In this document: piece by piece, positions 1 to 64,000 of the stretch
How positions within the stretch are numbered: the stretch's first letter is position 1
How the letters are laid out: every line of letters starts with the position of its first letter
Assembly: GCA_021414235.1 (NCBI GenBank)
Contig: JAIOOV010000004.1
Location: 409,591 to 473,590 of the forward strand
Length of the DNA stretch: 64,000 nt
Direction: 5' to 3'
From: Candidatus Parcubacteria bacterium
Lineage (GTDB): Bacteria > Patescibacteriota > Minisyncoccia > Phycocordibacterales > JAKFXT01
Translations under genes and position numbers: made by a program
The notes under the pieces: generated by a model
The model's database searches: none
What the model was told of the DNA's origin: nothing
What the model saw: only the letters and a program-made list of their open reading frames with translations

Positions 1-8
1 CGGAAGCA

Positions 9-194
9 CTAAAAGATATCCTGCACCTTGAATCCTCCAGCAAAGAGACCGATAGCGAGGCCTCCAACCAGGGGTATGACGATCGTTTTGGGGAAATACA
101 ACAGGAGGATACTGATCGCGGCGAAGACAAAAGCCCAAGTAATGAGGTTCATATCGGGTTGTTCTAAGGTTCCAGATGCTTGCGACCTATCCAT
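9..194 (-). CDS. small hypothetical membrane protein (61 aa)
   Basis: ORF whose translation contains two hydrophobic helices (FVFAAISILLLYF, LVGGLAIGLFAGG). No recognisable motif. Sits at the 5' edge of the window. Confidence 0.3.
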   Translation of the reverse strand: MDRSQASGTLEQPDMNLITWAFVFAAISILLLYFPKTIVIPLVGGLAIGLFAGGFKVQDIF

Positions 195-249
195 GTGTAT
201 ATCATAGCATGTATTCCACTATGCAATACACGTAATACACATATACACT

Positions 250-855
250 GTGGATATCTCCGCCATGACACGACCTGGAAACCAGAACAAGCTCTTTGAT
301 ACGGGACTCCAGCTCCCTACGGGCCTGGTGTATAGGCCTGATTTCATTACCCCAGAAGAAGAACTGGAAATCCTCTCTTACATTGAAGACCTGCCGCTCG
401 AAGAGGCGCAATACAAGGAATACACCGCCAAGCGACGACACTTCTCCCTCGGCTGGGGCTATGATTTCGATAATAAGAAATTCATTCCCGGCCCTCCCCT
501 TCCGCCCTTTCTCCGTCCTGTGCAGATTCGTATCGGCAAATGGCTCGATATAGATCCAAAGAGGATCGTAGAAGCCCTCATTAACGAATACTCTCCTGGC
601 TCTGCCCTCGGCTGGCATCGAGACAACGAAGGCTTTGAGCATGTCATCGGTCTCTCGCTTTCAGGCTGGGCACGCATGCGCTTCCGTCCCATCAAACGCC
701 GTGAGGAAAAGAAAGATCTGAAGGATGTGGTAGCTCTGGAGCTAGAGCCACGCTCCGTCTACGTGATGCAAAAAGATATCCGCTGGAACTGGCAGCATTC
801 TGTGGCCAAGACTAAAACGATGCGGTATTCGATTACTTTTCGGACGCTACCCTAA
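250..855 (+). CDS. alkB: AlkB-like 2-oxoglutarate/Fe(II)-dependent dioxygenase (alkylated nucleic-acid repair)
   Basis: 201-aa ORF with AlkB-like layout: GWHRDNE (HxD iron ligands), a later His (WQHSV) and RxxxxxR near the C-terminus. Size and motif spacing are typical of the AlkB family. Confidence 0.7.
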   Translation: MDISAMTRPGNQNKLFDTGLQLPTGLVYRPDFITPEEELEILSYIEDLPLEEAQYKEYTAKRRHFSLGWGYDFDNKKFIPGPPLPPFLRPVQIRIGKWLDIDPKRIVEALINEYSPGSALGWHRDNEGFEHVIGLSLSGWARMRFRPIKRREEKKDLKDVVALELEPRSVYVMQKDIRWNWQHSVAKTKTMRYSITFRTLP

Positions 856-857
856 AT

Positions 858-1376
858 TTATTCGTGTTTTTCACCTTCATTAACTGGAGTTTCTTTCGAA
901 GCCAAGTCGATTTTTTGTAAAGATCTTTTTAGAATGCCTTCTTCGATAGTATCAATTGCTTCAATCATTTCGGTAAAACGCGTATCAGATAAAATCTTAT
1001 TACCTAATTTACAAGCTTCTTCGATTTCTAACTCAAATTTTTGAGAAAAAATCTGAGTTACCAAATCGTGCAGTATTTTATTTCTAATTACGCGATATGC
1101 GTGTAAATTTTTCTTTAAATCCTCATTCAAAACACCACTCTCAAAGAGAAAATCAATCAGACTGTATAAACTTTTTTGAGTGAAAGTGTCACGTATTTCT
1201 TGAGCAATCTTATCAAGCTCAGAGTTGGTATTTTGTTTGGTGATTCTAAAAACCTGAAAATCAACAATCATTTTAACTACTGCCTCCAGGTACGCACTTT
1301 GCAATAAAAAAGCTTCAAGAAATTGTTTTTTCAAAACAGAACCTTGGATATGATTCCTTAATTCTTGATTTTTCAT
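858..1376 (-). CDS. HEPN-motif protein (Rx4HxY-like, putative RNase/toxin-like), AT-rich horizontally acquired gene
   Basis: 172-aa ORF in a ~33% GC segment (neighbours ~58%). Contains 'AYRVIRNKILHDL', matching the HEPN Rx4-6H / HepT-like RNxxxHx[YL] motif. Its ATG (1374-1376) overlaps the alaS TGA stop (1373-1375) as ATGA. Its stop at 858 is 2 nt from the alkB stop at 855. Confidence 0.5.
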   Translation of the reverse strand: MKNQELRNHIQGSVLKKQFLEAFLLQSAYLEAVVKMIVDFQVFRITKQNTNSELDKIAQEIRDTFTQKSLYSLIDFLFESGVLNEDLKKNLHAYRVIRNKILHDLVTQIFSQKFELEIEEACKLGNKILSDTRFTEMIEAIDTIEEGILKRSLQKIDLASKETPVNEGEKHE

Positions 1377-3244
1377 CGAGATTCGAGAACAGCCTTTATC
1401 CTCCTCACCCCAGCGCTCACCGCTTCTTCCTTAGAAATCTTAAACACACCCATCTCGCCAGTGCGCGTAACATGCGGCCCACCGCAGAACTCAAGGCTGA
1501 AAGGCTTACCATCCTTCCCCATCACGGTATATATAGAAACCGTATCGCCATACTTCTCGCCGAAGAGTCCGATAGCTCCACGATTACGTGCCTCTTCAAG
1601 CGACACTTCCTCACGAACAACTTCCAGATCCTCCTGGATCTTCTCATTCACCAAGGCTTCAACCTTAGCGATCTCCTCGGGAGTCATCTTCTGCGGATGC
1701 GCAAAGTCGAAGCGCAGGCGCTCAGGAGTGATGTTGCTGCCTTTCTGCTGGACGTTCTCACCCAAGACAGTGCGAAGTGCCTTGTGGAGGAGGTGCGTGG
1801 CAGTGTGGTACTTCACCTCGATATCGGAGTGCCCCGCAAGGCCCCCTTTAAACTTCTTCTCCGAGCCAGCACGCGAGAGATCTTGATGCTTCTTCATCTC
1901 CTCATTAAATCCAGCACGATCCACCTCTAGCCCCCTCTCCGCTGCGAGCTCCTCAGTCACTTCAATAGGAAAACCATAGCTCTGGTAGAGATTGAAAGCT
2001 TCCAGGCCTGAGACATGATCGCCCGTACGGCGAGAGAACTCCTTGAGCCCCTTCTGGAGGGTCTCACGGAACTTCTCCTCCTCTTTGCGAATCTCCTCTA
2101 CGATCGCAGCCCTGCGCTCGCCCAGCTCTTTGTAGTCAGCCGCATAGGTATCAATCACCCCTTCCGCAAACATATGAAAATTACCCTCTTGGACGCCAAG
2201 GATATCGGAGAAGCGGATAGCGCGGCGAAGGAGACGGCGGAGAACATACCCCTGGTCAGTGTTAGACGGGATCACCCCATCGCCGATGAGGAATACGGAG
2301 GCACGGAGGTGATCCATGACCACACGAAAGGCGCGAGTCATCTTCTCGTCCTTGCCATACTCTCTACCAGATACCCGCTCTATGGCCTCCCGAAGATTCT
2401 GGAAGAGATCCGTCTTGAATACATCCGGATCATCATTCAGCGCCGCAGCGATACGCTCCAAGCCTCCGCCGAAGTCCACATTGGGAGCAGGCAGCTTCTC
2501 GAAAGCACCATTCTTCTTCACATACTGCATGAACACGTTGTTACCGATCTCTAAGAAACGGCCGCAATCGCAGTTCACATGGCACGGCTCATCCTTCCAG
2601 ATGGATTCCTCGTGCAGCCCACGCTCAATGCCAAAGTCCCAGAACATCTCCGTGTCAGGTCCCCCTGGTTCCCCTTCCGGCATGTTCTCTGGTACACCTG
2701 CACGACTCCACCAGTTCTTCTTGTCGCCATAATAAAAGATGCGCGCTCCCTGCGTACCCTTAGTCTCGGCATCTTCTGCTATTTGTGCATCTACGCCCTT
2801 CTCAGAGAGAAGCTTGACCCACAGCCCGGCAGCTTCAGTATCACGAGGTATTCCAAGCGCTTCGTTCCCCGCGTGGCAGGTGAAGTAGAGACGCTTAGGA
2901 TCAAGACCAATCTCGGTCGTCAAAAACTCAAACATCCAAGGGATCTGTTCTTGTTTGAAATAGTCACCAAAGGACCAGTTACCGAGCATCTCGAAGAAAG
3001 TAGTATGGCGATTGTCCCCCACCTCCTCGATATCTTGCGCACGAAAAGACTTCTGGCTGTCGGCCACGCGCTTGCCCAGAGGGTGCGGCTGGCCCAGGAA
3101 GTACGGAAGCATCGGCTGCATGCCAGAACCCGTAAAGAGAGTCGTCGGGTCGTTCTCAGGAACGAGTGGGGCCGAAGGCACGATGGCGTGGCCCTTTGAT
3201 TTGAAAAACTCCAGGTATTTGCTCCGTATTTCGCTAGTGTTCAC
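1373..3244 (-). CDS. alaS: alanine--tRNA ligase (short form lacking the C-terminal C-Ala/DHHA1 domain)
   Basis: Class II AlaRS signatures: N-terminal TSEIRSKYLEFFKSKGHAIVPSAPLVPENDPTTLF, FWDFGIERG, and an editing domain with HTATHLLH and CGGPH zinc motifs. The ORF extends upstream to 3454, but a GTG at ~3244 (ITG-V-NTSEIR) aligns with canonical AlaRS N-termini. The protein ends right after the editing domain. Confidence 0.9.
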   Translation of the reverse strand: MNTSEIRSKYLEFFKSKGHAIVPSAPLVPENDPTTLFTGSGMQPMLPYFLGQPHPLGKRVADSQKSFRAQDIEEVGDNRHTTFFEMLGNWSFGDYFKQEQIPWMFEFLTTEIGLDPKRLYFTCHAGNEALGIPRDTEAAGLWVKLLSEKGVDAQIAEDAETKGTQGARIFYYGDKKNWWSRAGVPENMPEGEPGGPDTEMFWDFGIERGLHEESIWKDEPCHVNCDCGRFLEIGNNVFMQYVKKNGAFEKLPAPNVDFGGGLERIAAALNDDPDVFKTDLFQNLREAIERVSGREYGKDEKMTRAFRVVMDHLRASVFLIGDGVIPSNTDQGYVLRRLLRRAIRFSDILGVQEGNFHMFAEGVIDTYAADYKELGERRAAIVEEIRKEEEKFRETLQKGLKEFSRRTGDHVSGLEAFNLYQSYGFPIEVTEELAAERGLEVDRAGFNEEMKKHQDLSRAGSEKKFKGGLAGHSDIEVKYHTATHLLHKALRTVLGENVQQKGSNITPERLRFDFAHPQKMTPEEIAKVEALVNEKIQEDLEVVREEVSLEEARNRGAIGLFGEKYGDTVSIYTVMGKDGKPFSLEFCGGPHVTRTGEMGVFKISKEEAVSAGVRRIKAVLESR

Positions 3245-3329
3245 GCCCGTTATGCTAGCAGAATAAAGGCTTTTTGAGTAGTAAAAAGAAAAGCCTACGG
3301 CCCCGGAGGGCTTTCGGCTTCTCATTCGG

Positions 3330-3692
3330 TTATTGCGGAATCGGTTCGCCTCGCCGGCGTCCGCGCTTGAGAAGTGCAGCATCAAGGTCACCCATGACCT
3401 TCTTTCCGAAATTGGGCACCCTGAGCAGCTCTTGCTCGGTCTTCGCCAGAACATCTCGAATGGTCCTGATCTCGCTGTTCAGGAGAGGATTTAGCACCCT
3501 CGCCGGCAAATGAAGCGCATCAAGAGACTCATCGAGGCCGATAGTGGCCTCAGCAGTACCCTTCATCAGGGCAAGAAACGCGGCGAGTTCCTCAGGGGTC
3601 AGCTTTTCCCGGAGAAACGAAGCCGCGACACACGAACGACACGGCGCGAGAGGAACACACCTCTCTTCGTGGTCTATCAAGAACATCTTCAT
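3330..3692 (-). CDS. small protein with RNAP alpha-CTD-like helix-hairpin-helix domain and N-terminal Cys cluster
   Basis: The C-terminal ELLRVPNFGKKVMGDLDAALLKRG resembles the RpoA C-terminal HhH domain. The N-terminal HEERCVPLAPCRSC carries 3 Cys. Preferred start is the ATG at 3692 (MKMFLID) with a GGAAGGTG-like RBS. The ORF could extend to 3758. Confidence 0.45.
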   Translation of the reverse strand: MKMFLIDHEERCVPLAPCRSCVAASFLREKLTPEELAAFLALMKGTAEATIGLDESLDALHLPARVLNPLLNSEIRTIRDVLAKTEQELLRVPNFGKKVMGDLDAALLKRGRRRGEPIPQ

Positions 3693-3770
3693 CTTCAGCA
3701 CCTTCCCGTTCGGAACTAGATACCCGTACTTTTTGCCATTACCTAGACACAAAGTCAATAGGTATGAATA

Positions 3771-4370
3771 TTATCTATCCTTGTTAAAACGACTCACGAA
3801 CAAGAAAGTAGTCAGATTCTTTTTCTTATCCTGCAGGTTCTCCCGGAGGATATCGAGTCCATAGATCTCCCCTGCAGTGCGCGAAGCGATGACTGCAGTA
3901 CCTAGGGGTAGCTTGCCCTTGGCGAGCGCGCTTGCGGCGGTAGCCTGATCTACCAGGATACCGTCGCCAGAGACAGTCTTCGCCTTTGGATAGAGCTTGG
4001 TGACAGTCTTCTTGGTCTGCGCGAGCGCCTGAGGGTGGGACATGATGATCTTTATATCCTTCTCCTTCGTCCCCGGCTTCGCCAAGAGACAATGCCGCAC
4101 CGGCAGCTTATAGCTATCCAAAATCTTGCAGTTGAACTCAGAGAGCGCATTGACCGTCTCCCAGACCGTGCCGCCGATGGAGTTCTCGATAGCAAAGATC
4201 CCGCGATCAATCTTCTTCTCATGGAGTGCCTCGAGTACTCTCCTCGTTGTATAGAGATATTTTATGCGGAACTTAGTAATCCCCTTCTCTTTCGTATAGA
4301 GACGGATGGCTTCCTCATTGAAGCTCCCCTCTCCTCCTTGGATACCGATGACGAGCGTGTCAGATGCCAT
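3771..4370 (-). CDS. pheA: prephenate dehydratase catalytic domain protein (no ACT regulatory domain)
   Basis: PDT-domain motifs: IGIQGGEGSFNEEA, ENSIGGTV, SHPQALAQ and NLTTFLFVSR (the TRF-like motif). Only 199 aa, so no ACT domain. The start codon abuts the pepF stop. Confidence 0.7.
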   Translation of the reverse strand: MASDTLVIGIQGGEGSFNEEAIRLYTKEKGITKFRIKYLYTTRRVLEALHEKKIDRGIFAIENSIGGTVWETVNALSEFNCKILDSYKLPVRHCLLAKPGTKEKDIKIIMSHPQALAQTKKTVTKLYPKAKTVSGDGILVDQATAASALAKGKLPLGTAVIASRTAGEIYGLDILRENLQDKKKNLTTFLFVSRFNKDR

Positions 4371-6155
4371 TTATTTCTCCCCCGTAATCTCCGGTAAGAG
4401 TTTCTCGAACTCATCGATATCCGCCTTAATACTCTTCAGTCCCTCCTCGAAGACTCCAATATCGAGGGTATTGAGGCCAATATCCTTGAAGATCTGCTCC
4501 GGCTTCTTGCTTCCTCCTGCCGTGAGGAACTGATCAATCTTCTTGATGTAGGCAGGATCTTTCTTGTAGCGGCTGACGAGCGCCTTGCTGATGAGCTGGC
4601 CATAGGCGTAGGAGTAGACGTAGAAGGGTCTGCGGAAATGCATCACCGCTACGAAGAAGTAGCCGTCGCTCTCGGAGAGCTTGAAGCCCTTACCCAAGTA
4701 CGACTGCATATGCTTGTTGAGGAGCGCGGCGATGCTGTCCTTGTCCAAGAAGCCTTCTTTGCGCACTCTCTGGTGGAACTCGAGCTCGAAGTTGAAGAAG
4801 GCGATCTGGCGGAAGATGGTCTGGATGTCGTCCTGAATCTTGTCATGGAGCGCGATGGCGCGATCCCGCCCAGAGAGCTTCTTGAAGATGGAGTCGAACA
4901 CCAACGCTTCAAAGAGCGTGCTGGCGGTCTCGGCTACAGAAGTGGAATAGTCCTGATACAGCACAGGCTGCGCTTTGCTCTTCTCCGTATGTATTGCATG
5001 CCCCATCTCATGCGCCAGGGTCATGGTGGAGTTGAGATTGTCCACGTGGTTGAGCAGCACCATGGTAGGCATATTGGTATTACCGGAGCAGTAAGCTCCG
5101 CCTGCCTTGCCCTTCTTGGGAAAGACATCAATCTGCCCGCTCTTTAGGAAGCGATCGAGAATAGAACCGTAGGATTCATCCAATCCGTAGAAAACATCAC
5201 GCACGGTTGTGAGGCCCTCTTCAAACGGAATCTTTTCATCAGTTTTTCCTATGGAAACGGCCCTATCCGCATATTCCATATGCGGAAGTCCGAGTGCCTT
5301 CTGCTTAAGTGCGTGGAAGCGCTGGCTGAGCGGGAAGCCCTTGCTCACCGCCTTCACTAGATTAAGGATGGCGCGCTCATCATTCTCATAGCCGATGATG
5401 GTAGCTGAGTACGGTTCCTTGTATCCCCGCAGCTCATCACTCACCTTCTTGTTTTCCGCGACCGCGTTCATCTCCCCCTCTGCAAAATCTCCCACCCCGC
5501 GGAGCGCCTCTGTGACCATGCGTCCGAGCGCGCGACGGTCTTCCGTAGGCAGCATGGAAATCTTGTTCATGGCTCCCGCAAGAGGCATCTCCTCGCCCTT
5601 GAAATTGATGGTGAGCTTGCGCTGCGCCTTCTCCACGCCATCCACCCAGAGTTCGGAAGAAGCTTTGCGCTTGAGGCTGAGGATCTTCTCCTCCGGTTCA
5701 GAGAGATTGTACTTGGCCGTCTCAAAGGTACTTTCGAGGAAATAGCGGTAGGGAGCGAAGCGAGGACTCTTCAAAAGTTTCTTCTGGAAGGCTTTATCAA
5801 TCTTCCCCAAAGAGAGTCCGAAGAAGATGACTTCGTTCCCTGCCTTGGTGAAGCGGTCAGAGAGACGGTTAATGAGGGCTTCGGCTTCACGATTCTCGGA
5901 ATCAAGTTCCCTTACAAAATTGACGTACATGAGGGCCTTTGCGGGAATAGCCTCGAGCGTCTCCAGGTCCTTAAGTGCAGAAAGTAGCTTGCCTTCATTC
6001 TTGAGATAATCCGACTTTCCTTTATATTTCTTAGCGAAAGCAAGTATTGCCTTCTCAAGCGCCCGCGTATCCTTCTCTATTTTCGGATCCTTGAGCGAGG
6101 AGTAGTCGTAGGTCTTGAGATCCCAGCCGGTTTGATAGTTCTTGAGAGGAGGCAT
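4371..6155 (-). CDS. pepF: oligoendopeptidase F (M3B family zinc metallopeptidase)
   Basis: 594 aa, HEMGHAIH (HExxH) zinc-binding motif. Size and layout typical of PepF. Confidence 0.85.
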   Translation of the reverse strand: MPPLKNYQTGWDLKTYDYSSLKDPKIEKDTRALEKAILAFAKKYKGKSDYLKNEGKLLSALKDLETLEAIPAKALMYVNFVRELDSENREAEALINRLSDRFTKAGNEVIFFGLSLGKIDKAFQKKLLKSPRFAPYRYFLESTFETAKYNLSEPEEKILSLKRKASSELWVDGVEKAQRKLTINFKGEEMPLAGAMNKISMLPTEDRRALGRMVTEALRGVGDFAEGEMNAVAENKKVSDELRGYKEPYSATIIGYENDERAILNLVKAVSKGFPLSQRFHALKQKALGLPHMEYADRAVSIGKTDEKIPFEEGLTTVRDVFYGLDESYGSILDRFLKSGQIDVFPKKGKAGGAYCSGNTNMPTMVLLNHVDNLNSTMTLAHEMGHAIHTEKSKAQPVLYQDYSTSVAETASTLFEALVFDSIFKKLSGRDRAIALHDKIQDDIQTIFRQIAFFNFELEFHQRVRKEGFLDKDSIAALLNKHMQSYLGKGFKLSESDGYFFVAVMHFRRPFYVYSYAYGQLISKALVSRYKKDPAYIKKIDQFLTAGGSKKPEQIFKDIGLNTLDIGVFEEGLKSIKADIDEFEKLLPEITGEK

Positions 6156-6171
6156 GTGAGTACAGGATTAA

Positions 6172-6594
6172 TTACTTGAAAGCGATGAGGACAGCTCCAG
6201 CGGTAATGAGGAGGGCTCCGAGGGCTGTTTTTACCGTGAGCGCCTCCCCCAGGAAGAGCGCTGCGAAGATTATCACCAATACGATGCTGAGGCGATCGAT
6301 GGCGGAGACGCCGCTTGCCGTACCGCTCTGAAGCGCCAGGAAATAAAATATCCAGGAGAGCGCGCCCGCAATAGCTGAGAGCACGATGAAGCCAAACACC
6401 TTGGAGCCGAGGAATTCTCCCGTGAGCTTAGAGAACGATCCTGCGAAGAAGGCTACTGGAAGCAAAAAGAGCGTCATCACCACCGCCCGCAATGTAGTAG
6501 CGAGGGTTGAATCCACCCCCTTCACCCCGATCTTGCCGAAGATGGCGGTAGCCGCCGCGAGGACTGCCGAGAGAAACGCATAAAGCATCCACAT
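6172..6594 (-). CDS. small polytopic membrane protein, tentatively DMT/EamA-type
   Basis: 140 aa with 4 predicted TM helices. The EamA/DMT half-domain assignment rests only on this size and hydrophobicity pattern, not on a conserved motif. Confidence 0.55.
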   Translation of the reverse strand: MWMLYAFLSAVLAAATAIFGKIGVKGVDSTLATTLRAVVMTLFLLPVAFFAGSFSKLTGEFLGSKVFGFIVLSAIAGALSWIFYFLALQSGTASGVSAIDRLSIVLVIIFAALFLGEALTVKTALGALLITAGAVLIAFK

Positions 6595-6604
6595 AGGTTT
6601 GTTG

Positions 6605-7177
6605 TTAGCAATTAAACACCTCCTTGCCGCGCTTTACCATTTCCTGGTATTCCGCGACGATCGGGCTCTCCAGACGACGCTCCAGCACCCCGAGAACTTC
6701 CCGATAGAACCACATCTGCTCCTCGATAGGTACGCGGAAGTTCTGCCAGATGGCCTCGCCATGGATATCGAAATCACTGATGGTGGTAGAGAGGTTGTGG
6801 ATCTTGTCCGCCGCAGCGATCATGAGCCCCTCCGCACTCGCCTGCTCCAGGCCCTCCACATACGCACGCTTCCTGTCCTTCCAAGAGATCGGGGAACCAT
6901 CCCTCTCCTTCTCTTCGGTGACCTCAACCACCATCATCGCCACCCGTGAACCGAAATCGGCCTCAAGCGCCTCACGAGTATAGCCGGTGTCCTCGAGCGA
7001 ATCATGCAGGAGTCCGCCGATGACCACATCCTCGTCCTTGGCATGATTAGAGAGAAGCGCCGCCACCGAGAAGAGATGGCTCACATAGGGAATATCCCGC
7101 TTCGCCCGGCGCTTCTGTCCGTCATGGAGAAGGCAGGCGGCCCTGATGGCTTGTTCGATGCGCGGAGTAAGGTACAT
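6605..7177 (-). CDS. HD-domain (p)ppGpp hydrolase-like protein (small alarmone hydrolase / SpoT N-terminal-like)
   Basis: H...HD...LHDSLEDT pattern (LLHDGQ, LLHDSLEDT) as in RelA/SpoT hydrolase HD domains. 190 aa, with no synthetase domain. Confidence 0.65.
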   Translation of the reverse strand: MYLTPRIEQAIRAACLLHDGQKRRAKRDIPYVSHLFSVAALLSNHAKDEDVVIGGLLHDSLEDTGYTREALEADFGSRVAMMVVEVTEEKERDGSPISWKDRKRAYVEGLEQASAEGLMIAAADKIHNLSTTISDFDIHGEAIWQNFRVPIEEQMWFYREVLGVLERRLESPIVAEYQEMVKRGKEVFNC

Positions 7178-7179
7178 GG

Positions 7180-7782
7180 TTAATTTACGTGAAAAGGGAT
7201 ATGAGCGAAATCTTTAAGAAGGGTTTCTTTCAAGGCAGGATTATAAATGGCGGAAGCCGGATGGTACAGTGGAAAGATAGTAATCTCTCCGTACGAAGTC
7301 CTTGCAGGAAGAGCCTGCCCATGGAGCGCGCCGATAGTGTCGAGGCGATCCTCAAGCCCCAGCTTCTGCATGACGTAGACCATCGAGTAGCGCCCGAGAG
7401 TGGCGATCACCTTCGGCTGTATGATCTCGATCTGCCGATCAAGGAACGGTCCGTAGCTCGCGATCTCTTCCGGCAGCGGATCGCGGTTCTGAGGCGGGCG
7501 ATCCTTCACGATATTGGTGATATAGATGTCCTCGCGCGGGATATGCACGGAAGCTAAGAGCTCGTCGAGGATCTTGCCCGCGGCCCCGCAGAAGGGGCGG
7601 CCGGTCTTAGCTTCATTCCTCCCTGGAGCCTCCCCTACAAACATGATCTCTGCATCACAGCTTCCCTCACCGATCACCGGCAGATACTTGTTCTCCGTGC
7701 GATATGCGTAAAGCGGAGAGGAAGTAAGCGCCAGCACCTCTCCCTCTATCTGCCGCATCTTCTCTTTCTTCCCCTCGTTCAT
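7180..7782 (-). CDS. udg: uracil-DNA glycosylase, family 4
   Basis: Has the GEAPG motif (MFVGEAPGRNEAKTGRPFCGAAG) and the C-terminal HPSP-like motif (YHPASAIY), characteristic of family-4 UDG. Confidence 0.85.
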   Translation of the reverse strand: MNEGKKEKMRQIEGEVLALTSSPLYAYRTENKYLPVIGEGSCDAEIMFVGEAPGRNEAKTGRPFCGAAGKILDELLASVHIPREDIYITNIVKDRPPQNRDPLPEEIASYGPFLDRQIEIIQPKVIATLGRYSMVYVMQKLGLEDRLDTIGALHGQALPARTSYGEITIFPLYHPASAIYNPALKETLLKDFAHIPFHVN

Positions 7783-8060
7783 ATCTTGACCCCTTCCGCC
7801 CGAAGCTTCGCTACCTTGCGTTCAATACCTCCATTGTAGCCGCCCAGCTTGCCATCTGAACGGAGTACCCGATGGCATGGCACCTTAGGATCCTGATTGC
7901 GACTCATGACGGTACCCACCGCACGCGAGGCCCCCGGATTCCCCGCCTTCGCCGCTACCTCCTTGTAGGTCATGGTCTTTCCTTTGGGGATATCTTTGAC
8001 CACCGCGCGCACACGCTCAGCAAAGGATTTTATCTTAAACTCCGTGAGTCTTGATTTCAT
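7779..8060 (-). CDS. ogt: methylated-DNA--protein-cysteine methyltransferase, C-terminal (DNA-binding/active-site) domain only
   Basis: 93 aa containing the PCHRV active-site motif and a downstream HTH. There is no N-terminal domain. It overlaps udg by 4 nt (ATGA-type coupling). Confidence 0.8.
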   Translation of the reverse strand: MKSRLTEFKIKSFAERVRAVVKDIPKGKTMTYKEVAAKAGNPGASRAVGTVMSRNQDPKVPCHRVLRSDGKLGGYNGGIERKVAKLRAEGVKI

Positions 8061-8061
8061 A

Positions 8062-8838
8062 TTATTTCCTTACGAGAGCCTGCAGCTTCTTCCCCGCCGC
8101 TTCTCGATATGGACAATACTCGCAGGCATTACCCACCTTGGGTAATTTATCGCTCTCAAGGCAGGCCTTGATCTCGGGCAGGACCTTGTCGATCCACTCC
8201 GTCTCTCCTTCACACGGAATCACCGTTATCTCAAACTCAAGCTGCGCATCGAAAGCCGCCTTGTCCTTGCTCGCATTCGCGTACACGAAATACCCCGTCT
8301 TGGAGACTGGATATCCATTCTTACTCAAAAGCCACTGATATACGCCCATCTGCCGCTGGTACTGGGCTTCCCAGGCGGAATCAGCCAGCGTCTCGATCTT
8401 GCCGTCCTTGGACGTAGCCTTGTAATCGACAACAATGAGTTCACCCTCTGGGTTCTGCCAGACATCGTCCACTGCTCCGGAAATGACGAAACCGGTCTCC
8501 TTGTCGCGATATTCCACTCCCTTGAAATTCTCCCTCCAGACATCCATCTTCGGATCTGCAAAGGGTATGGCATCCACCCCATACGCCTTCATGAGCGGGT
8601 GCGTAGAGCCATTCGCTCGATGTACGTCGAATTCCTTCTTGAGGAGCGCGTCGACGGCAATGTTTAGAGTAAAAGACGGTCCGCGGGGACGCCCGGTGCC
8701 GAGCTTGTTATCTAAATAGAAACAACGCGGGCATTCTATGAAAAGGTCGATCTTGGAGCGGGACAGGCGCCACTTGGGACCACCGTAATTCCAATCCGGA
8801 CTTCGGTTGGGATTGTACATCTTTCGCTCATCGCTCAT
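8062..8838 (-). CDS. PD-(D/E)XK nuclease, Cas4/RecB-like with Fe-S cluster cysteines
   Basis: Has the VVDYKATS (D-x-K) catalytic motif. An N-terminal CPRC plus C-terminal CEYCPY matches the 1+3 Cys pattern of Cas4/AddB-type nucleases. No CRISPR array or cas genes are nearby. Confidence 0.65.
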   Translation of the reverse strand: MSDERKMYNPNRSPDWNYGGPKWRLSRSKIDLFIECPRCFYLDNKLGTGRPRGPSFTLNIAVDALLKKEFDVHRANGSTHPLMKAYGVDAIPFADPKMDVWRENFKGVEYRDKETGFVISGAVDDVWQNPEGELIVVDYKATSKDGKIETLADSAWEAQYQRQMGVYQWLLSKNGYPVSKTGYFVYANASKDKAAFDAQLEFEITVIPCEGETEWIDKVLPEIKACLESDKLPKVGNACEYCPYREAAGKKLQALVRK

Positions 8839-8867
8839 CTGCTCACTATATCACTTTGCTTCGAGAC

Positions 8868-8900
8868 AAAGAAAAAACCCGAGCGCGGTTGGCGCTCGGG
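8868..8900 (-). terminator. rho-independent terminator (downstream of mgtC)
   Basis: Perfect 9-bp stem CCCGAGCGC/GCGCTCGGG with a 5-nt loop. It is followed on the minus strand by TTTTTTTCTTT. Confidence 0.6.
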
Positions 8901-9014
8901 AGGAATAAGTCTGCGTGCAGGACGTGGCCCATGGCGTAACCACATCAAACGCAGGTACAGACGTTCCTAAGTTCTTCTACTATAACCCGTATTTATAAAC
9001 TTGTCTACTGCGTC

Positions 9015-9464
9015 TTACTGCGAAGACCTCTTGACCATCTGCTCCACGTACCAGAGAGCCGTGAACACGAAGAGCGTGAGCGCGGTCGCCATAACGGCGA
9101 TGACATAGAGGCGGAAGCCCACCGCGATACCGATGGCGGTAGCAACCCAGATACCAGTCGCTGTGGTTAGCCCCGAGAGCTGCTCATCTTTCATAAAGAT
9201 GACGCCGCCACAGAGGAAACCGATACCCATGACCACGGAAGCCATTACGCGCAGAGGATCTATGCCCGCAGAAGCCGAGAAGGTTTCAAGGACGATGTTG
9301 GCGATGATGATAAGGAGCGCGGAGCCCATAGAGACGAGCGCATAGGTGCGGAGTCCTGCTGCCTTGTGCGCAAGGGTGCGCTCCAGGCCGAGCGACATAC
9401 CGAGAAGCATAGCGAGGGCAAGCTGGAAGAAGATGATGGCATCCACCGGAGTAAGTATGGGCAT
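9015..9464 (-). CDS. mgtC: MgtC/SapB family membrane protein
   Basis: 149 aa with N-terminal FFQLALAMLLGMSLGLERTLAHKAAGLRTYALV, typical of the MgtC family. Multiple TM helices. Confidence 0.75.
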   Translation of the reverse strand: MPILTPVDAIIFFQLALAMLLGMSLGLERTLAHKAAGLRTYALVSMGSALLIIIANIVLETFSASAGIDPLRVMASVVMGIGFLCGGVIFMKDEQLSGLTTATGIWVATAIGIAVGFRLYVIAVMATALTLFVFTALWYVEQMVKRSSQ

Positions 9465-9494
9465 GGATATTATGTTAGACCTATATTGTAGCGT

Positions 9495-10334
9495 TTAAAA
9501 ATGACTCTCGCACACCGAGCGAGCCTCGGTGAGAACCCGCTTGAGCTTCTCCCCGGTTATGCCGAAGCCAGGCATCTCTCCCTCCCTCTCCCCCAGAGTC
9601 TTACAGAGCACAATCCCCGCCTGCATGAGCCGCGTCTTGTCTGCCCCCGTAAGCGAAGTAAGGCAGGTCAGCGGGTGAGCTTGGGCCTCCTCGATGAGAT
9701 CCTGCAGGTTGCCGTAGCGGGGATAGGTCCAGCTCACGAGCTTCAATCCCGAGCAGTTGGCATAGGTCACCGCCGCCTTGGTGAATTTGGTATTGGTGAT
9801 GAGCCAACCCTCGTCGATGAGCCGCTCGCCCCGCTTAACGCGGAACTTGCGGATGTCTTCCACCCGCGCGTTCACATAAAGGGCTACCTTGAGGTCGCTC
9901 TTGAGGCCGAGCTGGTTATGGAACTTGATCTCCCCGATGATGTATTTGTTCGGCGTATGCGCGACAAGATCCACTTCATGCTCGACGCAGGAGCCGGAGA
10001 GCATCTGGCCCGTAGCTACAGTAAAACCACGAGAGCGGAAGATCTCCCCGATGTAATCCTCAAACGGGAACCCAGAGGGGCCGAGGGCGAGTACTGCGCG
10101 CTTAAGAGAGTATCGTGCGGCTACCGGCTTCTCGATAGTGCGCAAGAGCTCGAACGCCCGCTTATATATCTCATGCGTGCCAATACCCGAAGTGAGAGAG
10201 GTGCGCACTCCCTTCAGCACCTCGTTCACTACCTTTGGCTTGGCACCCGCGCGCTCCAGCGACTGGATGAGCTTGGAAGGATCGAAGGGCTCCTGATCCC
10301 CATTAGCCTTAGTGACAAGTATGGTTTTGGGCAT
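9495..10334 (-). CDS. ATP-cone domain fused to restriction-endonuclease-like PD-(D/E)XK (Mrr-like) nuclease domain
   Basis: The N-terminal ILVTKANGDQEPFDPSKLIQSLERAGA matches an ATP-cone. The central part has a D...E-x-K motif (HEVDLVAH...IIGEIKFH) on a restriction-endonuclease-like fold. The C-terminal ~100 aa are unassigned. Confidence 0.6.
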   Translation of the reverse strand: MPKTILVTKANGDQEPFDPSKLIQSLERAGAKPKVVNEVLKGVRTSLTSGIGTHEIYKRAFELLRTIEKPVAARYSLKRAVLALGPSGFPFEDYIGEIFRSRGFTVATGQMLSGSCVEHEVDLVAHTPNKYIIGEIKFHNQLGLKSDLKVALYVNARVEDIRKFRVKRGERLIDEGWLITNTKFTKAAVTYANCSGLKLVSWTYPRYGNLQDLIEEAQAHPLTCLTSLTGADKTRLMQAGIVLCKTLGEREGEMPGFGITGEKLKRVLTEARSVCESHF

Positions 10335-10336
10335 AT

Positions 10337-10789
10337 TCAGTCTATAGGAAGCGCTTCGAGGCTCGAGGTAGAAGCCGCCTCGGTGATGACAAGGGTGGAT
10401 CGCTTGCCATCGAGAAACACTGAGACGCGGGCCTCAGGGCTCGCTTGGAAGGCCACCTTGAAGCGCTTGAGCGTCTGCCTCTGTTCACAGGAATCCCCGT
10501 CGGTAAGAACGGAGAGATTTATGGAAACCTGCTCGGGATATGATTCGCGGACGATCGACTCCGCATCTATGCGGTGACAGGTAGAGGGAACGTCGAGCTC
10601 TCCCACATAGATATGCGCGCCATGACGATACTGATGAAGTACGGGAATCTCGAAAAGCGGTTCGACCGCCTGGCGCGCTGCAGCCGGGAAGAGGAGACGG
10701 AGATCCTTGAAAGGGCCGCGCTCATACCCGAGCCATACGGAGCCGATGAGCATCGCAAGGAGTGAGAGGAGGAGTATCCGAATGATCAT
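10337..10789 (-). CDS. hypothetical membrane-anchored protein
   Basis: ORF with N-terminal TM helix (MIIRILLLSLLAMLIGSVWLG). Preferred ATG at 10789 has a GGAAG RBS. The track ORF extends to 10855 but would overlap the mnmA 3' end. Confidence 0.45.
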   Translation of the reverse strand: MIIRILLLSLLAMLIGSVWLGYERGPFKDLRLLFPAAARQAVEPLFEIPVLHQYRHGAHIYVGELDVPSTCHRIDAESIVRESYPEQVSINLSVLTDGDSCEQRQTLKRFKVAFQASPEARVSVFLDGKRSTLVITEAASTSSLEALPID

Positions 10790-10821
10790 TAGCTTCCAGT
10801 ATACCAGGAGGAAGCTAGAAA

Positions 10822-11940
10822 CTAAGGAGTGGCGACTACTCCGCCTCCCAGACACTCAGAACCAGCGTAAAAGACCACCGACTGCCCGGGAGAGACGAGG
10901 AGAGGTGTGGAAAAGACGGCTTGCACCTTGCCCTTCTTAACTTCTATGCGGCACGGATGCCGCTCCCCATGGTAGCGGATCTCGGCTTCCACTACTGCGC
11001 CTGGTAACCCCTTGGGATTAACGCTCTGAACCCCTTCGAGAGGAATCCGTACACTACCCTTCATTGCTCCAGGCGTCGTAGAGACAGTGAGCGTATTCGC
11101 CTGAATATCCTTGCCGACCACGTAAAGCGGCTTCTGACCGGTCCCGGAGGCTTCCACGGAGAAACCGTGCCTCTCGCCCAGGGTATAGAGCGCTGCCCCA
11201 TCGTGAGAGCCGATTGTCTTCCCCTTGGTATCGAGCACGGCTCCTCGCTCGGTCTTTAAATGACGTGCAAGGAAGTCTTTCATATCTACCATCCCGAGGA
11301 AGCAGATACCCTGGCTATCCTTCTTTTCTGCTGTGGGCAGCTTGAAGCTCTTGGCCTCGGCGCGTACGGCGCTCTTCTCCATGTACCCTATCGGAAAAAG
11401 GATCTGCGCGAGCTCCGCCTGTCCGAGCGCATAAAGGAAATAGGACTGATCCTTCTTCGGATCTGCCCCGCGATGGAGCTCATATACATTAGTCCGCTGG
11501 TTATATATCCGCTGTGCGTAGTGACCCGTCGCCACCAGATCCGCACCCTGCTCGCGCGCAAAGCGCAGGAACGCGCCGAACTTTATCTTCCGATTACACA
11601 TCACATCGGGATTCGGCGTACGCCCCTTCGCGTATTCCGCGATCATATAATCGGCCACTTCACGCTTGTACTCCTCTTCCAGATCGAGCGTACGGAACGG
11701 GACATTGAGGAGAGCGCAGACTCGCATAGCATCCAATCGATCCTCCTTAGCCGTGCAGTACACGTAAGAAGGCTGCCAAGTCTTGATGAAGACGCCGGTG
11801 ACGTCGTAGCCCTGCTCCTTGAGGAGCGCGAGTGCCACCGAGCTATCCACTCCGCCAGAGAGGCCGACGAATACCTTCTCCTTCCCGTTCTTTTCCTGCT
11901 GCATGCTTCCGACTTTACGTGCGCTATGCTGAATGGTCAA
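10822..11940 (-). CDS. mnmA: tRNA-specific 2-thiouridylase MnmA
   Basis: PP-loop motif VFVGLSGGVDSSV, and full-length similarity pattern to MnmA/TrmU. An alternative start at ~11904 (MQQEKNG) is possible. The ORF start at 11940 overlaps the mltG stop. Confidence 0.9.
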   Translation of the reverse strand: MTIQHSARKVGSMQQEKNGKEKVFVGLSGGVDSSVALALLKEQGYDVTGVFIKTWQPSYVYCTAKEDRLDAMRVCALLNVPFRTLDLEEEYKREVADYMIAEYAKGRTPNPDVMCNRKIKFGAFLRFAREQGADLVATGHYAQRIYNQRTNVYELHRGADPKKDQSYFLYALGQAELAQILFPIGYMEKSAVRAEAKSFKLPTAEKKDSQGICFLGMVDMKDFLARHLKTERGAVLDTKGKTIGSHDGAALYTLGERHGFSVEASGTGQKPLYVVGKDIQANTLTVSTTPGAMKGSVRIPLEGVQSVNPKGLPGAVVEAEIRYHGERHPCRIEVKKGKVQAVFSTPLLVSPGQSVVFYAGSECLGGGVVATP

Positions 11941-12908
11941 TTTGTCTTGAGATACCGAGCTTTATTCTTGAGATGCTCCGCGTAGGTGCGGGCGTAGTAA
12001 AAGACGCCGTTTGTACCAGTCAGATAGTAGAGATACGGACTCGTGGTGGGCGTGAGCGCCGCTTGGAGCGCATCTATCCCCGGATTATTAATAGCCGTAG
12101 GCGGCAGCCCTTTGTTGATATACGTATTGTAAGGAGAATCCACAGCGAGATCCTCTCGCGTGAGATCGAAGCTCGTCTTGCCGATGATGTACGCGAACGC
12201 CGCATCCACCTGGAGCGGCATATCGATAGAGAGCCTCTTCCAGAGAACCCCGGCTACTTCCTGCCGATGACGCGTAGTACTGGCCTCCCCTTCAAGGAGC
12301 GAAGCCATGACCACAATCTGTTCGAACGGCTTCCCAAGAGCCGCAGCCTGAGTGCGCAGAGCGGCTGTGCGCTTGTCGAATTCAGCCCGCATCGCTTCCA
12401 CTACGCGTGCCGCAGAAGTACCCGGGAGGAAGAAATACGTCTCAGGAAAAAGATACCCTTCTTGGCCTTTGGCCGCCTCTAGGAAACTCTCCGCGGAGCA
12501 GCCAATGAGGTTACGCTCACAGATCTGAGCCATCTCTTTGAGAGTGATCCCTTCAGGAAAAGTCAGCTTCACGGGAGCAAGACCGAAATCCCCGCGGACA
12601 AGACGGAGTGCGAGTGCATACGATCCCTGGGGCTGATCCAGAAGGTATGCCCCTGCACGGATGCCATCTCCTGCCGCACGCACCAAGAGAGTGAGGAGGC
12701 TTGAAGAGTAGACCGCATGCTGTTGTTCAAAAAGAAGCGCTGCGCCGCGCACGCTGGTGCCCTCAGGCACAGTGACGATGGCGCCCTTCGGGAATTCCTC
12801 TGGCGCCAAAGAGAGGAGGGCAAAAGAAGCATAGGCGGCTAGAGCGATAAGCGCTGCCGAAAGAGTCACCAGCACGAGGGGACGGTGAAAGAATGGAAGA
12901 AGCGGCAT
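11937..12908 (-). CDS. mltG: endolytic murein transglycosylase MltG (YceG family)
   Basis: N-terminal TM helix plus YceG-like C-terminus (YLYYLTGTNGVFYYARTYAEH). A paralog lies at 37917..38876. Confidence 0.85.
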   Translation of the reverse strand: MPLLPFFHRPLVLVTLSAALIALAAYASFALLSLAPEEFPKGAIVTVPEGTSVRGAALLFEQQHAVYSSSLLTLLVRAAGDGIRAGAYLLDQPQGSYALALRLVRGDFGLAPVKLTFPEGITLKEMAQICERNLIGCSAESFLEAAKGQEGYLFPETYFFLPGTSAARVVEAMRAEFDKRTAALRTQAAALGKPFEQIVVMASLLEGEASTTRHRQEVAGVLWKRLSIDMPLQVDAAFAYIIGKTSFDLTREDLAVDSPYNTYINKGLPPTAINNPGIDALQAALTPTTSPYLYYLTGTNGVFYYARTYAEHLKNKARYLKTN

Positions 12909-12917
12909 ATGAAAAGA

Positions 12918-14195
12918 CTAGCGAGGCAGGTTATCCGGCGCTTCCATCTTCTTGGCCATGGTGCGGGTGATGCCTGGGGTCGCAGCAACGGATCCTGGGA
13001 AGTGCCAGATGGTCGCAAGTTCCTCGGTAGAGAGCACATACGCTTTCTTTTTATAGGGAGGGTGGAACCAGGAACGCGTACGATACGCAGCGAGCTTCTT
13101 CTTACGCAGCTTATTAGCCCTAATCTGCTGGAAATCCTGCCAAGGGAAGTCGTTGAGGTTACTGTCCTCCTTGAAGGCGAAGGAATTCATATTACGGGTA
13201 TAGAACGGCTTCATGATCTGCACGTAGCCGGAGATACGCCCGCCGTTGAAATTCTCCGGCTTGGCCATATATGCCATGCGCATGCCGAAGTCGAAGAGCG
13301 GCTTGGAGAGCTTGCGCTCGATAGCTGCAATGATCTCGCCCTCACCCTTCGTGGGAATACGAGGGAAGGTCGCGCCCTCCGGCTTGAAGGAATCGAGGAG
13401 CTTCTTGATGGTCTCTTTCCCTTCTGTGCCCATATCCGCATCAGACTGGCCGCCCATGTCTCCGAAGGGGAATTTGTCTTTGACGTGACCTTCCGCATGC
13501 ACCTGGATGAGGAATTGCATCCAGACCTGCTCGCCCTTCCCGATCATGGAGATATATTCAAGCACTGTCGTGAGCGGATCTATCTTGAACTCCTCCTTGG
13601 GGTCCTTGTCGAGCTCGTAATCGACGTATGTCTTGATGGGATATGAATTCAACGGGTGCTTATGCTCGTCTTCCTTCTTCATCTTGAAATCACAGATCCA
13701 CACGCTCATCTGGGTAGGGTCGAAGTACGGGAAAGCTTCGGTATAATCCGGCACCTCGGTTATCTCAATACCAGGATACTGGCTGTAAAGGGATGCTTCT
13801 ACGACGTTTTTAAACTGAGCGCGTGTCCAGACATAGAAATGGATGTTGCCTTCGATCGAAGCGATTTCGAGTGAGAACCAAGGACGCACCTTGCCGTTCA
13901 CGTAGCGATCCCACCAAGTGCTCTCTCCGCTGCCGTTATGGAAATGCGTAAGAGCGAGCTCCATGGCTCTCGGCGAACGCAGCACCTCCCTCGGTAGCTT
14001 GATCTCCAACAAAATGTATTTCTGGCTCTGGATGAAATCCCTACGCTTATAGGCGATCCACATACGCCAGAAGAAGAGTCCGAAGACCGGAGGTCCCCAG
14101 AACGGAATGAAGCGCACCACGTAACCGAGACCCTGGACAAAGGTCCCGTCGGAGAACGGCTGAAAGAAGAGGTCGTAAAAAAAATCGAGACCCAT
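12918..14195 (-). CDS. conserved hypothetical protein (425 aa) with N-terminal hydrophobic anchor
   Basis: Long uninterrupted ORF with non-repetitive composition and a hydrophobic N-terminus (FIPFWGPPVFGLFFWRMWIA). No P-loop or other catalytic motif recognised. Conserved-looking C-terminal motif LSTEELATIWHFPG. Confidence 0.65.
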   Translation of the reverse strand: MGLDFFYDLFFQPFSDGTFVQGLGYVVRFIPFWGPPVFGLFFWRMWIAYKRRDFIQSQKYILLEIKLPREVLRSPRAMELALTHFHNGSGESTWWDRYVNGKVRPWFSLEIASIEGNIHFYVWTRAQFKNVVEASLYSQYPGIEITEVPDYTEAFPYFDPTQMSVWICDFKMKKEDEHKHPLNSYPIKTYVDYELDKDPKEEFKIDPLTTVLEYISMIGKGEQVWMQFLIQVHAEGHVKDKFPFGDMGGQSDADMGTEGKETIKKLLDSFKPEGATFPRIPTKGEGEIIAAIERKLSKPLFDFGMRMAYMAKPENFNGGRISGYVQIMKPFYTRNMNSFAFKEDSNLNDFPWQDFQQIRANKLRKKKLAAYRTRSWFHPPYKKKAYVLSTEELATIWHFPGSVAATPGITRTMAKKMEAPDNLPR

Positions 14196-14243
14196 TATGG
14201 GCCGAATTATAACATGAGGGTAGAAAGCAGCGAATGCTGCTAT

Positions 14244-14268
14244 ACGAAAAAAGACGGGTTTCCCCGTC
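14244..14268 (-). terminator. rho-independent terminator downstream of the sigma-r4 domain gene
   Basis: Minus-strand hairpin GACGGG-GAAA-CCCGTC followed by TTTTTT. Located between the 14290 stop and the 14195 start. Confidence 0.55.
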
Positions 14269-14289
14269 CTCAGCTATCTCCCCTCTGGC

Positions 14290-15321
14290 TTACGCAGAGA
14301 GCGCGTATTTCCCATCCTTCCCCTTCTTGAAGATGTTGGAGTTCTGGAGATTCACCAAGACGGTGTTCGGCTTCACATAGCGCTCCTTGAGGACCTTCTC
14401 GATGATCTGGTCCTTGGTCATCGGGCCGTATTTCTTGAGCACGTCACGGATGACATCCTTAACCACGCCGCTCGAATATCCCCACTCGGAGAGCGCGTAG
14501 AGACCGCGACCGACGAGTACGAAGCGGGGATCCTTGATGAGCTCATTGTGGCAGGTAGCCACATGCGCCTTGCGATCGAAGAGCTTCTGGATGGCCTTGG
14601 CGACCTCGGAGAAGTGCATCGGAGAGCCGTGGCGACGGATGGCGAGATACGCGAAATCACGCATACCCTTGGCACGGACATTGGAGGAAGCGGCTACGCC
14701 CCACTCGCCCAGAGGATTCTTGGCGATCTTCTTGGAAAGGGAGAGCCAGCGGCGTACGATCTCCTCGTCCTTGTAGTGTTCGGAAATATCTTTGACCGTA
14801 TCGAGGAAGCTCGAAATCATCTCGGATTCCGGGATGAGAGAGTCATCCGGCATGTTCTGATAGAGCTTGCGGAGAGAGCCTTCCACCTGCTCAGCGATAT
14901 CCGGGCTCACGTACCAGCGATGATGGAAATCAAGGTCTTCTTTCTTCTTCTTGAAAGAGTCGCCGAGCACGAGGAGGAAATGGAAATGATTCTGGGTGCT
15001 CTCGTCCTTAGAGAGGTGCTCGAGGAATTCAGCCTCCGGTACCACGCCGCCAAGGACGGTGATGGCCTTCTCGAGCTCCTCGAAGGCGGCCTTCTCCTTC
15101 TTGTAGTGCTCGGACTTGCGGATGGTGGTGAAGGCGTAGTTCTCGATCTGGCGCACGCGTTCCCGAGTGATCTTGTAGGTGCTGCCGATGGACTCCAAGG
15201 TCATGCGCTCGGGAGAGGTGCCGAGGCCGTAGCGGCTCACAATCACGTTGCGGGCACGCTCCGGAAGCGCCATGAGGAGGCGCTTGACGACTGCTTTGGG
15301 TTTGAAGGTGATAGTAGCCAT
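14290..15321 (-). CDS. DNA-binding protein with N-terminal sigma-70 region-4-like HTH and C-terminal winged-helix (HARE-HTH-like) domains
   Basis: The N-terminal LPERARNVIVSRYGL...LESIGSTYKITRERVRQIENYA is a classic sigma-70 region 4.2 HTH. The C-terminal PMHFSEVAKAIQKLF... resembles HARE-HTH / winged helix. It has no sigma region 2, so it is not a sigma factor. Confidence 0.6.
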   Translation of the reverse strand: MATITFKPKAVVKRLLMALPERARNVIVSRYGLGTSPERMTLESIGSTYKITRERVRQIENYAFTTIRKSEHYKKEKAAFEELEKAITVLGGVVPEAEFLEHLSKDESTQNHFHFLLVLGDSFKKKKEDLDFHHRWYVSPDIAEQVEGSLRKLYQNMPDDSLIPESEMISSFLDTVKDISEHYKDEEIVRRWLSLSKKIAKNPLGEWGVAASSNVRAKGMRDFAYLAIRRHGSPMHFSEVAKAIQKLFDRKAHVATCHNELIKDPRFVLVGRGLYALSEWGYSSGVVKDVIRDVLKKYGPMTKDQIIEKVLKERYVKPNTVLVNLQNSNIFKKGKDGKYALSA

Positions 15322-15382
15322 ATCAGGGGGTGGTGTGGTCTAATTTTTAGCATTTACTACAACACACGTCAAGTCCTGCGCA

Positions 15383-18226
15383 TCAAATCACGAAATTGAT
15401 GATCTTCCCGGGAACAAAGATGCGCTTTTTGATCACTACCCCCTTAAGCCACTTCTCCATCTCCGGCAGCTGCTCGGCCTCTCTGAGCGCTTCGGCCTCC
15501 TCTACCCCCATAGAAAGGAGGAGCGTCGCCCTCACTTTGCCGTTCACCTGCACAGCGATAGTAGATTCCGTCTGCACCAGCTTCTTCGGATCAGCTACCG
15601 GCCAGATTTCCTTGTGGATGGACTTCTTGCCTCCCATCTCCTGCCAGAGCTCCTCGGTGATATGCGGCGCAAAGGGCGCTAAGAGCTGCAAGAGGGTCTT
15701 GTATGCAGAGAGCGGTACGGCAGCTTCCTTCTCCAGAGCGTTCTGCAGCACCATCATCTGAGAGACCGCGGTATTGAAACGCATCGCCTCGATGTCTTTT
15801 CCTACCTTCTCGATACTCTGGTGGAGAAGTGTCTCCGTAGCGGAAGAGAGGGTTCCCTTCTTGGCGACCTTCTCCTTGAGGCGCCAGATGCGCTCCAGGA
15901 AGCGGTACATGCCCACCAGGCCGTCGTCATTCCAGGCGATCGCCTGATCGAAAGGTCCCATGAACATCTCATAGAGGCGCAGGCTGTCCGCGCCGAAACG
16001 CTCCACCACATCATCCGGGCTTATACCGTTCCCCTTGGACTTGGAGATCTTCTCGCCGTCCGCCGCCAAGATGAGGCCGTGCGAGGTACGCTTCATATAT
16101 GGCTCTGCGGTCGGTACGAGCCCCTGATCAAAGAGGAATTTGTGCCAGAAGCGGGAGTACAGGAGATGGAGAGTGGTGTGCTCCATGCCGCCGTTGTACC
16201 AATCCACCGGCGTCCAGTGCTTGAGCATCTTCTCGCTCGCGAACGCCTTGCTGTTCTTAGGATCAGCATAGCGAAGGAAGTACCAGGAGGAACCGGCCCA
16301 GTTCGGCATCACGTCCGTCTCGCGGCGTGCCGGACCCTTACAGGTCGGGCACTTCACTTTGACCCACTTCTCAATGGTCGCAAGCGGCGACTCTCCGTTA
16401 TCAGTAGGCTGGTAGTTCTTCACCTTGGGAAGCTCCACCGGAAGGTCCTTCTCAGGCACTCTCACCCAGCCGCACTTCTCACAGTTGATCATGGGGATAG
16501 GCTCGCCCCAGTAGCGCTGGCGGGAGAACACCCAATCACGGAGCTTGAAGGTGGTTTTCTTTCTTCCACCTACCTTCTTTACGATCTTGTCCTTGGCTTC
16601 CTCGCTCTCCATGCCGGAGAATTCTCCGGAATTCCCGAGGATGCCCGGGCCCGTATGAACGAAACCCCTATCACTCACCACAGAAGAGATGAATTCACCT
16701 TCGAACACCGTAAAGAAGCTCTTGAGTTCTTCTTCCTTCTTCCACACGACTTCATGTAGTGCCGCCTCGTTTTCTTCCACCGAAGCCCGTGCCTCATCCT
16801 TCAGTTCAAAAAATACGTAATGGAACCGTGCCCAACGATTCTGCTTCTTGATGCGGTGGTAGAACTGCGTCTGAACGACCCAGGAAGGCTCCTCCACAAG
16901 ACGTAGGTTCATATACCCCGTCTCCTCAAGAACTTCGCGACGGGCAGCCTCTACCACGTCTTCTCCCTCTTCTAAGCCGCCAGTCACTAAGCCGTTCATA
17001 GCCACACCCTTCCAGCTGACACAGAGGTACGTATCGTTTTTGGGGTTACGCACCACTGCACAGATCGCCTCGCGTTTTACGAGAGGCAACTCAGGATGAA
17101 TCTTGTCTTCTCCCTTACTACTAATGAAAAGTGGCTCGACGACACGCTTCACCGGCAGTTCAAACTTCTTAGCAAAAGCGAAGTCGCGCTCATCATGCGC
17201 AGGCACTGCCATGAGCGCACCTGAGCCGTACTGTGCGAGGACGAAATCAGCCACGAAAACCGGCAGCTCTTCCTGATTCGCCGGATTTATCGCTTTTACA
17301 CCCACGAGCTCTACCCCGGTCTTCTCCTTGCCTTCCGCAGTACGCTCCATCTCACTCGCCTTCTTGGCTTTGACCACGTATTCCAGGACCTCCTTCTTGT
17401 TTGAGGCCTTCTCTGCGAATTGAGCGACAAGCGGATGCTCCGGCGCGAGCACTACAAAGGTAGCGCCGAAGAGCGTATCCGGACGGGTGGTGAAGACGGT
17501 CAGCTTCTCAGCGCTTCCCTTGATGCCGAAATCAATCTCCGCGCCCTCGCTCCTGCCGATCCAGTTCCTTTGCTGCAGCTTAATCTTCTCGAGGAAATCC
17601 ACGGTATCGAGGTCCCTGTCGAGACGCTCCGCATACTTGGTGATGGCGAGCATCCACTGCTCCTTCTCGCGCTTCTCCGTCTCCGTGCCGCAACGCTCGC
17701 ACTTGCCGTCGATGACTTCTTCGTTAGCAAGGCCAATCTTGCACTTCGGACACCAGTTGATGGATGCTTTGTTCTTGTACGCCAATCCCTTCTCGTGGAG
17801 CTTGAGGAAGATCCACTGGGTCCAGCGATAGTAGGCGGGATCGGTGGTGTTCACCTCGCGGGACCAGTCGAAGGAGAAGCCGATGGACTTCAGCTGACGC
17901 CGGAAGTTATTAATCGCCTTCTTGGTGATGATTGCCGGATGGATGCCGGTCTTGAGAGCATAGTTCTCTGCAGGAAGCCCAAAGGCGTCCCAGCCCATGG
18001 GATAGAGCACCTCGTAGCCTTCTGCGCGGCGCTTGCGAGCCACCACGTCCATGGCGGTGTTACTCCTGATATGGCCCACATGCATGCCCTCGCCGGAGGG
18101 GTACGGGAACTCGATGAGGAGATATGACTTCTTTGTACCCTTCTTCTCGGTAGCCTTGTTAGCCCCAGACTTCTCCCACACGGCCTGCCACTTCTTCTCG
18201 AGCTTCCGGTGGTCGTAGGCCTTCAT
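15383..18226 (-). CDS. leuS: leucine--tRNA ligase with an inserted NUDIX hydrolase domain
   Basis: Class I LeuRS: HVGH (HIGH) motif, TTRPDT editing-site motif, AVPAHDERD, LRDWVFSRQRYWG and KISKS (KMSKS). Residues ~372-533 are an extra domain containing a perfect Nudix box GGLEEGEDVVEAARREVLEETGY. The ORF begins at a TTG (18244). The ATG at 18226 (MKAYDH) is preferred. Confidence 0.9.
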   Translation of the reverse strand: MKAYDHRKLEKKWQAVWEKSGANKATEKKGTKKSYLLIEFPYPSGEGMHVGHIRSNTAMDVVARKRRAEGYEVLYPMGWDAFGLPAENYALKTGIHPAIITKKAINNFRRQLKSIGFSFDWSREVNTTDPAYYRWTQWIFLKLHEKGLAYKNKASINWCPKCKIGLANEEVIDGKCERCGTETEKREKEQWMLAITKYAERLDRDLDTVDFLEKIKLQQRNWIGRSEGAEIDFGIKGSAEKLTVFTTRPDTLFGATFVVLAPEHPLVAQFAEKASNKKEVLEYVVKAKKASEMERTAEGKEKTGVELVGVKAINPANQEELPVFVADFVLAQYGSGALMAVPAHDERDFAFAKKFELPVKRVVEPLFISSKGEDKIHPELPLVKREAICAVVRNPKNDTYLCVSWKGVAMNGLVTGGLEEGEDVVEAARREVLEETGYMNLRLVEEPSWVVQTQFYHRIKKQNRWARFHYVFFELKDEARASVEENEAALHEVVWKKEEELKSFFTVFEGEFISSVVSDRGFVHTGPGILGNSGEFSGMESEEAKDKIVKKVGGRKKTTFKLRDWVFSRQRYWGEPIPMINCEKCGWVRVPEKDLPVELPKVKNYQPTDNGESPLATIEKWVKVKCPTCKGPARRETDVMPNWAGSSWYFLRYADPKNSKAFASEKMLKHWTPVDWYNGGMEHTTLHLLYSRFWHKFLFDQGLVPTAEPYMKRTSHGLILAADGEKISKSKGNGISPDDVVERFGADSLRLYEMFMGPFDQAIAWNDDGLVGMYRFLERIWRLKEKVAKKGTLSSATETLLHQSIEKVGKDIEAMRFNTAVSQMMVLQNALEKEAAVPLSAYKTLLQLLAPFAPHITEELWQEMGGKKSIHKEIWPVADPKKLVQTESTIAVQVNGKVRATLLLSMGVEEAEALREAEQLPEMEKWLKGVVIKKRIFVPGKIINFVI

Positions 18227-18244
18227 AGTCCCTGGATAATACAA

Positions 18245-18279
18245 GAAAAAAGCAGCCTCGCAAAAGGCTGCTTTTTTCG
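18245..18279. terminator. bidirectional rho-independent terminator hairpin
   Basis: Stem AGCAGCCT/AGGCTGCT with a 6-nt loop, flanked by an A-tract on one side and a T-tract on the other. Lies between the membrane-protein gene and leuS. Confidence 0.6.
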
Positions 18280-18298
18280 TTCTCTAAAACAGAGAGGT

Positions 18299-19222
18299 CT
18301 AGTTACGCTTCATCGGAGGATAGAGCTGGGGATCGATGGTGCGGACGAAGCAGTAGCGTCCCTGCGTATACTCCCAATTATCATTCGCTCCCGACATGAT
18401 CGGCTTCGCGTACGAAGGATTCACACCGCGGGGAGCGAGCTCAAAGTTCGCGCAGAGCTCGAACGCACGGGTGCCAGTGACTTTGTACTCGTAAGGAGTG
18501 CCGGTCTTGGGATCGTTCGGGATGTTGTAGTACGCGAGCGGATCATTCATCTGCGCCAGATCGAGCGGCAAGGCTTCTTTGGCCTGCCAGTAGGAGACGA
18601 TCTGTCCCTGGATCTGCTGGAGATCGCTCAGGCGCTGCTCGTCATAGCGATACGAGCGCTGAGTCGCCGGAGTACCGATGACCATGAAGCCGGCGAGCAC
18701 AGAGCCGAGGATGAAGAGCGCCACCAGAACGCGCCAGACATTTCGCTCCGTGGAACCGATCTTGTCGTGAAGCTCACGGTAGTAGTAGCCAAAGACGGTG
18801 CCCGCGACGACGAATACGGAGAGCGCCTTGAGGAGGAAGGCAGTAGTCAGGTCACGCCCGTCGAGGAAGTAGTAGATGATGGTGATGAGGTCACCTGCGG
18901 CGATGGCTCCCGCGAGGAAGAGCGTGAGGTAGACGAGCCATCGGCGCACATCAAGCTGCTTCTTAGCGGAATCCGCGGTATAGGTACGCTGGATCAGGAC
19001 GGAGAGCAGTACGAACAGCGGGAAGAGCACGATGACAGAAGCCACCGGGAAGCTGATCGAAGGGTAGGTGTAGTACTGGTAGGCCACGAGGATGGGCGGA
19101 TACGCCGCATCAATCACCCGGAAGAGGAGAGTGAGGAGCGCCCCGATCATCCCGTAGAGCACGACGATGCTCCCCAGGTGCAAGAAGAAGTCCGAGGCGG
19201 TTACTTTAGGTTTGGAGTCCAT
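18299..19222 (-). CDS. polytopic membrane protein (hypothetical)
   Basis: 307 aa with ~6 TM helices in the N-terminal two-thirds and a soluble C-terminal region. No catalytic motif recognised. Confidence 0.65.
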   Translation of the reverse strand: MDSKPKVTASDFFLHLGSIVVLYGMIGALLTLLFRVIDAAYPPILVAYQYYTYPSISFPVASVIVLFPLFVLLSVLIQRTYTADSAKKQLDVRRWLVYLTLFLAGAIAAGDLITIIYYFLDGRDLTTAFLLKALSVFVVAGTVFGYYYRELHDKIGSTERNVWRVLVALFILGSVLAGFMVIGTPATQRSYRYDEQRLSDLQQIQGQIVSYWQAKEALPLDLAQMNDPLAYYNIPNDPKTGTPYEYKVTGTRAFELCANFELAPRGVNPSYAKPIMSGANDNWEYTQGRYCFVRTIDPQLYPPMKRN

Positions 19223-19287
19223 GAATAAAGGCTTATTGGGTAATAGCCTTAGTATATTCCTGCTTCACCCAAAGAGCTACGTAGGGA

Positions 19288-20382
19288 TTAAATCTTAAAC
19301 TCCACCACATCCCCATCCTTCACAATGTAATCCTTCCCCTCCGTACGCACCGCACCCTTCTCACGAGCTGCCGCATATGAACCCGCATCGAGCAACGTAT
19401 CCCAGTGGATGATCTCCGCGCGGATGAACTTGTCTATAAAATCGGTATGAATGGCTCCACCCGCGTGTTTGGCATCTGTGCCGCGAAGCACTGTCCACGC
19501 ACGCGTCTCCTCCTCCCCTGTGGTGAAGTAGGTAATAAGGTTGAGAATCTGATAGCTCTTGCGGATCAACTTGTCGATACCGTCCTCGTGTCCGAGTTCA
19601 GAGGCAAACTGCGCCTTCTCTTCGTCTGAGAAATCCTTAAGGTCTTCCTGTACCTTGGCGTCCATCAGCACATAGTCCGCTCCCAGGCTCTCTATATATT
19701 TCAAAAGCTCCGCATAGCGCTCATCCCCCATCTCATCCAGATTCTTCCCTCCCGCCTTCTTGTTGAGCGCATAGAGGATAGGCTTCACCGTGAGGAGGTT
19801 GAACGTCTTAGCGAGCGGCTTCTCTGCATCCGTAAGGCTAACGGTATTAGCGAGCTTCTCGGCTTCCAGCGCTTCCTGGAAGCGAGCAAGGAGCGCTTCT
19901 TTGATGACCGCTTCTTTGTCTCCCCGCTTGGCATCACGTGCCACAGAGTCCCGCTGCTTCCGCACGCTCTCGAGGTCGGCCAGGATGAGCTCGAGGTTAA
20001 TCACCTCGATATCGTTCTTGGGGTGTATTTTCCCATCCACATGGATGATGTTGTCGTCCTCGAAGATGCGCACCACTTCGAGAATGGCATCTGTCTCCCT
20101 AATATTAGAGAGGAACTTGTTGCCGAGGCCCTCGCCCTCGGAAGCACCCTTCACGAGACCCGCGATATCTACGAACTCTACTGCTGCGGGGATGGTCTTC
20201 TTAGTTTTGGAAAAATCAGCGAGTTTATACAAACGATCGTCCGGCACAGCGACAACACCCACCGAAGGATCGATGGTACAGAAGGGGTAGTTGGCGGCCT
20301 CCACTGATTTCTTAGTGAGGCCGTTGAAAAGTGTGGACTTCCCCACGTTCGGGAGTCCGACGATGCCGATGGATAAGGCCAT
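19288..20382 (-). CDS. ychF: ribosome-binding ATPase YchF (Obg-family GTPase)
   Basis: G1 motif GIVGLPNVGKSTLFN, a coiled-coil insertion and a C-terminal TGS domain. 364 aa, typical of YchF. Confidence 0.9.
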   Translation of the reverse strand: MALSIGIVGLPNVGKSTLFNGLTKKSVEAANYPFCTIDPSVGVVAVPDDRLYKLADFSKTKKTIPAAVEFVDIAGLVKGASEGEGLGNKFLSNIRETDAILEVVRIFEDDNIIHVDGKIHPKNDIEVINLELILADLESVRKQRDSVARDAKRGDKEAVIKEALLARFQEALEAEKLANTVSLTDAEKPLAKTFNLLTVKPILYALNKKAGGKNLDEMGDERYAELLKYIESLGADYVLMDAKVQEDLKDFSDEEKAQFASELGHEDGIDKLIRKSYQILNLITYFTTGEEETRAWTVLRGTDAKHAGGAIHTDFIDKFIRAEIIHWDTLLDAGSYAAAREKGAVRTEGKDYIVKDGDVVEFKI

Positions 20383-20403
20383 GAGAGCTACAAACTAGCA
20401 CGA

Positions 20404-20448
20404 AGACCGTGAACACGCACACCCTGCACGTTCACGGTCTTGTTTCTG
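20404..20448 (-). terminator. hairpin terminator candidate between small ORF and ychF
   Basis: 11-bp perfect stem AGACCGTGAAC/GTTCACGGTCT with a ~15-nt loop. Flanked by T-rich sequence. Confidence 0.35.
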
Positions 20449-20463
20449 AGTCGGTCCAGAGGG

Positions 20464-20700
20464 TCAAAGAGAAATAAGACGCACCTCCTCATACGTAGAA
20501 TGTGCGATTCCCTTGGCTTCCTCAACCTCATGCGGCGACATCTCCGAACTCGTCACCCACCTGTCGAGCGCTGTCTGGTTGTAGGCCCGACACCGCAGAT
20601 CGCCCGAATCCTTACAGATCAGGACGGCCCGATAGAATTCTATGAAGATGGCTCTGCGCCTTTCCCAGCCTTCCCGGAAATTGTCGTTGCTCGACTTCAT
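20464..20700 (-). CDS. small hypothetical protein (78 aa)
   Basis: ORF with protein-like, non-biased composition on the same strand as its neighbours. The competing plus-strand ORF is Arg-rich and looks like junk. No motif recognised. Confidence 0.3.
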   Translation of the reverse strand: MKSSNDNFREGWERRRAIFIEFYRAVLICKDSGDLRCRAYNQTALDRWVTSSEMSPHEVEEAKGIAHSTYEEVRLISL

Positions 20701-20782
20701 TCAGACCTCCCGCGGAAAGAATCCTGTCAGGAGAATCTCGAAAAACGAGACGGAAGTCAATAAAGTGCCAAGGCCCCTCTAT

Positions 20783-21364
20783 TTATTTCGCCTTCGCCCC
20801 CAACTTATATATCCTCGCCCCCCACTTACCTACCTGTGAAGCCTTCATGTGCTCGATGCGGCCAATGGAGAGGACGCGTACAGGCCAGATACCGGCGAAC
20901 CAGAGGATGCCGCGGCGGATTTCGTTTGAATAATCCCCGATCATGAGCCAGGTGAGGAGCGGCCAATTATTCATAGTGATGACCACGCGCGCAGTGCGCC
21001 CCGAGAGGAGCCTCTTCCACATCATCTTCTTGGGCAGGAACTTGAACGCAAATCCGGGGAGGAACATGCGATCAAAGAGCCCCTTGAGGAGCGCAGGCAT
21101 CGTGCTCCACCAGTTGGGATAGAAGATGGCGATATGCTCGGCCCAACGGAAGTCCTCTTGAAGCTTCACGAGATCCGGCTCTAGCGCTTGGATGACCTTG
21201 TAGCCCTTGTGGAGGATGGGATCGAACTGGAGATCTCCGATATTCACGCGGCGAACCTCATGACCCGCGTCCCGCGCACCCGCCTCATACCTATCTGCGA
21301 AATACCCATTGACCGTCTCATTGTCCGGATGCCCGAGGAAAACAAGGATTTTCTTTGATTTCAT
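20783..21364 (-). CDS. flavodoxin-like fold NAD(P)H-dependent oxidoreductase (NAD(P)H dehydrogenase (quinone)/MdaB-like)
   Basis: Begins MKSKKILVFLGHPDNETVNGYFA...IAIFYPNWWSTMPALLKGLFDRMF, the Flavodoxin_2/NQO-like pattern. Confidence 0.65.
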   Translation of the reverse strand: MKSKKILVFLGHPDNETVNGYFADRYEAGARDAGHEVRRVNIGDLQFDPILHKGYKVIQALEPDLVKLQEDFRWAEHIAIFYPNWWSTMPALLKGLFDRMFLPGFAFKFLPKKMMWKRLLSGRTARVVITMNNWPLLTWLMIGDYSNEIRRGILWFAGIWPVRVLSIGRIEHMKASQVGKWGARIYKLGAKAK

Positions 21365-21370
21365 GTGTTT

Positions 21371-21595
21371 CTACTTGAGCGCTTCAGCGAGTTCCTTCTG
21401 GAATTCCTGAGCTACCTCCATAGCAGCCGCCATCTGGTCCTTGCCACCTTTCACCTTCTCTTGGATCTTCTCGCCCATCTTTGCAAAAAGCTCCGGATTC
21501 TTCTCTATGGCAGCAAACATTTTCTCCTGCTGCTCTTCCGGCACATCCTTCATCTTGGACTTCAGGAGCTGCTTCATGAGGAAATTCTTGAACAT
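21371..21595 (-). CDS. small helical hypothetical protein (74 aa)
   Basis: Terminal part of a longer minus-strand ORF. From the ATG at 21595 the sequence (MFKNFLMKQLLKSKMKDVPEEQQEKMF...) is non-repetitive and Lys/Glu-rich helical. Upstream of that ATG the frame is Ala/Arg/Ser-rich antisense junk. Confidence 0.35.
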   Translation of the reverse strand: MFKNFLMKQLLKSKMKDVPEEQQEKMFAAIEKNPELFAKMGEKIQEKVKGGKDQMAAAMEVAQEFQKELAEALK

Positions 21596-21659
21596 ACCAT
21601 TCAGTCTACCACCTCCCGCAAAAGCTATGAATAGTCTGCGATAGGGCCGTATCTTAAAC

Positions 21660-23318
21660 TTGACGGAGATCGTTTTTCCTGTTACCCTTCTTCCACTTAT
21701 GTGGAACTTCATCAACATGCTGATACGGGAGGAGATCTGGTTTGAGCGTTTCGCACGCAAGCACGTCCTCGGAGCCCTCGCAGGAGCCATCCTGCTCGGT
21801 CTCGGCGCAGGGTATTTCCTCCGCGGAGGCCCAGAAGCAGAGGAAGTGGTAGCAGAGAGTCGCATACGCGAGGTTAAAGTCGCCTCTGTCGCGGAACTCT
21901 CCGGCACCGCTACCACCCTCCCCCTCGTAGGCACCGTCACTTCCGAGAGTGAAGCCTCTATCAGCGCACAGTCTTCCGGCGAAGTCCGCGCCATATACAA
22001 GAAGCTCGGTGATTTCGTGGCAGCAGGCAGCATCATCGCGGAGATCGAGAACAGCAGGGAGCGCGCCACCGTGCTCCAGGCCCAGGCAGGAGTCGAGAGT
22101 GCCAAGGCGGGTAAAGCCATCTCTGAGAGCGGCGCCTCCATCTCTGAAACGAGCAGCGAGAGCGCCAAACGCGCTCTCGAGGAAGCCCGTGTCGCTGCAG
22201 TGAACTCCCTTCGTAGCGCCTACGATGCTGCAGATGACTCCGTGCGCTCCAAGCTCGACCTCATGTTCAGCAACGCCCGCACCCAGAATCCCCAGTTCAA
22301 TATCACCGTGAGCGACAGCCAGCTCCCCATCGACATCAACTTCAAGCGCCTCAATATCACCGATATTCTGGCGCGCGAAACCGCCCGCAAGGCTTCTCTC
22401 TCCGTTACCAGCGATCTTGCTAAAGAGATCAGCCTCGCAGAAGCGGACCTCCGCTATATCAAAGATTTCAATGACGATGTCATCCTGGCCCTCAACCAAG
22501 GCATCGCTTCCCAGTCCGTAAGTCAGGCTACGATAGATAGCTTCAGGACTTCCGCCGCAGCTACGCGTTCTACTCTGAACGCCGCTATCTCTTCCCTCTC
22601 CTCTGTGCGCGACAATCTCAGCATCAAGGCCTCCCAGCTCGAAGTATCCTCCCAGCAGACCGGCTCCTCAGGCTCTTCCGTCTCGAGCTCAGAGGCAGTC
22701 ATCAAGCAGGCCGAGGCCACGCTTCGTCTCGCACAGGTCTCCCTTGAGAAATCCTTCATCCGCGCGCCGATCAGCGGCACCCTGAACAGCTTCTCGCTGA
22801 AGCGCGGTGATTTCGTCTCGCTCTCCCAGCCGGTGGCAGTCATCTCCAACAACAACGCACTCGAGGTGGTGAGCTATATCACTGAAGAGGATGCCGCCTA
22901 CGTAGCCGTCGGAAGCAAGGCGACCATAGGGGAATCAGTCGCGGGCGTGGTCACCCGCATCGCTCCCGCTCTTGATCCCAAGACCCGCAAGATCGAGGTG
23001 CGCATCGGCATCACCGGCTCTTCGAGCCTCATCAACGGCCAGACCGTGAGCCTCTCCCTCATCCGCGCGCCTAAGACAAGAAATGTCTCCCAGAACGCCC
23101 CTCTCACCGTACCTATCTCCGCCCTCAAGATAACCCCAGCGGGTTCCTTCGTGTTCACTATAGGCGCGGAAGGAAAGCTCGTCGCGCACCAGGTCAAAGA
23201 AGGACTCCTCCTCGGCGACCGCGTAGCCATCTCGGAAGGACTCACCTCCGACATGCATATCGTGACCGACGCCCGCGGCCTCAAGGAAGGGATGAGCGTG
23301 ACCGTTAAAGCTGAATAA
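21660..23318 (+). CDS. efflux RND transporter periplasmic adaptor subunit (membrane fusion protein, HlyD family)
   Basis: N-terminal TM anchor, long coiled-coil region, and a C-terminal beta-barrel/MP domain (VAVISNNNALEV, TVPISALKITPAGSFVF). Immediately precedes the RND permease gene. The start may be an internal Met. Confidence 0.8.
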   Translation: MTEIVFPVTLLPLMWNFINMLIREEIWFERFARKHVLGALAGAILLGLGAGYFLRGGPEAEEVVAESRIREVKVASVAELSGTATTLPLVGTVTSESEASISAQSSGEVRAIYKKLGDFVAAGSIIAEIENSRERATVLQAQAGVESAKAGKAISESGASISETSSESAKRALEEARVAAVNSLRSAYDAADDSVRSKLDLMFSNARTQNPQFNITVSDSQLPIDINFKRLNITDILARETARKASLSVTSDLAKEISLAEADLRYIKDFNDDVILALNQGIASQSVSQATIDSFRTSAAATRSTLNAAISSLSSVRDNLSIKASQLEVSSQQTGSSGSSVSSSEAVIKQAEATLRLAQVSLEKSFIRAPISGTLNSFSLKRGDFVSLSQPVAVISNNNALEVVSYITEEDAAYVAVGSKATIGESVAGVVTRIAPALDPKTRKIEVRIGITGSSSLINGQTVSLSLIRAPKTRNVSQNAPLTVPISALKITPAGSFVFTIGAEGKLVAHQVKEGLLLGDRVAISEGLTSDMHIVTDARGLKEGMSVTVKAE

Positions 23319-23321
23319 TCC

Positions 23322-26300
23322 ATGCTATCCCTCTGGAAATTCTTCCTGGAGAAGCGCCAGTTCAGCATCCTCCTCATCGGAGCGCTGATCATCGCCGGCA
23401 CTTTCTCACTCTTCGCCATCCCTAAGGAGTCCTCTCCTGAGGTGGAGATTCCCATTGGTATTGTGACCACCGTGCTCCCGGGGGCTTCGAGCTCAGATGT
23501 GGAGAAGCTCATCACCGACAAGATGGAAGAGGAACTCGCGAACCTCGAGAACATCGATACGCTCACCTCTACCTCCCGCGAAGGGCTCTCCGTCGTCTCG
23601 GTGCAGTTCCTGGCAAGCGCCAACCTTGATAAGTCCATCCAGGACCTCAAGGATGCGGTAGACAAGGTAAAGAACGAACTCCCCAGCGAAGCTACCGATC
23701 CGCAGGTGCTACGCATCAACTTCGCAGATGAGCCGGTACTCATCATCTCAGTCTCAAGCGACGTCCCACCCGCCGCCTTCACTGCGCTCTCCGAGGATCT
23801 CAAGGCGGAACTCCGCGCAGTGAAGGGCGTCTCTAAGGTAGAGATCTCGGGCGTGCAGGCACGCGAAGTGCAGGTCATAGTACGGAGCGAAGCACTCTCC
23901 CGTTACGGATTGCGCCTCACCGACGTAATCGGAGCCCTCCAGGCCAGCAATAGCTCTCTCCCCATCGGCTCCATCACTCAGGACGGTATCGAGTACGCCA
24001 TCAAGTTCCGCGGGGAGATCGAAGCACCTTCTGAGATCGGCAACATCGCTGTCCCGACACAGAACGGCATCGTGTATATCCGCGACATCGCCGCGGTATC
24101 GGATGGCTTGAAGCGGGCCACTTCCCTCTCTCGCACCTCCGTCGAGGGCGCCCCCTCCGAACAGGCTCTCTCTCTTTACGTATTCAAAAAGTCTGGCGAC
24201 AACGTCACTGAAGTAGCCCAGTCCGTCAAAGACAGGCTCGAGGCTCTCAAGAGCGGTCTTCTGCTCGGCTCAAACGTAGTCATCTCCTTCGACCGCGGAG
24301 AGTTGGTGATGAAGGACCTTTTGGAACTCACCCAGGTGGGCTTCGAGACCGTGGCCCTCGTGATGATCCTCCTCTTCCTGACCATCGGCTGGCGCGAAGC
24401 ACTCGTTGCCGGCCTCTCCATCCCCCTCTCCCTCCTCATCGCCTTCATCGGCCTCCACACTTCCGGCAACACCATTAACTTCGTCAGCCTCTTCTCTCTC
24501 ATCCTCGCCGTGGGCATCCTGGTGGACTCCGGCATCGTGGTCACCGAAGCCATCCAGGCGCGCATCGCACGCTTCGGCACGCCCATGGCTGCAGCTCATG
24601 CCGCAATCGAGGAATATGCCTGGCCGCTCATTGCCGGCACCATGACTACGGTAGCCGTATTCGCGCCCCTCTTCTTCATCTCCGGCATCACCGGCAAGTT
24701 CATCGCCAGCATCCCCTTCACCATCATCTTCGTACTCATTGCCTCGATCATCGTAGCGCTCGGCATGGTGCCACTCATCGCCGTCCTCTTCACCAAGCAG
24801 AGTAAGAATAGTTTCGAGATGAAGCAGGAGATATATACGGAGCACGCCAAAGAATGGTACCGTCGCAAGCTCCGCGCTTTCCTAGAGAACCGCCGTCAGC
24901 AGAAGATCTTCCTCTGGACCCTCATGGGTAGCTTTGTCATCGCCCTCCTCCTCCCGGTAAGCGGGCTTCTCAAGGTGACCTTCTTCCCCGGAGGCGATTC
25001 CGATTTCATATATATCGACCTGGAAAAGCCACAGGGCACGACACTGCGCGAGACTGATCTTGCCGTACGTGCCGTGGAGGAATACCTCTACGAGGATCCG
25101 CGCATCGAGAGCTTCGTTACTACCATCGGCGAGAGCTCCCGCTTCAGCGAATCTTCAAGCCAGAACCCTAAGCTCGCCAACATCACCGTCAATCTCCACA
25201 AGGAGCGCGATTACACCAGCACCGAGCTCCTCAGCGACCTTAAGAAGGAACTCTCTGCGGTACAGTCACTCGACATCCGTATCGTAGAGCCTTCTAACGG
25301 CCCGCCCACCGGCGCACCTATTCTCATAAAATTCACGGGAGACGATTTGGGCGAACTCGAATCCGTCGTGGATCGTGCAGAGCGCCTCCTCACGGAAGTC
25401 CCTGGCACGAGCGACATTCAGACCAGCATGAAGGATGACGGCACGCAGTTCACCCTGACCATAGACAAGGCCAAGGCGGCGCAGGTAGGCCTCACCCCGG
25501 CTGCAGTCGGGAGCACGCTCCGCGCAGCCATCAACGGCACCACCGCGACCGTGCTCAAGCGCCAGGACAAGGACATCGACGTAGTCGTGAAGCTCGACCT
25601 CAATCCCCGCTACCGCACCGCAGAAGAGACTACGGAGACGACAGTGGACAGCATCCGGCAGATTCCCATCGCTACCCCCTCCGGCACCGTTCTCCTCGGC
25701 TCCGTGCTCACCATCACCCCGGAGCGTGCGAATGCTGTGATCCAGCACGAAGATCGCAAGCGTATCGGCTCAGTCTCCGCCTTCCTCGCGCCGGGCGGCA
25801 ACGCCCGTGACGTAAAGGCAGCCTTCGAAGCCCGCCTCAGCGAGCTCGAGCTTCCCACGAGCGTCACCTACTCCTTCGGCGGCGAGAACGAAGAGGTGGA
25901 CAATTCCTTCCGCGACATGTTCCTCGCCCTCATCGCAGGTCTCGTGCTCATGCTCTCCATCCTGGTGCTCGAATTCAATTCCTTCCGCTACACCCTCTAC
26001 CTCCTCTCCATCGTGCCGCTCTCACTCGTAGGCGTGCTCGGAGGACTCGCCCTCACCGGCCAGACCCTCTCCTTCCCCTCCATGCTCGGAGTGATCGCAC
26101 TTGCCGGCGTCATCATCAACCACGGCATCATCCTGCTCGACTCCATGATTCACCTCTTGAAGCGCGATGCGAATGCAAATCCCATGGACGTAGTCGTGGA
26201 ATCCGCCTCCGTGCGCCTCCGCCCTATATTCCTCACCACCATCACCACAGTCATCGGCATGGTGCCGCTCACTTTCGCCTCTTCTCTCTGGGGCCCGCTG

Positions 26301-26405
26301 GCGTTTGCCATTATGTTCGGTCTGACCTTCGCTACCATCCTCACCCTCATCTTCATTCCGTTGATGTTCTATCGCCACCTCAGCAAAACACAAAAAACTA
26401 TTTAA
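23322..26405 (+). CDS. efflux RND transporter permease subunit (AcrB/CzcA family)
   Basis: 1027 aa, 12-TM layout with two large periplasmic loops. The N-terminus (FFLEKRQFSILLIGALIIAGTFSLFAIPKESSPEVEIP) is typical of AcrB-family pumps. Confidence 0.9.
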   Translation: MLSLWKFFLEKRQFSILLIGALIIAGTFSLFAIPKESSPEVEIPIGIVTTVLPGASSSDVEKLITDKMEEELANLENIDTLTSTSREGLSVVSVQFLASANLDKSIQDLKDAVDKVKNELPSEATDPQVLRINFADEPVLIISVSSDVPPAAFTALSEDLKAELRAVKGVSKVEISGVQAREVQVIVRSEALSRYGLRLTDVIGALQASNSSLPIGSITQDGIEYAIKFRGEIEAPSEIGNIAVPTQNGIVYIRDIAAVSDGLKRATSLSRTSVEGAPSEQALSLYVFKKSGDNVTEVAQSVKDRLEALKSGLLLGSNVVISFDRGELVMKDLLELTQVGFETVALVMILLFLTIGWREALVAGLSIPLSLLIAFIGLHTSGNTINFVSLFSLILAVGILVDSGIVVTEAIQARIARFGTPMAAAHAAIEEYAWPLIAGTMTTVAVFAPLFFISGITGKFIASIPFTIIFVLIASIIVALGMVPLIAVLFTKQSKNSFEMKQEIYTEHAKEWYRRKLRAFLENRRQQKIFLWTLMGSFVIALLLPVSGLLKVTFFPGGDSDFIYIDLEKPQGTTLRETDLAVRAVEEYLYEDPRIESFVTTIGESSRFSESSSQNPKLANITVNLHKERDYTSTELLSDLKKELSAVQSLDIRIVEPSNGPPTGAPILIKFTGDDLGELESVVDRAERLLTEVPGTSDIQTSMKDDGTQFTLTIDKAKAAQVGLTPAAVGSTLRAAINGTTATVLKRQDKDIDVVVKLDLNPRYRTAEETTETTVDSIRQIPIATPSGTVLLGSVLTITPERANAVIQHEDRKRIGSVSAFLAPGGNARDVKAAFEARLSELELPTSVTYSFGGENEEVDNSFRDMFLALIAGLVLMLSILVLEFNSFRYTLYLLSIVPLSLVGVLGGLALTGQTLSFPSMLGVIALAGVIINHGIILLDSMIHLLKRDANANPMDVVVESASVRLRPIFLTTITTVIGMVPLTFASSLWGPLAFAIMFGLTFATILTLIFIPLMFYRHLSKTQKTI

Positions 26406-26439
26406 AAGGTAGAGCGTGTGCCCCGCTTAGAAAACTGCA

Positions 26440-27513
26440 TCACATTTTAAACCCGCTCATTGAACCTATACCAGTAGAAACAAGAGACCATGTACCCACG
26501 AGTTGAACGGGGGAGGAGCGGTTTACGCCGGAGTCCCCCAATCCAAGCTGGCCGTAGTTATTCAGCCCCCACACAAAAAGCTCGCTCGCGGCTGTGCGTG
26601 CGGCTCCGAAATAATTACCCGCAAAAGTCCGCGCCCAAACACCAGCACCCAATTGTACCGGAGAAGAGCGAAGGGTTGTATCGCCAAGTCCGAGGCCTCC
26701 TGAAGCTCCCGACCCCCAACCCCATAAAGTGCCGTCGTGTCGAAGAGCTGTGGTAATAAAATTTTTTCTCGAGAAACTGTTCCAGGTGCCTGCAACCTGC
26801 GCAGGAGAGGAGCGCCAGACCGTATTACCGAGACCAAGATTACCCTGCCCGTTATACCCAGATGTCCACAAAGTGCCGTCAGGCCTTAACAGAGTAATGT
26901 TCTCTCTTCCAGAACTTGCAAAAGACCATGTACCGACAACCTGCACAGGGGAACTATGAGAGTCTGTGGTTGCTATTCCATTCTGCCCGTGGCTTCCCAA
27001 TCCACAAGTCCAAAGAGAACCATTAGATTTAATACCCATAAATGTGCTATCCCCAGTGGCAGCCTGTAGCCAGGTACCGGGAACTTGGGTTGGTGAGGAG
27101 CGTCTAAGGGTATCACCAAGACCAAGCTTTCCACTTGTATTGTAACCCCAAGTCCAGAGAGAGCCATCCGCCCTTATAGCGGCCATACTAGCCGTTGCAG
27201 TCCCGTGTACAAGATCCACCCAAGTCCCGGCAATCTGCGTGGGAGAGGATCGACTTATTGTATCGCTTAAACCAAGCTGGCCAGCATTATTATTGCCACA
27301 AGCCCATAGCGAGCCCCCCGGCTTCAAAAAGAAGGAATATTGAGAAGCGTGCACTGCCTGAAGCCAAGTGCCCGCAAGTTGCACAGGAGATGATCGACTT
27401 ATGGTATCCCCGAGGCCCAATCGCCCACCTCCATTAGCTCCCCACACAAACAAATTCGGCCCGAGGTTTTGGCCAGCGGCTTGGGAATTGAATGTAAGTC
27501 GATCAAACAGCAT
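26440..27513 (-). CDS. RCC1-repeat (seven-bladed beta-propeller) protein
   Basis: Seven tandem ~50-aa repeats of the pattern G-x-LGLGDT-x-RSSP-x-Q-x-xGTW, the RCC1/ATS1-like signature. No signal peptide is evident. Confidence 0.8.
   Translation of the reverse strand: MLFDRLTFNSQAAGQNLGPNLFVWGANGGGRLGLGDTISRSSPVQLAGTWLQAVHASQYSFFLKPGGSLWACGNNNAGQLGLSDTISRSSPTQIAGTWVDLVHGTATASMAAIRADGSLWTWGYNTSGKLGLGDTLRRSSPTQVPGTWLQAATGDSTFMGIKSNGSLWTCGLGSHGQNGIATTDSHSSPVQVVGTWSFASSGRENITLLRPDGTLWTSGYNGQGNLGLGNTVWRSSPAQVAGTWNSFSRKNFITTALRHDGTLWGWGSGASGGLGLGDTTLRSSPVQLGAGVWARTFAGNYFGAARTAASELFVWGLNNYGQLGLGDSGVNRSSPVQLVGTWSLVSTGIGSMSGFKM
26440..27513 (-). repeat. 7 tandem ~150-nt coding repeats (RCC1 blades)
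   Basis: Visible periodicity at the protein level. The repeats are divergent at the DNA level. This is not a CRISPR array. Confidence 0.7.
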
Positions 27514-27588
27514 AAAATCGCCAGATTATTATAACAGAGAAATCTCGCTCAAACGCTTTCGCCCACCAAGCGTCTTTGCTACAAAGAA

Positions 27589-28047
27589 TCAGATAAGAGA
27601 ACCAGCCGCCAAAGCTTTGACTCCGCGTAAACTCTTTCCCGAATAGTACAGTGAGGAAGCAAAGATAATTGCCATGATCTGTCGGAATACGGAAAGGATG
27701 AGGGGGTCCCCTGCGTACATCGTCACAGCAGCATATTCAAAAACGAGCATCCCGAAAAAAGACAAAGCGAGATTAAAATAGATGACTAGGCGACGCATGG
27801 GAGAAGTAAGTCCCGCACAAAGCACAAGAGAAGCCGCGAGCACGAGTGACCCGAGGACTCCGCCCCACGGAAGCATTCCCGGAAAGAACGGCAGAGCGAG
27901 GAGAGTGATGACGGCTGCCACCATGAAGAAACGGCGGACATAATCCCCGTAATAGTGAGGGATGTCAGAGTGAGAACTGAGGATCTCTCCGATATCCCTC
28001 TTGCCATCCTGATTCCGCTGGAATGCCATACGCACGCATTCTCTCAT
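27589..28047 (-). CDS. hypothetical membrane protein (3-4 TM)
   Basis: 152-aa ORF with hydrophobic helices (FFMVAAVITLLALPFF, VLGSLVLAASLVLCAGL, LALSFFGMLVFEYAAV). Confidence 0.5.
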   Translation of the reverse strand: MRECVRMAFQRNQDGKRDIGEILSSHSDIPHYYGDYVRRFFMVAAVITLLALPFFPGMLPWGGVLGSLVLAASLVLCAGLTSPMRRLVIYFNLALSFFGMLVFEYAAVTMYAGDPLILSVFRQIMAIIFASSLYYSGKSLRGVKALAAGSLI

Positions 28048-28081
28048 GCGAGAGGGTCAGGGGCAACGAGCTAACAACTCA

Positions 28082-28121
28082 AAAGAGAAATCCCCGCCAG
28101 CGCATGTCCGCGCTGACGGGG
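28082..28121 (-). terminator. rho-independent terminator after 28138..28647 gene
   Basis: Minus-strand hairpin CCCCGTCAGCGC/GCGCTGGCGGGG (one G:U pair) followed by ATTTCTCTTTT. Confidence 0.5.
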
Positions 28122-28137
28122 TGATCTGCATAGATTC

Positions 28138-28647
28138 CTAACTCCTTCTGTTCATCTCGATATAGGCCAACACCGTCTCCTTCCCCTCCAGATCACCTGG
28201 ATGGACCGGATAGAGCCCGAGCCATTTCCTGCTCTCGAGGTCGAGGAAATCGAGTTCCCATCCTTGCGGACGCTGCCGCAAGGCGAGATAAGCGTAATCG
28301 TCGTATTCCCGCCCCGGCAGACGATAGTAGAAGGTGCTCCCGCAGAAGACGATCCGATAGTAAGCCTTCCATTCTTCAGGAAGACAAACTCGTTTCTTTC
28401 CTTCTTGCGACTGCAGGATACCTCTTAGGGCAGGAAAGCCCAGATAGCACCGGGACGAGTGAGTCGAGTGTACTAGCTGAGGTACCTCGTTTCCTTGGAC
28501 GCCCCTGAGGAACTCCACATTCTTCGTATCGAACCGACTCTTATCGCGCCGGTCATCATAGTTCTGAAACAGAGTGAAGGAATGTTCCAATCCCGGGACA
28601 GAAATGATGGTTCCAAACTTCACACGAGAAGTCCGTATATAGGGCAC
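28138..28647 (-). CDS. hypothetical protein (169 aa)
   Basis: ORF with complex composition, Tyr/Arg-rich, and no TM segment. No motif recognised. Confidence 0.5.
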   Translation of the reverse strand: MPYIRTSRVKFGTIISVPGLEHSFTLFQNYDDRRDKSRFDTKNVEFLRGVQGNEVPQLVHSTHSSRCYLGFPALRGILQSQEGKKRVCLPEEWKAYYRIVFCGSTFYYRLPGREYDDYAYLALRQRPQGWELDFLDLESRKWLGLYPVHPGDLEGKETVLAYIEMNRRS

Positions 28648-28711
28648 GTCTACCTCCGAAGTTCAATTCCTTTTTATTACACCACCAAATACTATAAAAA
28701 GCAAGTACCGG

Positions 28712-28954
28712 CTATCTCACCAAAACAGTCGTCTCTTTCGTATTGATCTCCACCGTACCTCCTTTGATAGAGAAACTCTCTTCCCTACCCTGATGCTTCA
28801 CGCGTACGACTCCTTCTTTGAGAAGGGCTACGAGCGGCATGTGATGTGCGAGTACGGCCATCTCCCCTGCTTCGCTCGGCAAAATGACCTCCTCCGCTTC
28901 TCCGCGGAAGAGCACTTCGTCGAGCTTGGCCACAGTAAGCGAGAATGCGATCAT
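28712..28954 (-). CDS. atpC: F1 ATP synthase epsilon subunit (N-terminal beta-sandwich only)
   Basis: 80 aa beginning MIAFSLTVAKLDEVLFRGEAEEVILPSEAGEMAVLAHHMPLVALLKEGVV, matching the epsilon N-domain. The C-terminal helical hairpin is absent. Located at the end of the atp operon. Confidence 0.8.
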   Translation of the reverse strand: MIAFSLTVAKLDEVLFRGEAEEVILPSEAGEMAVLAHHMPLVALLKEGVVRVKHQGREESFSIKGGTVEINTKETTVLVR

Positions 28955-28959
28955 CGGGA

Positions 28960-31285
<2,326 letters not shown>

Positions 31286-31291
31286 ACGGGA

Positions 31292-32848
31292 TTAAGAGCG
31301 ATAGGCGGAGACGAAACCTTCGATAGCGGCACGGAGCTTCTTCTCAGACTCTTCGTCGAGATTGCGGCTCTCACGGATCGTCGTGAGAAGTTCCGCATGT
31401 TGCCCTTCGAGATACTCACGGAGCCGCTCTTCGGCCTTACCGATCTCGGAAATAGCGATACGGTCAAAGAGCCCATGCACTCCGGCATAGATAGAGGCGA
31501 CCTGGAGCTCGAAGCCCAAGGGTTTGCCTTTGTCCTGGATGAGAAGACGAGAGAGGCGCTGACCCTTATCGAGGCGCTGCTTGGTCTCCGGATCGAGATC
31601 AGAGCTAAATTGCATGAAGGCTTCGAGCTCGCGGAACTGCGCGAGCTCCAGGCGGATGCGTCCGGCAACCTTCTTCATGGCCTTGGTCTGCGCAGCAGAA
31701 CCCACGCGAGAGACAGAGAGGCCTACGTTGATGGCAGGCTTGCTGCCTTTGTTGAAGAGATCGGTATCAAGGAAGATCTGTCCGTCAGTGATGGAAATCA
31801 CGTTGGTCGGGATGTAGGCAGAAATGTCACCTGCCTGCGTCTCGATGATGGGAAGCGCAGTGAGAGAGCCTCCACCCTTCTCCTTAGAAAGTTTAGCTGC
31901 GCGCTCGAGAAGACGAGAGTGGAGATAGAAGACGTCGCCCGGGTACGCTTCGCGACCTGGCGGGCGACGGAGAAGGAGGGAGAGCTGACGATAGGCCACG
32001 GCGTGCTTGGAGAGATCGTCATAGATGACCACCGCATCCCTGCCCTGCTCCATGAAGTACTCACCGATCGCAGCACCTGCAAACGGAGCGAGATACTGGA
32101 GCGTAGCCGGGGCGCTCGCAGAGGCAGAGACGATCACCGTGTAGGCCATGGCTCCTTTAGAAGCGAGCTCGTGAGCGAGGTGTGCCACCTTGGATTCCTT
32201 CTGACCAATAGCGACGTATACGCAGATAGGGCGCTTGTCCTCCGGCTCATTGAGCTGGTTGAGGATGGTATCGATGGCGATGGTGGTCTTACCAGTGAAG
32301 CGGTCTCCGATGATGAGCTCACGCTGGCCGCGACCGATAGGAATCATGCTATCAATCGCCTTGATACCGGTATGAAGCGGCACGTTCACCGCAGAGCGGT
32401 CGATCACGCCGTAGGCTTCCCGCTCGATGGGGTACTCTGCAGACGCTTTGATATCGCCCTTGCCGTCGATCGGAGCACCGAGTGCGCTTACCACGCGGCC
32501 GAGCATCCCTTCGCCCACCGGTATGGAGAGGACTTTGCCGAGGCGCTTCACCGTCATACCCTCATGCACGCGCGCGGAGTCCCCGAGCACTACCGCCTTC
32601 ACGCCTTGTTCTTCGAGGTTCAGCACCAGGCCATAGAGCGGGTCCTTGGCAGTATCAAAAGAATCCTTGAGCGCCTTCCCTTCAGCCTCGTCGAACTGAA
32701 GCATCTCCGACATCACCGCCTTGGTGAGGCCGTCGATAGTGGCGACGCCGTCCCCCACGGACATCACGGAGCCGATCTCCTCCACATTAGTGGTGGGGAC
32801 GAATCCTTCGATCTCCTTGCGGATCTTCTCTACGACGAGGTTATGCAT
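31292..32848 (-). CDS. atpA: F1 ATP synthase alpha subunit
   Basis: Walker A motif [11 protein letters not shown] and the alpha-subunit signature. Likely start is the internal Met ([16 protein letters not shown]) at ~32848. The ORF extends to 32908. Confidence 0.95.
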
Positions 32849-32852
32849 GGAA

Positions 32853-33248
32853 TTAGCGCTTAAGGGATTGCTGGTATAAATCGAGCAGATGGCGTTTGAA
32901 GCTCGCATCGATGCGGAGGTCGCGGGTCTTTATAGTAAATCCGCCGATGAGATACCCATCGAGCGCTTTTACCAAGGCCTGCTCCCCTACGCCGTACTCC
33001 GCGAAGCTCTTCTTGATCTGCTCCACATGCTCGGGAGATGCGGGAGTGGGCGTAGTGATAGTCACAGAATCGCGGGTCTTGAGGAGCTCGGAGTAGCGAT
33101 CGAGCTCGCGGAGGATATGCGGCAGAAGCGTGACATGCCCCTTCTCCTTGAGGAGCACGAAGAAGCGCTCCAAGGTCGCGTCGAGCTCCTTGCCGGATTT
33201 TCCGGCGATGGCGAGAGCTATGGCGAGCGCGTAGTACTTAGCGAGCAT
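32853..33248 (-). CDS. atpH: ATP synthase delta (OSCP) subunit, short form
   Basis: Called from its position between atpF and atpA and its helical N-terminal OSCP-like domain. Likely start is [11 protein letters not shown] (~33248). The ORF extends to 33290. Confidence 0.65.
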
Positions 33249-33702
33249 GGGTAGGGTTTGCCTTCTGGTGAAGGATCTTCTCCGCTGCAAGCAAGGAGAG
33301 CTTAGTGATCTCCTCTTCGCTCTCGCGGAGCGCGCGGCGCTTCTCCTCGTCGGCTTCCTTCTGCGCCTGGCTGATCATCTCTGCACTGCGAAGGGCCGCT
33401 TCGCGGAGGAGCGATTCCTTCTTCTCCTCCCCGTGACGGCGCGCCTCTGCAGAGACCCTTTCCGCCTCACGCTGTGCTTCGTTGCGAGTATGTGCCGCCG
33501 CATCCTCCGCCTCGGAGAGCTTCTTCTCTGCCTCCGCCGCATCCTCTACCCCCTTGGTGATGACGCTCTGCCGCGCAGAGATGAAATCAAGCAACGGCTT
33601 GTACAGGAAGCGCTTGAGGATGAAGAGGAGCAGGACGAAATTGGCTGTTTGAATCAACAGCATCTTCCAGTCCAAGCCGAATGTATGTACGAGTTCTTCC
33701 AT
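33238..33702 (-). CDS. atpF: Fo ATP synthase subunit b
   Basis: Single N-terminal TM helix (LLIQTANFVLLLFILKRF) followed by a long charged helix. Operon position fits. Confidence 0.8.
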   Translation of the reverse strand: MEELVHTFGLDWKMLLIQTANFVLLLFILKRFLYKPLLDFISARQSVITKGVEDAAEAEKKLSEAEDAAAHTRNEAQREAERVSAEARRHGEEKKESLLREAALRSAEMISQAQKEADEEKRRALRESEEEITKLSLLAAEKILHQKANPTHAR

Positions 33703-33757
33703 TGGCTAATGTGTTGGAATGAGTTCCAACTAGATTCACCTAAAACCTCTTCAGGCC

Positions 33758-33994
<237 letters not shown>

Positions 33995-34741
33995 TTAGTG
34001 CGGTTCAGTGACCGCGATTTTGATAAAGAAGAGTGTCAGGAGAGCGAAGATCGCCGCCTGGATGACGCTCACCAGAAGCTCGAAGACTAAGAGCGGGACC
34101 GGGAGAACGAGCGGGACGAAAGCCGTCGCCACGAGGATCATCACCTTTCCTGCGAACATGTTTCCGAACAATCGGAAGGAAAAGGAGACGAACCGGGCTA
34201 ATTCGCTGAACAACTCGATGATCCCGATCGCGAAACCGAGGACCGAGTGCAGATTAACAAACTTCGAGCCGTACTTCAACACGCCGAGGACCCCGATACC
34301 CGCCACCTGAATCGAGATCACTGCGGCTATAGCCAAGGCTAAAGTGACGTTGATATCCGTATTCACCGGGCGGATGAGGGCGGTCAGCGTACTCTCTCCA
34401 TGATGCTCCTCGAAAAAGCCAATACTGCCTACCCCAGGGAGGAACCCGAGGAGGTTCCCGATGAGGATGAAGGAGAAGAGAGTGGCGATGAGCGGGAAGA
34501 AGCGCTCCGCGAGCTTACGGTCTTCAAGAACACTCTCCACGTACTCGAATCCCCCGCCGACTGCCGTCTCGAATAAGGTCTGACCTTTGGAGGGAATGAG
34601 CTTGAGGGTGCGCGGGATAACTACGGCGAGCACGAGAAGTATCACGCTCGTAAGAAGCGCTGGGATGAGGGTATTAGTGATGGGAATCCCGAGGAAGTGC
34701 CCGAGGGTATCCGCGCCGAGGGTGATGTGTAAGCCTTCCAT
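33995..34741 (-). CDS. atpB: Fo ATP synthase subunit a
   Basis: Subunit-a motifs FSFRLFGNMFAGKV (essential Arg) plus 5-6 TM helices. The ATG at 34741 is preferred. The longer ORF (to 34807) would run into tRNA-Pro. Confidence 0.9.
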   Translation of the reverse strand: MEGLHITLGADTLGHFLGIPITNTLIPALLTSVILLVLAVVIPRTLKLIPSKGQTLFETAVGGGFEYVESVLEDRKLAERFFPLIATLFSFILIGNLLGFLPGVGSIGFFEEHHGESTLTALIRPVNTDINVTLALAIAAVISIQVAGIGVLGVLKYGSKFVNLHSVLGFAIGIIELFSELARFVSFSFRLFGNMFAGKVMILVATAFVPLVLPVPLLVFELLVSVIQAAIFALLTLFFIKIAVTEPH

Positions 34742-34768
34742 ACTAAAATGCGACGCGATGGAGCCCTG

Positions 34769-34842
34769 TGGTCGGGCCGCCGGGAATCGAACCCGGTCTC
34801 TACGCACCCGAAGCGCATGTACTACCGGTATACTACGGCCCG
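34769..34842 (-). tRNA. tRNA-Pro (anticodon CGG)
   Basis: Cloverleaf with acceptor CGGGCCG/CGGCCCG (C1:G72, a bacterial tRNA-Pro hallmark) and U8. D-stem GTAT/GTAC. Anticodon stem TGCGC/GCGTA with loop TTCGGGT giving anticodon CGG and G37. T-arm CCGGG-TTCGATT-CCCGG. A73 and an encoded CCA. Confidence 0.85.
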
Positions 34843-34951
34843 GCCACAGGACTCCATCAAAATGCGTTGCGAGTATAGCACGGAGGCTTAAAGCGAGCCA
34901 CGGATACGGTGTATTTCAGAAGAACACGCCGCCATGGTAGCGTAAAGGCAT

Positions 34952-35035
34952 CGGGCAGGTGGCGAAATTGGTAGACGCGCCAGCCTTAGGAGCTGGTTCC
35001 ATCAAAAGAGTGGGAGTTCGAGTCTCCCCCTGCCC
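34952..35035 (+). tRNA. tRNA-Leu (anticodon TAG)
   Basis: Class II tRNA: acceptor GGGCAGG/CCTGCCC, anticodon stem CCAGC/GCTGG with loop CTTAGGA (anticodon TAG, G37), long variable arm, T-arm GGGAG-TTCGAGT-CTCCC. CCA is not encoded. Confidence 0.85.
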
Positions 35036-35089
35036 ACAGCGATGTATCGTTTAGCCTTATGCCTTAAGGTTTTTTGCTGATTCTGCTAC

Positions 35090-35118
35090 TTGACTTTTGT
35101 ATTAATATGTGATAGCAT
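35090..35118 (+). promoter_or_regulatory. sigma-70-type promoter (TTGACT-17-TAGCAT), member of a recurring TTGACTTT promoter family
   Basis: TACTTGACTTTtgtattaatatgtgaTAGCAT lies ~70 nt upstream of the preferred start at 35187. Near-identical architecture is seen at 36501 and 47885. Confidence 0.5.
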
Positions 35119-35186
35119 TTTTGCCAGACCCAAACGGGTACCCTGACAATCGGATCGAGACGATCCCCCGACTCGAGAAAGGACTA

Positions 35187-36437
35187 ACAATGACCCCCCT
35201 GGTTTCTATCCCTCTGGGGATCACCGGAGCAGCCGGCATTCTCTTGCTCGGTTACTACCAGCTCTCAAGCATCGCGTCCAAAAGCGCGAACCGCGAAGAC
35301 GAGAATGGCATCTGGATCGTCAAACGAGAAGGTGAGGCCCGCAGCGTCATCCGCAACGGCACTCACATCAAGACGATCATGGCCTACAGAGGCCATACCA
35401 TCGGCCGCAAAGAGGGCCTCCCCCTCGTCGGCGACGGCTTCGACGATGAATACGTCGTTCCCGAAACCCCACCCGCGCATCCTCGCCTGCACAAATACCT
35501 GCAGCGGATGAACTGGTTCCAGGGTATCGCCTTCGTGGGGGTCCTCAAGGGTACCGAGCTCTACCGAGGACCCTTCGCTTGGATGTCCTTCAAACGAGGA
35601 CTCATGAGCGATAACGAAAAGCCGTTCAAGCAGCATGAGGAAAAGCCGTTTAGCTACCTCTACGTCCAGCCGGCCATATACGTCTTCAAGATGAGCAAGG
35701 TAGAGGTCGCAGGCGAATTCCCTCACGACATCTGGATCCTCGTAACCATCCAGGTGACGAACCCGGCACGGGCCTTTCATCGGATTCCGGCCTGGCTCGA
35801 CGCCACCATCGCGATCCTGGAGCCCCAGCTGCGAGAACTTTTCGGACAGCTGACTCCTACGGAGATCAACCAGGGCAGCATGCGCACTGTGGCGACGGCT
35901 GCCTCTCCGGGAGCGGGTACAACCCCGACCCCAGGGGAAGTTGACGAGCGCCTCCAGAGACTCGAAAAAAGACTCCTAGAAGGGAGTGACGACGAAACCC
36001 AAGTCGCCAAGCTCCTCAGAGATCTCGCTGAGCATGTCACCTACGCAAGGAACAACCCGGAGAAGAGCACCGAGCTCGTCTGCGGAGCCGCCGTCCGGAG
36101 CATCGGGGTATTCTCGATCGACCCGAGCGACGAGTCCCGCCGCAACGCGCTTCTCGCTAAAGAAACCGCTCGGCTCGAGGGAGAAGCCGAAGTCGTCAGA
36201 CAGACCCTTGGTGCGCGTGCAGCCGAAGCCGCAGCCGAAGGTGAGGCAAACGCCATCAAAATGGTCCGTAAAGCCTCAAAGAACATGAACCCGGCAGAGC
36301 TGACGATCGCTCTGGCCAACGTCACCACCAGGGGCTGGGTGGACGCCGCCAGCAAAGGCGCCCGCATCGTCATCAACACCGGCCAAGGTGGAATGACTTC
36401 TTCCCTCCTCACCGCAAGTGAGTTGGAAAAGCCTTGA
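35187..36437 (+). CDS. membrane-anchored protein, possibly SPFH/band-7 (flotillin-like)
   Basis: Preferred start MTPLVS (RBS AAAGGA) after promoter A. N-terminal TM helix, a central globular region, an Ala/Glu-rich coiled coil (EAEVVRQTLGARAAEAAAEGEANAI) and a C-terminal GARIVINTG tail, reminiscent of YqiK/flotillin-like proteins. Family assignment is tentative. Confidence 0.5.
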   Translation, partial: TMTPLVSIPLGITGAAGILLLGYYQLSSIASKSANREDENGIWIVKREGEARSVIRNGTHIKTIMAYRGHTIGRKEGLPLVGDGFDDEYVVPETPPAHPRLHKYLQRMNWFQGIAFVGVLKGTELYRGPFAWMSFKRGLMSDNEKPFKQHEEKPFSYLYVQPAIYVFKMSKVEVAGEFPHDIWILVTIQVTNPARAFHRIPAWLDATIAILEPQLRELFGQLTPTEINQGSMRTVATAASPGAGTTPTPGEVDERLQRLEKRLLEGSDDETQVAKLLRDLAEHVTYARNNPEKSTELVCGAAVRSIGVFSIDPSDESRRNALLAKETARLEGEAEVVRQTLGARAAEAAAEGEANAIKMVRKASKNMNPAELTIALANVTTRGWVDAASKGARIVINTGQGGMTSSLLTASELEKP

Positions 36438-36458
36438 TTTGCCTTGCCGAACAGCAAA

Positions 36459-36489
36459 CCCCGTCGCTCTCGCGACGGGGTTCTTTTTA
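36459..36489 (+). terminator. rho-independent terminator
   Basis: Stem CCCCGTCGC-TCTC-GCGACGGGG followed by TTCTTTTTAT. Confidence 0.65.
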
Positions 36490-36500
36490 TGCTCTGTTAC

Positions 36501-36529
36501 TTGACTTTATTTAATAAACGTGATATCAT
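36501..36529 (+). promoter_or_regulatory. sigma-70-type promoter (TTGACT-17-TATCAT), TTGACTTT family
   Basis: TACTTGACTTTatttaataaacgtgaTATCAT lies ~45 nt upstream of the ATG at 36573 (RBS AAAGAGG). Confidence 0.5.
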
Positions 36530-36572
36530 TCTTACAAAGCCCTTTAACAAGTTCGCAGAAAGAGGTTCTCCC

Positions 36573-37670
36573 ATGATCGACCAAGCCCTCGACTTCCTCT
36601 CCTCATTCTGGGGATTCGTGAGTCTCGTTGCCCTCGGAGTGGCGATCCTTGCTGTCGTAAACTGGACCTACGGGAACAGGACGCGCATGGCATTCACCAT
36701 CGTCGCTCTCATCGTGGGTTACACCCTGATCATCATCGGCTGGCAGCAGTGGGACACTGAGTACAACAAGCCAATCCTGGCCGTGTTGATCCTCGCAGCC
36801 ATCGCCGTCGCCCTCACTCTTGGGCTCAAAAAGGCGTTCCCGCCCGACCAACTGAAGGCGTGGTTCAAAGAGTACTGGGGATGGTTCCTCATAGGGATCA
36901 TGCCGCTTCTCGCTCTCGTGATTCTCTTCGGCGCAGACGGCTTAGCTATCGCCCTCTCCGGACCGTTCCTCCTGGCATACGCCATCATCATGATCTTGGC
37001 GGTGTTCCTCAAGTGGATTCTGGTGCCCTGGGGAATCGCAGCTTTCCTCCTGGGTATCTGGATCTTCGGCGGAACGCCGCAAGGCTTCCTGAACGGATTC
37101 GTTGGCAATACAACCTCGGTTGCTAAAGCCATCAAAGCCGACGCAAAAGCAGGAGCGGCACAGGCCAGCTGGATCGCGCAAGCGATGCAACCCGGGATGC
37201 GCCCTCATGAGAAGGCTCCTCCCGCCTACCTTGTCTCCACGATACCAGTCGAGACGGACAGGTTTCAGCTCTTCAACAACAAGAGTCACGGCTTCAAGGA
37301 TCTATGCAAGGACAAACCCTGCATCAACCCCCCGAACGCCCCCTACTGGGACGGAAAGGTCAACCAGAACAACGCACAGACCGCCCCTGCTCCGGCCAAG
37401 ACTCAGACAGCCAACCTCAAGCCGGCAGAGGTACCCTCCCTAATCGTCGAGCCCCAGTCAGCCGACGTCGTAAGCACCAGCCCGCTTCCTCGCGGCAGGT
37501 GCGTCCGAGCGAAGAGCGGCTATCCGGATATCTGGCACGCCGCCAGTAACCAGCGCCGGGAGCTCTACAAGGACTGGGTGGAGATCAGCATGTCGGGAGA
37601 CACCTATCCCCTGCTGAGCGAGAATGGAAAAAAAGCGACGGTTGAAGTCGCCCCCTGCGCCCGCTCGTGA
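36573..37670 (+). CDS. polytopic membrane protein (hypothetical)
   Basis: Preferred start MIDQALDFLSSFWGF. ~6 TM helices followed by a Pro/Ala/Gln-rich C-terminal tail with paired Cys (CKDKPC, GRCVRAKSG...APCARS). The track ORF starts earlier (36444) but that would overlap the terminator and promoter. Confidence 0.6.
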   Translation: MIDQALDFLSSFWGFVSLVALGVAILAVVNWTYGNRTRMAFTIVALIVGYTLIIIGWQQWDTEYNKPILAVLILAAIAVALTLGLKKAFPPDQLKAWFKEYWGWFLIGIMPLLALVILFGADGLAIALSGPFLLAYAIIMILAVFLKWILVPWGIAAFLLGIWIFGGTPQGFLNGFVGNTTSVAKAIKADAKAGAAQASWIAQAMQPGMRPHEKAPPAYLVSTIPVETDRFQLFNNKSHGFKDLCKDKPCINPPNAPYWDGKVNQNNAQTAPAPAKTQTANLKPAEVPSLIVEPQSADVVSTSPLPRGRCVRAKSGYPDIWHAASNQRRELYKDWVEISMSGDTYPLLSENGKKATVEVAPCARS

Positions 37671-37698
37671 ATATGTTCTTGCCCCGCAATCGGGGCGA

Positions 37699-37743
37699 CC
37701 CGCCGCAGCTCCTCACCGAGCTGCGGCGGTTTTCTTTTCTTCA
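37699..37743 (+). terminator. rho-independent terminator
   Basis: Stem CCGCCGCAGCT/AGCTGCGGCGG with a 7-8 nt loop, followed by TTTTCTTTTCTT. Confidence 0.65.
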
Positions 37744-37746
37744 GTG

Positions 37747-37819
37747 TGGACCCTACCGGGATCGAACCGGTCACCTCTTCCATGCCATGGAAGCGCTCTA
37801 CCAAATGAGCTAAGGGCCC
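37747..37819 (-). tRNA. tRNA-Ala (anticodon GGC)
   Basis: Acceptor GGGCCCT/AGGGTCC containing the G3:U70 Ala identity pair. D-arm GCTC/GAGC. Anticodon stem CTTCC/GGAAG with loop ATGGCAT (anticodon GGC). T-arm ACCGG-TTCGATC-CCGGT, A73. Confidence 0.85.
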
Positions 37820-37916
37820 TTATAGAAACAAAAATAGAGTAGCGTCTTAGACGATCAAGAGCAAGACGATACCGGAGTTATCCTCCTAGACCCTCCCCGC
37901 CACTCTCGCGTACAAT

Positions 37917-38876
37917 ATGAAGCACCTTTCTTCTCGAGAGCATATGAACCGCAAGTATCGCTTCCTGGTCATCGCCGCTTCTTCTTTCGTAGCCTTCTTG
38001 GCTATCGCCTCCCTCCTCGCCTGGCGCGGCTCGGTAGCGCCGGACGTTCCCCCTCTCCTCACCACCAACCTCGACTTAGAGAACAAGGTCATCCTTGATG
38101 AGCCCGGCTTCGAGATGCCCTGGCCGCTCTCTGCGGCCACCAATGTATTCTATGCCATCGGCGAGACCTTCTCGGATAGCGGGAACCGCCTCGTCGCCCT
38201 CGCGAGCCCTTCTACGAAGTACATAAAAGTCCTCCCTGGCATGCGCAAGGAACAGATGGCTGAGGTCATCGGCAAGCAGCTCGGCTGGGATGAGTATGAC
38301 AAAGAGATCTTCGCCTCTGCGGTAACCTCCTCCGGATTGATCAACGCCGAGGGGTATTTCTATCCCGGCTCCTACCTCATCGGCTCAAGCACCAGCCCCC
38401 AGGCACTCAGCAGCATGATGCTGGAGCGCTACGAAGAGCAGATCGGCAGCCGCTACGCTTCTTCTACTAAGAAGACCATCAATCCGCAGACTGCTTTAAA
38501 GATCGCCTCCATCATCGAGCGCGAAGCGGGCGGCCTTCACGACATGCGCCTCATCTCCGGCGTCATCTGGAACCGCGTATTCAGAGGCATGAGCCTGGAT
38601 ATGGATGCCACTCTTCAGTATGTAAAAGGAAGCAAAGAGAACGGCTGGTGGCCTCGCGTCCTCTCCAAGGACAAGTTCATCGACTCCCCCTACAACACCT
38701 ATCAAAACAAAGGCTTCCCTCCGACCCCTATTTCTAATCCCAGCCGCGCCTCCATCGAAGCAGCCCTCAATCCCAAAAAGACCGACTACCTCTTCTATCT
38801 CCACGATCGCTACGGCAACATCCATCCTGCACGCACCTACAAAGAACACGTCGCCAACATCAAGCGCTGGCTGTAG
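37917..38876 (+). CDS. mltG: endolytic murein transglycosylase MltG (YceG family), second paralog
   Basis: N-terminal TM helix plus YceG-like motifs (EGYFYPGSY, VIWNRV, DSPYNTYQNKGFPPTPISNP, YLFYLHDRYGNIHPARTYKEH). Confidence 0.8.
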   Translation: MKHLSSREHMNRKYRFLVIAASSFVAFLAIASLLAWRGSVAPDVPPLLTTNLDLENKVILDEPGFEMPWPLSAATNVFYAIGETFSDSGNRLVALASPSTKYIKVLPGMRKEQMAEVIGKQLGWDEYDKEIFASAVTSSGLINAEGYFYPGSYLIGSSTSPQALSSMMLERYEEQIGSRYASSTKKTINPQTALKIASIIEREAGGLHDMRLISGVIWNRVFRGMSLDMDATLQYVKGSKENGWWPRVLSKDKFIDSPYNTYQNKGFPPTPISNPSRASIEAALNPKKTDYLFYLHDRYGNIHPARTYKEHVANIKRWL

Positions 38877-38909
38877 CTCCGTACTTTTAGATATTGTAGG
38901 CTTCCCCCT

Positions 38910-39728
38910 ATGAAGCTTCTGGTAGTGATGAAGACCTACTCCAAGGACAACCGCGACCCTTCACGGGAGCGCTACTGCAAGGCGCCCAAGTCCGAGGTCA
39001 TGCTGCGCTGCCTCTTCTCGGTAGTACGCTCCCTCGCCGAGCTCCAGGGGGATATAAAGCTGGTCCTCATCAACAACAAGGACGACACTGCGCACCTCCC
39101 TGCCATACGCGGCATCCTCTCCCTCCTGCCCCACCCCTCCGAGATCGTCTTCATCGACCCTCCAGTGCCGCCCATCGCTCCTACGACCACCGACCGACAG
39201 ACTACGCCAGGAGCAGCCTTGGCCGCCTTCCAATACGGACTGGCCCACGGAGAAGGTGGCCTCCTGTACTTCGTGGACGACGACTATCTCCACGACGAGG
39301 GCGCCATCGCCAAGATGGTGGGAGCTCAGAGGCTCTTTAGCCAGAACCTTGGCCGCGAAGCCTGCATCGATGGTTTCAATGATCCCTTCCGTTACTACGA
39401 GCCGCGCAATATCGAGCCGACCCGCGTAGTGCACGGCCCTGACCGCCACTGGCGCCTCACCTATTTCTCTACCGCTACTTTCCTCATCCCCCACTCCATA
39501 CTGAAAAACTACTGGCACTACTTCGAAGCTCTGGGCAAGCATCCTTCCGACGGCAAGGCCGAGGACGACACCGTCAACCACCTCTGGCAAGACGTGGGCG
39601 TGCCCCTGTTCATGCCCATCCCCTCAGTCTCCCTCCATCTGCAGTTTGATACCGAAAAAGATCCCTTCATCGACTGGAAATCTTGGTGGGAGAATGCGGA
39701 TTACCGGCAGGCAATCGAGGTTATTTAG
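38910..39728 (+). CDS. putative GT-A fold glycosyltransferase (family 2-like)
   Basis: The N-terminal beta-alpha region (MKLLVVMKTYSKDNR) and a DxD-type motif (LYFVDDDYLHDE) suggest a nucleotide-sugar transferase. The family assignment is weak. Confidence 0.5.
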   Translation: MKLLVVMKTYSKDNRDPSRERYCKAPKSEVMLRCLFSVVRSLAELQGDIKLVLINNKDDTAHLPAIRGILSLLPHPSEIVFIDPPVPPIAPTTTDRQTTPGAALAAFQYGLAHGEGGLLYFVDDDYLHDEGAIAKMVGAQRLFSQNLGREACIDGFNDPFRYYEPRNIEPTRVVHGPDRHWRLTYFSTATFLIPHSILKNYWHYFEALGKHPSDGKAEDDTVNHLWQDVGVPLFMPIPSVSLHLQFDTEKDPFIDWKSWWENADYRQAIEVI

Positions 39729-39840
39729 TCCTAAAGCACCGGGGCAAGAGAGACCTTGACAGGTCTATATATGTGGTTTAAGGTGTTCGAGCCTTGCCGG
39801 AGAGTCCGGTACAGTGCACACCCAACGGGAGTTCGTTCAC

Positions 39841-40233
39841 ATGCAGCGTTTCTCGAAGTTCAGTGGCAACCCGATCCTCCACACCCTTCTGACCTCCGCC
39901 GCGGCGACCATCACCGGCATCGATCCGCAGAAGGCGAAGACCGAGTCCTACCGCCAGCAGACCGTCGGCAAGATCGAGATGGCCGGCACGACGCTGAAGG
40001 CGCTCGCCAAGGACCTGCCGCCGAACGACTTCAAGGAGATCGTGAGCGAGTTCGACAGCATCATCGGCGGCCGCCTCGGCGACTTCAGCAAGCAGGGCTC
40101 GATCCACGCCAAGCTGGGCGACCTGAAGGTCGACCTCGGCAAGCTGGCCAGCCCCGGCGCCAACGGCACCGGCCACCAGAAGGACCAGCGGCCGCAGTCC
40201 GGCGCCAAGCTGGGCGATCGCATCGCCGCCTGA
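39841..40233 (+). CDS. hypothetical small protein encoded in a GC3-saturated (~68% GC) island
   Basis: ORF (frame of 39814..40233) in which almost every codon ends in G/C (CTG, AAG, GGC, GAC), unlike the host pattern. Preferred ATG at 39841 has a GGGAG RBS. The alternative frames are Arg-rich junk. Confidence 0.45.
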   Translation: MQRFSKFSGNPILHTLLTSAAATITGIDPQKAKTESYRQQTVGKIEMAGTTLKALAKDLPPNDFKEIVSEFDSIIGGRLGDFSKQGSIHAKLGDLKVDLGKLASPGANGTGHQKDQRPQSGAKLGDRIAA

Positions 40234-40254
40234 TCGGCAACACTGCACCTTCCT

Positions 40255-40320
40255 GACGGGGCGCCTTCGGGCGCCCCGTTACCACCCTCACCCGCCCCCA
40301 AAGGCGGTTTTTGTTTTTAT
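40255..40320 (+). terminator. tandem terminator hairpins
   Basis: GGGGCGCC-TTCG-GGCGCCCC hairpin, then CCGCC-CCCAAA-GGCGG followed by TTTTTGTTTTTAT. Confidence 0.6.
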
Positions 40321-40377
40321 ACCCACCCTCGATTCATCTAGCTTTTCAGGAGATTTCGTGTAAATATGCCTGTCTAA

Positions 40378-40450
40378 GGGCCCTTAGCTTAGTTGGTAGA
40401 GCGCCTCATTTGCAATGAGGAGGTCGGGAGTTCGAATCTCCCAGGGTCCA
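40378..40450 (+). tRNA. tRNA-Ala (anticodon TGC)
   Basis: Acceptor GGGCCCT/AGGGTCC (G3:U70). Anticodon stem CCTCA/TGAGG with loop TTTGCAA (anticodon TGC). T-arm GGGAG-TTCGAAT-CTCCC, A73. Confidence 0.9.
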
Positions 40451-40512
40451 CTACGGCAGACAAAGGGACCGCAAAGGTCCCTTTTGCTTTGAAAATACTA
40501 GCAAAACAAAAA

Positions 40513-41475
40513 CTAATTATTCACCGCTAACCCCAACACATGATCCAAAAAGTTCGGCAACGGCAGCCCCGCTGCCTCTAACGCCATGGTCATAGGAGCG
40601 TCCGCGTAGAGACCAGGAAGAGTATTCACTTCCAGGAGATATATGCCGCGAGAGGGCGAGACGATGCAATCTACGCGAGAGTAGTGCCGCAGACCCAAAC
40701 CTTTATGCACGTCGGAAGCCAGCTTCTCCACTTCCCTCTTCCTCTCTGCGCTGAGCGGCGAAGGACAGTGAAGCGAAGCTCTCCCTTTGCTTTTAGAATC
40801 GTAATCAAAAAACTTCGCGCCTTGCGGCTTCACTACCACGGGAAAGAGTGAGTACGCTTCATGCCCGCGAAACCCCTCCACGACCCCACAAGTCACCTCT
40901 TCGCCACGGATGTGCTCCTCAATGAGTACCGAGGTGCTATAGGCAAAAGCCTTCTTCACCGCGGCTTCCAATTCGGCGAAAGAATGTGCCACACTCACCC
41001 CGAGCGACGAGCCTGCGGAAGCGGGCTTAACCACTACCGGCATCGGAGAGGAGCGGAAGAGGAACATCAGGCGTTCCGGGAGGTTCTCCCTGATACTCAA
41101 GATGCTAGAGCGAGGAGTCTTGAAGCCCAGAGCACGGAAGCGCTCCTTGGCGAGCGTCTTCTGCATACCGACAGATGACGGCAGCACTCGTGAGCCTGTG
41201 TAGGGCACGCCGAAGGCCTCCAAAATCCGCTGCGCCTTGCCGTCTTCGCCGAATTCCCCATGGAGTGCGTTGAAAACTACATCTACGCCCGAAAGCGCTC
41301 TTCCTGGGGTCATGGGGATACCATTCCTGTGCCACGCGCCGTCTTTGCTGATGAGGATATCGGCGAGACGATGACGCTCGCGCAGAGCGCGCAGCACCAT
41401 ATTGCCCGTCTGAAGCGATATCTCATATTCGCTCGAAGGACCTCCCCGGAGCACGCCAACCATCGCGTGAGTCAT
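40513..41475 (-). CDS. ddl: D-alanine--D-alanine ligase
   Basis: N-terminal VGVLRGGPSSEYEISLQTG and an ATP-grasp layout. The C-terminal LLEVNTLPGL motif is typical of Ddl. Confidence 0.9.
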   Translation of the reverse strand: MTHAMVGVLRGGPSSEYEISLQTGNMVLRALRERHRLADILISKDGAWHRNGIPMTPGRALSGVDVVFNALHGEFGEDGKAQRILEAFGVPYTGSRVLPSSVGMQKTLAKERFRALGFKTPRSSILSIRENLPERLMFLFRSSPMPVVVKPASAGSSLGVSVAHSFAELEAAVKKAFAYSTSVLIEEHIRGEEVTCGVVEGFRGHEAYSLFPVVVKPQGAKFFDYDSKSKGRASLHCPSPLSAERKREVEKLASDVHKGLGLRHYSRVDCIVSPSRGIYLLEVNTLPGLYADAPMTMALEAAGLPLPNFLDHVLGLAVNN

Positions 41476-41732
41476 GAGCTAAGTATACCAAAACGAAAGA
41501 GCAGGGGCGTGCCGGTGGCGCGCTCCTGCTCTTCTTATACGGCTCCTTCTTACGCCTACCTGTTCCCTGCCTTCATATGCATGAAGGACGAGTACGTTCG
41601 GTGCGGGGAGGGAGCCTCCTGCGTTCTTAGCCTCGTACACCCCGGCTCGAGGCGTGCCGTAACCCACCGGGCCACGACAGAAGCAGGAACATACTCGAAC
41701 CGATAGAAGTTAAACAAAAGGCGAAAAGCAGG

Positions 41733-42983
41733 TCAAGCGCGGGTGATGAACTTTTTGCGGCGGAGATGCTTGTGATAGGCAATAGCGAAACGGTGGACCT
41801 CCTGGTTCAAAGCAAGGATCTCCTTCTCGTATTTCTTCATCATATCCGCCCTGCCCTCCAAGCGCTCGGGACGATGCCGCTCGTTCTTCACTACCGAGAC
41901 GAGCGGGATGGAAAGGTTGTGCTCCTTGAGCACCTTCTCCGCAGCGTTACGCTGCGCGAGCGCTCCGTCGAGCACAATGAGATCCGGCAGCGGCCACTCC
42001 TCGTGGGCTAACCTGCGGCGGAGCACCTCTGCGAGCGCACCTACATCGTGTGCATCCTCAAAGCCGTAGATACGGAAGCGACGGTAGTAATTCTTGGCGA
42101 ACTCGCCATCGATGGAGACCACCATGGCCCCCGCCATGGACTCTCCCGAGAGGTGCGCGATGTCGTACGCCTCCATGCGGAAGCCGCTGCGCTGCCCCAG
42201 AGAAGGATCCTGCTTGATCAGAGCGATATCGTGGATATGGAGGAGCGCTTCCAGGGTACGCTTCAGCTCCCCTGCTTTTTCGAACTCCTTCGCTTTCGCG
42301 TGCTCCTTCATCTCCTTCTCAAGAGTACGGAGGAGCGTAGCCTTCTTCCCTTCCAGGAAGAGCGCCAGGTGCTTGATCTGCTTCTTGTACGCCGCCTCAT
42401 CCGCCACCCCCGCGCAGACGCCAGGACAGAGGCCGATCTGATAGTTAAAACAAGGTTTCGGAAGCTTACCGCGGGCAATAGCTTCGGAGGCTGGCTCGCA
42501 GCGATCCCGATATGGGAAAAGTTTCCTGATTATCTTCAAAGCATCCTTCAAGACTGCTCCGTGAGGAAAAGGCCCGATGAGGTAGAGACGCTTCTTCTCC
42601 GGATATTCCAGAGGAACGTTCCTGCCACGCGAGAGGAGTACCCGCGGGAAATCCTCGCGAGTGATGACGATGTAGTTGAAGCTCTTGTCGTCTTTCTCCT
42701 GGATATTGGCCGGAGGCTGGTGCTTCTTGATGAGATTGGCTTCAAGGATCACCGCCTCGAGCACTGAATCGGTCTCGGTATAGGAAAGTGCAGTTCCCCG
42801 CGTGACCATGTCCACGATGAGAGGTCCGCGGGTATGGATGACGTCATTGTTGAAATAGCTCCGCACGCGATCACGTAGCGAAGTGGCTCTGCCGATATAG
42901 AGGATGTGGCCCTTGGCGTCCTTGAAGAAGTAGACACCCGGCGCATCCGGTAAATTGAGTTTCTTGAAATCTTCGAGGGTCAT
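41733..42983 (-). CDS. uvrC: excinuclease ABC subunit C (short form without C-terminal HhH domain)
   Basis: GIY-YIG motif (GVYFFKDAKGHILYIGRATSLRDRVRSYF), a UvrBC-interaction region and an RNase H-like endonuclease domain. Preferred start is MTLEDFKKL (~42983). The ORF extends to 43217. Confidence 0.85.
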   Translation of the reverse strand: MTLEDFKKLNLPDAPGVYFFKDAKGHILYIGRATSLRDRVRSYFNNDVIHTRGPLIVDMVTRGTALSYTETDSVLEAVILEANLIKKHQPPANIQEKDDKSFNYIVITREDFPRVLLSRGRNVPLEYPEKKRLYLIGPFPHGAVLKDALKIIRKLFPYRDRCEPASEAIARGKLPKPCFNYQIGLCPGVCAGVADEAAYKKQIKHLALFLEGKKATLLRTLEKEMKEHAKAKEFEKAGELKRTLEALLHIHDIALIKQDPSLGQRSGFRMEAYDIAHLSGESMAGAMVVSIDGEFAKNYYRRFRIYGFEDAHDVGALAEVLRRRLAHEEWPLPDLIVLDGALAQRNAAEKVLKEHNLSIPLVSVVKNERHRPERLEGRADMMKKYEKEILALNQEVHRFAIAYHKHLRRKKFITRA

Positions 42984-43042
42984 GGGAAGTAGGTTCGCCG
43001 CGACAGGACCTCCAAGGTTGTCGCGGCGATATGGGGATGTCC

Positions 43043-43642
43043 TCATCGTGACCACTCCGAGCTGGGCACGTCCAGCCGAAGGATCCATTCCGAAGGCACA
43101 GGCTCCGACTCGCAGCCGAAGTATTTCTGAAGCAACGCGGCAAGCTGCCGAGCACGTTTCTTGGGAACCTTCTTGTTGGACAAGAAATTGCTCACCGCCT
43201 GCTCCACCTCGGTCCACAACCGATCATCCAGCCCGATCGGCGAGCCATCCTGTTCCACCCAAGAAGTCGGCGGAGCCTTCTCGAAGGACGAAAGGACGCG
43301 ATTCACTGGGGGCAGGTCGAGCCATGAGAGCCCGGCTAGGTTACGCTCCCAGAAGGCGTCGATGGCTTGCGTGATACTCTTGGCGGCCTGATCGGGACAT
43401 TGATCCAGCCATTCCGCCTGAGTGAAGGTGAGCCGAGCCAAGAAGCAGCTCAGATCCTTTGCTTTCGCCAACGACTGAAGCAATGCTTCTAAGCGCTGCT
43501 CGCGAGCCTTTTCACGGGCCTTCTGCATTTCTGCAAGCAGATTGACCCGCAGCGCCAGAGCCGGCGACATCAGGTCCACCACAGGAACGCGAGGGCGTTG
43601 ATAGTGGTGTTGGGTCTGATGCTGAACGTGACTGTCAAACAA
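43043..43642 (-). CDS. hypothetical protein (199 aa), TTG start, atypical codon usage
   Basis: ORF with a GGAGG RBS 6 nt upstream of the TTG at 43642. Leu codons are mainly CTG/TTG, versus CTC in the neighbouring genes. No motif recognised. Confidence 0.45.
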   Translation of the reverse strand: MFDSHVQHQTQHHYQRPRVPVVDLMSPALALRVNLLAEMQKAREKAREQRLEALLQSLAKAKDLSCFLARLTFTQAEWLDQCPDQAAKSITQAIDAFWERNLAGLSWLDLPPVNRVLSSFEKAPPTSWVEQDGSPIGLDDRLWTEVEQAVSNFLSNKKVPKKRARQLAALLQKYFGCESEPVPSEWILRLDVPSSEWSR

Positions 43643-43731
43643 GGCGACCTCCGCAGATGAAGGAGAAGAATGGAGTGCAAGAACACTTCCTAAAGCCCAA
43701 TCCTATCTTAGACGTGCAATGTTGTCGAACC

Positions 43732-44628
43732 TCATTTCTGACACTGTGGACAATACACGGTTGTGCGTCCATTCAGCTGTATGGTAAGCAGTTTTTTGGC
43801 GCATTTCGAGCATTTCTCACCCGTTTTTCCATACACTTTATGCTCCCTCGCATAATTTCCGCGCGATCCATCGGCCAGGAGATAATCCGCGACAGAGGAG
43901 CCGCCGAGGTGTATAGCCGCATCGATAGTACGTTTGATCGCTTTGTATAACTTCTCTATCTCCGCCGAGGTGACTTTTGCAATCTGCCGCGTCGGACGCA
44001 CGCCTGCCTCATACGCCACCTCATCCGCATAGATATTACCGAGTCCAGTAACTACCTTCTGATCCATGAGCACTTTCTTGAGCGTACCCTTGCGTACTTT
44101 CAATGCATCACGGAAATATTCGAGAGTGAACGCTGGATCAAGCGGTTCCACTCCGAGATTGGAGAAATGCCCGAGCCTCTCTGCTTCCTCCAAGTTCTTG
44201 TAGTAAAGGAGATAGCCGAACATGCGCGTGTCGTTATAGAAAAGAGTTTCCCTCCCAAGATGGAAGATGAGACGGGTATGCTTGTTGGGAAGCTCACTCT
44301 CAGAGAGCTCGATAGGATGCCCTCCGGTAACGGCCTTCTTACCCTTCTCTTTGTAAACCAATTGCCCCGTCATCTTGAGATGCACGATCATGACTTTCCC
44401 ATGCGAGAAATGGAAGATGAGGTTCTTGGCGCGGCGGCTGATCGAGAGGATCTTCTCTTTCTCTAAGCCATTCATGAAAGCCTTGGTCTTTGCAGGCGTA
44501 GCTGTACGTGCATTACCAAGCCCCGACACCATCTTTGGTGCGAGCACTTCTATCCTCTTTATTGTCTGCCCCAGTACCACCTTCTCCAGGCTGCGGCGCA
44601 GGCTCTCTACCTCGGGGAGTTCCGGCAT
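43732..44628 (-). CDS. mutM: formamidopyrimidine-DNA glycosylase (Fpg/MutM)
   Basis: N-terminal MPELPEVE (Pro2/Glu3 catalytic residues), an H2TH domain, and a C-terminal C4 zinc finger (CSKC...CPQC). Confidence 0.9.
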   Translation of the reverse strand: MPELPEVESLRRSLEKVVLGQTIKRIEVLAPKMVSGLGNARTATPAKTKAFMNGLEKEKILSISRRAKNLIFHFSHGKVMIVHLKMTGQLVYKEKGKKAVTGGHPIELSESELPNKHTRLIFHLGRETLFYNDTRMFGYLLYYKNLEEAERLGHFSNLGVEPLDPAFTLEYFRDALKVRKGTLKKVLMDQKVVTGLGNIYADEVAYEAGVRPTRQIAKVTSAEIEKLYKAIKRTIDAAIHLGGSSVADYLLADGSRGNYAREHKVYGKTGEKCSKCAKKLLTIQLNGRTTVYCPQCQK

Positions 44629-44705
44629 AGAAACATGCTAGCACATTTGACAATACTAATATGGAGTTGTTCTATTAAAATATATCAACCCTTGGGAGGC
44701 GCCCA

Positions 44706-45164
44706 ATGCAGTTCTTTCTCAACCGACTGGAGTCTCCTGCAGGACTCCGACCGCTCTCGACAACCTGCTGGATCGGCGTGACCATACCGTTCGTCCTGTT
44801 CTTCGTCGCGAATGGTCACGCGCGATATCCGTGGTACCTTCAATTCCCGCTTTTCTGGATGCTGGGTACTTCCCTGCTCGGCTTCATCGTGCTCGCGTTC
44901 CTCGGCAAAGCCGCGAAGGCGTATGCCGAAGCCAACGTGACTGAAGTGCGACGTCGAGCACTCCTCGCTCCCCTCGCCTTCGGCTTTTTCACCAGCATGC
45001 TGGTGATAAGCTGGCGTACCGGCGGGCTCCTCGCCGTCATCTTCGCGTTCGCAGCAATCATCGCCTTCTTCATGGCGATCCACTACGCCCGCAGCACATT
45101 CCTGATGGCCAAGAAGCAGGGACAGGTCGCAGCGAATGCCGCAAAACACGCGGCTTCGCGCTAA
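44706..45164 (+). CDS. hypothetical membrane protein (4 TM)
   Basis: 152-aa ORF with four hydrophobic helices. An upstream TTGACA and a GGGAGG RBS lie 7 nt before the ATG. Confidence 0.55.
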   Translation: MQFFLNRLESPAGLRPLSTTCWIGVTIPFVLFFVANGHARYPWYLQFPLFWMLGTSLLGFIVLAFLGKAAKAYAEANVTEVRRRALLAPLAFGFFTSMLVISWRTGGLLAVIFAFAAIIAFFMAIHYARSTFLMAKKQGQVAANAAKHAASR

Positions 45165-45170
45165 GAACAA

Positions 45171-45211
45171 CCCCCTCCCGCGCGATGCGCGGGAGGGGGT
45201 TCGTCATTTTT
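45171..45211 (+). terminator. strong rho-independent terminator
   Basis: Stem CCCCCTCCCGCGC-GATG-CGCGGGAGGGGG (12-13 bp, GC-rich) followed by TTCGTCATTTTT. Lies between two convergent genes. Confidence 0.7.
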
Positions 45212-45214
45212 ACA

Positions 45215-47803
45215 CTACGCCTTGAGCGCCTTCTTCAGATACTTGCCGGTATACGACTTAGAATTGTTAGCCACCTCTTCCGGAGTACCCTTAGCTACGA
45301 TATCTCCCCCGCCTACGCCACCATCAGGACCGATATCGATGATGTAGTCCGCGCTCTTGATGATCTCCATGTTGTGCTCGATCACCACCACGGTATTCCC
45401 CTTGTCTACCAACTTCTGCACGATCTCGATGAGCTTCTTCACGTCTTCGTAGTGGAGACCTATGCTGGGTTCGTCTAATAGGTAAATGGTCTTCTGGAGA
45501 TGTGCCCGGTAGAGCTCAGAGGATATCTTCACGCGCTGTGCCTCGCCGCCAGAGAGAGTGGTAGCGGATTGTCCGAGTTCCAAGTAACCGAGACCCACAT
45601 CCGAGAGCGTCCGCAGGCGGTCGTAGATAGATGGAATATCCTCGAAAAACTCCATGGACTCTTCCACGGTCATACGGAGCACGTCATAGATACTCTTCTT
45701 CTTGTACTTCACTTCAAGAGTCTCCTTCATGAAGCGCTTGCCGTTACAGACATCGCAGGGCACGTAGACGGTAGGCAGGAAGTGCATCTCCACAGCGATC
45801 TCTCCATTACCCTGGCAGGCTTCACAGCGACCCCCCTTCACGTTGAAGGAGAAGCGATTGGCCTTCCAGCCGCGCGCACGGGCTTCCGATGTTTCTGCAA
45901 AGAGATCACGGATGAAAGTGAAGGAGCCGGTATAGGTAGCGGGGTTGGAGCGCGGAGTGCGGCCGATAGGAGACTGGTCGATGAGGATGACACGACTCAC
46001 GTATTCGCTGCCAGTAAAGGAGGTTGCATTGAAGGTCTGATTAGAGCGGTAGCGGCGCTCAAAGCGGGCCTGCAGATTCTTGTGGAGGATCTCGTAGAGA
46101 AAAGAGGACTTACCCGAGCCGGAAACGCCAGTGACCAGCACGAGCTTACCGAGCGGAACGTCCACATTGAGATTCTTGATATTGAAAACCTTGCCGCCCT
46201 TGATCTTAAGCGCACCCTTGTCCGCCGTACGACGCGTCTCGGGGATCTCGATCTTCTTCTCGCCACGGAGATACGCGAGCGTGAGCGAACCGGAATCGTT
46301 CTTCTTAGCGGTGAGAAGCTTGTCCAAGTCCCCCGCCACTACCACGTTGCCGCCGTGCACGCCCGCGCCCGGACCTATATCCACCAGATAGTCAGAAGAG
46401 AAGATAGTATCTTCGTCATGCTCCACCACGATGATGGTGTTGCCGAGGTCGCGCAGGCGGATGAGCGTCTGGATGAGACGATCGTTGTCGCGGGAGTGGA
46501 GACCGATAGTAGGCTCATCGAGCACGTAGAGGGCACCCACAAGACCTGAGCCGAGCTGGGAAGCAAGACGGATGCGCTGGCTCTCTCCTCCCGAAAGCGT
46601 ATTGGCCCTGCGATCGAGCGTGAGATAGTCGAGGCCGACGTTCAGCATGAACTGCAGGCGCGCAGAGATCTCACGCAGCACCACCTTGGCGATGCTCTTC
46701 TCCGTAGGAGTAAGGTCGAGATCCTCGAAAAAGACGTGCGCATCTTTTATAGAAAGATTGGTCAGCTCCACGATGTTCTTCCTCTTCTCCTTGTTCCCTC
46801 CGAGGAAGACATGGAGTGCCTCCGGACGCAGACGTGCGCCGTTACAGGTAGGACACGCCTCCGAGCCGAAGAAGTGCTTAGTGCCAAGGCCGTTACAGGC
46901 AGGACAGGCTCCGTAGGGAGAGTTGAAGGAGAAGAGGCGCGGCTCGATCTCCGGGAAAGAGAAGCCGTCGTAGGGACACATGAACTTAGCGGAAATGAGA
47001 CGCTCTCCCTCAGGAGATTCCAGCTTGATGAGACCGTTCGATTCCTCAAGGGCTTTTTCTACCGCCTCCGAGAGACGCTCCCGCGCAGCAGATTTGTTAT
47101 CCCGAAACTCCGTAAGAAAGAGCTCGTCCACCAGCACGTCGATGTCGTGCTTCTTCTGCTTGGCAAGGATGATCTGCTCACGCAGGCGCTTCATCTGACC
47201 ATCCACCTTGACCCACTCGTAGCCCTTGCCGAGGAGGTCATAGAGGAGCTGGTAGTATTCACCCTTCCTACCCACCACGAGCGGAGAGAAGATCTTGATC
47301 TTGGCGTCCGAGAGCGGTACACCCATCACTTCCCCCTTCTTCTCCTTGTTGCCCTTCTCTGCCGTCTCCAGGATGGTCTCCAGGATCTCTTCGTTAGTGA
47401 GCTTGCGGATCTCGCGACCACAGGTGAGACAGTGCGGCTTACCTACGCGTGCATAGAGAATGCGGAGATAGTCATATATCTCGGTGATGGTGGCCACCGT
47501 AGAGCGAGGGTTGTTGGAGCGAGACTTCTGATCGATGGAGATGGCTGGAGAGAGGCCTACGATCTCGTCCACATCCGGCTTCTGCATCTGATTCAAGAAC
47601 TGCCGGGCATAGGCAGAGAGAGACTCCACATAACGGCGCTGGCCTTCCGCGAAGATGGTATCGAAAGCAAGGGATGATTTGCCGGAGCCGGAGAGCCCAG
47701 TGAAGACCACCATCTTGTTGCGCGGCATCTCCACCGTGATGTTCTTCAGGTTGTGAGTACGCGCACCCTTTACGATTATGCTGTCGTGTATCTTTGAGTC
47801 CAT
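45215..47803 (-). CDS. uvrA: excinuclease ABC subunit A
   Basis: Two ABC ATPase modules ([27 protein letters not shown]), zinc-finger Cys clusters, and an LSGGE signature. 862 aa. Confidence 0.95.
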
Positions 47804-47884
47804 ATGGATATGCCCCGCGCGGAGGCGCAGGGGGTATGTAGCAAAAAGTCTAGCATATTAGGGCTTTTTTAGCTACAACATTAT

Positions 47885-47913
47885 TTGACTTTAGTGTATT
47901 AATGGGATATAAT
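47885..47913 (+). promoter_or_regulatory. sigma-70 promoter TTGACT-17-TATAAT (TTGACTTT family)
   Basis: TTGACTTTagtgtattaatgggaTATAAT, with a consensus -10, lies ~35 nt upstream of the ATG at 47949 (RBS GAGGT). Confidence 0.6.
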
Positions 47914-47948
47914 TAGACACACGTTCTTTACACAAACACGAGGTAAGA

Positions 47949-48692
47949 ATGCCCCTCGAGAAAAGCTTAGCCCTTACCCTCCTCTTTCTGGCCCTGCTTA
48001 CCGTTGTCTTGTGGACTTCTCGAAAAGTCTGGTACAGAAAGGAGAATCGGGCCAAGAAGGCCGCCATACTCCGCCAGAGGACGGAAGAATACCGCCGCTT
48101 GGCGGATCCCAACGACCCCATGCTCCAGGAGAACGCAAAGAAGGTGCGCTGGGCAAAGCCGCTCGACGACATCCGGCGGCTCCTCCAAACCGAACGCAGT
48201 TGGATACTCCGCAAGGCGTTCTCGCTACGCCATGCGAACGAATTTTCCTGGAACCTCTTCGGCACGGATCGCGAAGAGATCATCACCACCCACCTCCTGG
48301 CGGAGATCTCCATCAAGCTTCGCCTTGGAAACGAATATGTGGAGTGGGAAATCCAGAGACTGAGGGAGAAGGCTGACAAACCTTCCTCTTCCCGCGGCGA
48401 ACTCAAAGTCGCCTTGATGGAACTTGATCACCGCCGAATCGCGATGGAGAAGACGACCAAGTTGTGCATGAAGTTCTACGCGGACTTCGTGTTCAACAAA
48501 AACTCCAAGCGCCAGAAAGGAACGAAGGACCTCACAGTCTTCAAAGCCCTCGCTAAAGAGGTCGAACAGTTCCTGAAAAGCGGAGAGTCATTCGAAGCGC
48601 TTCGCAAAGATGTGGAAACATCTTCTCGCATCATTCGAAAGGACGTAACCTCAGGCCCGGAAATTGTTGATCTCTCAGGAGGAGTGAAGTGA
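47949..48692 (+). CDS. hypothetical protein with N-terminal signal/anchor (247 aa)
   Basis: N-terminal hydrophobic segment (LALTLLFLALLTVVLW) followed by a charged helical region. No motif recognised. Overlaps the next gene by 4 nt. Confidence 0.55.
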   Translation: MPLEKSLALTLLFLALLTVVLWTSRKVWYRKENRAKKAAILRQRTEEYRRLADPNDPMLQENAKKVRWAKPLDDIRRLLQTERSWILRKAFSLRHANEFSWNLFGTDREEIITTHLLAEISIKLRLGNEYVEWEIQRLREKADKPSSSRGELKVALMELDHRRIAMEKTTKLCMKFYADFVFNKNSKRQKGTKDLTVFKALAKEVEQFLKSGESFEALRKDVETSSRIIRKDVTSGPEIVDLSGGVK

Positions 48693-49039
48693 ACAAACTT
48701 CTTGTAGTCACCCCCCTCATCGGGCTGCTGATGGTAAGCAGCAACCAAACCGCTAGCGAAACACTGCAACCCAAGGAACCTCCTGAATTTCGCACCCTGA
48801 GCCACATCGAAAGCCGGCCAGGGCCCACCAAGGACACCAGGGACGAGGACAATCTCCTCGTACTCCTGAATCAGTGGGAGGCACGCCTCAAGGGAATGAA
48901 TCCGCTCCCAGGCCTCGAGGAGCGAATCAGAAAGCTCAAAGGCTTCATGAAGATCGAGCAGGACGAATTGCTCAATCTTCAAATCGATCTGCTCATCATC
49001 GAAACGGAGGTCTTCCTCCTCGACCTTGATCCTCCGTGA
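48689..49039 (+). CDS. small secreted hypothetical protein (116 aa), GTG start
   Basis: GTG start with a GGAG RBS. Signal-peptide-like N-terminus (MNKLLVVTPLIGLLMVSSNQTASE). Overlaps the previous stop as GTGA. Confidence 0.45.
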   Translation: MNKLLVVTPLIGLLMVSSNQTASETLQPKEPPEFRTLSHIESRPGPTKDTRDEDNLLVLLNQWEARLKGMNPLPGLEERIRKLKGFMKIEQDELLNLQIDLLIIETEVFLLDLDPP

Positions 49040-49056
49040 TCAAGGTCGTCTTCTTT

Positions 49057-51183
49057 TTATACCTTCTTCTTCCTCCCAATCTTCTGTCTCGTAATGACCG
49101 GCCGGTTATCTTTAAACGTCCTCTCCTTCTCTTTCTTCTCCGGAGGCTTTCCCGAACCAATAGCCTTCCCTTGTAGTGCCTCTATCTCATCCCGCAAAAG
49201 CGCAGCGGTTTCGAAATCCAAAAGCTTCACCGCCTCATTCATCTGCTTGGTCTTCTCGCGGATGACCTTGGCAGGATTCTTCTTGTACTCCTCCGCATCA
49301 AGCATGGCGAGCGTACCTACCGCCTTCTGATGCTCGCTCTGGAGCTGATCGGTGATGTCCTGGATCTTCTTGATGATCGTCTTCGGAGTGATGCCATGCT
49401 TCTTGTTGTAAGCCACCTGAATAGCGCGACGACGATCGGTCTCTTTGATAGCGCGGTCAAGGGAGCCAGTCATGTTATCGGCATAGAGGATGACGCGCCC
49501 GAGCACGTTACGCGCTGCGCGGCCGATGGTCTGGATAAGCGAAGTTTCTGAGCGCAGGAAGCCTTCCTTGTCCGCGTCCAGGATACCAATGAGTTCCACC
49601 TCTGGAAGGTCGAGACCTTCACGAAGCAGATTCACGCCCACGAGACAGTCGAACTTACCCCTGCGGAATTCGGTGAGGATGGTGATGCGGTCGATGGTCT
49701 TTATATCGCTATGGAGATACTCGGCCTTCATCCCCTTTTCTTTGAGATACGTGCTGAGATCCTCTGCCATCTTCTTGGTGAGCGTGGTGGCGATGGCGCG
49801 ACCGCCGCCCTTTATGACCTTCTCAGCTTCCAATATGAAATCAGGAATCTGACCCTTGTAGGTACCTTTACCTGTCACCGGACGCACAGAGAGCTCCGGA
49901 TCAATGAGACCGGTCGGGCGAATGACCTGCTCCACTACTTGCTCGCTATGCTCCTTCTCATACGCCCCCGGAGTAGCGGAGGTGTAGATGACCTGACCCA
50001 CGCGCTCGTCGAACTCAGCGAAGGTAAGCGGACGGTTATCCTTGGCGGAAGGCAGGCGGAAGCCATGTTCCACGAGGGTCTCCTTACGGGAGCGATCTCC
50101 CGCATACATGCCGCCGATCTGCGGTACGGTCACGTGGGACTCGTCGATGATGGTAAGGAAATCAGGAGAGCCATCCGCTTTCTTGGGGAAATATGAAAGA
50201 AGAGTGTACGGCGCCTCTCCTGCCTTGCGGCCATCGAAATGGCGGGAGTAGTTCTCGATGCCGTTGCAGTAGCCCACCTCGCGGATGAGCGCAAGGTCAT
50301 AGCTGGTGCGGCGCTTGATGCGCTCATGCTCCAGGACCTTCTCCTCGCTCTTAAATTTCTTAAGCTGTGCTTCAAGCTCGGCCTTGATGTCATCGATGGC
50401 ACGCAGGCGCTCGTCTTCGGGCGTGACGAAGTGCTTGGCCGGGAAGAGGAAGAAGCTCTGGAGCGTATCGAGAATGGAGCGGGAGATAGCATCAATGAGC
50501 GAGATACGCTCTATAGCCTCCGGTCCAAACTCCAGGCGGTAGATGACCTTTTCGTTCACCGGCATGATCTCCACAGTGTTGCCGATAGCGCGGAAGCTAC
50601 CCGGCTTGAGATCAGCGGGAGTGCGCTCGAAATAGAGACCGATGAGCTTACGGATAAGGTCCTGCCGGGAAAGCTTGTCACCTACCAGGAACTTGAGGTG
50701 AACCTTCTCATACTCCTCCGGCGAGCCCAAGCCGTAGATGCAGGAGACAGACGCTACGATGATCACATCCTTCCTGGTGAGAAGCGCTTGAGTAGAAGCA
50801 TGACGCAGACGATCAATCTCCTCGTTGATCTGCGCTTCTTTCTCGATATAGGTATCGGAAACTGGGAGATACGCTTCCGGTTGATAGAAATCGTAATAGG
50901 AGACGAAGTAATGCACCGCATTCTCCGGAAAGAACTCCTTGTACTCCTGAGCGAGCTGAGCCGCGAGCGTCTTGTTGTGCGCGATAACCAGAGTAGGCTT
51001 CTGAATCGCATTGATTACGTTGGCCGCGGTGAAAGTCTTGCCCGATCCAGTCACACCAAGGAGCGTCTGATGGCGCATACCCTTGTTCACGCCTTCTATG
51101 AGCGCGGGAATGGCTGTGACCTGGTCACCCGCCGGTTTCCAGTCTGCTTTGAGCTTAAATCCTTTGTCGGTTGGTTGAGACAT
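49057..51183 (-). CDS. uvrB: excinuclease ABC subunit B
   Basis: N-terminal FKLKADWKPAGDQVTAI, helicase motif I GVTGSGKT, beta-hairpin and UvrB C-terminal domain. 708 aa. Confidence 0.95.
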   Translation of the reverse strand: MSQPTDKGFKLKADWKPAGDQVTAIPALIEGVNKGMRHQTLLGVTGSGKTFTAANVINAIQKPTLVIAHNKTLAAQLAQEYKEFFPENAVHYFVSYYDFYQPEAYLPVSDTYIEKEAQINEEIDRLRHASTQALLTRKDVIIVASVSCIYGLGSPEEYEKVHLKFLVGDKLSRQDLIRKLIGLYFERTPADLKPGSFRAIGNTVEIMPVNEKVIYRLEFGPEAIERISLIDAISRSILDTLQSFFLFPAKHFVTPEDERLRAIDDIKAELEAQLKKFKSEEKVLEHERIKRRTSYDLALIREVGYCNGIENYSRHFDGRKAGEAPYTLLSYFPKKADGSPDFLTIIDESHVTVPQIGGMYAGDRSRKETLVEHGFRLPSAKDNRPLTFAEFDERVGQVIYTSATPGAYEKEHSEQVVEQVIRPTGLIDPELSVRPVTGKGTYKGQIPDFILEAEKVIKGGGRAIATTLTKKMAEDLSTYLKEKGMKAEYLHSDIKTIDRITILTEFRRGKFDCLVGVNLLREGLDLPEVELIGILDADKEGFLRSETSLIQTIGRAARNVLGRVILYADNMTGSLDRAIKETDRRRAIQVAYNKKHGITPKTIIKKIQDITDQLQSEHQKAVGTLAMLDAEEYKKNPAKVIREKTKQMNEAVKLLDFETAALLRDEIEALQGKAIGSGKPPEKKEKERTFKDNRPVITRQKIGRKKKV

Positions 51184-52399
51184 ACTGCTTCATAAATGTA
51201 TCACGGAAGGATTCGAAGCGGTCTTCCAGGATACTTGTGCGGATATCCCTCACCAGATTCACGATGAAATGGAGATTGTGGATGGAGGCAAGCATGCCGC
51301 CGAGGTGCTCCCCTGCACGGAGGAGATGCGTGATATAGCTCTTGGGGAAATTGGCACAGGCATAGCAAGGACAGCCTTCATCGATCGGTCCCTGGTCATG
51401 CAAGAACTTCTCGTAGCGAAGCGAGGTTTTGCCGCTCTTGGTGTAGACCGTACCATTGCGTCCCAAACGCGTGGGCGCCACACAATCGAAGGTATCCATA
51501 CCCTTCTCTACCCCGATGAAGATATCCTCCGGCTCACCGATACCAAGAAGATGCCTCGGCTTATCCTCCGGCAACTCCTCTACTACCACGTCGAGCGCCT
51601 TCACCAAATCCTCCTTGCTGAAGGACCCACCGATGCCGTAGCCATCGAAATCCATATCGGCCAGAATCTTGGCGCTCTCGCGACGTAGATCCTCGAAGCG
51701 TCCGCCCTGTACTACTCCATAGAGTCCCTGTCTCTGGGACGCATCTATATTCTGCTTGTGCGCCTTGAGGGAGCGATCAGCCCAGCGATGAGTACGGTCC
51801 ATCGCCTGCTTTTGATATGCATGGTCGGCAAGCGGAGAGGTGCACTCATCAAATGCAAACATGATGTCCGCTCCGATCTTGTGCTGTATCTCCATGGAGC
51901 GCTCCGCAGTGAAGCGATGGAGCGTCCCATCGTGATGTGAAGTAAAAGTCACCCCCTCTTCGTCCACGATGGCGAGCTTGCCGTGGCTTGTGGCGAGTTC
52001 TTTGTCATAGAAAACAGGAGTCTTGTCCTCTTCCACTTTTATCTCCTCCTGTGTCGCAAATTTCCCTACACCCGCTTCAAAACCCGCGCCAAGCGAGAAT
52101 ACTTGGTAGCCGCCAGAGTCAGTAAGCGTGGGTCCTTCCCAACGCATGAACTTCCCGAGTCCACCCGCCTCCGCCACCACATCCTCTCCCGGCTGAAGGT
52201 AGAGATGGTACGTATTAGAAAGCACCGCCTGCACACCCATCTCTTTCAAGAAATGCGGTGCGACACCCTTCACTGTCGCTTTCGTCCCGACCACGGTAAA
52301 CGCAGGCGTCTCGATGACGCCGTGGGGAGTATGGATGACCCCGGCTCTCCCCTTCCCACCGGGGAGGGATTTGGTTATAGAAAAAGTGACGGGACGCAT
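51155..52399 (-). CDS. tgt: queuine tRNA-ribosyltransferase
   Basis: Tgt N-terminus (FSITKSLPGGKGRAGVIHTPHGVIETPAFTVVGT) and a zinc site CxCxxC...H (CPCYACANF). 3' end overlaps uvrB start by 29 nt. Its start overlaps typA stop by 1 nt. Confidence 0.9.
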   Translation of the reverse strand: MRPVTFSITKSLPGGKGRAGVIHTPHGVIETPAFTVVGTKATVKGVAPHFLKEMGVQAVLSNTYHLYLQPGEDVVAEAGGLGKFMRWEGPTLTDSGGYQVFSLGAGFEAGVGKFATQEEIKVEEDKTPVFYDKELATSHGKLAIVDEEGVTFTSHHDGTLHRFTAERSMEIQHKIGADIMFAFDECTSPLADHAYQKQAMDRTHRWADRSLKAHKQNIDASQRQGLYGVVQGGRFEDLRRESAKILADMDFDGYGIGGSFSKEDLVKALDVVVEELPEDKPRHLLGIGEPEDIFIGVEKGMDTFDCVAPTRLGRNGTVYTKSGKTSLRYEKFLHDQGPIDEGCPCYACANFPKSYITHLLRAGEHLGGMLASIHNLHFIVNLVRDIRTSILEDRFESFRDTFMKQYVSTNRQRI

Positions 52400-54201
52400 T
52401 AGGAGCGCTTGGCGCGCACACGATCCGCTTCGGTGAGGAACTGCTTGCGGAGACGCGTAGAGAGCGGCGTGACCTCGAGATATTCCTCTTCGGTCATGTT
52501 CTCGAGTCCGCGCTCGATAGAGAGCGGCAACGGAGGAGTGAGGTCGATGGCTTCGTCGGAACCGGAAGCACGGACGTTCGAGAGCGCCTTGCCCTTGGTC
52601 GGGTTCACGATCATCTCCTCCCCCTTAGAGGTATTGCCGATGACCATGCCCTCGTACACTTCGGTACCAGGAGCGATGTAAAGCACACCGCGATCCTGCA
52701 GGTTCCAGAGAGAGAAGCCGAGCGCCTTGCCGGAAGCCATGGACACCATAGAGCCGACCGCGCGCTTCCTGATCTCGCCTGCGTACGGACGGAATTCGAG
52801 GACACGGGAAGAGAGGATGCCCTCGCCGCGAGTGTCTACCACGAACTGCCCCTTGTAGCCGAGAAGGCCGCGCGTAGGACCTTCGAGTATGAGGCGCACC
52901 GTGCTGTCATGTACGCGCATATCCGAGAGGATGAAGGCACGCTGACCGAGCTTCTCGATGACTGCACCCTGGTACTCGGAAGGGATATCGATGACCAGTT
53001 CCTCGAACGGCTCCATCTTCACACCGTTCTCTTCCTTGATGATGACCTGCGGCTGAGAGACCTGCATCTCGTAGCCCTCGCGACGCATGTTCTCGAGAAG
53101 GATGGCAACATGGAGTTCACCGCGGCCGTACACGCGGAAGTAGTCGATATTCTGGTACGGCAGGGGCGGTGGAGTGAAGTCCACGCGAAGACCGACGTTC
53201 ACTTCGAGCTCGCGCTCGAGGCGTGCACGAATCTGGCGGGAGGTCACGAACTTCCCTTCCTTGCCGGCGAACGGAGAATTGTTCACCAGGAAGTTGAGGG
53301 CGATGGTCGGCTCGTCCACGTGGATAGCTGGGAGCGGCGTAGCCTCCGCATCCGCAGCGATGGTCTCGCCGATATAGATGTCTGGGAGACCCGCGATGAC
53401 CACGATGTCGCCGGAAGTAGCCTCCTGGACCTCTTTGCGCTCGATACCCTCGAAGGTGAAGATCTTGATGATCTTGCCCGTGCGCTTCTCCCCTGTGGGC
53501 TTTAGTACAAAAACAGAACTACCAGTCTTGAGCACGCCTTCCTGCACGCGCGCGATGGCGAGGCGTCCCATGAAGTTGTCATAGGCGAGGTTGAACGGCT
53601 GCGCGCGAAACGGTACATCCAGAGCGCCATTGGCCTTGGGCACATGCGCGAGTACGAGATCGAGGAGCGGAGCGAGATTGGTGGATTCCTCTTCGAGGGA
53701 ACGCTTGGCGATACCCTGACGGCCGATGGCATAGACCACCGGGAAATTACACTGCTCGTCATTAGCCCCGAGCTCCATGAAGAGCTCGAGCACGAGCTCT
53801 TCCGCATGCTTCGGGTTGGCTGCAGGCTTGTCGATCTTGTTGATGACCACGATAGGCTTGAGACCGAGCTCGAGGCTCTTCTTGAGCACGAAGCGGGTCT
53901 GCGGCATGGGGCCTTCCTGGGCGTCCACGATGAGGAGCACGCAGTCGATGGAGCGGAGCACGCGCTCCACCTCGGAGCCGAAGTCGGCGTGGCCCGGAGT
54001 GTCCACGATGTTGATCTTGGTGTCCTTGTAGAAAATGGAGGTGTTCTTGGAGTAGATGGTGATGCCGCGCTCCTTCTCCAAGTCATTGGAGTCCATGGAC
54101 ACGCCGTTAGCCACCATCCCCGTTTCCTTGAGGATGGCGTCTGTAAGCGTGGTCTTGCCGTGGTCCACGTGCGCGATGATGGCGATGTTTCGGATATCCA
54201 T
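52399..54201 (-). CDS. typA: translational GTPase TypA/BipA
   Basis: G-domain AIIAHVDHGKTTLTD, DTPGHADF, NKID. ~600 aa with EF-G-like domains II, III and V. Confidence 0.9.
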   Translation of the reverse strand: MDIRNIAIIAHVDHGKTTLTDAILKETGMVANGVSMDSNDLEKERGITIYSKNTSIFYKDTKINIVDTPGHADFGSEVERVLRSIDCVLLIVDAQEGPMPQTRFVLKKSLELGLKPIVVINKIDKPAANPKHAEELVLELFMELGANDEQCNFPVVYAIGRQGIAKRSLEEESTNLAPLLDLVLAHVPKANGALDVPFRAQPFNLAYDNFMGRLAIARVQEGVLKTGSSVFVLKPTGEKRTGKIIKIFTFEGIERKEVQEATSGDIVVIAGLPDIYIGETIAADAEATPLPAIHVDEPTIALNFLVNNSPFAGKEGKFVTSRQIRARLERELEVNVGLRVDFTPPPLPYQNIDYFRVYGRGELHVAILLENMRREGYEMQVSQPQVIIKEENGVKMEPFEELVIDIPSEYQGAVIEKLGQRAFILSDMRVHDSTVRLILEGPTRGLLGYKGQFVVDTRGEGILSSRVLEFRPYAGEIRKRAVGSMVSMASGKALGFSLWNLQDRGVLYIAPGTEVYEGMVIGNTSKGEEMIVNPTKGKALSNVRASGSDEAIDLTPPLPLSIERGLENMTEEEYLEVTPLSTRLRKQFLTEADRVRAKRS

Positions 54202-54275
54202 AGCTAAAATGAAAAAGGCTCCGACGAGCTCGGCTACGATACCACAATTCCCCCTATATTGAAAGGAGGTCTCTC

Positions 54276-55652
54276 TCAGCCCCTTGGATCGAAGATGGAA
54301 GGCTCAGTGACAGCGCCACTTAGGAAATCAGCGATCTTCCTGCCGCCATACACAGAAGGCAGGATGCCGATGCCGTTGCAGCCGAGGTTATAGAGAAGTA
54401 CCGGATTCGCGGGCTCCGGGCCGATGAGTCGGATGCCGTTCGGGGTGTAGCCCATGAGGCCGTGCCATTTAAACTTGAATTCGATCTGCTCCTTGGGCGA
54501 GTGCAGATGCGTCTTGTGCAGGAATGCGTCTATCTCCTTCCAGGCAGCCTCCGGATATGAGCGGTCGTGCGCATAGACATGCGTCTCCTCGATGGACTCC
54601 TGAGGGCCGCCCACACATACGAGGTTGTGTATTTCGCTCTTCTCGAGCTCGTAGGGCCTCCGGGTGAGGTAGAAATACGGCTCCTCGAGATAGATATCCT
54701 TCTGATGCACGAATTTCTCGGGGATGTAGCTGATCGCCGTCGGCGGTCGGTTCAAGGGCTCTATGTACCCCGCCATATAGCCGATGATGCCGCGCACCTC
54801 GTGATGGAACTTCTCATCGATATCCGGACCCGCCGTATTCTCAAGCGTTATCTTCTCGAAGCCGTTCGTACAGAGGACGACGCGGCCCGCCGTCACGGAG
54901 AATTCCTTGCCTACGAGGTCGGCTGCTCCGTCACGAAGCACGATACGCTCGACGCCAGAGTGCTCCGCAAGCATGAAGCGCGCGGGATATGTCGCCACGA
55001 GGTAACCAGCGAGCTCTTCGGTGAAGAGCGCACTGTTGAGGCAGCCTTTGCGCATGGAGAAGGCGGCGATGTAGCGTGAGTCCTTCGTCTCGAGGAGAGA
55101 GAGGATGTTCTCGCGCTCGGTCACCTGATAGAGGCCGGCGTACTCGGCAGGAATGCGTCCGAGGTCAGGAGCATCGGAGGCCAGGTAGATCGCCTCGCAA
55201 GGAAGCTCTGCGGACACCCGCAGAGCACAGGTCTTCAGGCGATCGAGCACCTGATCGAGCGACATGGAACCGTCATAGCCCATGAACTGGGACATCGGCG
55301 TAGAAAGACGCGCATCCGCATATATCTCGTCGAGGAGGCGCCAGGCGGATTCGATTTCTTTCTCCCCTTTCGCGGCGAGCTCCGCTCCGAATTCCTCCGC
55401 AATATCGAGGAACGGCCGTTCGAAGCGGCTCACCAACTGCCCCGCGTTATGCCCCGTCGCACCGTGCGAAACCTTGTACGCCTCGAGGAGGATGACCGAG
55501 GTAGACGTATTCTTGAGGGCGTAGTAGGCCGTGACTATGCCTGCGATCCCGCCGCCGACAATAGCGACATCCGCAGAGGCGTCTTCCGTGAGCTTGTTCA
55601 CCGGGCGCATTCGCTTCAGCTGATGGAGCCAGGGGGATAGGTTACCGGTCAT
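54276..55652 (-). CDS. FAD-dependent oxidoreductase (DAO family, glycine/D-amino-acid oxidase-like)
   Basis: Rossmann dinucleotide motif DVAIVGGGIAGIVTAYYAL and DAO-like layout. Start is ambiguous (ATG at 55652 or 55610). The track ORF extends to 55784 and would overlap the helicase gene. Confidence 0.7.
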   Translation of the reverse strand: MTGNLSPWLHQLKRMRPVNKLTEDASADVAIVGGGIAGIVTAYYALKNTSTSVILLEAYKVSHGATGHNAGQLVSRFERPFLDIAEEFGAELAAKGEKEIESAWRLLDEIYADARLSTPMSQFMGYDGSMSLDQVLDRLKTCALRVSAELPCEAIYLASDAPDLGRIPAEYAGLYQVTERENILSLLETKDSRYIAAFSMRKGCLNSALFTEELAGYLVATYPARFMLAEHSGVERIVLRDGAADLVGKEFSVTAGRVVLCTNGFEKITLENTAGPDIDEKFHHEVRGIIGYMAGYIEPLNRPPTAISYIPEKFVHQKDIYLEEPYFYLTRRPYELEKSEIHNLVCVGGPQESIEETHVYAHDRSYPEAAWKEIDAFLHKTHLHSPKEQIEFKFKWHGLMGYTPNGIRLIGPEPANPVLLYNLGCNGIGILPSVYGGRKIADFLSGAVTEPSIFDPRG

Positions 55653-55729
55653 ACAGGAAAAGATGAGTAGATTATAACAGAGTACGGCGGCAGGAGATCC
55701 GGAGAGGGAGAAGGCACTAAGATATGCGC

Positions 55730-58729
55730 TTAAGAGGACGTGTCGTCGCCTTTGAGCTCTTCTGATAACAGACAGTACTCGCAATCTTTTTTGTCACAGC
55801 GATTACCCCAGAAGGAAAGCATAGCGATTTCACTAGCCACACCCTTGATAACAGTCTCCAATTCTGTCACTTCCTCGTCTGTGGGCGCAAAGGATTCCCG
55901 ATGGAACTTACCTTTCTCATCTGGCTCGAGGAAATCTATCTCACCAGCTACCATGCGATATCTCTTGTCTGGCGCTTTAGCTAAGAGAAGCTTGTAAAAA
56001 ACCAGCTGTCGGTAGTAATTGCCGTCTGCATCCTTGGTCTTGCCCTCTAGCTGATTGCGGGTCTTCCACTTACCTGTCTTGTAGTCGGTCACGTTTACCT
56101 TCTCGCCATCAATAACTTCTACCCTGTCGAGAGTACCCTTGAGAGGAAAAGTTCTTTCTCCTTCCTTAAGCGCTATGCTCATCTCAACACCTTTAACCGC
56201 ATATTCAGATAGAATCGGCGGCTTCCAAGAAGTGCGCCATTCATTCCAATACCCCATGAGAGCTTTCTTCCCCTTGATGAGCGCGTCCTTCTGATCCGTG
56301 AGCGATAGTGGTTGTCTCTCCAGAGCGTTTTCAAAAGAAGCGATGAGACCGGGTAAAGAGATCTCTGCGCCCTTGCTTAAAGCAGAGAGCGTATCGCTAA
56401 GTGCCTTGTGCATGGCAGTGCCATAGAGCTGGTGCTTGGTCTCTATCTGGGGCACGCGCACCAAGTTCACGAAAAAGTAGCGCCACGGACAAGCGAGATA
56501 GTTATTAAGCGCAGAGACGGAGAGCCCCTGCTCGAAGAAGCGTTCGCGGAGGTACTCTTTGTCCGCGATAGAGGGGCCTTGTGGAAGAGCAGCGGCGAAG
56601 CTTGATTCGGAAATCGCAGGAAGTAAGACTTCCTCGCGAGTAAGAAGAGAGGGATCAATCTCAGAGAGGAATTGCGATGGCGCGTTGTCCCGACCATCGC
56701 CATTGCGGGCCGCGTAGCTGATGACCGCCTCCTCCTTGGCCCGAGTAAGGGCCACATAGAAGAGCCTACGCTCATCCTCCACTCCACCCTTGCCTACTCC
56801 TACGATGGGCAGAGCACCAAAGTGAGTTCGGCTGCGGCCACCGCCCCAGGAGCGCTCGTCTGCTCCGGTGATATATACCCGCTCGAACTCTAGTCCCTTG
56901 GCGCGATGCGCAGTCATCAGGCGCACCGCTCCTCTATCCTTTGGCGCGCTGTAGCGGATGGGTAGGTTGTAGCGCGAGAGCATATCTAGATGCTCCAGGA
57001 AACCGGCGAGTGTCTGCCCCGGATCTGCCTTGAGCGCTTCGCGCGCTTCTGCGAGGAGCTGATGGAATTTGGCGAGAAGCTCTGCTGAATTGGAGCGAGA
57101 GAGGATGTGCCGGAGGAAACCAGACTCGCGAAAAAGCTCCTCGAGCGTGTGGAGCGAATCGTTGTTCTTGGAGGTCACTGCAAAGCGAAGCATGTTGCGG
57201 CTGAAGTCCAGCCACGGAGCCGCCTCTTGTATGCCTGCCTCGGTGAGAAGTCGCGCACTGGAGCAGATCTCCAGAAGAGGAAGGTGATGCTTGCGCGCGA
57301 AGGCCAGAAGCCTAAAACCTTCCAGTGTCGGGAGCTTCCAGAAATCTAGGAAGATGAGTTCACCGATGTTGGCATCCGTAGGCTCTACGGCAGAGCGTGC
57401 TAGAAGAAGGAATTTGCGAATCTCCCTATTAGCCAGCACATTGCGCTCCGACTCTATCTGATATCGCACACCCTTCTTGGCGAGAGCTTCGCCGAGAGGC
57501 ATAGCGTCATCGTTGTGACGATACAGGATCGCTATCTCATTCGGCGTAACGCCCGCAGCTATAGCTTCAGACACAGAGGCAGCTACCCCATCTGCTTCAG
57601 ACGGCTCGTCCGGATACTCGCGAAGAATCAGCTTGGCCTTCTCCTTCTTCTGCGCTACTAGCGGGATGCGCAAATCACTCCCCTCCGCACTCGCAGATTT
57701 CATGAGGCTGTGTGCGCTGTCGAGAATCGTCTGGCCAGAGCGGTAGTTGTCAGTGAGGGCTACTACCACAGCCTTCGGATACTTTTGTTTGAAATATAAG
57801 AAGTTCTCAAGAGAGGCTCCCTGGAAGCGAAAGATGGCCTGCTTCTCGTCGCCGACAATGAAGAGGTTGGGGCTCTCATGAAAATCAGAGAGGAGCTCTA
57901 GGATACGATTCTGCGCGCCGTTGGCATCCTGGTGCTCGTCCGCGAGGAGATACTGGTATTCCTCCTGGAGGCTACGCAGGAAATCCACTTTGGCCTCGAG
58001 CGCGCGGATAAGCTCCAGCAGCATGTCCTCGTAGTCGTAGCGCCGTTCTTTAGCGAGCGCTTTCTCGTAAGCGTCATAGAGAACAAGCAGTTCTTTGTTC
58101 TTGGCTATCTGCTTGGCCAGATCACGAAATTCGCCCTTCATCTCTCCCTTGTAGCGGCCTTTCTCGTGGATCTTGTCTGGCGTATCGATGTACTCCTGCT
58201 CCTGCTTCTTGAGGAGCACGGCGAAGCGCTCGGCAGTCACGTTCTCCCGCTTCATGGATTGGATGGCGGAGAGCGCGGGCTTTACGTAGTAGAGCGGGTC
58301 GCCCCAAGGTCGCAGCAATTCCAGGCTCTCTTCCTTCTCCAAGATCTTCTCCATAAGACGAATCTGTTCCGTCTCTGTAAGAGCAGTGCCGCCGATGATG
58401 CGTGGGAATTCTTCTGGATAGCGGCGGATGATCTCGTTGGCAAAGCCGTGGAAGGTATGGATATGTACGCGATACCCCTCCGCTCCCATGATGGAGACGA
58501 GACGTGCACGCATGGCGGAGACGCCGGACTCGGTGAAGGTGAGCGCCAGGATGCTATCTGGAGACGCATCCGTCTTTTTTAAAATGTTGGCAATACGGAG
58601 CGTAAGTATCTGCGTCTTACCGGTACCAGGACCCGCAATGACCATCACCGGCCCCTCCACCGTATCCACCGCCTCTCTCTGGGCAGGGTTCAGCTTCTTG
58701 TAGAGCGCATTAAAGGAATCGTTGGTCAC
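55730..58729 (-). CDS. UvrD/PcrA-type helicase fused to C-terminal PD-(D/E)XK (RecB/AddA-like) nuclease
   Basis: Helicase motif I AGPGTGKTQIL and UvrD-like motifs throughout. The C-terminus has the VTDYKTGK nuclease motif and CDKKDCEYC cysteines. 999 aa, GTG start. Confidence 0.85.
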   Translation of the reverse strand: MTNDSFNALYKKLNPAQREAVDTVEGPVMVIAGPGTGKTQILTLRIANILKKTDASPDSILALTFTESGVSAMRARLVSIMGAEGYRVHIHTFHGFANEIIRRYPEEFPRIIGGTALTETEQIRLMEKILEKEESLELLRPWGDPLYYVKPALSAIQSMKRENVTAERFAVLLKKQEQEYIDTPDKIHEKGRYKGEMKGEFRDLAKQIAKNKELLVLYDAYEKALAKERRYDYEDMLLELIRALEAKVDFLRSLQEEYQYLLADEHQDANGAQNRILELLSDFHESPNLFIVGDEKQAIFRFQGASLENFLYFKQKYPKAVVVALTDNYRSGQTILDSAHSLMKSASAEGSDLRIPLVAQKKEKAKLILREYPDEPSEADGVAASVSEAIAAGVTPNEIAILYRHNDDAMPLGEALAKKGVRYQIESERNVLANREIRKFLLLARSAVEPTDANIGELIFLDFWKLPTLEGFRLLAFARKHHLPLLEICSSARLLTEAGIQEAAPWLDFSRNMLRFAVTSKNNDSLHTLEELFRESGFLRHILSRSNSAELLAKFHQLLAEAREALKADPGQTLAGFLEHLDMLSRYNLPIRYSAPKDRGAVRLMTAHRAKGLEFERVYITGADERSWGGGRSRTHFGALPIVGVGKGGVEDERRLFYVALTRAKEEAVISYAARNGDGRDNAPSQFLSEIDPSLLTREEVLLPAISESSFAAALPQGPSIADKEYLRERFFEQGLSVSALNNYLACPWRYFFVNLVRVPQIETKHQLYGTAMHKALSDTLSALSKGAEISLPGLIASFENALERQPLSLTDQKDALIKGKKALMGYWNEWRTSWKPPILSEYAVKGVEMSIALKEGERTFPLKGTLDRVEVIDGEKVNVTDYKTGKWKTRNQLEGKTKDADGNYYRQLVFYKLLLAKAPDKRYRMVAGEIDFLEPDEKGKFHRESFAPTDEEVTELETVIKGVASEIAMLSFWGNRCDKKDCEYCLLSEELKGDDTSS

Positions 58730-59011
58730 GCAGGCATTGTAACAGACTCAAAGTCGTCCCAAGAAGGACGACTTTGACAATAATTAAAATAAATGGTATC
58801 GATAATTCATGCAGCAAGTAATGCACAACTGGGTCCGCGGGAACACCTCCTACAAGGGAGGGCTTATTCCCCTTTTCTCCAATGGATTTTGGAGAGCCCA
58901 GGCGCATTAACTTCTACTAACTCCTCAAGTTTTTGATGCTCCTCGGCTCTACGAAAGCCGAGGAGTTTTCATTTCGCAGAGCATGTTCCTTAACAAAGAG
59001 AGGATACGTCT

Positions 59012-59581
59012 ATGACCATGGATCGCATCGTCTTCCGCACAGGTAAGAAGACCCTTCTTGTCCTCCCAGAAGAGAAGGATGAACGGCAGTTCGCCTGTTG
59101 GATCAACGACTACGATACCGCGCAGTTCCTGGGAGTCCCGCGCTCGATGAGCCTCGTGCAGGAACACGAATTCTTGACTCGTATCCTGAAGAACCGCGAC
59201 AAGGAAGAAGTCTTCTGCCTCGCACTTCATTCCGGCGAGATCATAGGAATGATGGGGCTGCATAACATCAATCTCATCAACCGGACAGCAGTCACCGGAG
59301 CCTACATCGGCAATCCAAAGTACCGGAGCGGTGGCTATGGCTCTGACGCCAAGATGCAACTCCTCTACTACGCCTTCGTCGAACTCGGGCTCCGTAAAGT
59401 GAATTCCTCCGCTCTCGGAACAAACAAACGAAGCATCGCCTACCTCGAAAAGACTGGTTACAAGGTCTGGGGCGTAAACAAGAAGGAGTGCTTCCGCGGC
59501 GGGAAGATCGTGGACCAAGTCCATCTCGCCGTTACCAAAGAAGACTTCATGCCTCTCTGGCGGGGATATTCCCGCTCCTAA
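59012..59581 (+). CDS. GNAT family N-acetyltransferase (RimL/RimJ-like)
   Basis: 189 aa. Acetyl-CoA binding segment (IGNPKYRSGGYGSDAKMQLLYYAFVELGLRKV) typical of GNAT. AAGAGAGGA RBS. Confidence 0.75.
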   Translation: MTMDRIVFRTGKKTLLVLPEEKDERQFACWINDYDTAQFLGVPRSMSLVQEHEFLTRILKNRDKEEVFCLALHSGEIIGMMGLHNINLINRTAVTGAYIGNPKYRSGGYGSDAKMQLLYYAFVELGLRKVNSSALGTNKRSIAYLEKTGYKVWGVNKKECFRGGKIVDQVHLAVTKEDFMPLWRGYSRS

Positions 59582-59587
59582 AAGCAA

Positions 59588-59624
59588 AATACCCTCTCGC
59601 CACTAGCGAGAGGGTATTTTTTAT
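59588..59624. terminator. bidirectional rho-independent terminator
   Basis: Stem TACCCTCTCGC-CACT-AGCGAGAGGGTA followed by TTTTTTATT. Lies between the convergent GNAT and rpoD genes. Confidence 0.65.
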
Positions 59625-60883
59625 TAGTAATTCCTCAACCTATTCGACTTCTGGTGCTCCCGTATCTTGCTATGCGCTTTGGCCTCGATCTGGCGGATAC
59701 GCTCGCGGGTAACGCCGAATTCCTTACCTACTTCTTCAAGCGTATGGGTGATGCCATCAAGTAATCCGTTTCTCATTTCCAAAATCTTGCGTTCCTTCGG
59801 CGAGAGATCGTCCAGGATTTCCTTCACCTGATCGGCCAGGATGCGCTGGGAGGTCTCCTGATCCGGCGAGAGGATCTTGTCGTCTGCAATGAAGTCGCCG
59901 AGCACGGACTGACCCGCGTCTCCACTCTCTTCACCTACCGGCGTCTCGAGAGAAACCGTCTCCTGGTTGATCTGTTCAATGTTGTAAATCTTCTCCACTT
60001 CCACACCCATCTCAGTAGCAATCTCATCCGGCAGCGGATCACGCCCAAGGTCCTGAGAGAGGCGGCGTACCACCTGCTTGTACTTGGCGATGGTCTCCAC
60101 CATGTGCACCGGGATACGAATAGTGCGAGACTGGTCGGCCAAAGCGCGAGTGATGGCCTGGCGGATCCACCAGGTGGCGTAGGTAGAGAATTTGAAGCCC
60201 TTGGAGTAGTCGAACTTATCTACCGCCTTGAAGAGGCCGAGGTTACCTTCCTGGATTAGGTCGAGGAGGGTGAGGTCCGGAGAGCGACCTACGTACTTCT
60301 TGGCGATGGAAACCACGAGACGGAGGTTGGCGCGAGCCAGGAGGTTCTTGGCCTCGATATCCCCTTCCACGATACGCTTGGCGAGCGCACGCTCTTCCGC
60401 AGCAGAGAGGAGCGGGTACTGACCGATCTCCTTGAGATACATCTGGATGGAGTCATATGCTCCGCCAACACGGCCTTCTCCATAGGAATATTTCTTGTTC
60501 TCCGGCTCCACTTCAATGTTGAGCATGCCGCCGCCCTCGAGCACGTCGATACTCGCTGCACTGAATTTCTCATACAGCTCATCGAGGAACATGAGATCTT
60601 CTTCGACGTTCGGGAACTCGCGCAAGATTTCGTCGTAGGTGACGAAGCCGCGCGCGCGACCCTTGGCGATGAGACGATCCGCGCGAAGCGAAGACTCGCG
60701 CTCCTTGCGGGAAGCCTTGGCAGACTTCGGAGCAGCAGATTTCTTGCTGGCCTTAGGCTTGGCAAGCTTCTTGAGATTCTTGGCCTTGAGCTTGGCGAAG
60801 GCTGCACGTGCCTGAGCTTTCTTGTCGGGCTTTGCACGGGTGACTTTCTTAGCGGAAGTTTTCTTGGTTTTTTTCATATGCAA
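59624..60883 (-). CDS. rpoD: RNA polymerase primary sigma factor (sigma-70)
   Basis: Region 2.4 [13 protein letters not shown], region 3, and region 4.2 ([22 protein letters not shown]). Lys/Ala-rich N-terminal tail. 419 aa. Confidence 0.95.
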
Positions 60884-60890
60884 ATGATGA

Positions 60891-62609
60891 TTAGGACTGC
60901 ATTCGGGCGTCTATCTCCGAGAGTCTCCTCGCGGCATTCCGGCTCTCCTCAAGGAGCGTCGCGGTCCGCTCTGTGCTTCCGGCGCGTTCAGATTCAGTAA
61001 GGTTAAAACGAAGAATGTCTATTGCTTGGCGCAATGACTCGCGCTCTAAACGAAGAAGCAGGTCGTTTATTACCTGCGGCAGATCAGCCACTTGAGCATA
61101 GAGCAATTCCGCCTGAAAAACAAGCTTATTCCTCAGATTCTCGTCCTCTCCGAGGCTAGCTGCTTCCGGCGCAAGCGCTAAGAGCCGTCTCTTCAAGTCC
61201 ATCGCTTCCTCTACCCTTCCCTGGCTCCCCTCAAGCCACCAGAGGATGCTGCAGAGCGTGTGGAGCAGTACCTCCTTGTGCGGACGGAGTGCTTCTTCTG
61301 CACGCGCTACCGCAGGCGCTAATGCAGAAGGCTGCGCGCGGAAACTCTCCACTTCCTGTCGCACCGCATCCTCCGGCAGATGCACCGCCTGGGCTACGCG
61401 CGCAGTGAAGTGCGCGCGATCCATGGGCTTTGCGATGAGGGCGACGTATGGCAGCACGGTGGCAGAGACAGCAAGGCGTCGCTTACGCTCGTCCTTCTCT
61501 TTGTCGAGCACGATCTTGAGATAGTAATCGACGATATGCACGGCGCTCTTGACCGCTTCCTTCCAGAGTTCGGGATCGGCTTGGATGAGATCCGCCGGGT
61601 CCTTACCCTGAGAGAGGAGCGCTACCTTCACATCAAGTCCGCGGCGAAGCGCGAGTGTTGCAGAGCGTCCCGCCGCAGCGATCCCTGCCTTGTCGGTATC
61701 AAGTGCGAGCACCAAGCGATCCGTGAGACGCAAGAGCTGATCCACGTGCTCGTCAGTAAGCGCAGTACCAGAGAGCGCCACCGCATTCCGGTAGCCTGCC
61801 TGGTGCGACATGACCAGATCCATCTGACCTTCCACCAATATGGCGAAGCTCCATTTGCGAATCGCCTCTTTGGCCTTGTCGAAGCCATAGAGCACTTTCG
61901 ATTTGGAGAAGAGCGGTGTCTCCGGGGAGTTAATGTACTTCGCCGGCTCTTCCTTCCCCTGCGGGATATCGAAGACGCGTCCGGAGAATGCGATCACCCG
62001 CCCGGACGTATCCATGAGCGGAAACATGATGCGTCCGCGGAAGCGGTCATACACCCGATCTCCTCCCTCAGTCGCACGCTTAGCAAGCCCTGCTTTCTCG
62101 ATGAGCGCCTCGGGGAAGCCCTTGCGAACAAGGTGCTCAGTGAGAGAACGCCACTCCGGCAGCGCATAGCCGATACGGAAAGAATCGAGTGTCGCCTCCG
62201 TGAGCCCGCGCTTCATGATGTACTCTCGCGGCGCAGGATGCGCCGCGAGATTCGCCTTGAAGTAACTCGCAGCCTCTTCCATCACCCGGAAGAGCTCCTC
62301 CCTCTCATCACGCTCCTTGGGGTCCTCCCGCACCAGCTCGATGCCCGCTTTCTCCGCGAGCATCTTGAGCGCCCCCCTGAAGTCCACACCTTCGTAGCGC
62401 TCCACGAAGGTGAAGATATCTCCCTTCGCTTCACAGCCGAAGCAGTAGAAGCTGTTGCGCGTCGGAGACACGTAGAAGGATGGTGTCTTCTCGTTGTGGA
62501 AGGGGCAGCGTGCACGGAAACTGCCTCCCGCTTTTTCAAGCTTGATGTAGGAGCTCACCACCTCGGCGATGCTCAACCTCTCTTTGATGAGTTCAGCGTT
62601 GCTGCGCAT
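60891..62609 (-). CDS. dnaG: DNA primase
   Basis: Zinc-binding domain [13 protein letters not shown]...CFGC and a TOPRIM domain ([14 protein letters not shown]). Confidence 0.9.
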
Positions 62610-62634
62610 GGCAGGGGTCTACCCCCGATTAGCT

Positions 62635-64000
62635 CTAACGCGATGCCTCGTCGGCTACCTTCTCGATCATTTTCTGCTTGGGAGATCCGCGGAATCCGGT
62701 ACCGGCGGGGATGAGGCGTCCGATGATGACATTTTCCTTGAGTCCTATGAGGTCGTCCTGCGCTCCACGTACGGCGGCGGAGATGAGGATCTTAGTGGTG
62801 TGCTGGAAGGAAGCGGCAGAGAGGAAGCTCTTACGAGAGAGGGAGACTTCCTGGATACCCATAGCGAGCGTGTTAGCCTCGGCCTTCTCGCCTCCGGCAG
62901 CTTCTGCACGCGCATTCTCGCGATCGAAGTGATACGTATCCGTAATCTCGTTGACCGAGAAGGAGGTATCGCCCTTCTTAACGACACGGCGGCGGGAGAA
63001 CATCTGGCGGATGATAACCTCGATGTGCTTGCGGGAGATGGAGGCACCCTGAAGCTCGTAGATCTTGGAGATCTCGTGGATGATGTAGTTCTCCGTCTTC
63101 TCCTTGCCCGCGTACTGGAAGAGCTCTTCGATGTCAGCGGAGCCGTCGGTGAGGAGCTGTCCTTTGACGATCTTCTCGCCTACGGAGACGAGCGGCGTGC
63201 GTCTGAAATGCACGGTGTACTCGATGGCTTCCTTGGCCTTCTTGCCCTTGCGGTCCTCCAGGTCAGGCATGACTACGAGGATCTTCTCCTTGCCGTCGTT
63301 CTTGATCTCCATGATTTCGCCGTTTACACGGGAGATGACTGCCGGGTTCTTGGGGAGGCGGCGCTCGAAGACTTCTTCGACGCGCGGCAGACCCTGAGTG
63401 ATGTCGCCGCCGACGGATGCGGTTCCTCCTGCATGGAAGGTACGCATGGTGAGCTGAGTGCCCGGCTCGCCGATGGCCTGAGCGGCCACGGTACCTACGG
63501 CTTCACCGATGGCGATCGGCTGGTTGTTACCGAGGTCTGCGCCATAGCACTTCTGACAGATGCCGGTAGGCGTTGCACAGGTGAGCGGAGAGCGCACCAT
63601 CACTTCAGCCACTCCTGCAGCCTCTACAGATTCTGCATCCTTGTGAGTGAGGAAGTGTCCGCGCTTGAAGAGAGTCTCACCGGAAGCATTCACGATGTCG
63701 GAGGCGAGATAGCGTCCGCGGATACCTTTGGCGAGCGAGATCTCGATACCAGAGGCGCTCTTCTTGGTGATGAGGGTGCCGAGCTTAGTACCACAGTCTT
63801 CCTCAGAGACAACCACGTCCTGAGCCACATCGAAGAGACGACGGGTGAGGTAGCCGGCGCGGGAAGTGTTGAGCGCGGTGTCGGAGAGACCCTTACGTGC
63901 ACCGTGAGTGGAGATGAAGTACTCGATCGGAGTGAGGCCTTCCTTAGCGGAAGAGAGAATCGGGAATTCCATGGTCTCGCCGGCAGTGTTCTGGATGAGA
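62635..64000 (-). CDS. rpoC: DNA-directed RNA polymerase subunit beta' (C-terminal part; gene continues beyond window)
   Basis: Beta' C-terminal conserved segments ([53 protein letters not shown]). The reading frame runs to the window edge. Confidence 0.9.

Follow-up and report, generated by a model that had tools for sequence, protein, structure and literature searches.

A stand-alone HEPN protein, most likely of a DUF4145-like branch, encoded behind alaS in a Candidatus Parcubacteria genome

In the HepT-MntA type VII toxin-antitoxin system, the MNT protein AMPylates the tyrosine of an RX4HXY motif. HEPN proteins in general are described as metal-independent endoribonucleases with a composite site formed by a dimer; the active site consists of an Rx4-6H motif, with a polar residue after the arginine, that extends from where helix 3 ends into the loop preceding helix 4, and a second conserved acidic residue, often as part of Ex3[KR], is located in helix 2 (PMC3710099). 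For the DUF4145-like HEPN proteins (PF13643, clan CL0291), independence of MNT, association with R-M systems and fusions to sigma-type HTH domains were listed in 2013 (Anantharaman et al. 2013, PMC3710099). A member of this group is RAZR/PD-T7-4, a zinc finger combined with a DUF4145 HEPN RNase that constitutes a single-protein abortive infection system; RAZR is triggered by phage ring proteins, cleaves single-stranded RNA including tRNA and rRNA, and loses defence upon mutation of the R/H residues (PMC13017515). SadR is a HEPN defence RNase of the Abi_C family, in which the N-terminus forms an HTH-like domain and the spacer is longer (PMC13590631), and MtlR, which is encoded in gammaproteobacterial mannitol operons, often lacks the motif (PMC3710099).

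Here we describe a HEPN gene found in a 64-kb stretch of DNA from a Candidatus Parcubacteria bacterium, the whole of which is referred to as the window. The gene occupies 858..1376 on the reverse strand, starts with ATG and encodes a protein of 172 aa that is identical to P0001, an NCBI entry from a 544-kb contig, named 'DUF4145 domain-containing protein [Candidatus Parcubacteria bacterium]'. It is the last cistron of a co-directional array in which alaS (1373..3454, reverse strand; Pfam tRNA-synt_2c 3.4e-125, tRNA_SAD 1.8e-13) is the upstream gene. This alaS is of the short CPR form ending just after tRNA_SAD, and its start is probably downstream of 3454. On the other side, a convergent gene at 250..855 on the forward strand encodes an AlkB-like 2OG-Fe(II) dioxygenase (Pfam 2OG-FeII_Oxy_2 2.1e-15; NCBI name AlkB). 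These matches agree with the preliminary description of the locus, which had named the neighbours alaS and alkB and had stated that the 519-nt ORF fills the gap between them exactly. Indeed, its ATG (1376-1374) overlaps the TGA of alaS (1375-1373) as an ATGA at 1373..1376 on the reverse strand, a candidate termination-reinitiation coupling site at which the GC content switches sharply, and its TAA (860-858) is separated by a 2-nt gap from the TAA of the alkB-like gene (853-855). The window contains no paralogue of the HEPN gene.

When 1.84 billion cluster representatives were searched exhaustively with phmmer, 71 related clusters were found, 46 of them at E<1e-10. The relatives are full-length at 33-53% identity, agree in length, in the motifs and in starting with M1-K2, and come from many independent contigs. 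An ORF of extreme composition that fills an intergenic gap exactly might be taken for an ORF that arose by chance within an AT-rich spacer, or for an assembly artefact. However, full-length homologues with a conserved start, motifs and length, together with a confident structure model, effectively refute this explanation, and we assign it a negligible probability. The 172-aa ORF is a real gene, given that an identical protein is deposited at NCBI, that M1-K2 and the motifs recur in the 71 clusters of relatives, and that the model reaches a pLDDT of 92.6.

The peptide RVIRNKILHDL, from which a HEPN motif had initially been recognised, corresponds to residues 95-105 and is encoded at 1094-1062. 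Within it, R98-N99-K-I-L-H103 (1068..1085, reverse strand) forms the predicted catalytic motif RNxxxH (Rx4H); in an alignment of 40 family sequences, R98 was conserved in 40/40 and N99 and H103 in 39/40 each. The motif is preceded by Y94 (codon 1095-1097; 40/40) and followed by L105. RNxxxH was present in 72 of the 79 relatives collected, and five of the seven exceptions were fragments stopping short of the motif. The second HEPN signature, Ex3[KR], is represented by E31-x3-K35 (1272..1286, reverse strand), with E31 in 40/40 and K or R at position 35 in 37/40 sequences, and is part of a family-specific block, LEAFLxQSAYxE. An AlphaFold2 monomer model computed on the 40-sequence alignment (pLDDT 92.6, pTM 0.82) was all-helical. 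It places the Rx4H motif at the C-terminus of helix 85-104, ahead of loop 105-111, and E31-x3-K35 within the long helix 19-47. Helices 52-66 and 70-79 form an insert between HEPN helices 2 and 3, in line with the published anatomy of the fold, and the positions of the motifs match those published for HEPN active sites (PMC3710099). The window protein thus shows both the Rx4-6H motif and the helix-2 Ex3[KR] of the HEPN superfamily, of which it is a member: the conserved RNxxxH, the profile matches and the model all bear out the initial reading. Structural resemblances were to TTHA0636, HI0074, Csm6, YutE, HepT (7ae2 and 5yep), AF0298 and the HEPN domain of AbiA, and at lower rank to MtlR, Csx1, sacsin and Roquin; no match in the Foldseek comparison of the model with the PDB had E<1e-3, and a sequence-profile search of the PDB gave chance matches alone (E>0.1). 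No sensor domain was evident in the protein beyond a variable C-terminal helix.

Profile searches, which like structure prediction had been proposed as a check on the HEPN assignment, gave weak matches within the HEPN clan. The best Pfam match of the window protein was DUF4145 (E=5.6e-4, 20.4 bits vs a gathering threshold of 23.1), followed by Pfam HepT-like (E=0.022, 14.9 bits vs 23.5) and NCBIfam HepT_toxin (E=0.022, 14.6 vs 60); these three sub-threshold matches all cover residues 66-106. DUF4145 also matched 20 of 40 relatives at E<=0.1 (best 5.1e-6), and one relative, P0003, carries a precomputed PF13643 match. Other relatives matched RiboL-PSP-HEPN, HepT-like, HepT-like_2 or Swt1-HEPN, all of them HEPN-clan families. 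AbiJ_NTD4 matched the window protein faintly (E=0.12), PHROGs yielded weak and incoherent matches only, and PADLOC had no match to the window protein at E<=10. A second profile search with the 40-sequence alignment returned in-family matches only, with no bridge to canonical DUF4145 or other HEPN families. With DUF4145 proteins the window protein shares the helical HEPN fold and the best Pfam match, which extends to half of its relatives, and the two groups are also alike in occurring independently of MNT, in lying sometimes in R-M neighbourhoods and in being sometimes fused to sigma-type HTH domains. On the other hand, the window protein scores below the DUF4145 gathering threshold, it consists of the domain alone, whereas DUF4145 typically comes with REase, helicase, zinc-ribbon or TM partners, and its clade is discrete, found on CPR-like contigs alone and marked by its own LEAFLxQSAYxE block. 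From these sequence comparisons, the protein is most likely a stand-alone HEPN protein of a DUF4145-like branch. The DUF4145 domain assignment as such is already contained in the NCBI annotation.

A closer relationship to HepT had been suggested by the preliminary description, which called the motif HepT-like. HepT proteins (PF01934/NF047751) are similar in size, carry RNxxxH at the same helix position and provide the closest solved structures (8xdj, 7ae2, 5yep). However, the HepT profiles score far below threshold, the window protein has H-x-L instead of H-x-Y, and DUF4145 fits better than the HepT label. Residue H+2 was L in 67, I in 4 and F in 1 of the 72 relatives with the motif, and Y in none. 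As had been noted at the outset, no MNT antitoxin gene adjoins the HEPN gene in the window, its neighbours being alaS and the alkB-like gene; likewise, Pfam scans of the immediate neighbours of the family loci revealed no adjacent MNT, and an all-vs-all BLAST of ORFs within 1.5 kb at 17 loci revealed no shared neighbour family except for syntenic housekeeping genes of L001 and L004. A small antitoxin-like ORF might have been expected on other contigs; candidate ORFs were seen there, but no conserved partner emerged among approximately 20 loci. The candidates, an 80-aa ORF upstream in L002 and ORFs downstream in L001, L092, L095, L098 and L099, had no Pfam match, were mutually unrelated and were rejected. 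We therefore consider it improbable that the protein is the orphaned toxin of a toxin-antitoxin pair, be it of the HepT/MNT type (type VII) or another, whose antitoxin has been lost or is encoded elsewhere: neither the window nor the 17 compared loci offer an MNT or a conserved neighbour, the tyrosine that is AMPylated in RX4HXY is replaced in 72/72 relatives, and both HepT scores are low.

Two single-protein defence RNases offer a different comparison. Identity with RAZR was rejected: the window protein contains a single Cys in its entire length and has a helical N-terminus in place of the N-terminal Cys4 zinc finger, its motif is spaced R-x4-H as compared with R146...H154 in RAZR, and PADLOC, as mentioned, gave no match. 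SadR and AbiJ come from another HEPN family, Abi_C, which has a longer spacer and an HTH-like domain at the N-terminus. The principle of one HEPN protein that carries an R-polar-x(n)-H motif and acts on its own as an RNase against phage or MGE could be common to them and the window protein if the latter is an RNase, as the analogy suggests.

The family to which the gene belongs was seen here on CPR/Patescibacteria-like contigs only, the available names being Parcubacteria and Minisyncoccia. In two genomes with the arrangement nrdA-nrdB-X-ddl, in which X is the family gene, the flanking proteins are 82%, 89% and 67% identical as compared with 33% for the X proteins, a sign that the gene at this fixed site diverges rapidly or is replaced. 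One copy (L100/L101) is frameshifted, and P0037 and P0064 have degenerate motifs that have lost the His. Several copies lie among R-M or mobile functions: L110 between genes for D12 and N4/N6 methylases, a DpnI-like protein, HNH, PIN_12 and a C5 methylase (an R-M island), L100 next to a MazF-like gene and one for a TraG/VirD4-like coupling protein, L092 in the vicinity of genes for a PIN protein and an AAA_15/AbiEii-like ATPase, and L098 next to a LexA-methylase fusion. Rarity and patchiness (71 clusters), fast divergence, decay and R-M/mobile contexts argue for the behaviour of a conflict gene. Other copies are located at the 3' end of co-oriented housekeeping genes, namely alaS (here), rpsI, glyA (6-nt gap), polA (14-nt gap), nrdB, a clpP-like gene and yceG, and some directly behind tRNA-Gln with a gap of 0-8 nt. 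That many family copies lie behind housekeeping genes and not in defence islands counts against a role in defence. At the tRNA-Gln loci, att-like repeats around the gene were limited to a 19-nt tRNA-end repeat at L091, which does not enclose the gene. On the basis of the sequences compared, this small clade, discrete and compact, with its own LEAFLxQSAYxE block and its recurrent placement behind housekeeping genes or tRNA-Gln, appears to be modestly new.

The HEPN gene has a GC content of 31.2%, as compared with 55.6% for the window, in agreement with the initial impression of an AT-rich segment (~33%) in a GC-richer background (~58%). It is the lowest-GC 519-nt segment of the 64 kb, in which no other falls below 42%. 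Its GC3 is 0.26, as compared with 0.62 for alaS, 0.59 for alkB and 0.45-0.78 for every other large ORF; since this deficit concerns synonymous sites, the low GC content is not a by-product of a protein rich in Lys, Ile and Asn. The same tendency was found throughout the family, whose genes were AT-richer than their own flanks in 19/19 cases, with a mean difference of -11 points (Wilcoxon p=3e-5 for the 16 loci with long flanks) and with the window copy as the most extreme of the 19 (-25 GC points). The GC content of family genes follows that of the host only in part (r=0.71). The gene had been suspected of being a recently domesticated toxin, and its outlier status in GC and GC3 supports the recently acquired look; the segment 858-1376 looks recently acquired, and horizontal acquisition is most likely. 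Observations that count against horizontal acquisition are that the viral, phage and plasmid collections searched held no relatives, as judged from a scan of IMG/VR with a family pattern (none), a Foldseek comparison of the model with BFVD (nothing significant) and tblastn against INPHARED phages and PLSDB plasmids (no match), and that no empty alaS/alkB site was found among 80 alaS loci or in the contexts of AlkB homologues, the closest of which (77-78% identity) lie in unrelated contexts.

The 80 alaS loci were fetched from CPR and other genomes (GTDB) with the C-terminal 300 aa of this AlaS and are at most 62% identical to it, except for a contig with 91% identity (L078) that ends before the 3' end of alaS. 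Within 4 kb of alaS, neither a member of the family nor an alkB-like gene was present at any of the 80 loci, and alaS adjoined the family gene in none of approximately 20 other family loci, which makes the coupling peculiar to this genome. The AlaS C-terminus aligns to its end in the 80 loci, so the insertion did not truncate or remodel alaS. The functional link of the HEPN gene to alaS or tRNA that had been put forward is not sustained by these comparisons, and its position next to alaS looks incidental. As for expression, no SD-like sequence was found within 20 nt of the HEPN ATG, the nearest GGAGG being ~24 nt upstream, and no promoter-like site was found for the gene on its strand; read-through from alaS with reinitiation at the ATGA would thus be the most economical route to its translation. 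Convergent transcripts of the alkB-like gene might end at a hairpin located at 1088-1106. Of the proposed translational coupling to alaS, the ATGA overlap is present and coupling may occur in this genome, which bears on expression and not on function, but a functional partnership does not follow, as the linkage is not conserved. A related reading is a domesticated housekeeping RNase that would be co-regulated with AlaRS and process or survey tRNA or mRNA. Co-expression with alaS, suggested by the ATGA overlap and the lack of an own SD or promoter, and the location of other members behind translation or replication genes (rpsI, glyA, polA, nrdB) or tRNA-Gln would fit such an enzyme. However, we regard it as very improbable: the linkage is unique to this genome (0/80 alaS loci, 0 of approximately 20 family loci), and a core function is disfavoured by the rarity and patchiness of the family, its foreign composition, its evolution at a faster pace than its neighbours and its decay in some lineages.

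We favour, with moderate confidence, the explanation that the gene encodes a horizontally acquired, minimal, stand-alone DUF4145-like HEPN RNase of the conflict or defence type that is latent, and that the alaS neighbourhood is accidental. For the window protein we infer dimerisation, RNase activity, latency, a defence or conflict role and coupling as follows. By analogy with other HEPN proteins, two R98-N99-x3-H103 motifs in a dimer, with the help of E31/K35, would form a metal-independent endoribonuclease site, and cleavage of single-stranded RNA (tRNA, rRNA or mRNA) would then stop translation. As the protein has no antitoxin, latency is to be expected, presumably until a trigger such as phage infection, as for RAZR/PD-T7-4 and SadR/AbiJ. 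The gene would have inserted as the last cistron of the alaS array and would probably be expressed at a low level through read-through and ATGA stop-start coupling; it is plausible that such low expression, together with foreign codon usage, helps to keep the RNase harmless. Its role would be one in conflict, i.e. phage or MGE defence or stress-induced arrest. The sub-threshold DUF4145 score and the lack of a PADLOC match count against this explanation as a whole. An unguarded, constitutively co-expressed RNase should be toxic, which counts against its defence component.

A subset of the family is fused to DNA-binding domains, Sigma70_r4 and DnaA domain IV, and these fusions, which retain the motif, also fit a regulatory role, a further point against the defence reading. 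The main rival to an RNase is a non-catalytic, MtlR-like regulatory module that, as in MtlR/YggD, would bind proteins or ligands and, for instance, modulate transcription or replication factors. Such a module would account for expression without an antitoxin, and besides the fusions it is favoured by the housekeeping contexts. However, the catalytic signature is constrained, fusions included, with R98 and E31 invariant and N99 and H103 in 39/40 sequences, whereas non-catalytic HEPN branches typically lose the signature (PMC3710099). The likeness to MtlR/YggD is limited to structure, as the window family keeps its motif nearly invariant and occurs in an unrelated context, and there was no Pfam MtlR match at E<=1. 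Fast divergence, pseudogenes and R-M/mobile contexts also fit a conflict gene better, and we consider a regulatory module fairly unlikely.

If the favoured prediction of a latent RNase holds, the window protein would be among the smallest stand-alone HEPN RNases, without an antitoxin or a recognisable sensor, in a background of very small genomes with few annotated defence systems. The single-protein RNases of the DUF4145/RAZR type would thereby gain a CPR-specific branch, and the question would arise of how such an RNase stays silent. Taken as a single locus, the finding is an ordinary, already annotated domain assignment from which the suggested alaS/tRNA connection has fallen away. The traits seen across the family, whose genes are AT-richer than each host, sit behind housekeeping genes or tRNA-Gln and turn over rapidly at a fixed site, make a tidy case for the movement and expression of accessory conflict genes in Patescibacteria. 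A bolder version, which we judge distinctly unlikely, is that the family constitutes a CPR 'hitch-hiker' RNase cassette: a promoter-less and SD-less gene that would insert where highly expressed genes end (3' ends of alaS, rpsI, glyA, polA, nrdB) or at 0-8 nt behind tRNA-Gln, and whose expression would depend entirely on read-through, coupling or tRNA processing (leaderless mRNA). The product would be a minimal one-domain immune or addiction RNase, and the sister form on sigma-region-4 and DnaA domain IV would couple RNA cleavage to DnaA-box DNA. If true, such a cassette would show a HEPN effector of ultra-small genomes in an organisation not described before.

In the model of a fusion protein, disordered linkers joined three domains, and the packing between the domains was not informative. 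DnaA boxes near the fusion genes were dismissed as a general trait, with none beside the L102 copy and two perfect boxes beside the L007 copy. A candidate DNA for the DnaA-IV/sigma-4 part of the fusion proteins is TTATCCACA.

Relatives of the window HEPN protein (DUF4145-like, with the motif RNxxxH) were compared across CPR-like contigs, using loci fetched around the family genes and numbered in their own local coordinates. Each of the 19 genes compared (the window copy and those of loci L001-L009 and L090-L102) was AT-richer than its flanking DNA, by 3.6 to 24.6 percentage points (mean 11), and almost none carried a Shine-Dalgarno-like GGAGG 5-12 nt from the ATG. At one chromosomal site, nrdA-nrdB-X-ddl, where X is the family gene (L001 5001-5492; L004 5001-5561), the two HEPN proteins were just 33% identical, whereas the flanking proteins were 82%, 89% and 67% identical. 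Two additional uncharacterised ORFs (152 and 165 aa) were inserted ahead of ddl in L001 only.

Other copies lay among genes of mobile elements or of restriction-modification systems. In two independent assemblies (L100/L101 5001-5434) the family copy was frameshifted just ahead of its YREKRNNVLH motif and was followed by genes for a PemK/MazF-like toxin (5707-6165) and a TraG/VirD4-like coupling protein (6300-8306), which places this copy in a mobile-element context. Locus L110 (1-8438) was a restriction-modification-rich island, in which the family gene (4001-4438) was accompanied by genes for a D12 methylase, a DpnI-like protein, HNH, an N6_N4 methylase and DUF5655, followed by SAM synthetase, PIN_12 and a C5 methylase.

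A tRNA-Gln gene was located upstream of the family gene, on the same strand, in 4 of 18 loci (L006 4929-5003; L009 620-705; L090 3968-4039; L091 4305-4376). The ATG of the family ORF immediately followed the tRNA 3' end in L006 and was separated from it by 8 nt in L009, while in L091 a GIY-YIG gene separated the tRNA from the HEPN gene, and a 19-nt att-like repeat of the tRNA-Gln 3' end was found at 4516-4534. The upstream position of the tRNA, the start codons at or near its end and the L091 repeat suggest that tRNA-Gln is an integration hotspot, or that the family gene is expressed either on a tRNA-mRNA co-transcript or from a leaderless mRNA. L091 further contained a 50-nt direct repeat (5642-5691 and 6306-6355; 98% identical), which includes a TATAAT-like box as well as a GAGG element. 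The first copy begins 42 nt past the HEPN gene stop and the second 664 nt beyond the first.

In approximately ten family clusters, disordered linkers connected the HEPN-like domain, with RNxxxH intact, to both a Sigma70_r4 HTH and DnaA domain IV, the latter identified as a Bac_DnaA_C match with E-values down to 1e-24. These proteins measured 305-321 aa (P0047, P0053, P0056, P0058, P0059, P0061, P0066, P0069, P0070 and P0076), and a further fusion protein of 521 aa, P0044, carried additional HTH repeats at its N-terminus. Sigma-HTH fusions of DUF4145 were already on record in 2013 (PMC3710099); we found no description of the HEPN and DnaA-IV combination in the literature. Directly downstream of one fusion gene (L007 6001-6942), a gene-free stretch of 860 nt (6943-7805) held two perfect DnaA boxes (TTATCCACA; 7301-7309 and 7604-7612) on either side of a minus-strand tRNA-Gly (7387-7473), with approximately 0.1 exact matches expected by chance across the whole locus. 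Since no DnaA boxes were seen adjoining the fusion gene of L102 (3795-4745), this arrangement is not general.

Within the window HEPN gene, a terminator-like hairpin and T-run (TTACGCGATATGCGTGTAA ATTTTTCTTT; 1088-1106, plus strand) overlapped the codons for HAYRVI, approximately 230 nt beyond the stop of the convergent alkB-like gene. It could terminate alkB-like transcripts, leaving the 3' third of the HEPN mRNA covered by an antisense RNA. Both the hairpin and a nearby 14-nt AT-rich inverted repeat (1029-1042/1047-1060; 93% complementary) may, alternatively, have arisen by chance in AT-rich DNA. For the adjoining alaS ORF (1373-3454, minus strand; listed start 3454), the class II core domain began only with residue 75, which puts the probable true start near 3240. 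The encoded AlaS terminated directly after the tRNA_SAD domain, a short form without the C-Ala domain, as did AlaS in 80 related loci.

Follow-up and report, generated by a model that had tools for sequence, protein, structure and literature searches.

An ATP-cone joined to an AF1548-like PD-(D/E)xK nuclease in Patescibacteria: a candidate nucleotide-gated housekeeping endonuclease

The DNA considered here, referred to as the window, is a stretch of 64,000 nucleotides from a Candidatus Parcubacteria bacterium (assembly GCA_021414235.1, contig JAIOOV010000004.1). The gene of interest occupies positions 9495..10334 of the minus strand and, with its stop codon included, is a genuine and complete open reading frame for a product of 279 amino acids, the N-terminus of which agrees with that of 40 full-length homologues in an alignment. 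The gene and its neighbours are the following:

6605..8838, minus strand: group of DNA-repair and nucleotide genes downstream of the nuclease gene, which it accompanies in Patescibacteria (Pfam and locus comparison), containing the next four genes
6605..7177, minus strand: SpoT-like HD_4 hydrolase
7180..7782, minus strand: family-4 UDG
7779..8060, minus strand: MGMT-like protein
8062..8838, minus strand: Cas4-like PDDEXK_1 protein
9015..9464, minus strand: MgtC-family membrane protein (Pfam MgtC, E 3.6e-31), 30 nt downstream of the nuclease gene
9495..10334, minus strand: ATP-cone / PD-(D/E)xK nuclease / AF1548-like C-terminal domain protein, 279 aa plus stop
10337..10789, minus strand: small ORF with an N-terminal hydrophobic anchor, lineage-specific (3 of 85 loci)
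10822..11940, minus strand: mnmA (tRNA 2-thiouridylase), upstream in conserved synteny (73 of 85 loci)

The small ORF ends 2 nt ahead of the nuclease start codon and belongs to no Pfam, NCBIfam or PADLOC family. On the other side, a terminator-like hairpin (8900..8878) stands just past the MgtC-family gene, which is probably the last of the transcription unit. A 358-aa ORF antisense to the nuclease gene (9501..10577, plus strand) was treated as a shadow ORF, without support.

From its sequence, the 279-aa protein is predicted to have a conserved three-domain build, consisting of an ATP-cone sensor, an intact nuclease and a small DNA-binding-like tail. The domains and the active-site codons are placed as follows:

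10098..10319, minus strand: ATP-cone domain, residues 6-79 (Pfam PF03477)
9735..10073, minus strand: Mrr_cat / PD-(D/E)xK nuclease core, residues 88-200 (Pfam PF04471; 1Y88; Foldseek)
10059..10061, minus strand: E92 codon, acidic active-site residue of the first helix
9969..9971, minus strand: D122 codon, catalytic Asp corresponding to D38 of AF1548
9924..9932, minus strand: E135-I136-K137 codons, catalytic ExK corresponding to E51/K53 of AF1548
9507..9728, minus strand: AF1548-like C-terminal helical domain, residues 203-276, a putative nucleic-acid-binding or dimerisation module (tail profile against 1Y88)

The fusion of an ATP-cone with a restriction-endonuclease fold had been proposed in a preliminary description of this DNA, made from the letters alone, and it is borne out both by Pfam, where the two domains exceed their curated cutoffs (PF03477, residues 6-79, E 1.4e-8, 35.6 bits against 25.8; PF04471, residues 88-200, E 2.7e-6, 27.9 bits against 21), and by an AlphaFold2 model (pLDDT 83.7) in which both folds are present. 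No NCBIfam model matches the protein. Many family members carry the NCBI label "restriction endonuclease", and in some JGI records the homologues are named "Holliday junction resolvase"; they are not named as transcription regulators. A literature search on the ATP-cone together with restriction endonuclease, nuclease, Mrr or Patescibacteria returned nothing on such a fusion.

In the model, the cone consists of a beta-hairpin (residues 6-16) followed by four helices, which is the topology expected of an ATP-cone, and Foldseek superposes it on the cone of Escherichia coli NrdR with an rmsd of 2.2-2.3 A over 81 residues. The alignment by hhalign (probability 95.8%) pairs K9 with K53 of NrdR, E15 with E59, K21 with K65, T53 with S105 and Y75 with Y131, the last of which is the ATP/dATP "gatekeeper" of NrdR. 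Conservation was assessed in 389 homologues that are 35-87% identical to the 279-aa protein. Among them K9, G12, F17, K21, S25, T53 and Y75 are conserved at 96-99%, so that the nucleotide-contacting set, made up of the lysine of V-x-K (K9, 99%), the lysine of helix 1 (K21, 97%) and the tyrosine at the tip of helix 4 (Y75, 98%), is kept. Judged by these residues, the cone is NrdR-like in that its lysines for phosphate binding and its tyrosine for telling ATP from dATP are retained, and nucleotide binding is predicted. Its ligand specificity may nevertheless differ from that of ribonucleotide reductase (RNR), because the canonical arginine that follows the lysine in the K-R of RNR cones is missing (position 10 is alanine in 65% of the sequences) and E15 is retained in only 59%. 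The family cone profile aligns with residues 1-72 of NrdA and with NrdD; when it was run against the PDB, it picked up NrdR and NrdA weakly (E 0.006-0.03), the relation to NrdR coming out more clearly with hhalign, and the designed helical-repeat proteins that flooded this search were dismissed as compositional. The nuclease gene alone was matched when all six frames of the window were scanned with the HMM for a second ATP-cone, and Pfam detected no ribonucleotide reductase among the ten largest other proteins of the window.

ATP-cones act as nucleotide-driven oligomerisation switches (bioRxiv 10.1101/2025.03.28.645925). The closest cone is that of NrdR, a Zn-ribbon and ATP-cone protein that represses RNR genes upon sensing ATP/dATP, and the principle expected to be shared is nucleotide-dependent oligomerisation governing access to DNA. 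In contrast to NrdR, the protein described here has no Zn-ribbon (there is no CxxC...CxxC pattern, and the cone begins at residue 6), its cone stands at the N-terminus, and the domain under its control is an intact nuclease where NrdR has a DNA-binding finger. With the overall activity site of class I and III RNRs the cone has the Pfam family in common, and dATP feedback on deoxynucleotide supply would be the common logic; the differences are the lost arginine of K-R-D-G and the regulated activity, which is reductive in RNR and predicted to be hydrolytic here.

The nuclease core bears the full E...D...(D/E)xK motif on an alpha-beta-beta-beta-alpha-beta fold, with E92 on helix 90-101, D122 on strand 118-126, and E135 and K137 on strand 131-137. 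The motif quoted in the preliminary description proved exact: VDLVAH contains D122 and GEIKFH contains E135-x-K137, as checked in the DNA (atc at 9969-9971, read as GAT, Asp; GAG at 9930-9932, Glu; AAG at 9924-9926, Lys). The nuclease is probably active, since its catalytic residues are 99-100% conserved in the 389 homologues (E92, D122 and K137 at 100%, E135 at 99%); E120 is also invariant (100%). Foldseek places the core nearest to 1y88 (E 2.3e-13), followed by MspJI, Can2, Card1, Cdn1 and XisH, with the resolvase ST1444 also among the results. Two further Pfam families were matched below threshold, namely the resolvase family Hjc (PF01870; 13 bits against 21.1, E 0.1) and the inactive-REase family NA-iREase1 (E 0.0017).

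The C-terminal part had been described as an unassigned tail of about 100 residues. It is in fact about 80 residues long (residues ~201-279) and can be assigned to the C-terminal domain of AF1548 from Archaeoglobus fulgidus: phmmer with the whole protein matches residues 95-274 to the crystal structure 1Y88 (E 5.4e-26), the family tail profile matches residues 124-196 of that structure (E 1.5e-13), and the modelled tail domain superposes on it with a TMq of 0.77 and an rmsd of 2.5 A. On the single sequence, PF22357 is weak and below threshold (E 0.027, 15 bits against 23.9). Any HhH/SAM-like resemblance of the modelled tail is weak, because the likeness found by Foldseek to the RadA/Rad51 N-terminal domain, BAF and SAM domains is non-significant. 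The protein thus has the two parts that define an AF1548-like protein, the nuclease core and the C-terminal helical domain, with the catalytic D/E-x-K aligned (Foldseek E 2.3e-13, TM 0.78 normalised to 1Y88, 30% identity), whereas AF1548 itself has 199 aa and no ATP-cone. The latter is a structural-genomics protein which lends to the comparison a fold and not a function; the literature yielded just the prediction that it is restriction-endonuclease-like, with D38, E51 and K53 as catalytic residues (PMC1821046, GOS paper).

The family is uniform and widespread. Clustering at 50% identity gave at least 436 clusters (E <= 1e-30), nearly all of about 280 aa and of the same architecture, and at least 595 matching stretches were confirmed in a collection with one genome per species. 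The clusters come from Patescibacteria, Bacteroidota, Chlamydiota and Dependentiae. No phage record contains a match, and among 72,556 plasmids only 2 do. On this distribution of sequences, the family is vertically inherited and not mobile.

In Patescibacteria, the gene recurs within the order LeuRS-sigma-DUF8128-YceG-MnmA-[ATP-cone nuclease]-...-AlaRS, and in 73 of the 85 related loci compared its immediate upstream neighbour, read in the same direction, is mnmA. Of the two co-directional upstream genes with which the preliminary description placed the nuclease in an operon, the small membrane ORF is not a conserved partner, with a homologue in only 3 of the 85 loci, and mnmA reflects conserved synteny with no evident functional link and is probably not a functional partner. 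The MgtC-family gene is found in 36 loci, and UDG, the Cas4-like nuclease and the MGMT-like protein recur downstream. In 9 loci the gene directly downstream encodes a YfbR-like (5'-deoxynucleotidase-like) HD protein, which overlaps the nuclease gene by 4 nt in locus L004 and is separated from it by 1 nt in L005. Guilt by association with these neighbours is weak, because the flanks are mostly unrelated housekeeping genes such as mnmA, yceG and alaS.

In Bacteroidota and Chlamydiota, the nuclease gene heads an operon in which it is followed by genes for a beta-CASP/MBL hydrolase, a thymidine/AMP-phosphorylase-family enzyme and a PRPP synthase. This arrangement, of which no description was found in the literature searched, was seen in Roseivirga/Owenweeksia, Cyclobacterium, Cyclobacteriaceae, Fluviicola, Pontibacter and Criblamydia. 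The gene ends overlap or abut in locus L087 and on the Criblamydia plasmid, where the operon is flanked by glycogen phosphorylase/phosphoketolase on one side and acetate kinase on the other. About half of the non-patescibacterial loci are without it (L062, L068, L071, L077, L089 and L090), and a tblastn search of the window for genes of beta-CASP, phosphorylase and PRPP-synthase type gave none. The RNA-specificity domain RMMBL is part of the beta-CASP neighbour and fits poorly with a purely DNA-directed role. In Bradyrhizobium, part of the operon, its MBL-PRS-TP trio (bll3115-3117), is induced under microoxia (PMC6515984). In a Dependentiae genome, the nuclease gene is near ruvB and yebC, with uvrA in the vicinity.

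Taken with the cone, the strictly conserved catalytic set leaves allosteric control of the nuclease by adenine nucleotides, as suggested in the preliminary description, as the best reading of the sequence. The function that we tentatively prefer, at a confidence just short of an even chance, is that of an AF1548-family endonuclease with a housekeeping role, inherited vertically, gated by adenine nucleotides and serving nucleic-acid turnover and nucleotide salvage. By analogy with RNR and NrdR, the oligomeric state would shift when a nucleotide binds the cone, and this shift would permit or block a cleavage-competent assembly on the nucleic acid gripped by the C-terminal domain. The nuclease would be expected to be inactive at high (d)ATP and to become active once the pool is depleted; to our knowledge, high dATP turns off deoxynucleotide supply in every ATP-cone system characterised so far. 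The endonuclease would start turnover with the first cuts, most likely in DNA and possibly in RNA. In Patescibacteria the products may then go to the neighbouring YfbR-like 5'-deoxynucleotidase and UDG, and in Bacteroidota and Chlamydiota to the beta-CASP hydrolase, the thymidine/AMP-phosphorylase-family enzyme and the PRPP synthase.

The repair genes near the nuclease allow a different function, that of a DNA repair or recombination nuclease, for example a structure- or damage-specific enzyme acting with UDG, or else a resolvase of the Holliday-junction type; the cone would tie its activity to replication or dNTP status. The family-4 UDG, MGMT-like and Cas4-like genes of Patescibacteria, the ruvB, yebC and uvrA genes of the Dependentiae genome, the weak Hjc and ST1444 matches, the resolvase name used in JGI records and the weak likeness of the tail to the Rad51/RadA N-terminal domain all point this way. 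The Hjc score is far under its threshold, however, the salvage operon of Bacteroidota and Chlamydiota would be left unexplained, and no repair enzyme with an ATP-cone was found in the literature, nor do we know of one reported; a repair function therefore seems rather unlikely. Catalytic silence appears very improbable. In that case the protein would be an NrdR-like transcription factor, in which the cone controls sequence-specific DNA binding through a degenerate nuclease fold together with a helical tail and which regulates nucleotide-metabolism genes. The NrdR cone is indeed the closest, NA-iREase1 gives its weak match, and the gene often stands at the head of a nucleotide-metabolism operon, but both a Zn-ribbon and an HTH are absent, and a regulator of this kind was rejected in view of the 99-100% conservation of all four catalytic residues down to 35% identity, which is unexpected for an inactivated fold.

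A defence role, which the preliminary description had also considered, is not supported. Type IV restriction enzymes need no cognate methyltransferase, and a solitary Mrr-like nuclease, of type IV or sensing the nucleotide pool, could be switched on when infection disturbs ATP/dATP. The protein shares the Mrr_cat domain, above the Pfam threshold, with Mrr-type enzymes, and many members bear the restriction-endonuclease name; the nearest folds include MspJI and the ligand-activated defence nucleases Can2, Card1 and Cdn1 of CRISPR and CBASS systems, in which a small-nucleotide sensor is likewise combined with a PD-(D/E)xK nuclease. The likeness to the latter is one of architecture in principle, with no significant sequence similarity, and their CARF domain reads cyclic oligoadenylate in a defence context, whereas the ATP-cone is predicted to read bulk ATP/dATP in a housekeeping and metabolic one. 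Unlike Mrr-type enzymes, the protein has no Mrr_N reader of modified DNA and no defence island, and it is vertically inherited. Moreover, it has no PADLOC family at E <= 0.01, its syntenic place amid housekeeping genes is fixed in 73 of the 85 loci, length and architecture are uniform across the clusters, and phages and plasmids are almost or entirely free of it. The survey of the loci for methyltransferases and defence islands found none adjoining; the neighbours are housekeeping, repair and salvage genes, never defence genes. Anti-phage activity is thus quite unlikely, and the database name "restriction endonuclease" is probably misleading. The conserved neighbours speak for nucleotide-controlled breakdown of nucleic acid and salvage rather than for phage defence.

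A broader and less probable proposal is that the gating of a nuclease is the third recruitment of the ATP-cone to the control of nucleotide supply, those in RNR and NrdR being the earlier two. In the ultra-small Patescibacteria, the protein could be an entry point from nucleic acid to nucleotides under dATP/ATP feedback, while in Bacteroidota and Chlamydiota it could sense ATP and set off a four-gene operon through which nucleic acid serves as a reserve of pentose and energy when energy is limiting. As far as we know, ATP-cones are understood mechanistically solely as regulators of RNR and of its repressor NrdR; a nuclease under such control, if real, would mean that the same sensor governs the breakdown side of nucleotide supply too. 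Many Patescibacteria live attached to host cells, and their nucleotide economy is a central question. They are reported to be without many biosynthetic pathways and to depend on host cells (PMC11665869), and the family occupies a fixed housekeeping array across a large part of this group. Furthermore, cultured carriers make the family tractable, namely Cyclobacterium marinum, Algoriphagus ratkowskyi, Pontibacter actiniarum, Roseivirga seohaensis and Criblamydia sequanensis.

The gene encodes a three-domain protein:

9495..10334, minus strand: nuclease open reading frame, 279 aa

Pfam places an ATP-cone at residues 6-79 (E 1.4e-8) and a Mrr_cat restriction-endonuclease domain at residues 88-200 (E 2.7e-6), both above the curated thresholds, which confirms the fusion proposed in the preliminary description; the motif quoted there is also exact, VDLVAH carrying D122 and GEIKFH carrying E135-x-K137. 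The tail, previously considered unassigned, can be assigned, since the profile of the remaining ~80 residues matches residues 124-196 of the Archaeoglobus fulgidus AF1548 crystal structure, 1Y88 (E 1.5e-13). In a sequence search, residues 95-274 matched 1Y88 at E 5.4e-26, and this region is what the protein has in common with AF1548, itself of unknown function. AF1548 was predicted in the GOS paper to be restriction-endonuclease-like, with catalytic D38/E51/K53 (PMC1821046), residues that align with D122/E135/K137 of the window protein. By sequence and fold, the protein is an ATP-cone, Mrr_cat and AF1548-like family member. Two other identities were discarded: NrdR, because the protein has no Zn-ribbon, and Hjc, because the score is below threshold.

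An AlphaFold2 model built from 40 homologues has a mean pLDDT of 83.7 and a pTM of 0.69, the linker residues 71-74 being the sole very low-confidence stretch. Its best PDB match by Foldseek is 1y88 (E 2.3e-13, TM 0.78 on target), followed by the PD-(D/E)xK nucleases MspJI, Can2, Card1, Cdn1, XisH and the R2 endonuclease domain, while the N-terminus matches the E. coli NrdR ATP-cone (rmsd 2.2-2.3 Å over 81 residues). A separate model of the C-terminal domain (pLDDT 77.6) resembles 1y88 (TMq 0.77) and, non-significantly, the N-terminal domains of Rad51/RadA, BAF and SAM domains; it would fit a helix-hairpin-helix-like module that binds nucleic acid, without proving it.

The family is large. A word-indexed search retrieved 4440 relatives, and an exhaustive search of 50%-identity representatives gave 1162 clusters at E <= 0.001, of which 436 reach E <= 1e-30; almost all are 275-290 aa long and built of these three domains, the cone being absent from a few; in a collection with one genome per species, at least 595 matching stretches were confirmed as relatives. 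The main hosts are Patescibacteria (Paceibacteria/Parcubacteria, Kaiser-, Zambryski-, Taylor-, Adler- and Yonathbacteria), joined by Bacteroidota (Cyclobacterium marinum, Algoriphagus ratkowskyi, Roseivirga seohaensis, Pontibacter actiniarum, Fluviicola, Saprospiraceae), Halalkalibaculum, Dependentiae and Chlamydiota (Criblamydia sequanensis). Members are named 'restriction endonuclease', 'ATP cone domain-containing protein', 'ATPase' or 'Holliday junction resolvase' in databases, and our literature searches found no paper discussing them; the architecture is already in databases but unstudied.

Conservation was measured on 389 full-length members with 35-87% identity to the window protein. 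In the active site, E92, E120, D122, K137, R157, D160 and N181 are 100% conserved and E135 99%; in the ATP-cone, K9 (99%), G12 (99%), F17 (96%), K21 (97%), S25 (98%), T53 (96%) and Y75 (98%) stand out. At profile level the family aligns with E. coli NrdR (probability 95.8%), which pairs K9 with K53, E15 with E59, K21 with K65, T53 with S105 and Y75 with Y131. The cone departs from the RNR type at two places: in RNR-type cones an Arg follows the K9 position, whereas here it is missing and 65% of sequences have Ala, and E15 is kept in only 59% of the family. Judged from these alignments, selection maintains catalysis by the nuclease, and the ligand of the cone is very probably an adenine nucleotide of some kind. 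Four cysteines are also conserved (C116 and C194 99%, C244 87%, C224 71%), and AF1548 aligns a Cys with C116, C194 and C244; they could form a metal site or a disulfide at the nuclease/tail interface.

The closest relatives of the window place it in a patescibacterial genome. In Patescibacteria, the same-strand order LeuRS, sigma70-like, DUF8128, YceG, MnmA, nuclease, variable genes and AlaRS recurs, even where the orthologue is only 44-61% identical, and in 73 of 85 loci MnmA lies immediately upstream of the nuclease. The variable genes encode MgtC, a Cas4-like PDDEXK_1 protein, a 93-aa MGMT-like protein, a family-4 UDG, a SpoT-like HD or a YfbR-like HD protein. The latter, a weak NCBIfam match to 5'-deoxynucleotidase, lies directly downstream of the nuclease in 9 loci, with a 4-nt overlap in one (L004) and a 1-nt gap in another (L005). 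The position is that of a vertically inherited housekeeping gene and not of a defence island. In the window, a small anchored ORF precedes the nuclease, its stop 2 nt before the start codon; its supposed role as operon partner does not generalize, as it occurs in only 3 other loci. MgtC follows 30 nt downstream. The remaining window features are:

6605..8838, minus strand: DNA-care block downstream of the nuclease (Cas4-like PDDEXK_1, MGMT-like, family-4 UDG, SpoT-like HD)
8900..8878: strong terminator-like hairpin after MgtC
12918..14195, minus strand: DUF8128 protein, 425 aa
15383..18244, minus strand: leucyl-tRNA synthetase, 953 aa
45215..51183, minus strand: UvrA and UvrB
55730..58729, minus strand: AddA-like UvrD helicase fused to a PDDEXK_1 nuclease, 999 aa

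With the AddA-like fusion, UvrA and UvrB, this small genome keeps several other nuclease-based repair functions.

In Bacteroidota and Chlamydiota a tight operon recurs with the nuclease first, followed by a beta-CASP/MBL hydrolase with an RMMBL domain, an archaeal-type thymidine/AMP-phosphorylase-family protein of ~500 aa and a ribose-phosphate diphosphokinase (PRPP synthase). Frequent companions are a universal stress protein ahead of it and, behind it, a DUF3108-like protein, an amino-acid permease and PPK2. The module is complete at loci L046, L086, L088, L091/L092, L093 (Pontibacter plasmid NZ_CP021236.1) and L094 (Criblamydia plasmid NZ_LK031773.1) and partial at L087 and L040, gene ends abutting or overlapping in L087 and L094. 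The module's neighbours on the Criblamydia plasmid are acetate kinase at one end and phosphoketolase with glycogen phosphorylase at the opposite end. Neighbours are unrelated at the non-patescibacterial loci L062, L068, L071, L077, L089 and L090. In Bradyrhizobium diazoefficiens, the hydrolase, PRPP synthase and phosphorylase trio occurs without the nuclease (bll3115-3117) and is induced by microoxia at the protein and RNA level (PMC6515984). No description of the four-gene module was found in the literature searched, and both this operon and the fixed place in the patescibacterial array appear to be undescribed so far.

The protein has a conserved sensor, nuclease and tail and is probably an active, nucleotide-regulated nuclease. 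By analogy with the ATP-cones of RNR and NrdR, nucleotide binding to the cone would re-sort oligomers. Since PD-(D/E)xK enzymes generally cut as dimers, such re-sorting would switch cleavage on or off, and the same analogy suggests that high dATP or ATP turns the nuclease off. In its working, the protein would come closest to a cross between NrdR, whose nucleotide-driven cone governs access to DNA, and sensor-nuclease fusions of the kind of Can2 and Card1. Because the neighbours point to turnover in two independent contexts (in Patescibacteria, UDG and a 5'-deoxynucleotidase-like protein; in other phyla, beta-CASP, phosphorylase and PRPP synthase), it may make the first cuts, in DNA or RNA, in nucleic-acid turnover feeding nucleotide salvage or pentose catabolism, a salvage or turnover role that we put forward tentatively, at slightly under even chances.

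The defence role suggested earlier fared poorly. The protein is not a known defence system, and no PADLOC model matches it; tblastn found nothing among 50,697 phage records and the gene on only 2 of 72,556 plasmids, both with the metabolic operon; and no methyltransferase or recognised defence gene adjoins it in any locus examined. Type IV enzymes can act singly, without a methyltransferase, which leaves a defence role some probability, but with its synteny fixed, its architecture uniform and its neighbours metabolic, the nuclease is unlikely to have one.

Several side observations were also made. At L068 (Halalkalibaculum sp. DA3122), two genes downstream of the orthologue and past a glutaredoxin-like ORF, a 509-aa protein (9190-10719) fuses an ATP-cone to a 'putative glucoamylase' domain (PF10091); this cone is 35-52% identical to nuclease-family cones, indicating that shuffling has joined the same cone subtype to another catalytic domain as well. 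On the Criblamydia plasmid, too, the operon has a 'glucoamylase family protein' beside it. The L046 protein (8001-8861, chromosome OZ243107.1, labelled 'Owenweeksia sp.') is 100% identical to an NCBI Roseivirga seohaensis protein (cluster P0271), which suggests a MAG taxonomic mislabel or a very recent transfer. The 358-aa ORF antisense to the nuclease gene (9501..10577, plus strand; window GC content 55.6%) has nothing to support it and was taken for a shadow ORF, the coding region being GC-rich. In the DNA-care block, the Cas4-like nuclease is stand-alone, no CRISPR array being seen in the stretches examined, the MGMT-like protein consists of the DNA_binding_1 domain only and keeps the PCHRV active-site motif, and the SpoT-like HD hydrolase has 190 aa. 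DUF8128 always lies between the sigma70_r4/HARE-HTH protein and YceG in the conserved array. The LeuRS carries an inserted NUDIX hydrolase domain (residues 391-507, Pfam E 3.5e-12), which is absent from the L004 and L005 orthologues and present in that of L001.

Follow-up and report, generated by a model that had tools for sequence, protein, structure and literature searches.

The window analysed here, a single stretch of 64,000 nucleotides from a Candidatus Parcubacteria genome, carries a pair of minus-strand genes between leuS (15383..18244) and mltG/YceG (11937..12908), an arrangement already described in a first-pass annotation of the sequence. Both open reading frames were recovered, one encoding a protein of 343 aa and the other a protein of 425 aa. 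Neither has arisen by chance, as each product has thousands of relatives. That annotation had also considered that the pair might not be conserved outside this genome; when tested, it was found to be conserved far beyond it, such that the window's two genes are ordinary members of their families rather than peculiarities of one chromosome. Within the clade to which the window belongs, the whole block ychF-DUF5671-leuS-X-Y-mltG-mnmA, in which X and Y are the pair, is syntenic. The features of the locus are as follows.

15343..15372, minus strand: promoter of the 343-aa gene, with -35 TTGACG (15372..15367), a 17-nt spacer and the TG-extended -10 TGcTAAAAAT (15352..15343)
14290..15321, minus strand: 343-aa gene, encoding a sigma-4/tandem winged-helix protein ('Sig4HARE')
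15112..15300, minus strand: sigma-70 region 4 domain, aa 8-70, with recognition helix T52-R-E-R-V-R-Q58
14695..15093, minus strand: two acidic winged-helix-like modules, aa 77-209, from AlphaFold secondary structure
14476..14679, minus strand: HARE-HTH winged helix, delta-subunit-like, aa 215-282, with H..NELIKD.RFVLVGRGLYAL.EWGY
14299..14463, minus strand: C-terminal basic winged helix, aa 287-341, with conserved KERYVK.NT..VNLQ
14250..14271, minus strand: intrinsic terminator 3' of the 343-aa gene, GACGGG-GAAA-CCCGTC-T6
14206..14214, minus strand: TG-extended -10 TGTTATAAT of the 425-aa gene, its end lying 10 nt upstream of the start codon (ATG at 14195)
12918..14195, minus strand: 425-aa gene, encoding a DUF8128 protein
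14049..14141, minus strand: helix rich in hydrophobic and aromatic residues, aa ~19-49, with KRRD after it; probable membrane anchor
12993..13034, minus strand: signature motif LSTEELATIWHFPG, aa 388-401, conserved family-wide
12921..12965, minus strand: conserved C-terminal tail ...R..AKK.EAP.NLP, pLDDT 51-56

The two genes form separate transcription units, the first with a strong promoter and a terminator and the second with a promoter consisting of a -10 element only. The layout TTGAC[ATG]-17-TGnTAnAAn is found, with a score of at least 9/12, upstream of orthologues of the 343-aa gene at 83 of 89 loci, and TTGAC[A/T] is the -35 consensus of the window's clade. The terminator and the extended -10 between the genes, both noted previously, are present; a strict search detected a perfect hairpin and T-run at the terminator position in 42 of 87 related loci. 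Neither a -35 element nor a Shine-Dalgarno sequence could be seen in front of the 425-aa gene, the mRNA of which would be near-leaderless. A TAnAAT hexamer 5-10 nt before its ATG recurs at many orthologous loci, including the distant L086 and L089. The proposal that TTGACTTT marks recurring promoters was not clearly supported, as this 8-mer exhibits no clear enrichment (4 occurrences against 1.4 expected, with 6 of 100 shuffles reaching 4).

Few of the domains expected of a sigma factor can be found in the 343-aa protein, despite its beginning with a genuine sigma-70 region 4. Pfam Sigma70_r4 (PF04545) matches aa 16-69 (E 2e-13, 49.9 bits against a cut-off of 24.1), PDB profile matches are to region 4 of RpoD/SigA (E 1e-11) and Foldseek superimposes the domain on sigma-4 structures, including DNA-bound 3n97 (rmsd 0.9 Å) and 1ku7, with an rmsd of 0.9-1.5 Å at 35-44% identity. 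The first-pass annotation was right that region 4.2 is present and regions 2 and 3 are not, Pfam and NCBIfam matching region 4 alone (aa 9-86). The helix T-R-E-R-x-R-Q (T52, R53, E54, R55, R57 and Q58) is invariant in close homologues and in six distant lineages, and in 139 representatives of clusters formed at 50% identity this -35-reading helix is retained to 90% or more. Its residues correspond to T583, R584, E585, R586, R588 and Q589 of E. coli sigma-70. Because the residues that contact the -35 element are invariant, the earlier suggestion that the protein may bind such elements seems plausible.

The remainder of the protein is predicted to be a tandem array. In the AlphaFold model (pLDDT 86.5) the sigma-4 domain is followed by four winged-helix-like modules, at aa 77-137, 140-209, 220-277 and 287-341, the third of which is the HARE-HTH matched by Pfam PF05066 at aa 223-280 (E 1e-9, 38.9 bits against a cut-off of 25.9). 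The HARE-HTH recognised previously is thus real, but does not end the protein as had been stated, since another winged helix follows it; likewise 'inverted architecture relative to sigma factors' is an unhelpful description of what is actually a sigma-4 domain joined to a winged-helix array. Net charge differs between the modules, being +10 for sigma-4, -5 for each of the two middle modules, +6 for HARE and +7 for the last winged helix. Among the 139 representatives, aa 77-209 is the least conserved part (mean agreement with the window's residue 0.21-0.27), with a Foldseek likeness to the tandem winged-helix arrays of UFL1/DDRGK1, Dcc1 and RPC62, and the HARE-HTH is the most conserved module (0.56), retaining the winged-helix core of its superfamily, which is of the type ..D.RF....G.W.L..W. 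In the C-terminal winged helix, 90% or more of the representatives retain R314, T320 and L325. At E<=1e-30 the family falls into 716 clusters (50% identity), almost all with a length of 340-380 aa; within the window's clade identity is 65-95%.

Two known groups of proteins therefore invite comparison. The fold, the Pfam domain and the T-R-E-R-x-R-Q helix are held in common with region 4 of RpoD/SigA. By contrast with sigma factors, regions 1.2, 2 and 3 are missing, leaving the protein unable to bind the core clamp or to melt a -10 element, and the sigma-4 domain is N-terminal, preceding the four winged-helix modules. A role as a sigma factor is ruled out by the missing regions 2 and 3 together with the complete RpoD, comprising regions 1.1 to 4, encoded at 59624..60883 of the same window; a split-sigma role is likewise excluded, as that RpoD has its own region 4. 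The HARE-HTH winged helix is shared with the delta subunit (RpoE) of Bacillota, an accessory subunit bound to RNA polymerase, and at the sequence level there is a weak resemblance to delta itself: a comparison of the C-terminal half with PDB sequences gives the S. aureus delta subunit as its top match (8x6g_E, E 0.019), and the score with NCBIfam RNAP_delt_lowGC (TIGR04567) is 30.7 bits, below the cut-off of 42. Delta differs in having an acidic disordered C-terminal tail, in place of which the 343-aa protein has a structured winged helix of 59 aa with a charge of +7, and in lacking the sigma-4 domain and the two further modules.

The 425-aa protein belongs to DUF8128, the family PF26449 being assigned, as the precomputed annotation of the identical NCBI protein (P0001), to this 100%-identical sequence and to all 120 listed homologues. 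Its model (pLDDT 86, pTM 0.85) suggests an N-terminal hydrophobic helix and a non-catalytic alpha/beta domain with a predicted VirB4-like fold. The hydrophobic N-terminus pointed out in the first-pass annotation is present but moderate, the best 19-residue Kyte-Doolittle window scoring 1.22 (aa 23-41), and homologues with longer N-termini have clearer hydrophobic segments. A membrane anchor, as had been proposed, is consequently likely rather than proven, and the positive-inside rule suggests that most of the protein is cytoplasmic. No Walker A motif (G....GK[ST]) was found, and no ATPase family in Pfam or NCBIfam matches, in keeping with the reported lack of catalytic motifs. The LSTEELATIWHFPG motif, singled out earlier as distinctive, is indeed conserved across the family: E391, E392, A394 and T395 do not vary, H398 and G401 are retained at 90% or more, and the motif extends to distant lineages. 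P420, L423 and P424 are invariant in the C-terminal tail, which is also conserved in lineages with an ATPase gene 3-5 nt downstream; judging from the model, the tail is probably disordered and is a candidate docking peptide.

Among solved structures the best match to the DUF8128 model is the VirB4 protein TrwK (7o42_A; E 2e-5, probability 1.0), although TM-scores are low (0.34-0.38, rmsd ~8 Å), and DUF8128 differs from VirB4 in having no ATPase domain and no detectable sequence similarity. There is also no type IV secretion cluster around it, genes for VirB6, VirB3, a pilin or a relaxase being absent from its surroundings; its neighbours are leuS, mltG, mnmA, secDF and similar genes. The concept resembles that of TrsD/TraD of pGO1/pSK41, a stand-alone polypeptide related to the N-terminal part of VirB4, encoded apart from the ATPase and reported to be widespread in Patescibacteria (PMC12102498). 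However, TrsD-like genes of Patescibacteria mostly adjoin virB4, whereas DUF8128 adjoins the sigma-4 gene, and hhalign of the DUF8128 alignment against pGO1 TrsD (0.4%, a weak test with a single sequence) or TrsE gave nothing, with probabilities below 1%.

The level of conservation of gene order was studied at both short and long evolutionary distances. Of 78 assessable GTDB species loci, 74 have DUF8128 directly downstream of the sigma-4 gene, as do all eight distant loci, where identity is 32-39% and the flanks are unrelated: upstream lie the dnaK operon, secDF, glycosyltransferases or murD, and the downstream genes vary too. In six of these eight lineages the next gene after DUF8128 encodes a VirD4/TrwB-type hexameric ATPase (TrwB_AAD_bind/DUF87/TraG-D_C). 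The intervals range from -4 to +52 nt and mostly measure 3-5 nt, with four not exceeding 5 nt. In these lineages DUF8128 is translationally coupled to the ATPase. Across Patescibacteria the genes persist as a set, of which the pair in the window makes up the first two. The ATPase also matches T4SS-DNA_transf, conju_CD1115 and the archaeal DNA-importing ATPase CedD, and in other Patescibacteria classes has no membrane segment of its own. An in-frame read-through of the DUF8128/ATPase junction is seen in one low-coverage contig, and the two are probably fused in Saccharimonadia. As an ATPase gene lacking a membrane segment follows DUF8128, and is likely to be fused to it in Saccharimonadia, the most fitting reading of DUF8128 is that it supplies the N-terminal half, and with it the membrane anchor, of a split, orphan 'coupling-protein-like' motor. 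For the organism of the window this reading is an extrapolation, because no TrwB-type ATPase is present in the 64 kb or within ±10 kb at any of the 80 clade loci. The 425-aa protein is not wholly uncharacterised, given its assignment to DUF8128, the predicted VirB4-like fold and the coupled ATPase of other lineages.

Nor is the 343-aa protein wholly uncharacterised, as a lookalike annotated 'RpoS' was scored essential in a published Tn-seq study (PMC10633639 Table S1). This Southlakia epibionticum protein, SEML1_0294, is likely to be its counterpart by length, Pfam coordinates, domain parse and neighbourhood: it has 349 aa rather than 343, PF04545 at 27-72 and PF05066 at 225-283, in the same positions and orientation, and is parsed into one tri-helical and three winged domains (PMC10633639 Tables S1 and S2). 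The label 'RpoS' is a mis-annotation. In the same study it is flagged as belonging to a core and Patescibacteria-enriched family and is scored ES/ES/ES, the input DNA having 24 insertions and the recovered samples 1, 1 and 2 (PMC10633639). Immediately downstream on the same strand is a TrwB-type protein, SEML1_0293, a single chain of 921 aa in which roughly 360-400 residues precede the ATPase (P-loop domain from ~aa 361-402; PMC10633639), whereas the window has DUF8128 alone and no ATPase at the locus. This coupling-protein-like gene is dispensable (NE/NE/NE; PMC10633639), hence polarity does not explain the essentiality of SEML1_0294, and the two proteins cannot work only together. Neither gene is discussed in the text of that paper, and its tables name no delta or omega subunit for Southlakia epibionticum (PMC10633639).

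The interpretation preferred here, to which a probability of roughly 0.45 is given, is that the 343-aa protein is an essential, phylum-specific DNA binder associated with promoters or RNA polymerase and linked to an orphan, split coupling-protein-like motor. Its sigma-4 head would bind TTGACA-type promoter DNA, while the basic HARE and C-terminal winged helices would hold further DNA and/or RNA polymerase, the whole acting as an essential general transcription co-factor, either as a sigma-4 domain in trans or as a delta-like accessory subunit. As a full RpoD is present and there is a single beta-flap, a polymerase-bound 343-aa protein would need another docking site. The persistent adjacency suggests a second, dispensable link to DUF8128 and the ATPase, through which the 343-aa protein may control their promoter or hand DNA to the motor. 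A bolder form, in which a hitherto unrecognised, essential accessory subunit or general initiation factor of Patescibacteria RNA polymerase, with a sigma-4 head in trans on a TFE/RPC62-like tandem winged-helix body, physically ties promoters or transcribing polymerase to a membrane-anchored split VirD4-type motor, is speculative and unlikely to hold; if true, it would link transcription to nucleic acid or protein export or import where epibiont and host meet.

Several alternatives deserve consideration. The 343-aa protein might instead be the sequence-reading subunit of a motor composed of DUF8128 and the VirD4-like ATPase, loading it on DNA or orienting it in the way that TraM/TrwA serve conjugative coupling proteins and the winged-helix gamma domain serves FtsK. 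Together the three proteins would then translocate DNA at the membrane, be it in uptake, export or exchange. Winged-helix or HTH readers do serve hexameric membrane ATPases of the FtsK/TrwB class in FtsK gamma/KOPS, Streptomyces TraB/TRS and TraM-TraD. That likeness is an analogy only; the putative reader here is a separate, essential protein of promoter-type specificity. The strict order of the three genes across classes despite changing flanks, the TrwB_AAD_bind and TraG-D_C ('TraM recognition') domains and CedD match of the ATPase and the three basic modules of DNA-binding type in the 343-aa protein all favour such an adaptor, as does the abundance of VirD4-like genes, 5,713 of which are reported from 2,918 Patescibacteria genomes, with no more than 148 lying close to virB4, and for which exaptation to another function has been suggested (PMC12102498). 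It is nonetheless rather unlikely: the likely Southlakia counterpart is essential where the adjoining motor is dispensable, so this cannot be its sole job, the genes are separate transcription units, and the protein is most conserved (65-95% identity) in the very clade whose locus has no ATPase. In Southlakia epibionticum, moreover, there is already an FtsK that is canonical and essential and includes a gamma domain, and a TTGACA present at every promoter would make a poor unique loading site. Simple inheritance of gene order, one protein acting in transcription or chromatin and the other in the envelope or secretion, would account for the separate transcription units, for the differing essentiality of the pair members and for adjacency within the window's clade, where synteny of the whole block means that it proves little. 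It appears improbable when the pair persists at 32-39% identity amid entirely different neighbours, and probably in Saccharimonadia too, as gene order is seldom kept at such depth without selection.

Regulators typically adjoin their targets, and the odd promoter of the 425-aa gene, near-leaderless and positioned behind the terminator of its neighbour, might need a trans-acting factor; the 343-aa protein could hence be an ordinary transcription factor acting mainly on the adjoining DUF8128/ATPase promoter, and essential perhaps only since a de-repressed membrane ATPase is toxic. This too is unlikely, because no conserved operator or TTGACA element is seen in the intergenic regions, the supposed target (~45% identity in the clade) is far less conserved than its regulator (65-75%), a helix identical to that of the housekeeping sigma predicts recognition of most promoters rather than one, and five modules exceed the needs of a local repressor. 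Lastly, as the sigma mimic raised in the first-pass annotation, the 343-aa protein, whose sigma-4 fold is near-identical to the authentic domain, could compete with region 4 of RpoD for the beta-flap and/or -35 elements, causing global down-regulation, with DUF8128 sequestering the competitor at the membrane. The succession of a sigma-like gene and a membrane-protein gene does mirror ECF sigma/anti-sigma pairs, and the conserved, probably disordered C-terminal peptide of DUF8128 could be a docking motif. Against this, no anti-sigma domain was found in DUF8128 (Pfam and NCBIfam, E<=1), its predicted fold and partner gene suggest VirB4/VirD4-type machinery, the genes are not co-transcribed, and a pure inhibitor of housekeeping transcription would hardly be essential; such mimicry is very improbable.

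Much of bacterial diversity lies within the Patescibacteria, yet their transcription machinery has been assumed to be standard. The 343-aa protein has the sigma domain that reads the -35 element, unaltered but detached from a sigma factor, is distributed phylum-wide and, on published data, is enriched in the phylum; its counterpart is apparently essential in Southlakia epibionticum, the only genetically tractable member. Taken together, the sigma domain, this distribution and enrichment and the apparent essentiality single it out as a strong candidate for a core component of transcription that is specific to this lineage. The association of DUF8128 with a VirD4-type ATPase may also help to place some of the 'orphan' homologues of coupling proteins that were recently counted in thousands of Patescibacteria genomes and are suspected of exaptation.

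A further structural likeness of DUF8128 is to phage proteins. By sequence, it was not found in a viral contig collection or in phage and plasmid records. In Foldseek searches, the 425-aa model matches phage-encoded Bacillus phage proteins of 550-910 aa at E 1e-13 to 1e-15 (phage G gp156, E 1.5e-15); the N-terminal parts of gp156 and of the Slash and JL proteins share its predicted fold with TM-scores of 0.48-0.52. A short sequence match was also obtained to phrog_5156, a phage profile of 824 positions.

Two adjacent reading frames, for proteins of 343 and 425 aa, lie between leuS and mltG on the minus strand, where the first-pass annotation had placed them. The window is part of a Patescibacteria (Parcubacteria/Paceibacteria) genome. 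The 343-aa product carries sigma-70 region 4 and winged-helix modules, and is referred to as the sigma-4 protein; the 425-aa product is the DUF8128 protein. The terminator and -10 element described by the same annotation between the two genes are likewise present, and mnmA also lies downstream. The features of the window relevant to the pair are:

15383..18244, minus strand: leuS, upstream of the 343-aa gene, with an inserted NUDIX domain
15372..15343, minus strand: the 343-aa gene's own promoter, TTGACG-17-TGcTAAAAAT
15321..14290, minus strand: gene for the 343-aa protein, reading frame confirmed
14271..14250, minus strand: hairpin GACGGG-GAAA-CCCGTC and T-run, between the two genes
14214..14206, minus strand: TGTTATAAT, the -10 of the 425-aa gene, 10 nt from its end to the ATG
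14195..12918, minus strand: gene for the 425-aa protein, reading frame confirmed
11937..12908: mltG/YceG, downstream of the 425-aa gene
59624..60883: RpoD with regions 1.1, 1.2, 2, 3 and 4

Neither gene is peculiar to the source genome; each belongs, as a typical member, to a very large family. DUF8128 has at least 6,000 relatives, and the sigma-4 protein has 716 clusters at 50% identity. A lack of conservation outside this genome, which had been named as grounds for dismissing the pair, is not observed. Scanning a single genome for each GTDB species yielded at least 598 loci, and in 74 of the best 80, which are 61-70% identical to the window protein, DUF8128 lies directly 3' of the sigma-4 gene; two of the remainder end at a contig edge and four are without DUF8128. 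In these four (L014, L075, L076 and L084, out of 78 related species) no DUF8128 follows the sigma-4 gene within the available sequence, and L084 looks frameshifted. Synteny in this clade extends over the entire block DUF5671-leuS-X-Y-mltG-mnmA-(ATP-cone protein), where X and Y are the sigma-4 and DUF8128 genes, often with ychF upstream, so the adjacency of X and Y there says little. Eight further loci come from contigs of 50%-cluster representatives that share no more than 32-39% identity with the window protein. In all eight DUF8128 comes next in the same orientation, within differing flanks: on the upstream side of the sigma-4 gene stand the dnaK operon, secDF, glycosyltransferases or murD, and what lies downstream also varies. 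Adjacency of the pair is shown to be phylum-wide. As a separate observation, three lineages have secDF as the direct upstream neighbour of the sigma-4 gene, and in a fourth, L088, a single 659-aa gene call (6385..8364) spans SecF and the sigma-4/HARE protein; L091 has a secF-like gene farther upstream, with murD between.

In six of the distant lineages, DUF8128 is followed by a gene for an ATPase of 507-667 aa with matches to TrwB_AAD_bind, DUF87, TraG-D_C, T4SS-DNA_transf, conju_CD1115 and CedD. The ATPase itself lacks a membrane segment, and its sequence starts shortly ahead of the Walker A motif. The gap separating it from DUF8128 ranges from -4 to +52 nt, and is within 5 nt in four of the six, while the gap between the sigma-4 and DUF8128 genes in the distant loci is 31-277 nt. 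Mean pairwise identity over the six lineages is 38% for both the sigma-4 protein and DUF8128 and 60% for the ATPase. These arrangements show a tight coupling between DUF8128 and a TrwB-type ATPase in classes other than that of the window. A phmmer search with three ATPase orthologues detected no such gene in the window or the 80 clade loci, nor did Pfam find one among the large open reading frames of the window; the Campbellbacteria-like locus L089 likewise has none. One match to a query spanning the junction, P0416, covers both the DUF8128 and ATPase halves, a weak indication of a fusion, as its contig has 1.8x coverage and contains frameshifts.

The composition that the first-pass annotation had read from the 343-aa protein, a sigma-70 region 4 without regions 2 and 3 joined to a HARE-HTH, is recovered by Pfam: aa 16-69 match Sigma70_r4 (E 2e-13), aa 223-280 match HARE-HTH (E 1e-9), and regions 2 and 3 have no match. 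Apart from a sub-threshold match to the low-GC RNA polymerase delta subunit, all NCBIfam matches are to region 4, at the C-terminus of RpoD, RpoS and RpoH. Among solved structures, a profile of 49 homologues matches sigma region 4 only (E 1e-11), and the best relative of a profile of the C-terminal half is, weakly, the Staphylococcus aureus delta subunit (E 0.019). The AlphaFold model (mean pLDDT 86.5) consists of the sigma-4 head (aa 8-70) followed by four winged-helix-like modules at aa 77-137, 140-209, 220-277 (the HARE-HTH) and 287-341. In Foldseek comparisons the head superimposes on sigma-4 structures, including the DNA-bound 3n97 and 1ku7, at 0.9-1.5 Å and 35-44% identity; the body resembles, with weaker statistics, the tandem winged-helix arrays of UFL1/DDRGK1, Dcc1 and RPC62. 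Besides the recognition helix, the HARE core and the final winged helix are conserved; the middle two modules vary in sequence and are acidic. Designation of the protein as a sigma factor, or as half of a split one that would supply region 4 to an RpoD lacking it, was rejected, as a complete RpoD is encoded in the window.

The -35-reading helix is conserved among close and distant relatives alike. The segment T52-R-E-R-V-R-Q58 corresponds to T583, R584, E585, R586, R588 and Q589 of Escherichia coli sigma-70, the residues that read the -35 hexamer. This helix is invariant among the 49 close homologues and in six lineages at 32-39% identity, and is kept at 90% or more among 139 representatives of 50%-identity clusters. 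Retention of the exact DNA-contacting side chains would not be expected if the domain had merely to fold or to bind protein, and hence suggests that the 343-aa protein still binds TTGACA-like DNA.

The 425-aa protein is 100% identical to the NCBI entry 'hypothetical protein K8Q93_03315 [Candidatus Parcubacteria bacterium]', and PF26449 (DUF8128) is assigned to this identical database protein and to all 120 homologues listed. It has no Walker A motif, and its sole hydrophobic segment, a moderate, aromatic-rich stretch at aa ~19-49, is followed by KRRD. Family-wide conservation is seen for the LSTEELATIWHFPG motif and for ...EAP.NLP at the extreme C-terminus. [quoted passage not shown] Among viral models, much better matches are found to the N-terminal parts of Bacillus phage proteins of 550-910 aa (E 1e-13 to 1e-15, TM ~0.5), in line with a short stretch of sequence that matches a phage profile of 824 positions. 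In view of the gene order elsewhere, DUF8128 is best interpreted as one half of a split coupling-protein-like motor, the half that resembles the VirB4 N-terminus and would provide the membrane anchor. TrsD proteins that stand alone and are related to the N-terminal part of VirB4 have been noted in Patescibacteria (PMC12102498); identity of DUF8128 with TrsD was set aside after hhalign against pGO1 TrsD and TrsE returned nothing, in a weak test comprising single sequences only. The same study counted 5,713 VirD4-like coupling-protein homologues in 2,918 Patescibacteria genomes, just 148 of them near virB4, and suggested possible exaptation. An origin of the pair in mobile elements was also rejected: tblastn of DUF8128 against plasmids gave no match, DUF8128 patterns found no relative in viral contigs, and searches of phages with the 343-aa protein returned only the sigma-4 pieces of phage sigma factors.

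Each gene of the pair has a promoter of its own. Sigma-4 genes in related loci have near-consensus promoters of the form TTGAC[ATG]-17-TGnTAnAAn, and a strict search finds a perfect hairpin terminator 3' of the gene in about half of loci. DUF8128 genes, in distant lineages too, are usually preceded by a TAnAAT hexamer ending 5-10 nt from the ATG, with neither a -35 nor a ribosome-binding site; no Shine-Dalgarno sequence is seen at 14206..14195 of the window or at the equivalent positions in L001-L094. This spacing points to leaderless or near-leaderless DUF8128 mRNAs, conserved across Patescibacteria classes. With separate promoters, the pair is kept together despite not being an operon. The proposal that TTGACTTT is a special recurring promoter element does not stand, as it shows no significant enrichment and is the ordinary -35 element of the clade. 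A perfect palindrome, AGCAGC-ATTC-GCTGCT (14241..14226, minus strand), lies between the terminator and the DUF8128 -10, and is not conserved in related loci.

Functional data may come from Tn-seq in Southlakia epibionticum (PMC10633639), whose text discusses neither of two adjacent genes listed in its tables. SEML1_0294, annotated 'RNA polymerase sigma factor RpoS', is 349 aa long with PF04545 at 27-72 and PF05066 at 225-283, has a domain parse of one tri-helical domain and three winged ones, and belongs to a family flagged as core and as enriched in Patescibacteria. Next to it on that strand, SEML1_0293 (921 aa) has TrwB_AAD_bind at 402-719 and a P-loop from ~aa 361, leaving ~360-400 N-terminal residues. 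Judged by length, domain positions and neighbourhood, these are probably the counterparts of the sigma-4 gene and of DUF8128 joined to its ATPase. SEML1_0294 is essential at 3/3 time points, with insertions falling from 24 in input DNA to 1, 1 and 2 recovered. SEML1_0293 is non-essential (82 in input; 87, 120 and 110 recovered), and polarity therefore cannot explain the essentiality of its neighbour. The tables also include a canonical essential FtsK and name no delta or omega subunit. A second coupling-protein-like gene, SEML1_0142 (1019 aa, 'TraM recognition domain-containing', P-loop 381-800), is essential, unlike SEML1_0293; a further DUF8128-like module could make up its N-terminal ~380 aa.

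As the likely counterpart is essential and the motor is not, the main job of the 343-aa protein would seem to be a general one. Most plausibly it would serve as a co-factor in transcription or as an accessory subunit, combining two modules that elsewhere occur in RNA polymerase subunits (sigma and delta), and the conserved adjacency to DUF8128 would reflect a secondary link to the motor, either regulatory or physical. That it is instead a DNA adaptor for the motor is unlikely, albeit the least so of the alternatives; the gene order and predicted DNA binding are compatible with this, but an adaptor-only version fits the essentiality data poorly. A dedicated local regulator is a somewhat more doubtful proposition: neither inspection by eye nor position counts found a conserved operator between the two genes, only the -10 element. 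The absence of any functional link between neighbours with separate promoters is improbable in view of their phylum-wide adjacency. Least probable of all is a sigma mimic sequestered at the membrane, a role for which the near-authentic sigma-4 fold and the membrane-protein gene next to it might be invoked, but whose inhibitor-only version is again poorly suited to the essentiality data.

No mention of DUF8128, and no description of a sigma-4 plus HARE-HTH protein, of the three-gene association or of the essential Southlakia 'RpoS' as a sigma-4/winged-helix protein, was found in the literature searched. A sigma-domain protein and a VirB4/VirD4-class machine are kinds already known, while both families are themselves uncharacterised; the inferred mechanism concerns biology that is testable and potentially important.

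Several other features of the window were noted. The NUDIX hydrolase insert of LeuS (PF00293, aa 391-507, E 3.5e-12) falls just after the editing domain, and is present in some orthologues (L001, 960 aa) and absent from others (L004, 790 aa). At 9495..10334 (minus strand), downstream of mnmA throughout the clade, a 279-aa protein combines an ATP-cone with an Mrr-type restriction-endonuclease fold, an unusual domain pair. Adjacent plus-strand reading frames at 35109..36437 and 36444..37670 (442 and 408 aa) are without Pfam match; TTGACTTT lies 12 nt upstream of the former, and a second copy falls within the latter, ~57 nt past its listed start. Finally, an RCC1-repeat protein (26440..27513, minus strand) and a HlyD/AcrB-type efflux pair (21660..26405, plus strand) are unusual in a reduced genome.
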